Below are positions 1 to 19,425 of a stretch of DNA of 19,425 nt, one piece after another; positions within the stretch are counted from its first letter, which is position 1; the number at the start of each line of letters is the position of its first letter. Origin of the DNA: an uncultured virus (IMG/VR IMGVR_UViG_2841260384_000002) (lineage: Duplodnaviria; Heunggongvirae; Uroviricota; Caudoviricetes); IMG/VR virus record IMGVR_UViG_2841260384_000002, one strand, 5' to 3'. The position numbers and the translations under genes were made by a program. A model generated the notes under the pieces. It made no database searches and had not been told where the DNA came from. It saw only the letters and a list, made by a program, of their open reading frames with translations.

Positions 1-1
1 G

Positions 2-604
2 AGTTTTGTTGGTTCAAAAAATGCGGGCAAAATGATGGTTCTTGAAGGAGGCATGAAATACAACAATGTCACCATGAATCCTGAAGCCGCTCAAATGCTG
101 GAAAGTAGAACATTCAGTATTGAAGAGATCTGCCGCTGGTTCAGAGTTCCGCCATTTATGGTTGGACACATGGATAAACAAAGTAGTTGGGCATCCAGCG
201 TGGAAGGTATGAATATGCAGTTTCTTACGAATACACTGCGCCCGCTACTAGTCAATATTGAGCAAGAAATCAGCCGATGCCTGTTAAATGGCGATGATGA
301 TTATTATGCGGAATTCTCTGTTGAAGGGTTGCTTCGTGCAGATAGTGCAGGTAGGGCGGCATACTACACAACATCGCTACAGAATGGTTGGATGAGCCGC
401 AATGATGTTAGACGGTTGGAAAATTTACCTCCGATTGATGGTGGTGATATTTATACTGTGCAACTCAACTTAACACCGCTTGATCAGCTTGGATTAAGTG
501 ACACAGGCAATGAGGCTGAAAAGCTAAAAGCCCAACTGACCAACTGGCTATTCCCAGAAACACAAACATCCACTCACTCTAATAAACCTCATTCCGAGGA
601 GTAA
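2..604 (+). CDS. Phage portal protein, HK97 family (3' part; start lies upstream of the window)
   Basis: Frame is open from position 2 (SFVGSKNAGKMMVLEGGMKY...). Portal-type motifs AQMLESR.F..EEICRWFRVPP and NGWMSRNDVRRLENLPPI.GGD. Confidence 0.95.
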   Translation, partial: SFVGSKNAGKMMVLEGGMKYNNVTMNPEAAQMLESRTFSIEEICRWFRVPPFMVGHMDKQSSWASSVEGMNMQFLTNTLRPLLVNIEQEISRCLLNGDDDYYAEFSVEGLLRADSAGRAAYYTTSLQNGWMSRNDVRRLENLPPIDGGDIYTVQLNLTPLDQLGLSDTGNEAEKLKAQLTNWLFPETQTSTHSNKPHSEE

Positions 605-609
605 ATTTA

Positions 610-1464
610 ATGAAAAAAAGCCATTTGCCGGTTGCGCTGGCGGATCGCCCCTGTGCGTCGATTAACTATGAGCTAAAACCCCAAGCCTTGGATAAATGGA
701 ATAGCGGCATTCGTGCAGCGAGTTCTGATAACACCATTTCTGTTTTAGATGTGATAGGTGAGGACTTCTGGGGTGAAGGCGTTACCGCTAAACGTATCTC
801 TGCCGCACTTCGTTCGATGGGCAACAATGATGTTGTCGTCAATATCAACAGTCCTGGTGGCGATATGTTTGAGGGGTTAGCTATCTATAACTTGCTCCGA
901 GCCCACAGTGGGAAAGTTACTGTCAACATTTTAGGCATTGCAGCTTCAGCTGCATCCATTATTGCAATGGCAGGTGATGAAGTGCAAATGGGTCGAGGTT
1001 CATTCCTGATGATCCACAATTGCTGGGCATTCGCAGCAGGTAATCGCCATGACTTTGCGAAGCTCTCTACAGACTTGGCTCCATTCGACCAATCTATGTC
1101 AGATATCTATGTTGCCCGAAGTGGACAGCCTAGTGATGTCGTCAGTCAAATGATGGATAGCGAAACCTACATTGGCGCCAGTGATGCGATTGAAAAAGGG
1201 TTCGCAGATGGGCTGCTCGCTGCAGATTCACTTGATGATGGTGACGAAAGCCCACAGGCGGCTATTCGAAAACTGGATGCTTTATTGGCGAAAACCAACA
1301 CGCCTCGCTCTGAGCGTCGAAAACTCATTAGTGCGTTAACACGAAGTATGCCGAGCGCTACTTCGGAACCTGATGGTACGCCAAGCGCTGCCGACAACCT
1401 TGATCCAAAATCTCTTTCAAACTTTCAAAAGGCTGTTGATGCCTTTGCGAACCAATCAAAATAA
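610..1464 (+). CDS. Prohead maturation protease, ClpP-like (S14)
   Basis: INSPGGDMFEG, GIAASAAS (catalytic Ser) and FLMIHN (His) motifs; located between portal and capsid; GAGGAG just upstream. Confidence 0.93.
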   Translation: MKKSHLPVALADRPCASINYELKPQALDKWNSGIRAASSDNTISVLDVIGEDFWGEGVTAKRISAALRSMGNNDVVVNINSPGGDMFEGLAIYNLLRAHSGKVTVNILGIAASAASIIAMAGDEVQMGRGSFLMIHNCWAFAAGNRHDFAKLSTDLAPFDQSMSDIYVARSGQPSDVVSQMMDSETYIGASDAIEKGFADGLLAADSLDDGDESPQAAIRKLDALLAKTNTPRSERRKLISALTRSMPSATSEPDGTPSAADNLDPKSLSNFQKAVDAFANQSK

Positions 1465-1475
1465 TTGGAGTTATT

Positions 1476-2690
1476 ATGTCTGATACAAATGAATTACTGA
1501 AAAACCTGTCTGCTAAAATCGAAAAAGCGAACAGCGAGTTTAATGCAAAAGCAGAAGAAGCATTAAAAGAAGCCCAAAAAGTCGGCAGCCTAAGTACTGA
1601 AACTAAAGAGGCTGTAGACAAAATGGCAACGGAGCTGAATGCGCTGCGTGAGTCAGAAAAAGCACTGAAAGCATCACTGGGCGATCTAGAGCAACACGTT
1701 GCCCAAATGCCACTGAACAACGCAATTCAAGCAGCGAAAACCATTGGCCAACAGGTGATTTCTGCCGAAGCACTGAAAGATATCAACTCAAGCTTACAGG
1801 CCAGCAAGCGCATTTCCATTCCTGTTCAGGCGGCATTGACTTCTGCGGGTGTTGCTGAAGGGGTTGTTGAACCTCAGCGCTTACCGGGCATTGATGTTGC
1901 ACCTAAGCAGCGTTTATTCATTCGTGACTTAATCGCACCAGGGAAAACGACTTCGCCGGCCATCTTCTGGGTACAGCAAACCGGATTTACTAACGCGGCA
2001 AAAGTGGTACCAGAAAATACCACTAAGCCATACAGTGACATTCAGTTTGCAACAAAAATCACGCCAGTGACCACAATTGCGCACATGTTCAAAGCCTCTA
2101 AGCAAATCTTAGATGATTTCTCTCAATTGCAATCGCTAGTTGATGCTGAAATGCGCTACGGATTGAAGTTTGTCGAAGAGCAGGAAATCTTGTTTGGTGA
2201 CGGCTCCGGTGCTCATTTACACGGCATCATTCCTCAAGCATCGAAGTACAAAGCAGAGTTCGATGTTGATAAGCAAAACGGCATTGATGACCTACGTCTC
2301 GCTATGTTGCAGGCTCAATTAGCGCGTTTCCCAGCAACGGGACACGTTCTGCACTTCATCGATTGGGCGAAGATTGAGCTGCTGAAAGACTCGCTGGGTC
2401 GTTACATCTTAGCTAACCCATCAGCATTAACGGGACCAACTTTATGGGGCCTGCCAATTGTTGTCACCGAAACAGCGGCATTCAAAGGCAAATTCCTGAC
2501 TGGTGCATTTAATGCTGGCGCTCAATTGTTTGACCGCGAAGAAACCAACGTGGTCATCTCTACTGAGAACGCCGACGACTTTGAGAAAAACATGATCTCA
2601 ATTCGTTGTGAAGAGCGTCTTGCATTAGCGCTTAAACGTCCAGAGGCGTTTGTTTATGGTGATTTCACAGCGCCTACCTCGGGTGAATAA
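1476..2690 (+). CDS. Major capsid protein, HK97 fold, with N-terminal coiled-coil scaffold (delta-like) domain
   Basis: 404 aa; helical K/E/A-rich N-terminus; EEQEILFGDG, LKDSLGRYI, TLWGLPIV, FEKNMISIRCEERLAL motifs; GGAG RBS. Confidence 0.96.
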   Translation: MSDTNELLKNLSAKIEKANSEFNAKAEEALKEAQKVGSLSTETKEAVDKMATELNALRESEKALKASLGDLEQHVAQMPLNNAIQAAKTIGQQVISAEALKDINSSLQASKRISIPVQAALTSAGVAEGVVEPQRLPGIDVAPKQRLFIRDLIAPGKTTSPAIFWVQQTGFTNAAKVVPENTTKPYSDIQFATKITPVTTIAHMFKASKQILDDFSQLQSLVDAEMRYGLKFVEEQEILFGDGSGAHLHGIIPQASKYKAEFDVDKQNGIDDLRLAMLQAQLARFPATGHVLHFIDWAKIELLKDSLGRYILANPSALTGPTLWGLPIVVTETAAFKGKFLTGAFNAGAQLFDREETNVVISTENADDFEKNMISIRCEERLALALKRPEAFVYGDFTAPTSGE

Positions 2691-2697
2691 TCCACAC

Positions 2698-2725
2698 AAG
2701 CGGTCATTATGACCGCTTTTTATTT
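2698..2725 (+). terminator. Rho-independent terminator after capsid gene
   Basis: AAGCGGTCA-TTA-TGACCGCTT followed by TTTATTT. Confidence 0.8.
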
Positions 2726-2737
2726 GGGTAAAAGAAT

Positions 2738-2995
2738 ATGAAACTAATCGTATTACGTGCCATTTATTTTGGTGGAAAAGTTGCTGTTGAAGGCGAAACC
2801 ATTGAAACGCTGGAGCTACATGGGCGTGAATTAATTCAAAAAGGCTATGCATCTGAATTAGTTATCGAACACACTACTGAGCAGCAGGAGCAGCAGGAGC
2901 AGCAGGAGCAGCAGGAGCAGCAGGAGCAGCAGGAGCAGCAGGAGCAGCAGGAGCAGCAGGAAGCAAAAAAAACCAAACCTAAAAAGGAGAAATAA
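2738..2995 (+). CDS. Small post-capsid phage protein with (EQQ)9 low-complexity tract and basic C-terminus
   Basis: 85-aa ORF between capsid and connector; stop overlaps the next ATG (TAATG). Confidence 0.75.
   Translation: MKLIVLRAIYFGGKVAVEGETIETLELHGRELIQKGYASELVIEHTTEQQEQQEQQEQQEQQEQQEQQEQQEQQEAKKTKPKKEK
2879..2959 (+). repeat. Perfect 9-bp tandem repeat (GAGCAGCAG)x9, in frame, encoding EQQ
   Basis: 81 nt read directly from the sequence. Confidence 0.97.
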
Positions 2996-3321
2996 TGCTT
3001 TCTCTAGAGGTAGTTAAGTCTCATTGTAATATCGACCCTGAGTTTACGGATGATGACAATATCCTCACGATATACATTGGTTCTGCCATGAAGTATGTAG
3101 AAAACTACACACGTCGAACCTTGTATGAAAATGAATCATCAGAAGGTTATCAGGATGATTCTGACCCGCTGTTGTTAAGTGATGATGTCAAAAACGCCAT
3201 GCTATTACTGATTGGTCAATGGTATGAAAACCGAGAAGCCACCAATATTGCTAATATCACCTCAGCGTTACCGTTTGCGACAGAAGCACTACTTCAACCT
3301 TACCGCATTTACGGGTTATAG
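2995..3321 (+). CDS. Head-tail connector protein (HK97 gp6/SPP1 gp15-like)
   Basis: LSLE.VK.HC.ID...DD and A.LLLIGQWYENRE...LP...EALLQPYR motifs. Confidence 0.93.
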   Translation: MLSLEVVKSHCNIDPEFTDDDNILTIYIGSAMKYVENYTRRTLYENESSEGYQDDSDPLLLSDDVKNAMLLLIGQWYENREATNIANITSALPFATEALLQPYRIYGL

Positions 3322-3330
3322 GGAGGCTGT

Positions 3331-3657
3331 ATGCAAGCGGGCAGACTGCGTCACAAAGTAACTTTCCAGCGTAATGAATTGGTTAAATTACCCTCTGGCG
3401 CTCGTGAAAATCAGTGGGTTGATATTGCTACGACACGCGCTGAAGTTAAGCCAATATCAGGGCGTGAGCTTCTTTCATCCGGTGCCGAAATGTCCGAGGT
3501 AACGGTTCGTGTTTGGATGCGCTTTCGGCGTGATATCAATTCAACGTGCCGCATGGTTTTTAACGGGCTCAACTATGATATTCAGTCCGTTATTCCTGAT
3601 GTGAAAAATACTCGGCTTGAATTACTGTGTAAACAGGGGGTCAAGGCTGATGGATGA
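3331..3657 (+). CDS. Head closure / head-tail adaptor (SPP1 gp16-like)
   Basis: MQAGRLRHKVTFQ, AEVKPISGRE, VRVWMRFRRDI, YDIQSV; GGGAGG RBS. Confidence 0.92.
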   Translation: MQAGRLRHKVTFQRNELVKLPSGARENQWVDIATTRAEVKPISGRELLSSGAEMSEVTVRVWMRFRRDINSTCRMVFNGLNYDIQSVIPDVKNTRLELLCKQGVKADG

Positions 3658-4099
3658 TTTTAATATCGATTTCAGTGGCTTCCTTGATATTGCTAAGGAT
3701 CTGGATGAGCTCAGTAAAGCGGAGAGTAATAAAGTTTTGCGCCAAGCGACCTATGCGGGAGCAGCTGTTCTGCGTGATGAGGTAAGAGCTAATGCGCCAG
3801 TACGAACCGGTAAGCTAAAAAGAAACATTGTGGCTAGTAGCCAGAGAAGCCGGAAATCGGGTGAGGTTTCTGCTGGTGTCTATGTTCGAGGCAGTAATCA
3901 GGATGGTACCAATAGCGACAATTCGATGAAAGCTAAGGATCCGCGCAATGCTTATTATTGGCGATTTTTGGAGGAAGGAACTTCAAAGATGCCACCGGTA
4001 CCGTTTATTCGACCTGCGTTTGATAGTAAAGCCGATGAAGCCGCCAGTGCAGCCATTGCGAAGCTTGATGAGGCGATAGATAAGGTGCTGAGTAAATGA
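3650..4099 (+). CDS. HK97 gp10-family tail/neck component
   Basis: APVRTGKLKRNI and AYYWRFLEEGTSKMPPVPFIRPAFD motifs; ATG at 3650 overlapping the upstream gene is preferred to the 3617 start. Confidence 0.9.
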   Translation: MDDFNIDFSGFLDIAKDLDELSKAESNKVLRQATYAGAAVLRDEVRANAPVRTGKLKRNIVASSQRSRKSGEVSAGVYVRGSNQDGTNSDNSMKAKDPRNAYYWRFLEEGTSKMPPVPFIRPAFDSKADEAASAAIAKLDEAIDKVLSK

Positions 4100-4431
4100 A
4101 AGAAGCTGATTTATTTATACTTCTGGATCCCGTCTTGCCAGAAAAAACGTTTCCTTACGTAGTTACTCATGATAATCCATCAATTACAGCACCTTGGATG
4201 ATATTTTCATTTTATGAAGTTGACGGTGATGTCTTCTCTGGCCAAGCAGAAACCATGACCAATATTCAAATTGATGTTTATGCAAAAAACCCAGATACAG
4301 CTGGCGACTTTTTATCAAAAGCGCTCACCGCCATTCATCCTTTAAGCCCAACCAACATTACCAGAAAGCCAAGCTATGAGCCTGATACGGCACTTTATCG
4401 GGCAACCCTAGAATGCCAAGTTTGGAATTAA
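4096..4431 (+). CDS. Tail terminator/completion protein (DUF3168 / HK97 gp11-like)
   Basis: Position before the tail tube; IQIDVYA and YEPDTALYRATLE motifs; ATGA overlap. Confidence 0.82.
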   Translation: MKEADLFILLDPVLPEKTFPYVVTHDNPSITAPWMIFSFYEVDGDVFSGQAETMTNIQIDVYAKNPDTAGDFLSKALTAIHPLSPTNITRKPSYEPDTALYRATLECQVWN

Positions 4432-4449
4432 CGCCTCATTAACTCCATC

Positions 4450-4472
4450 AACCACCTTCGGGTGGTTTTTTT
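4450..4472 (+). terminator. Rho-independent terminator-like hairpin
   Basis: ACCACC-TTCG-GGTGGT followed by a T run; UUCG tetraloop. Confidence 0.75.
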
Positions 4473-4491
4473 ATGTCTATAGGAAACTGAT

Positions 4492-4986
4492 ATGACAAGT
4501 AAATATGAAAAATCGCAAGGTACGAATTTATTTATTTCAAAGTTACCTGCTGAAGATGTTTCAGCCACCGCAATTGATTTTCTGGCTTTAGGTTGTACGA
4601 CTAAAGAAACTAGCTTTACAGGTGGTCAGAAAACGGATCTGGATACAACCACACTGTGTTCTAAAGAACAGGAAACGATTAACGGTTTACCTGCAGCGGC
4701 AGAGATTTCTATCAATGCCAACTTTTCAGCGGATGACGATGGACAAGAATCATTACGTAAAGCCTATGAAGAAGATACGAAGCATGCCTTCAAAGTTATC
4801 TTCCCATCCGGTAATGGTTATGCATTCCTTGCTGAAGTTCGCCAGCACACATGGTCTGCACCGACTAACGGTATCGTGGCCGCAACATTCACTCTACGCT
4901 TAAAAGGTAAAACAGTACCGATTAAGAACGGTGAAATTGTTAAGCCTGCCACACAATCAGCCCCTATTGTCGAAGGTAAAAAATAA
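4492..4986 (+). CDS. Major tail tube protein
   Basis: MTSKYEKSQGT, FTGGQKTDLDTTTLCS.EQE.INGLP and FKVIFPSGNGYAFLAEVRQHTWS are typical of HK97-like tail tubes; 164 aa, so no C-terminal Ig-like extension; AGGA RBS. Confidence 0.9.
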   Translation: MTSKYEKSQGTNLFISKLPAEDVSATAIDFLALGCTTKETSFTGGQKTDLDTTTLCSKEQETINGLPAAAEISINANFSADDDGQESLRKAYEEDTKHAFKVIFPSGNGYAFLAEVRQHTWSAPTNGIVAATFTLRLKGKTVPIKNGEIVKPATQSAPIVEGKK

Positions 4987-5357
4987 TGGCGAAGAAACCA
5001 AGTTTACGAACGCTGGCGCTTAATGCGGATCAGGCTTTTCGTAGCAAAAAAGTTCACGTTGCAGAATGGGGTATTGATGTATTAATTAGAGAGCCATCGA
5101 TTAAGGCGCGCTTATCTTGCACTGATTTAGTCAGTGGAAAGGATGGGGAAGAGCTCACATCAACACAAAAATCGCTTCGCAATATTGAAGGCGATGTTAT
5201 TTTGTTTATCGATATTCTCCGTGAAGAAGATGGTAGTCAAGTATTCACCGATAAAGATAAACCAGCTCTCATGGAAACGTATGGTCCAGTGCATGCGCGT
5301 TTATTGGCTGAAGCTTTTTCACTAACTATTTCAGCTACTGAGGCTGAAAAAAAGTAA
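4986..5357 (+). CDS. Tail assembly chaperone (lambda gpG analogue)
   Basis: Follows the tube gene; V.EWG..V.IREPS and YGPVHARLL..A motifs; ends at a slippery site. Confidence 0.88.
   Translation: MAKKPSLRTLALNADQAFRSKKVHVAEWGIDVLIREPSIKARLSCTDLVSGKDGEELTSTQKSLRNIEGDVILFIDILREEDGSQVFTDKDKPALMETYGPVHARLLAEAFSLTISATEAEKK
5348..5354 (+). other. Programmed -1 ribosomal frameshift slippery heptamer A-AAA-AAG (G to GT)
   Basis: GCT GAA AAA AAG TAA; the -1 frame reads VKEPETFFL and then runs into MTLALRLGKTL (5381) with no stop. Confidence 0.85.
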
Positions 5358-5665
5358 AAGAACCGGAAACATTCTTTTTAATGACGCTGGCACTCCGCTT
5401 GGGGAAAACCTTAACTGAATTAACCCATAATATGGATGCCAGCGAGTTAAGAATGTGGATGGCATACGACAAGGTAAGTCCTATTGGGGATCGTCGTGGT
5501 GATATTCAAACGGCAATGGTAGCAACTGCAGTGTTAAATGCAGCAGGTGCAAAAGTGTCGGTTAGTGAGCTTATTCCTGTTTGGGATGATGAGGTTGTTG
5601 CCGCAAATGAACCTGAGAATAAACAGGATCCGTTGGAGGCGTGGTTGAGCAGTATGTCTGAATAG
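5354..5665 (+). CDS. Tail assembly chaperone frameshift extension (lambda gpT analogue)
   Basis: LALRLGKTL.EL...M.ASELRMW.AYD..SPIGD.RGDIQ.A motif; no evident RBS before ATG 5381; open in the -1 frame from the slippery site. Confidence 0.85.
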   Translation, partial: VKEPETFFLMTLALRLGKTLTELTHNMDASELRMWMAYDKVSPIGDRRGDIQTAMVATAVLNAAGAKVSVSELIPVWDDEVVAANEPENKQDPLEAWLSSMSE

Positions 5666-5697
5666 TTATATAGTAGGCTCATTAATTTATTAATGAG
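5645..5697 (+). promoter_or_regulatory. Candidate sigma70 promoter of the moron, followed by a perfect 8-bp inverted repeat
   Basis: TTGAGC (5645-5650), 18 nt, TATAGT (5669-5674); CTCATTAA-TTTA-TTAATGAG (5678-5697). Confidence 0.45.
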
Positions 5698-5706
5698 ATT
5701 ACTTAA

Positions 5707-6096
5707 ATGAAACAGGCACTAATTAAAACTGTCATCGCCTTTATTATTTTTACTGCAGTCCTACTGTCGCCATTCCTTTTTGATAAGTTAGGTTCTAGTA
5801 ATACTGATTCAAAGAGGTTTGTAAAACAAACAGAAGAGTTGCTAAAGGAAGAATACAGAACATCAGATATTAAATTTTACAGTTCTTTTTATACGGATCG
5901 TGGGTACGAAAAATACACAGGGGCAGTATGTGGATACGTTATTAAATTAGATCATGCAGAAGATGACAATAATGAATATAGAAAATACTACGCATTAGTG
6001 GTTAATGATGGAAAAAACATTATCAGCGTGACTGATGTTGATTTTGATATATACGTCAGCTTTGATAGATGGAACAAATATTGCGACAGACAATAA
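5707..6096 (+). CDS. Moron: AT-rich membrane-anchored/exported protein of unknown function (candidate superinfection exclusion)
   Basis: N-terminal hydrophobic helix (VIAFIIFTAVLLSPFLF); two Cys (AVCGYV, WNKYC); lower GC than neighbours; own terminator; inserted between T and tape measure. Confidence 0.75.
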   Translation: MKQALIKTVIAFIIFTAVLLSPFLFDKLGSSNTDSKRFVKQTEELLKEEYRTSDIKFYSSFYTDRGYEKYTGAVCGYVIKLDHAEDDNNEYRKYYALVVNDGKNIISVTDVDFDIYVSFDRWNKYCDRQ

Positions 6097-6101
6097 ATGA
6101 T

Positions 6102-6125
6102 GACCGCCTAGGCGGTCTTTTTTTT
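6102..6125 (+). terminator. Rho-independent terminator of the moron
   Basis: GACCGCCTAGGCGGTC palindrome followed by T8. Confidence 0.85.
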
Positions 6126-6135
6126 GGAGACGAAA

Positions 6136-6950
6136 ATGTCTAAATTACGTGAGTTAATCTTAAAGATTACTGCTAATTCGTCAGGTTTTCAGGCGGAAAT
6201 TAGTAAAGCTTCTCGAATTAGCAATGATTTTTATAAAAATGCGGCCAGTGGTAGCCGTCAATTGCGACAGGAATTAACTCAGCAGAAAAAGGCATTGGCG
6301 GAAATAAATAATCAACTTACAAGTGTTGCTATGACCGCAAGAGGAATGGCTGGCGCTATGGCTGGCTTTTTTTCAGCATCGGCAATGATCTCTACTGTAG
6401 ATAGCTGGGGACAAATGGCGGCACGAATAAAAATGTCGCTTAATTCGGTAGAGGGTTCAACTAAATCTTATGAGCAGCTTCAGCAGCGATTTTTATCAGT
6501 CAGTAACCGTAATGGTAAATCAATAGAAACCACACAAGAACTATATGTTGGCTCTGCTACCTCAATGAAAGAGTTAGGTTATAACACCTCTCAGACTATT
6601 GATTATATTGAATCACTTTCTTCTATTTTTACAGCTAATGCAACCAGCGCTCAACAAACTGAATCAGCAACTACTGCATTAAGCCGCTCAATGGTAAACG
6701 GCAAAATAAGCGGCAATGACTGGCATTCTGTGATGAATTCTATGCCAACGGTACTGCGTGATATCGCTGCTGAATTATCACGTACCAGCGGTGGAGTGAA
6801 AGTCACTGAAAACGATGTGAAAAAACTCGCCATGAATGGTGGTATCTCGATGAAGCTATTTGCCGATGCCGTGATCCGGGCAAAAGAGGCAAATAATGCG
6901 CTTGCTGATTCTATGGATAATACAGTTGAAGATGGCTTTACTCGTGTAGC
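6136..6950 (+). pseudogene. Tape measure protein, N-terminal fragment (split by the inversion)
   Basis: MSKLRELILKITANSSGFQAEI..ASR is a typical lambdoid TMP start with GGAG RBS; tape-measure domain (LSRSMVNGKISGNDWHSVMNSMP). The frame runs into inverted DNA after ...FTRVA and stops at 6963. Confidence 0.92.
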
Positions 6951-7472
6951 AACACTCCAATAACCCCGACCATTCTTATCCGCTTGTATAAATATTTTTT
7001 GCCGAAACACACAATAGGAAACCGTGGATTCTTGGGTGATGGCTCTAAAGTTATCAACGGCAGCATCTATCTGCGAGTTAATAAAAAGCCCATAAGAGTC
7101 TTGCGGGGCTTCCTTCAGTACGCCGTATAAGAAAAAGTGGGAGTTACCATCACTCCCAGGCAACCAACCCGAATCACCGCCCCACCAGTCATAGTTACAA
7201 TAGAATGTATCGCCCGACACCCAATAACTCCCGATACTCACGCCCTGCACAGAACCGTAAGCAAGAAAATGACACAATGCTGAAGGTACAATGACCACAT
7301 TGTATTTCGACATTCCAGGTACATAGACTGACTTATTTTTTTGATATCGCTGTGGGTTGAGTGGATGAATAACAATATGCTTTAAGAAGGTTAGCGGGTA
7401 AGAATTATTGGTGATTTCAATCGGCTTCCCACCATCTTTAGGGTTAATAAACAATCCATAATCGTCACTCAT
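6951..7472 (-). pseudogene. Post-J tail tip accessory protein, N-terminal 174 codons (split by the inversion)
   Basis: ATG at 7472 (MSDDYGLFINP) with GGAGG RBS and ATGA overlap with the J stop; internal YGLFIN duplication; continues in frame at 15714 after re-inversion. Confidence 0.85.
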
Positions 7473-10400
7473 ACTGGACGCCTCCCCAGTTTTACAGCCC
7501 ATCGTTTGCTTTCGTCAAACACAGCCACTCCAGTGTTATCAACCAGTAATTGTCCATCATCACTAACGATTCTAAAGTTTCCGCTAATAAGAATATTGTG
7601 ACACTCAATTTCGCCCGTTTTAGCGTCAATATTAAAACCAACTTTACCAGGAACGTAANNNNNNNNNNNNNNNNNNNNNNNNNNNNNNNNNNNNNNNNNN
7701 NNNNNNNNNNNNNNNNNNNNNNNNNNNNNNNNNNNNNNNNNNNNNNNNNNNNNNNNNNNNNNNNNNNNNNNNNNNNNNNNNNNNNNNNNNNNNNNNNNNN
7801 NNNNNNNNNNNNNNNNNNNNNNNNNNNNNNNNNNNNNNNNNNNNNNNNNNNNNNNNNNNNNNNNNNNNNNNNNNNNNNNNNNNNNNNNNNNNNNNNNNNN
7901 NNNNNNNNNNNNNNNNNNNNNNNNNNNNNNNNNNNNNNNNNNNNNNNTTCGCCTTGCTTGAATTCAGCTTGCATCTTGGTATTGATTAACGCTTCCTGGT
8001 CTTTAAATTTTACTTGCAGCTGGGTTTGCGACTCTGCAAATGCGCCATCTAATTTCGCAACAGCCTTATCTAGCGTGGCAACCTCAGATTTCACGCCGTT
8101 AATGGAGGCATTGACCGTCGTGTACTTCTCAGCCCAAGCCAGTTCACTGTCCGCATACACACGCCATAGCTCTTTAATTTGAGCTTGCGACTGTCCATGC
8201 TTAACGAATAAATCCTCTTGAAGCTCATAGGTCGCAGCCATGTTGATTAGGCATGCCTCATTAAGCCAGTCGAGTGTTTTATCAAGCTGCTTACCCGCTT
8301 CGGCAGTCATAAAATGCTCATCAAGTTCTGGCATGATAGTATTCACGTCAAACTCAGACTCTCCACGAACAAATGAGGTCCATTCAGATTCATTGCCTGA
8401 TTTATCCACCAGCCTCGCTCGAAAGTAAAAAGCAATACCAGCAGCTAAACCTGCTAACTCATGAGAACGCGAGGGGTAAGGAACATCAGCAAGCAACATA
8501 AGCCCATTACCATCATTGGTTTTGCTGTACTGAATCTCAGTCTTTAACGTGTCGCTAGTGTTTTCACCAAAGCCCCAATCAAGCTTAATGCCGAACACGA
8601 GCGGAGAAGCTCTAAAATTCACAGGCTTAGGTGGGTTCCCTACCTTTCCGGTCAGTGTTGTTTCTGGCGCATTCGCCCAAATGCTGGAAATTTCAGACGC
8701 ATTAACCGCTCGAACTCGCACTTGATATCGACCAGAATAAACGCCCTCAATATCAAACCCCAGTGATGATGTCCTTGGTGCATTGACCCAGTTCCCGTTA
8801 TCACGACGCCATTGCGCTTCATAAGCAATCGCATTTTCAGCCGCGTCCCAACTGACACTGAGCGTAGTCAACGCCATGCCTTGGTCAACTCTTGAGTAAG
8901 ACGTGATTTCGACCTTTTTCGGTGCAGGCTGAACGCGAGGCGGAATAACCGTTACGGGACGTTCGTCAATGCGAGCACCTGAATCGATATGGTCATAATG
9001 GTCAGGATTATGGATAGCACCGCTAATGGTGTAAGTGTTATCGCCGTTATCGCTGATATTAATCACTCGATATAGCTGGACCGCTAAGTCATCAGAATCT
9101 ACGACCCATACAGCCTCTTTTTGCGGTACCTGCGAGTATTCGACAGAAACCGTGACCACTTTCTTGTTTACCGAAGTAACAGTACGCCCTTCTGATTTTC
9201 CATCAGGCAGGTTGATGATCAGGCGGTCACCCGCTTTAATTGACGTGACTCTATCAAGAGTAATGTTTCGCCCATTCGCTGAGGAGATACGTCCCCCGGT
9301 GTCACTCCCCGCCAAGTTCGAATCAGCTACGGCAATGATATGACCAGGAGAAGGGATCGCCCCTTCTAGCCCAGTAGCAAAGGTGATCATGCGGTCATTC
9401 GCATTCGTGAGTAATGCCCAACGCCCGCGACGATTTGCTTCACTTTGTCGAGTGCAACCAATCGCAGAAAGCTCGACTTTACGCACCATTTTATAGCGGC
9501 GCTGTAAGTTTAAATCTGATACCGCCTCGACTTCATCATTACTGTGGTTATTCATATTGCTATATGAAACTAGCGCTTGCGTATATCTTGTTTGGGAGCT
9601 ACCACCTGAATAGGTTGGTTTTCCTCCGACAATATTGGCATTGGTGAACGTACGGAAGATACTGGATGGCATGTCTGCAACCGCATTCACTTTATTATCA
9701 GCCCAGAAGGTCATGCCACGGAATATCGCCGCAATGTCACGCAGTACGGTGTAGGCTGATTCTTGTGATTGAATATATACATCACACAAAAAACGCGGCT
9801 CTTTGCCATCACCGCCTCGTCCATCCGGTACCAATTCATCACAATATTGTGCGATCTTATACAAGTCCCACTTTTCAATCTGAGAAGGCTTTATTCGGTC
9901 ACCACAACCATAACGATTATTGAGCACTAAATCATAAAATACCCAAGCCGGGTTATTTGTTGCTGCCAGTTTAAAGGTACCGTCCCATACCCCTGAATAG
10001 GTCCGATTAATCGGGTCATAATTCGTGGGCACTTTGATAAGCAAGCCACCTTTTGAGCGGACGCTAATCTTGGGGATCCGGTTATTGAATTGACGCGCAT
10101 TGAACGTCACAAACAGAAGCGCGGTATTGGGATAACGCAACTTTGCATCAATCACCTCAGTCACGGCCGCAATCGTCACTTTATCGGCAATACGGGCGGT
10201 ATTCTGATTCTTAGTGAGCCGGCGAACACGCAATTGCCAACCTGTAGTGGCTTTGGGTAAATCGACACGATGGGTACGCTGATATTCACTTGTCGTTTTT
10301 CCATCGAATGCAGACTTAACCAGCTCTTTATATCCAGCCCCATCCGTGGATAAATCAATAGCGTAATCAATACGGTAGCCTGTCGTGTCGCCATTGTCAT

Positions 10401-10788
10401 GCTGGTGCATTAATTGCGGTACCGAAAAGCGAACACGAATAGCGGATAACTGAGTATTATTAATTGTTCTGACGTACGGCTGATCGTCTTTCAGTTCCAT
10501 CCCGACGGCAATATCATTATCCACGGAGGGAATGCCTTGAATGTATTCTTGTTGTTCACTGCCAGATCTAAACTCCCACGTCACACCCTCAAAATTTTTG
10601 GTACCGTCTAAGTTACCAATCGGTGTATCGTCGAGGAAAATACGGGTATCATCCAAACCACCGGCTATTTCACCCTCCGAAATCGCTAACAGAATTTTTG
10701 CGGTAGATTCGGATAGCAAACTGTCTTTTGATTCGACTGGCGTATGTCCGCCACCACCACCGCCTTTGGCGCCGTATATCGTTTCCAT
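7469..10788 (-). CDS. Tail tip / host specificity protein (lambda gpJ-like central fibre), interrupted by an N gap
   Basis: GAKGGGG..HTPVE..D.L.S, LLAISEGEI, YPNTAL, W.G.FK.A.TNNPAWV.YD, EPRF.C motifs; FN3-like repeats; coiled coil. The true post-gap frame is YVPGKVGFNIDAKTGEIEC...VKLGRRPV*, ending at 7469. Confidence 0.93.
7659..7947. other. Assembly gap / masked stretch of 289 N inside J
   Basis: Run of n in the sequence. Confidence 0.99.
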
Positions 10789-10799
10789 ATTTCACCCAT

Positions 10800-10823
10800 A
10801 AAAAAAGCGGCAATTAAGCCGCT
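10800..10823 (-). terminator. Rho-independent terminator-like hairpin between I and J
   Basis: Minus strand AGCGGC-TTAATT-GCCGCT followed by a T run. Confidence 0.7.
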
Positions 10824-10844
10824 CGTGTTAACGTGTTCGTTTTG

Positions 10845-11447
10845 CTATTTCTGATCTTCGGTATAAATCCCCGCTGAAATAATCGCGCCGCCAACTTCTC
10901 GACGGTCTAGCCCATATAAAAGCGGTACCGGATTACCTTGCGCTGTCGTATTCACGGCGCCACCAAAGGCATAAGAAGGTTTATTGTCTGCATCTTGTCG
11001 CATCGATAAACCACTAGGCTGAGGTGAGAGCATTTGTATAACACCACCCAGCGCCATTGCAGCACCGGTCATCGCAGCAGTGCCAGCCCATCCACCCGCA
11101 GTAAATGCAGCCCCTAAGCCACCAGTGAAATATGTTGCCGCCGCAATTAAAGCAACACCAATCACAGTCTGGAAGAAACCACCCCGCTTACTGCCTTTGA
11201 TTACCGGAGCAATGCGAATTTCTTCTCTTGTATCAAGATGCAATTCATCTTCAGTAATATTGCGTTGACCTTTGAAAATAGCAAATTCCAGCCCTCTCAG
11301 ATGCGCATTGGCAAGGAATTGCTCGAATCCATCATAGAGTACCGATAACGCTTTAATCGCTTCACGGGGAGAATCGATAGCAAGCCGATGTTCGCGACCA
11401 AATTGGGTACCCAAAACACCATAGAGCCGTATTGTTTTTAAACTCAT
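10845..11447 (-). CDS. Tail assembly protein I (lambda gpI-like)
   Basis: IRLYG.LG..FGR, IRIAPVI.GSK.GG.FQ, Gly/Ala hydrophobic segment, SYAFGGAVNTTAQGNPVPLLYG. Confidence 0.93.
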   Translation of the reverse strand: MSLKTIRLYGVLGTQFGREHRLAIDSPREAIKALSVLYDGFEQFLANAHLRGLEFAIFKGQRNITEDELHLDTREEIRIAPVIKGSKRGGFFQTVIGVALIAAATYFTGGLGAAFTAGGWAGTAAMTGAAMALGGVIQMLSPQPSGLSMRQDADNKPSYAFGGAVNTTAQGNPVPLLYGLDRREVGGAIISAGIYTEDQK

Positions 11448-12154
11448 GCCAGCTCCTTGCGTCGTACTATCTTGACCGTTCTATCGCGCCAATAGTCGCT
11501 GTAAGGAACAATGCGACTTAGCTGCCCGTAAAGATGGTGTAGAAGCATGCCATTCACTATCACACCGGCATGATTAGGGACATTTGCTTGCACTTGCATC
11601 ATGACCATATCACCGTCTTTTATGTCACCAGAAAACTCAACAAACCCTTCTTGCTGCCAGTTATCCATATACAAATTTTCACCACACTCCCACCAGTGAT
11701 GATCGACGCTGTAGTTATGCAGATCAATACCGTGTGCCTGTCTGTAGTAATCCATAATGAGTGACCAGCAATCAGCATGACCTAACACAAATGGGCGCCC
11801 TTCTAATTCACGTTCTGCGCGAGGATGAATAGTTCGAATGTCACCTTCTGGCCATGATGCTATTACCCACGGCAACCCCGTCGCATCACACTGCAACTTA
11901 TCTATTTCACTAGGTTGAGACGTCACCCCATCCCCGCAATGACTATGCACAATCGCTATTGGATCGCCCCAATCTTCAGCAGTGGCATAATCTTCCGGGG
12001 AAAGTTCAAAGTGTTCAGTAGGATTATCTGAGAGGTTACGGCAAGGAAAGTATTTTTTGACTCGGCTTTTTTGGCAAATCACGCCACACACTTCTTTGGG
12101 ATATTCCGCTTTTACATGCTGAAATATCACCTCCGTTAATTTCTTTGTGATCAT
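11444..12154 (-). CDS. Tail assembly protein K (JAB/MPN + NlpC/P60, lambda gpK-like)
   Basis: YPKEVCG, IVHSH...PSE.D (JAMM motif); GRPFVLG..DCW and NHAG...LHH (NlpC/P60). Confidence 0.94.
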   Translation of the reverse strand: MITKKLTEVIFQHVKAEYPKEVCGVICQKSRVKKYFPCRNLSDNPTEHFELSPEDYATAEDWGDPIAIVHSHCGDGVTSQPSEIDKLQCDATGLPWVIASWPEGDIRTIHPRAERELEGRPFVLGHADCWSLIMDYYRQAHGIDLHNYSVDHHWWECGENLYMDNWQQEGFVEFSGDIKDGDMVMMQVQANVPNHAGVIVNGMLLHHLYGQLSRIVPYSDYWRDRTVKIVRRKELA

Positions 12155-12894
12155 CGTATTAACCCCGCTGCAGGGAACCCTCCAAAATCCAAAGGCTCAT
12201 TCTCACCAAAGCGTTTTTTACAGTCGCTAATTAGCCCGCCGCATTTATCTAATGCCGGATCATCAACCGGCTCACCACGCTCATCGAAATATTTATTGCC
12301 CGTATAATTGCAACCTCGCCCGCTTCGATAATCACCTTTCATGCACCAGGAGCAGAGGTTATGGATTTGTCGAGCGGGGATCATGACTCCCTGCAAATCA
12401 AACGGGCTAGATAACTCGAACTCAACCACTTCGCCTGCCACTTCATTGCTTTTACTATCAATGTAATAAACTTGCGTAAAGCACTCTTCAGGGTTAGCCG
12501 TAGGGTTTCCATCAGGAAAATTTTTAGCGTCAAGATAATGAGCGAAGGTTTCATAAATCGTGACTTTTGCCAGCGCCATATCATCAAACTGCAAACATAA
12601 TGATGAAATAACACTATTGACGTTTGAAACTCTAAATTTCGGTCTAGCTTGCGCACCGTCACTGTTTTTGGACATTCCTTCAATTTGATAAGGGTACGCC
12701 CCATATTCATTGCCTTGCCACCAGATAGAACGCGGGGCAAGTTCATCACCTGCCCCCTTAAGCTCTTTTTCGGTATAACGTAAGTTATAGGCATGAAAGC
12801 GCAGAATCGGACCATCAAACGCACTGGCATCCACTTCAACTAACTGTATTCGACTTCCCGGCTCCAGCATTTGAACGTCTGCAGTTATTTTCAT
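12151..12894 (-). CDS. Minor tail protein L (lambda gpL-like)
   Basis: IWWQGNEY, FELSSP.D, and C-terminal Cys cluster C.W....YRSG.GC.Y.G...D.C.G..SDCKKRFG....FGGFP. Confidence 0.94.
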   Translation of the reverse strand: MKITADVQMLEPGSRIQLVEVDASAFDGPILRFHAYNLRYTEKELKGAGDELAPRSIWWQGNEYGAYPYQIEGMSKNSDGAQARPKFRVSNVNSVISSLCLQFDDMALAKVTIYETFAHYLDAKNFPDGNPTANPEECFTQVYYIDSKSNEVAGEVVEFELSSPFDLQGVMIPARQIHNLCSWCMKGDYRSGRGCNYTGNKYFDERGEPVDDPALDKCGGLISDCKKRFGENEPLDFGGFPAAGLIR

Positions 12895-13226
12895 GAGCTA
12901 AATGCCTCAATAAATGTCGTCATTAATGAATATTTACCGCCACCCAGCGCACTAGGCTTGTATTGTTCACATCGAAATAGCCCTTGTGGTCGGAGTGGTG
13001 GCTTCCAAATAAAAGACTTATACCCACTGTGGCGATCAAAAAAGGCAACAATCTGTTCGATCATTGCCTCTTCACCCACAAACTCAAGTTGCCAACTATC
13101 AGAGCGGTTGTTTAACCCATCGCCCGCAGTTTGTGTATATCCATCACCGAACTGGGCTTTTTTGACTCTGAATGTTGTATCACTTTGCGCATTAATACGG
13201 GGACACCAAGTGAACGTTTCTATCAT
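12891..13226 (-). CDS. Minor tail protein M (distal tail, lambda gpM-like)
   Basis: ETFTW.P, AQFGDGYTQ..GDGLN and FFDRH.GYKSF.W.PP motifs. Confidence 0.94.
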   Translation of the reverse strand: MIETFTWCPRINAQSDTTFRVKKAQFGDGYTQTAGDGLNNRSDSWQLEFVGEEAMIEQIVAFFDRHSGYKSFIWKPPLRPQGLFRCEQYKPSALGGGKYSLMTTFIEAFSS

Positions 13227-13231
13227 ACAGT

Positions 13232-15713
13232 TTACCTTCTTCTGTTAATTAGCTGCCAAAGCGGCGTTCCCTCTCTCGATGCCTGCTCATTGACGGTATT
13301 AACAATTTCGTTTTTGAGTTGCTGCTTAGCACCACTCACGTCACCTATTGGCTGCTGCTCTTTAGATCCATCGCTGATCAGGTTGATATCGCCAACATCG
13401 ATATTGATAGCATTATTAGATGTGATTGCTGTTGTGCCATTTTGAACATTTTCCAAGCCAAGAACGCGTACGCCTAATGAACCATCAGAGCCTCGGGTTA
13501 AAGGCATGATTGCTTCAGGCCCCGCTTCTCCCATCAAACCAGCACCTTTTGCGAAAGCAAACATAGTTGGCGAGTTAACAATTTGTCCACTGTAAGAGCT
13601 CAAGCTAGGTGAATCATAAACACCCCCTTTCGCATTCGGGACAATGGAGCTCATTAAGCTTCCGAATCCCCCGCCGAAATAACTCCCCGCCGCTTTCATT
13701 GATTGAACAAGCGCCATATTAATAAGGACCTTATCAATACTTTTCAGGACGTCGATTGCCCAGCTTTTCCAATCGGCTTTATTGCCAACCAACATGTCGG
13801 AAATATTATTCACCATCCCTGACATTGCCGATTGTGTTGCGCTTGCCGCCTGTCCTGCGTAGTTGCTAGCATCATCAACCCAGTTTTCCAAACCAGCTTT
13901 AACGCCAGAACGCCAGTCAGTTTCAGCAAGAACGGCTTCCTTGTATTTTTTATTCAGTGCATCCAAGGCATTTTGCCGAGCTAATAAAGCCTCGGTACCG
14001 CCATCCGTTTTACTGAATACCCGCTCAACTTGCTGGCGCTCCTCTTCGAGACTGCGGCGACGATTGCCCATACCCACAGTACTTCTCGCTAAAGCGGCAT
14101 CATCGTTATATTTGCGTGTTGCGTCCTTCAGTTCTTTCAATGCATCCGTCATTTCACGCTGCTTACGCACGGCTTCATCGGCTTTTTGCGTCCATTCCGC
14201 CAGCTCAACTGCAGATGATTGAATGGATTTTCGCTGTTCATCCGTCCACTTAGATCCGGTTTCATGCGCAGCGGCATAAAGTGCCGCAGCTTTTTCACCC
14301 TGCAAGGCACGAACACGCTGGACTTCAGTCGCAACCGTCAGGTCGGCCATTTTATCTTTGTATCGTTCAGTGACGCGGTCGGCTTCTTTTGTCAACGCGG
14401 CACCAGTCTTGAGGGATTTATTCATCCGCTCACGCTCATCAAAAGCTTTCAGCCTATTATTTATATAGTGCTCACGATGGGTTTTATATTCATCTCCAGT
14501 AAATCCAGCTTTATCTAACTCCCACTCACTACGCTGCTTAACTTGATTACGCTGACTCATGCTAGATAGCTGACGCTCACGTTCTGCATTAAGCATCATT
14601 TCCTTTTGCTCATCATTAAGCGATGCAGGAAGTGAACCTGTCGACATTGGCGCTTGCGCTAACAACTGCCTATTTGACAGTAGGTTATTACCTATTGAAA
14701 GTATCCGGTTAAATTCCGACTCTTTGGCTATTTCTTGCCCTAATAAAGCTAACTTACTATTAGTTAAGTTATTTCTATGCTCATTCAGCCTATTGGAAAC
14801 AGAAACTGTATTTTGCTGAGTTTGCTGCATATTTAACAAGCGCTGCTCTTCAGCTTTTAATTGCTTTGTTAATTCAATAGCTAAAGATAGTTGTAATTGT
14901 TGTTGTTCGCTGGTGAATGTGTCATTTTCTGAATTTTTATAATGCCTCTCTATTAGATTTTTATAGTTTTGAATTTTATTCAGTTGATCTTCTATGCTTC
15001 TTGTTTGAGCCTTGATCGAGTCATCAGCTTTTTTTGCCTCATCAGAGACTTCCACTAATGACATACTTTTTGTTCTAGCTGCTATATCATCTAATGCATT
15101 AGCATACTCAACCGCTGATTGATGCGCCGCTTCTTGCTGTTGCTTGACTGCATACCATGCACCAGCGCCCAGCATAATTACACCGGGCAACCCGCCAACC
15201 AGAGACAGCAAGCTTTTAGCGCCAGAAATTACCGCACCACCAGCCATACGAAATCCATTCAGCGCTTTTCGTGATGCAAGCAATCTTTCGTTAGTTACAA
15301 TCTCTTGATTGCTTAGAGCGACTAGTGCCTTGGTATTTTTCTCTAGCTGTCTATCAAGTATTAGTCGTTCCTTGTCCGTTGCTGCTACCATCTTTTTAGT
15401 CACTAATGATTGACGAGTATCGAGAAGCAACTGCCTCTCATCTTTGATTCGCATCTGAGTGACTTCAAGAGTTCTCACCTGCTCCTTGTTATAATTAAGT
15501 TGTGATAAGTATCCATTAACAGTTTCTTTAGCTAGATTTTTAGTGTTAATAGAAAGATTTCCGAGATATCGAGAAAGTCCAATTCCAATAAGTGCATATC
15601 CAGCAAGAGCAACCTTATCAAAATTATCTCCCAAAAAAGCTAATTGAGCGGACATAGTGCGTGTTATCCCCATGCTGCTATTTAGCTCACCAAAGTAAGA
15701 TTTTGCTGAGTTT
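13232..15713 (-). pseudogene. Tape measure protein, C-terminal fragment (split by the inversion)
   Basis: Long helical ORF with lambda-type TMP C-terminus (DWRSGVKAGLENW, NAKGGVY, FAKGAGLMGEAGPEAIMPL.R..DGSLGV). Frame is open back to the junction (NSAKSYFGELNSSMGIT). Confidence 0.92.
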
Positions 15714-16208
15714 CCGGATTCTATTCCTAACCGTAACTCGGTCTGTGTATTTATTCGACCTGAAAATACAAGTCAAACAATACGCTATGACAGACCGAAT
15801 AACCGGATAATTTCGCTAGAGTCTGGCTGGGTATATGTTGTGATATTTGCGTCCGGGTTAAATCTTCAACCTTCCGATGGGCTAACGATTTGGAACCGAG
15901 AGGGCAAGGTAGTCTTCAACTCCGAGTACACACCGTTTTATAACAATGGGCAGATAGTTAACACGAGCAATAATGTTGCCACCAGTAAATTTGATGTCCC
16001 GATGTTTACGATGGATAGCCCTAATACATGGCTGGAGAATGAGGGGAATACCGTTAACTGCTACATGTCTGGATTTAGGGTGTCAGGGAAACAGCTTATA
16101 GCGAAAAGGATGTGGACCATCGGTGATTACCCCACGTATGCCAACTACATGTACAACAAGATAGTGTATGCCGGCAGCTATGCCATAGACTTCAACGACT
16201 ACTTCTAA
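15714..16208 (+). pseudogene. Post-J tail tip accessory protein, C-terminal 164 codons (split by the inversion)
   Basis: Open frame from 15714 (PDSIPNRNSVCVFIRP...VYVVIFASG...GLTIWNREGKVVFNSEYTPF...DFNDYF*), the same frame as the listed 15840 ORF. Confidence 0.85.
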
Positions 16209-16224
16209 AACTCAATTCAACGAT

Positions 16225-16248
16225 AAGCCGCTTAATTGCGGTTTTTTT
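16225..16248 (+). terminator. Rho-independent terminator-like hairpin before the tail fibre gene
   Basis: AGCCGC-TTAATT-GCGGTT followed by a T run. Confidence 0.7.
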
Positions 16249-16270
16249 GCGTCAAAATTTTGGAGTTAAT

Positions 16271-17884
16271 ATGATTTATCAAACAGGCACAATCGCAACC
16301 ACGGCAGGACAAACAAAAATAAAAGGTACAGGAACGCGCTGGAAAGATAACTTAGCCGGTATCTCCGAAGGCTGTCCAATCTCTTATCTCATCAATAACG
16401 TTGTTTACATGAACACAGTGTTATCCGTGAATTCAGATACAGAGATTAACCTCACTTACCCGGTACCGGTTGCAGCTTCAGCAGCAAAGTATCAGATTGC
16501 GACATTCGTTCTGGACAGCATGAGCGATGGTGTTCGCAAGATGCTAGCGAATCAGCAGTATATCCAGTATTTCCTGCGCAACATGGACGCATGGCTAACG
16601 CAAGATGGCATTGTTGAAGTCAAAACTCCGACAGGGGAAACGGTAAGACTCGAAAGTATTAGAGCTCTAAAATCTCTCATTGATGCCAAATTGGATGACT
16701 CCGCACTCAATGGGTACGCAACAACAGAAAGTGTTAACTCCGCACTCAATGGGTACGCAACAACAGAAAGTGTTAACTCCGCACTCAATGGGTACGCAAC
16801 AACAGAAAGTGTTAACTCCGCACTCAATGGGTACGCAACAACAGAAAGTGTTAACTCCGCACTTAATGATAAGTTTGATAAAAAAGGTGGCGCTATATCT
16901 GGGGCTATTGATGTCGGTGGAAACATCACATCAAAAAATGATGTAATTCAAGTTACAAATGAAAGAACAGGAAACAACATCCAGTTAGATACAACGGTAG
17001 CTGGAAGATTAAGAATAAATACCAAACCAAACGGAGGGACGTGGTTAAACCATCTTCTACCAGCAGCTAGTGGAACGCTAATGCAAGTTGGTGATTATGG
17101 GGTTGGGGCCACTTACACGCAGCAATTAATTAAAATTACAGATTACAGCAGCGCAGTCAATCAGACATTGGGGTTTATATATAACGATAGTGGGGCAATT
17201 AGTGCACCATCTGCATGGGGCGGTGGTATTCGTTTTGGACGAGATCCAAAAGCATCATCTAGCATATTGTATTCACCAGACTGGAACACAAGACTATTTC
17301 TGTCAGCCGGATTAGCAAATGGGAAAATGTCAGATTGGGTTGAATTTTACTCGACGGGAAATACGACAGTAGATACTCAAGGAAATATCAAAAAAGCCTC
17401 ACCGGTTATAAAGCTTTTTGCTGATAGTATTGATTCTAACGAAGAAGCTGAAGGCGTCGAAATGGAACACCTTGGTATAGGTCATTATCTCATTAAAGGC
17501 GTCATCGGTTTTAATGCTGATGGTGCATGGGGTATTAATAATGGCTTTGTCATTCCTCAAGACCATAATGGTAAAAACATGGTTCTCATTGATTACGAAG
17601 TGAGACCGGATGGCGATATTGAAGTGTTTGTTTTCCACCAACAGAACGCAGATATGCCAGAACGTTTCCAGAACAAGCGCATAAAGTACTTTGATGAAGA
17701 GGGTGCGCCTGTTTACTTTGAAAACTATGAGCCGTGTGATGTTCCAGAATCCCGCTGGATAGATATGCGTGTCGAAATGCCACCTAACTCTATCTACAAT
17801 CAGAAGTTAGCTGAAGCAGAGAGGCTTGCTAAATTAGAAGCGGAGCGAGTGGCGCGAGAAGAGGCTTATACAGCTGCAAGCTAG
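16271..17884 (+). CDS. Side tail fibre / receptor-binding protein (537 aa)
   Basis: ATG 16271 with GGAG RBS. N-terminal anchor MIYQTGTI......IKGTGTRW; GTLMQVGDYGVG; NTTVD..G.IKKASPVIKLF leading into a C-terminal domain of the type seen on enterobacterial siphophage fibres (PCDVPESRWIDMRVEMP). Confidence 0.88.
   Translation: MIYQTGTIATTAGQTKIKGTGTRWKDNLAGISEGCPISYLINNVVYMNTVLSVNSDTEINLTYPVPVAASAAKYQIATFVLDSMSDGVRKMLANQQYIQYFLRNMDAWLTQDGIVEVKTPTGETVRLESIRALKSLIDAKLDDSALNGYATTESVNSALNGYATTESVNSALNGYATTESVNSALNGYATTESVNSALNDKFDKKGGAISGAIDVGGNITSKNDVIQVTNERTGNNIQLDTTVAGRLRINTKPNGGTWLNHLLPAASGTLMQVGDYGVGATYTQQLIKITDYSSAVNQTLGFIYNDSGAISAPSAWGGGIRFGRDPKASSSILYSPDWNTRLFLSAGLANGKMSDWVEFYSTGNTTVDTQGNIKKASPVIKLFADSIDSNEEAEGVEMEHLGIGHYLIKGVIGFNADGAWGINNGFVIPQDHNGKNMVLIDYEVRPDGDIEVFVFHQQNADMPERFQNKRIKYFDEEGAPVYFENYEPCDVPESRWIDMRVEMPPNSIYNQKLAEAERLAKLEAERVAREEAYTAAS
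16698..16863 (+). repeat. Perfect 39-bp tandem repeat, 4 copies plus a partial fifth, encoding SALNGYATTESVN
   Basis: ACTCCGCACTCAATGGGTACGCAACAACAGAAAGTGTTA at 16698, 16737, 16776 and 16815; partial copy at 16854. Confidence 0.97.
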
Positions 17885-18142
17885 ATAGAAAGGTAATAAT
17901 AAATATAGCCATCTAGAGAAGTTAGCGTGTTTAAATTTCATTTATTACTGGAATTGTGGAGACTTCACTAATATAGTTACGCCTAACTACATTACATAAA
18001 TTTAATTTGCTCAATAATAGTTTAAATACAAATAAATATAATATTTGATAAGTTCCACACTTTCTTCATTTACTAACATTAATATATTGATTTTTGTCTT
18101 ACGTATGGTAATTATTGGGTAAATTTCATATAGGAAGCTTTT

Positions 18143-19000
18143 ATGGCAAAGGTACAGTTGCATTTTGATGGAGATATAGCAACAAATCATCAGGTTTCTC
18201 TACGCACTTTGGCTAAATCATTTACCCATCTACAAAACTCCTTGGATCGAGCATATCTCGAAATTCATGATGGGCAATTACGTAAATATGCTCGGATGCA
18301 GCAATCTTATTATGATGCTGTAGAATTACTCGTTCAAGAGCCTAAAGAAGGTGGGTATGTAATTGATTTTCTGACCCAAAACAAAGTAACACAAAAAGTA
18401 ATTGATCGTGTAATGACTGCTATAGATGGAGCTGTTAATGATGCCAAAATTAACGCTAAAAATAATGCAGAGGCGGTAGAGAAGTCCGTTGAAACAAGAA
18501 AGGCGCAACTAGCTAGCGGAGTACTTAAAGAAATTAAATATCAGCAATTACTAGCTGCTCCTGACAAACAACAAGTTAGAAAATATGGTGACCGAGCAAT
18601 CGTTCGTGAAGTGGATCAAATATTATCATTAATTAGAGCTTCTCATGCAGGTGATAGTACCCTTGAGCTTTATTTTGAAGGAACTAAAACTGCTAAGTAT
18701 GAGTTTGATAAGGCAAAAGCCACTGCTTTTCATAAAGTTGTAGCGCAGAAGAATCTTGGAGATCCAGTTGCATTTAAAGTAATTATTTCTAAAATGGACA
18801 GGTATAATAATAGTGCTAAAATACTTAATGTTGAAAATAAATCAATAGCTAATTTGTATTTTACAAACCCTTCAGATTTCCAAGGGGCAGTTCCTTTTTT
18901 TGAATACCAGACAGAAATGGAGTTTATAGGATGTCCTTATATTGAATATGGTGCATTTGATCCAATGTCAGGCGATATTTATTTCATTAGGTTACTGTGA
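18143..19000 (+). CDS. Hypothetical cytoplasmic protein (285 aa), first gene of an AT-rich cargo operon
   Basis: Long ORF with AGGA RBS; AT-rich; stop overlaps the next start (GTGA/TGATG); no family I can name with confidence. Confidence 0.8.
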   Translation: MAKVQLHFDGDIATNHQVSLRTLAKSFTHLQNSLDRAYLEIHDGQLRKYARMQQSYYDAVELLVQEPKEGGYVIDFLTQNKVTQKVIDRVMTAIDGAVNDAKINAKNNAEAVEKSVETRKAQLASGVLKEIKYQQLLAAPDKQQVRKYGDRAIVREVDQILSLIRASHAGDSTLELYFEGTKTAKYEFDKAKATAFHKVVAQKNLGDPVAFKVIISKMDRYNNSAKILNVENKSIANLYFTNPSDFQGAVPFFEYQTEMEFIGCPYIEYGAFDPMSGDIYFIRLL

Positions 19001-19425
19001 TGGAAGAATTAGCTAAGACAGTCCAGCAGAAATATATTGATGAGATTGTATCCAAGTATCCATTACACAGATTAGTTATATTATTTATGTTCATCATATC
19101 AATATATATATATTATGTGGCTGAACATTCTTTATTAAATGGGCTTGGAAATGTTAAAGTAGGAGATTTGTTTGATTTTAAAGATGGGATTATAAGTAAG
19201 ATTTCGCTTTTGCAGTTAATTTTATGTGTTGTCTTGACAGCAGTGAATACTATTTACTTTGAAAAAACTAGTGGGATTGTTTTTGAACGGCTGATAAAAA
19301 GATATGATATAGCGAAGCTTACTCAAGAATTGAAGGCTAAATATGAAAAAGCAAGAACACACAATGAATTAGTAAACTACTATCTTTCTAAAGATATAAC
19401 ATCTGACCTTGATAAAAAAAAATAA
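18997..19425 (+). CDS. Hypothetical membrane protein with two hydrophobic helices (142 aa as read; possibly cut short at an A9 tract)
   Basis: Hydrophobic segments LVILFMFIISIYIYYV and ISLLQLILCVVLTAVNTIYF; coupled to the upstream gene; ends GAT AAAAAAAAA TAA at the window edge. Confidence 0.72.
   Translation: MMEELAKTVQQKYIDEIVSKYPLHRLVILFMFIISIYIYYVAEHSLLNGLGNVKVGDLFDFKDGIISKISLLQLILCVVLTAVNTIYFEKTSGIVFERLIKRYDIAKLTQELKAKYEKARTHNELVNYYLSKDITSDLDKKK

What the first reader, a model, noticed from the sequence alone, without database searches (positions are those of the whole stretch)
6951..15713. Base-precise 8.76-kb inversion that splits two tail genes and flips the whole tail tip module
Seen: the segment carrying TMP-C, M, L, K, I, J and the first half of the post-J gene faces against the late operon. 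The left junction is ...CGTGTAGC|AACACTCC and the right is ...GCTGAGTTT|CCGGATTC. Flipping 6951-15713 rebuilds a 1098-aa tape measure (6136-6950 + 15713-13232; ...FTRVA-NSAKSYFG...) and a 338-aa post-J protein (7472-6951 + 15714-16208; ...RGYWSV-PDSIPNR...), with no nucleotide lost, gained or duplicated. No IS, no long inverted repeat and no N gap sits at either junction, and neither half-gene shows decay. Inference: this is a very recent event. As written, the prophage could make heads but not tails. Options are (a) a one-off inactivating rearrangement, (b) a reversible intragenic ON/OFF switch for tail production, or (c) an assembly or in-silico artefact. The sequence alone cannot separate these.
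Basis: partly seen in the sequence, partly recalled or inferred. Interest (0 to 1): 0.9.

Follow-up and report, generated by a model that had tools for sequence, protein, structure and literature searches.

The report
Tail-module inversion absent from sequencing reads
The 8.8-kb flipped block is truly in the text of this window, but independent assemblies of the sequencing runs that carry the identical prophage, and every related prophage found, have the ordinary unflipped gene order, so the flip is most likely an artefact and not biology.

Summary
Reverse-complementing 6951-15713 rebuilds an intact 1098-aa tape measure gene and an intact DUF6453 gene behind J. It also puts the whole lambda/HK97-type tail module in line with the head genes. 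The breakpoints are base-precise with only 2 bp of ambiguity. There is no inverted repeat, IS or invertase.

The arrangement is not supported by outside data. Run X15 holds 98% of the window's sampled words with no differing letter. One of its Logan contigs runs from J through both halves of the post-J gene into the tail fibre gene. The contig ending at 15713 continues with the exact reverse complement of 6921-6950. Runs X16 and X17 show the same colinear joins; X18 contigs run on past both sides of the junction. No contig bridges 15713/15714 as written. A 90%-identical provirus (G001) and 13 of 13 related Providencia loci are colinear. The two junction 40-mers occur in none of the three collections scanned.

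Odds: artefact of the record (assembly or in-silico edit) about 0.85; real one-off inversion in an unsampled strain about 0.11; reversible switch about 0.03. Interest is low.

The parts
32..6096 (+). Head and proximal tail genes of a lambda/HK97-type siphovirus prophage. They are portal (32-604, cut by the window start), protease 610-1464, major capsid 1476-2690, adaptors and completion proteins 2995-4431, major tail 4492-4986, chaperones 4986-5665, and an unassigned ORF 5707-6096.
   Evidence: PHROGs matches. The head genes are 80% identical in DNA to Proteus phage vB_PvuS_Pm34.
6136..6950 (+). N-terminal 271 codons plus 2 bases of the tape measure gene, cut off by the left junction.
   Evidence: phrog_339 positions 3-250 of 1123. 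Pfam TMP_3 is cut at 179 of 192. In run X15 this end is joined to 15713, not to 6951.
6950..6953 (.). Left junction of the text, 6950|6951, with a 2-bp ambiguity up to 6952|6953.
   Evidence: A 40-mer across it has 0 matches in viral contigs and genome contigs.
6951..7502 (-). N-terminal half of the post-J DUF6453 gene. It starts at 7502 or 7472 and is cut at 6951.
   Evidence: phrog_1265 positions 2-162 of 332. DUF6453 positions 1-145 of 291. It is 98.3% identical in protein to Providencia relatives.
7492..10788 (-). Central tail fibre / host specificity gene J. It contains a 289-base N run at 7659-7947.
   Evidence: phrog_31 and phrog_2589, N run. It is 99.3% identical in protein over 947 aa to a Providencia alcalifaciens DSM 30120 contig.
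10845..13226 (-). Tail tip genes I (10845-11447), K (11444-12154), L (12151-12894) and M (12891-13226).
   Evidence: phrog_32, phrog_30, phrog_18 and phrog_14.
13232..15713 (-). C-terminal 827 codons of the tape measure gene.
   Evidence: phrog_339 positions 265-1122 of 1123. Pfam Phage_HK97_TLTM and Tape_meas_lam_C.
15711..15714 (.). Right junction of the text, 15713|15714, with the same 2-bp ambiguity.
   Evidence: No contig of 4 runs bridges it, and in X15-X17 both sides continue into the colinear partner. A 40-mer across it has 0 matches in viral contigs and metagenome contigs.
15714..16208 (+). C-terminal half (164 aa) of the post-J DUF6453 gene.
   Evidence: phrog_1265 positions 215-332. 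DUF6453 positions 192-289. It is 100% identical in protein to L009, L010, L017 and L018.
16247..17884 (+). Tail fibre gene.
   Evidence: phrog_1591. Pfam Phage_tail_C_2.

Best explanation
The inversion belongs to this record's text, not to the prophage. The underlying DNA is an ordinary, intact, colinear lambda/HK97-type tail module of a Providencia prophage: tape measure, M, L, K, I, J, a DUF6453 protein, then the tail fibre. Somewhere between the reads and the window, the stretch 6951-15713 was reverse-complemented in place. Two routes are possible, an assembly or finishing error or a deliberate or accidental in-silico edit, and I cannot tell them apart. Three features fit a text operation better than a short-read assembler error: the exchange is perfectly reciprocal, nothing repeated lies at the breakpoints, and there is no N gap there. 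Shown: the colinear joins exist in public runs and in all relatives found, and the inverted joins were found nowhere. Inferred: the run holding 98% of the words represents the same strain as the window.
For: (1): run X15 holds 0.98 of the 1034 sampled words of 7948-17900. X16 holds 0.95 and X17 holds 0.72, in the same study under other organism labels. X18 holds 0.49 in another study.
(2): 15 of 15 X15 contigs laid are at least 99% alike, with no differing letter in the listed pieces. X15 record 1 (2763 nt, depth 11.6) covers 8716-7948 on the minus strand and 15712-16727 on the plus strand. This is reported as an 'opposite strands' joint, and it is the colinear order J, post-J N-half, post-J C-half, fibre.
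(3), table 7: the loose end behind 15713 appears in X15, X16 and X17, and the loose end before 15712 in X16 and X17. One search shows they are letter for letter the reverse complements of window 6921-6950 and 6953-6982, which are the colinear partners. X18 record 29 runs 2484 nt on beyond 15713, and record 30 has 206 nt before 15712. X18 has no listed loose end at either place, so its partners were not seen.
(4) No listed contig of any of the 4 runs bridges 15713/15714 as written.
(5) G001, a provirus about 90% identical, is colinear. The flipped window gives 5 blastn matches in one order and orientation, and two of them run through the junction positions.
(6) 9 of 9 viral loci and 4 of 4 genome loci have the post-J gene in one piece (348 aa), directly behind J on the same strand. 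The genome loci are from Providencia alcalifaciens DSM 30120, Providencia sp. PAZ2 and P. rustigianii DSM 4541. L018 has every gene from tape measure to fibre on one strand. Three pairs of loci are the same contig filed twice, so there are about 10 distinct places.
(7) The junction 40-mers have 0 exact matches. The left one was scanned in viral contigs and genome contigs, the right one in viral contigs and metagenome contigs.
(8) There is no mechanism in the sequence. Microhomology is 2 bp, and the junction neighbourhoods are 12 of 60 alike in inverted orientation, where chance gives about 15. None of the 25 longest inverted-repeat pairs shown (of 157 found) has arms at both junctions. No recombinase or IS appears among the 24 ORFs scanned.
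Against: The window's own assembly is not held, so I could not show that X15 is its source. Runs from people and some pathogens are left out of the run index (tool text), so the true source run may be invisible. All four runs are Logan contigs, which drop rare variants and show presence, not absence. Only the right junction stretch (7948-19425) was laid. The left junction is covered only indirectly, by the loose end and by X15 record 1. Short-read assemblers rarely make an internal inversion without a repeat at its ends, so 'assembly error' has no clear route either. The collections may leave out the window's own record (notes under), so 0 matches there is weak evidence.
Confidence: 0.85

Rival explanations
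1. This is a real, one-off, non-homologous inversion in the particular strain behind the record. It would be a clonal sister of the strain seen in runs X15-X17. The inversion would inactivate the tape measure and DUF6453 genes and leave a prophage that can make heads but not tails.
For: The text is clean. Both half-genes are undecayed and the exchange is exact. A real event this recent would look exactly like this.
Against: A prophage with no differing letter is colinear in X15, and nearly identical ones are colinear in X16 and X17. Relatives otherwise differ by about 10%, so identity this high suggests the same strain or sample. A perfectly reciprocal exchange, with no base lost or gained and only 2 bp of microhomology, is unusual for illegitimate recombination (established knowledge, not tested here). 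The junctions were found nowhere.
Confidence: 0.11
2. This is a reversible, enzyme-driven ON/OFF switch of tail production. It would flip the whole tail tip module between two sites that lie inside genes.
For: The exchange is conservative, as in site-specific recombination, and the 2-bp overlap recalls the 2-bp crossover of serine invertases (recalled, not tested). Contigs cannot exclude a rare second orientation.
Against: Site-specific inversion needs a pair of inverted repeats (PMC10028968, passages read). There are none here: the neighbourhoods are 12 of 60 alike and no repeat pair sits at the junctions. No invertase or other recombinase appears among the 24 ORFs of the window. X15 record 1 passes straight through the colinear join without a graph break. 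G001 and 13 of 13 related loci are all in one orientation, whereas a switch should be caught in both.
Confidence: 0.03
3. This is a scaffolding error: an 8.76-kb contig was placed in the wrong orientation between two others.
For: In run X15 the Logan contigs of this region are short, at most 3.6 kb, so a draft assembly would be fragmented here.
Against: Scaffold joins normally carry N gaps or lose or duplicate bases, and here neither junction has an N, a gap or an overlap. Contig ends do not fall at the breakpoints in X15: record 1 crosses the colinear post-J join. This rival is a sub-case of the best explanation and its odds are included there.
Confidence: 0.1

Closest known systems
Tail module of lambda/HK97-type siphoviruses; the closest cultured relative found is Proteus phage vB_PvuS_Pm34 (KY420199.1, Hendrixvirinae)
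   Same: After flipping, the gene order matches the order annotated in Pm34: chaperones, tape measure, minor tail proteins M and L, K, I, J-type fibre, further fibre genes. The head genes are 80% identical in DNA and the tape measure is 40% identical in protein.
   Different: The window text has the block from mid-tape-measure to mid-post-J gene reversed. Pm34 has no DUF6453 gene behind J, and it has an extra ORF between K and I.
Colinear Providencia prophages: G001 (IMG/VR provirus), Providencia sp. PAZ2 chromosome (L018), P. alcalifaciens DSM 30120 contigs (L017, L019)
   Same: They carry the same genes. G001 is 87-92% identical in DNA. The post-J halves are 98-100% identical in protein and J is up to 99.3% identical.
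   Different: All are colinear, and none has either breakpoint.
Site-specific DNA inversion switches: Hin/Gin/Cin/Pin tail-fibre and flagellar switches, and intragenic invertons (PMC10028968)
   Same: A DNA segment is inverted with no base lost, and the breakpoints lie inside coding sequence, as in intragenic invertons.
   Different: Those systems are defined by inverted repeats at both ends and a recombinase (passages of PMC10028968 read). Here neither is present, the segment is 8.76 kb across seven genes, and no second orientation is seen.
Repeat- or IS-mediated chromosomal inversions
   Same: Both are large inversions within a genome.
   Different: No IS and no long inverted repeat lies at the junctions.

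Membership tests
Site-specific invertible segment (serine or tyrosine invertase switch, inverton) | A pair of inverted repeat sites at the two boundaries | tested here: not met
   The junction neighbourhoods are 12 of 60 alike in inverted orientation, and the overlap is 2 bp. None of the 25 longest inverted pairs shown, of 157 found, has arms at both junctions.
Site-specific invertible segment (serine or tyrosine invertase switch, inverton) | A recombinase gene next to or inside the segment | tested here: not met
   24 ORFs were scanned against PHROGs and 9 against Pfam. There was no recombinase, resolvase or integrase match. DNA beyond the window could not be tested.
Site-specific invertible segment (serine or tyrosine invertase switch, inverton) | Both orientations present in a population or among close relatives | tested here: not met
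   4 of 4 runs, G001 and 13 of 13 loci show no inverted form. Contigs cannot exclude a rare minority.
Lambda/HK97-type siphovirus tail module | Gene set and order: tape measure, M, L, K, I, J | tested here: met
   All six families were found. The order is colinear once 6951-15713 is flipped, as in Pm34 and L018.
IS- or repeat-mediated inversion | IS copies or long inverted repeats at both breakpoints | tested here: not met
Scaffolding artefact | N gaps, or lost or duplicated bases, at the joins | tested here: not met
   No N lies within 700 bases of either junction. The alignment to relatives across the flipped post-J join is ungapped.
Artefact of the record (arrangement not present in the sequenced DNA) | Independent read-derived sequence of the same DNA lacks the junctions and has the alternative joins | tested here: met
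   X15 (0.98 of words, no differing letter) has both colinear joins and no contig across 15713/15714. Caveat: it is not proven that X15 is the source sample.

The most novel reading that the evidence does not exclude
The inverted form exists in cells as a rare subpopulation, or in the source isolate. It would be made by a conservative recombination that needs no recognisable inverted repeats and would act as an intragenic ON/OFF switch of tail assembly in a Providencia prophage. Contigs, which drop rare variants, would not show it.
Probability: 0.02. Interest if true: 0.85.

Novelty: not a real feature. Interest (0 to 1): 0.07.

Why it matters
If real, an exact repeat-free inversion that splits two tail genes would be either a very fresh prophage-inactivating event or a new kind of switch. 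The evidence says the DNA in nature is colinear and intact, so the value of this result is as a caution. A clean, base-precise rearrangement in a single record is not evidence of biology until reads or relatives confirm the junctions. What lies underneath is an ordinary and probably functional Providencia prophage tail module.

Tried and rejected
- The window's own assembly is not held, so no search of the genome around the window was possible.
- megablast of 6500-7400 against cultured phages gave no match. The whole window matched cultured phages only in the head genes and a fibre fragment.
- Exact scans for the two junction 40-mers found nothing in viral contigs, genome contigs or metagenome contigs. 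The collections may leave out the window's own record, so this is weak evidence.
- A search of metagenome contigs for relatives of the post-J C-half found none.
- An Rfam scan of the window gave 0 matches.
- Four look-ups of earlier findings of this scan were made. Three found nothing for this genome, place or sequence. The word search returned only unrelated tail-fibre invertase cases in other genomes.
- I considered gix/hix-type sites at the junctions. I rejected the idea because the two neighbourhoods are unlike each other. No consensus scan was run.
- I did not lay reads on the left junction or on the N run. Reads were laid on the N-free stretch 7948-19425.
- Parts of that stretch without listed contig cover in a given run (table 8) are not taken as evidence of anything.
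Full report
WHAT IS IN THE WINDOW

The window is the late operon of a lambda/HK97-type siphovirus prophage. On the plus strand lie the portal, protease, major capsid, adaptor and completion genes, the major tail gene, two chaperone ORFs, and then the first 271 codons of a tape measure gene.

From 6951 to 15713 everything faces the other way:
- the first half of a DUF6453/phrog_1265 gene;
- J;
- I, K, L and M;
- the last 827 codons of the tape measure gene.

From 15714 the plus strand resumes with the second half of the DUF6453 gene, a tail fibre gene and two genes of unknown function.

The split genes match consecutive parts of single profiles:
- phrog_339: positions 3-250 and 265-1122 of 1123.
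- phrog_1265: positions 2-162 and 215-332 of 332.
- DUF6453: positions 1-145 and 192-289 of 291.
- Pfam TMP_3 is cut off at 179 of 192.

Reverse-complementing 6951-15713 in a script gives a 1098-aa tape measure protein. It also gives a post-J frame of 338 aa, or 348 aa from the ATG at 7502, the length of the G001 homologue.

The flipped text aligns without any gap over 300 bases centred on the post-J join:

| Locus | Identical bases of 300 |
|---|---|
| L018 | 295 |
| L019 | 292 |
| L008 | 286 |
| L010 | 285 |
| L020 | 204 |

An ungapped block also covers the tape measure join in L018 and in L006, which is part of G001. So the breakpoints are base-precise.

The only ambiguity is 2 bp: AA at 6951-6952 is the complement of TT at 15712-15713. 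No N lies at a junction, but a 289-base N run lies inside the block at 7659-7947.

NO MECHANISM IS VISIBLE

- The two junction neighbourhoods, compared in inverted orientation, share 12 of 60 bases. Chance would give about 15.
- Of 157 inverted-repeat pairs in 6000-16700, none of the 25 longest shown has arms at both junctions.
- None of the 24 ORFs scanned against PHROGs, and none of the 9 scanned against Pfam, is a recombinase, transposase or integrase.
- Site-specific inversion, including the intragenic invertons of PMC10028968, works on a pair of inverted repeats recognised by a recombinase (passages read). That defining feature is absent here.

RELATIVES ARE ALL COLINEAR

The window's own assembly is not held. 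The nearest held record, provirus G001, is 87-92% identical over most of the window. Its pieces lie in the order and orientation of the flipped window, not of the window as written. With the flipped text, blastn gives 5 matches in a single order and orientation, and two of them run straight through the junction positions.

A search with G001's intact 348-aa post-J protein found 9 loci in viral contigs and 4 in genome contigs. The genome loci are from Providencia alcalifaciens DSM 30120, Providencia sp. PAZ2 and P. rustigianii DSM 4541.

In 13 of 13 loci the two halves are adjacent codon to codon on one strand, directly behind J. L018 carries every gene from the tape measure N-terminus to the fibre on one strand. 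Three pairs of these loci are the same contig filed in two collections, and L008 is G001 itself. That leaves about 10 distinct places, 9 of them beyond G001.

The closest cultured phage, Proteus phage vB_PvuS_Pm34, is annotated colinear as well.

READS

Run X15 holds 0.98 of the 1034 sampled words of 7948-17900. X16 holds 0.95 and X17 holds 0.72, in the same study under other organism labels. X18, from another study, holds 0.49. I laid these four runs, all kept as Logan contigs, on 7948-19425.

In X15, 15 of 15 laid contigs are at least 99% alike and the listed pieces have no differing letter. The colinear joins are seen as follows:
- X15 record 1 (2763 nt, depth 11.6) covers 8716-7948 on the minus strand and 15712-16727 on the plus strand. 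It is reported as an 'opposite strands' joint. This is the colinear path J, post-J N-half, post-J C-half, fibre.
- The contig that ends its match at 15713 continues, in X15, X16 and X17, with 30 reported letters. These are exactly the reverse complement of window 6921-6950, the tape measure N-terminal piece.
- The contig that begins its match at 15712 is preceded, in X16 and X17, by the exact reverse complement of 6953-6982.
- X18 record 29 carries 2484 further bases beyond 15713, and record 30 carries 206 bases before 15712. No loose end is listed for X18 at either place, so its partners were not seen.

No listed contig in any run crosses 15713/15714 as the window has it. In X15, X16 and X17 the window's novel junctions are therefore replaced by the colinear joins, and in X18 both sides run on into sequence other than the window's.

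Exact scans for 40-mers across the junctions found nothing. The left 40-mer was scanned in viral contigs and genome contigs, and the right one in viral contigs and metagenome contigs.

INTERPRETATION

The DNA seen by independent assembly of reads is identical to the window except for the orientation of this block. Related prophages differ from the window by about 10%. A copy with no differing letter therefore points to the same strain or sample, although I cannot prove that X15 is the source.

The most likely reading is that the inversion arose in making the record, through an assembly or finishing error or an in-silico reverse-complement of a stretch of text. The perfectly reciprocal exchange, with no repeat and no N at the joins, fits a text operation better than a short-read assembler error. 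The two cannot be separated here. I put the artefact at about 0.85.

A real one-off inversion in a clonal sister strain remains possible, at about 0.11. Its run may not be served, since runs from people and some pathogens are left out of the index. A reversible switch is at about 0.03. It fails the repeat, recombinase and two-orientation tests, and is kept alive only because contigs drop rare variants.

LIMITS

- Only contigs were available, not raw reads.
- Only the right-hand stretch was laid. The left junction is covered indirectly, by the loose end and by X15 record 1.
- The collections may leave out the window's own record.
- No DNA outside the window could be searched for a recombinase.

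VERDICT

It is not supported as a property of the organism. It is filed as not a real feature, with low interest.

Noticed in passing
window 7659-7947: A 289-base N run lies in the C-terminal part of J. Between the flanks, both provirus G001 and the X15 contig have 17 bases fewer than the window text. The N run is therefore probably not length-true. The apparent J stop at 7492 depends on a frame set by the N run. In G001 the J frame ends 23 bases further on and overlaps the post-J start by 34 bases.
   Followed up: partly
window 7472-7502: The post-J DUF6453 gene probably starts at the ATG at 7502, giving 348 aa, the same length as the G001 ORF.
   Followed up: partly
window 10801-10823 and 16226-16248: Two similar GC-rich hairpin-plus-T-run sequences are 87% complementary as written, so they would be direct repeats in the colinear layout. 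One lies between I and J, the other between the post-J gene and the tail fibre gene. They look like terminators.
   Followed up: no
window 5707-6096: A 129-aa ORF between the tail chaperone genes and the tape measure gene has no PHROGs or Pfam match. Proteus phage Pm34 has no gene at this place. It may be a moron.
   Followed up: no
window 18143-19425: Two genes of unknown function lie behind the tail fibre gene. One matches phrog_28486 with a weak DUF7946 hit just below Pfam's cut-off. The other matches phrog_31922 and is cut by the window end.
   Followed up: no
window 8600-10500 and 16200-17850, runs X16 and X18: Besides the identical copy, X16 and X18 carry contigs 90-99% alike in J and in the fibre region. 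Related prophage variants therefore co-occur in those samples. X18 and X17 contigs diverge from the window before 8609, in the C-terminal part of J.
   Followed up: no
L011, L013, L014, L015, L020: The post-J DUF6453 gene is 71-100% identical in protein in these loci, but it sits behind J genes that are only about 33-36% identical to the window's J. It therefore travels with different tail tip modules.
   Followed up: no
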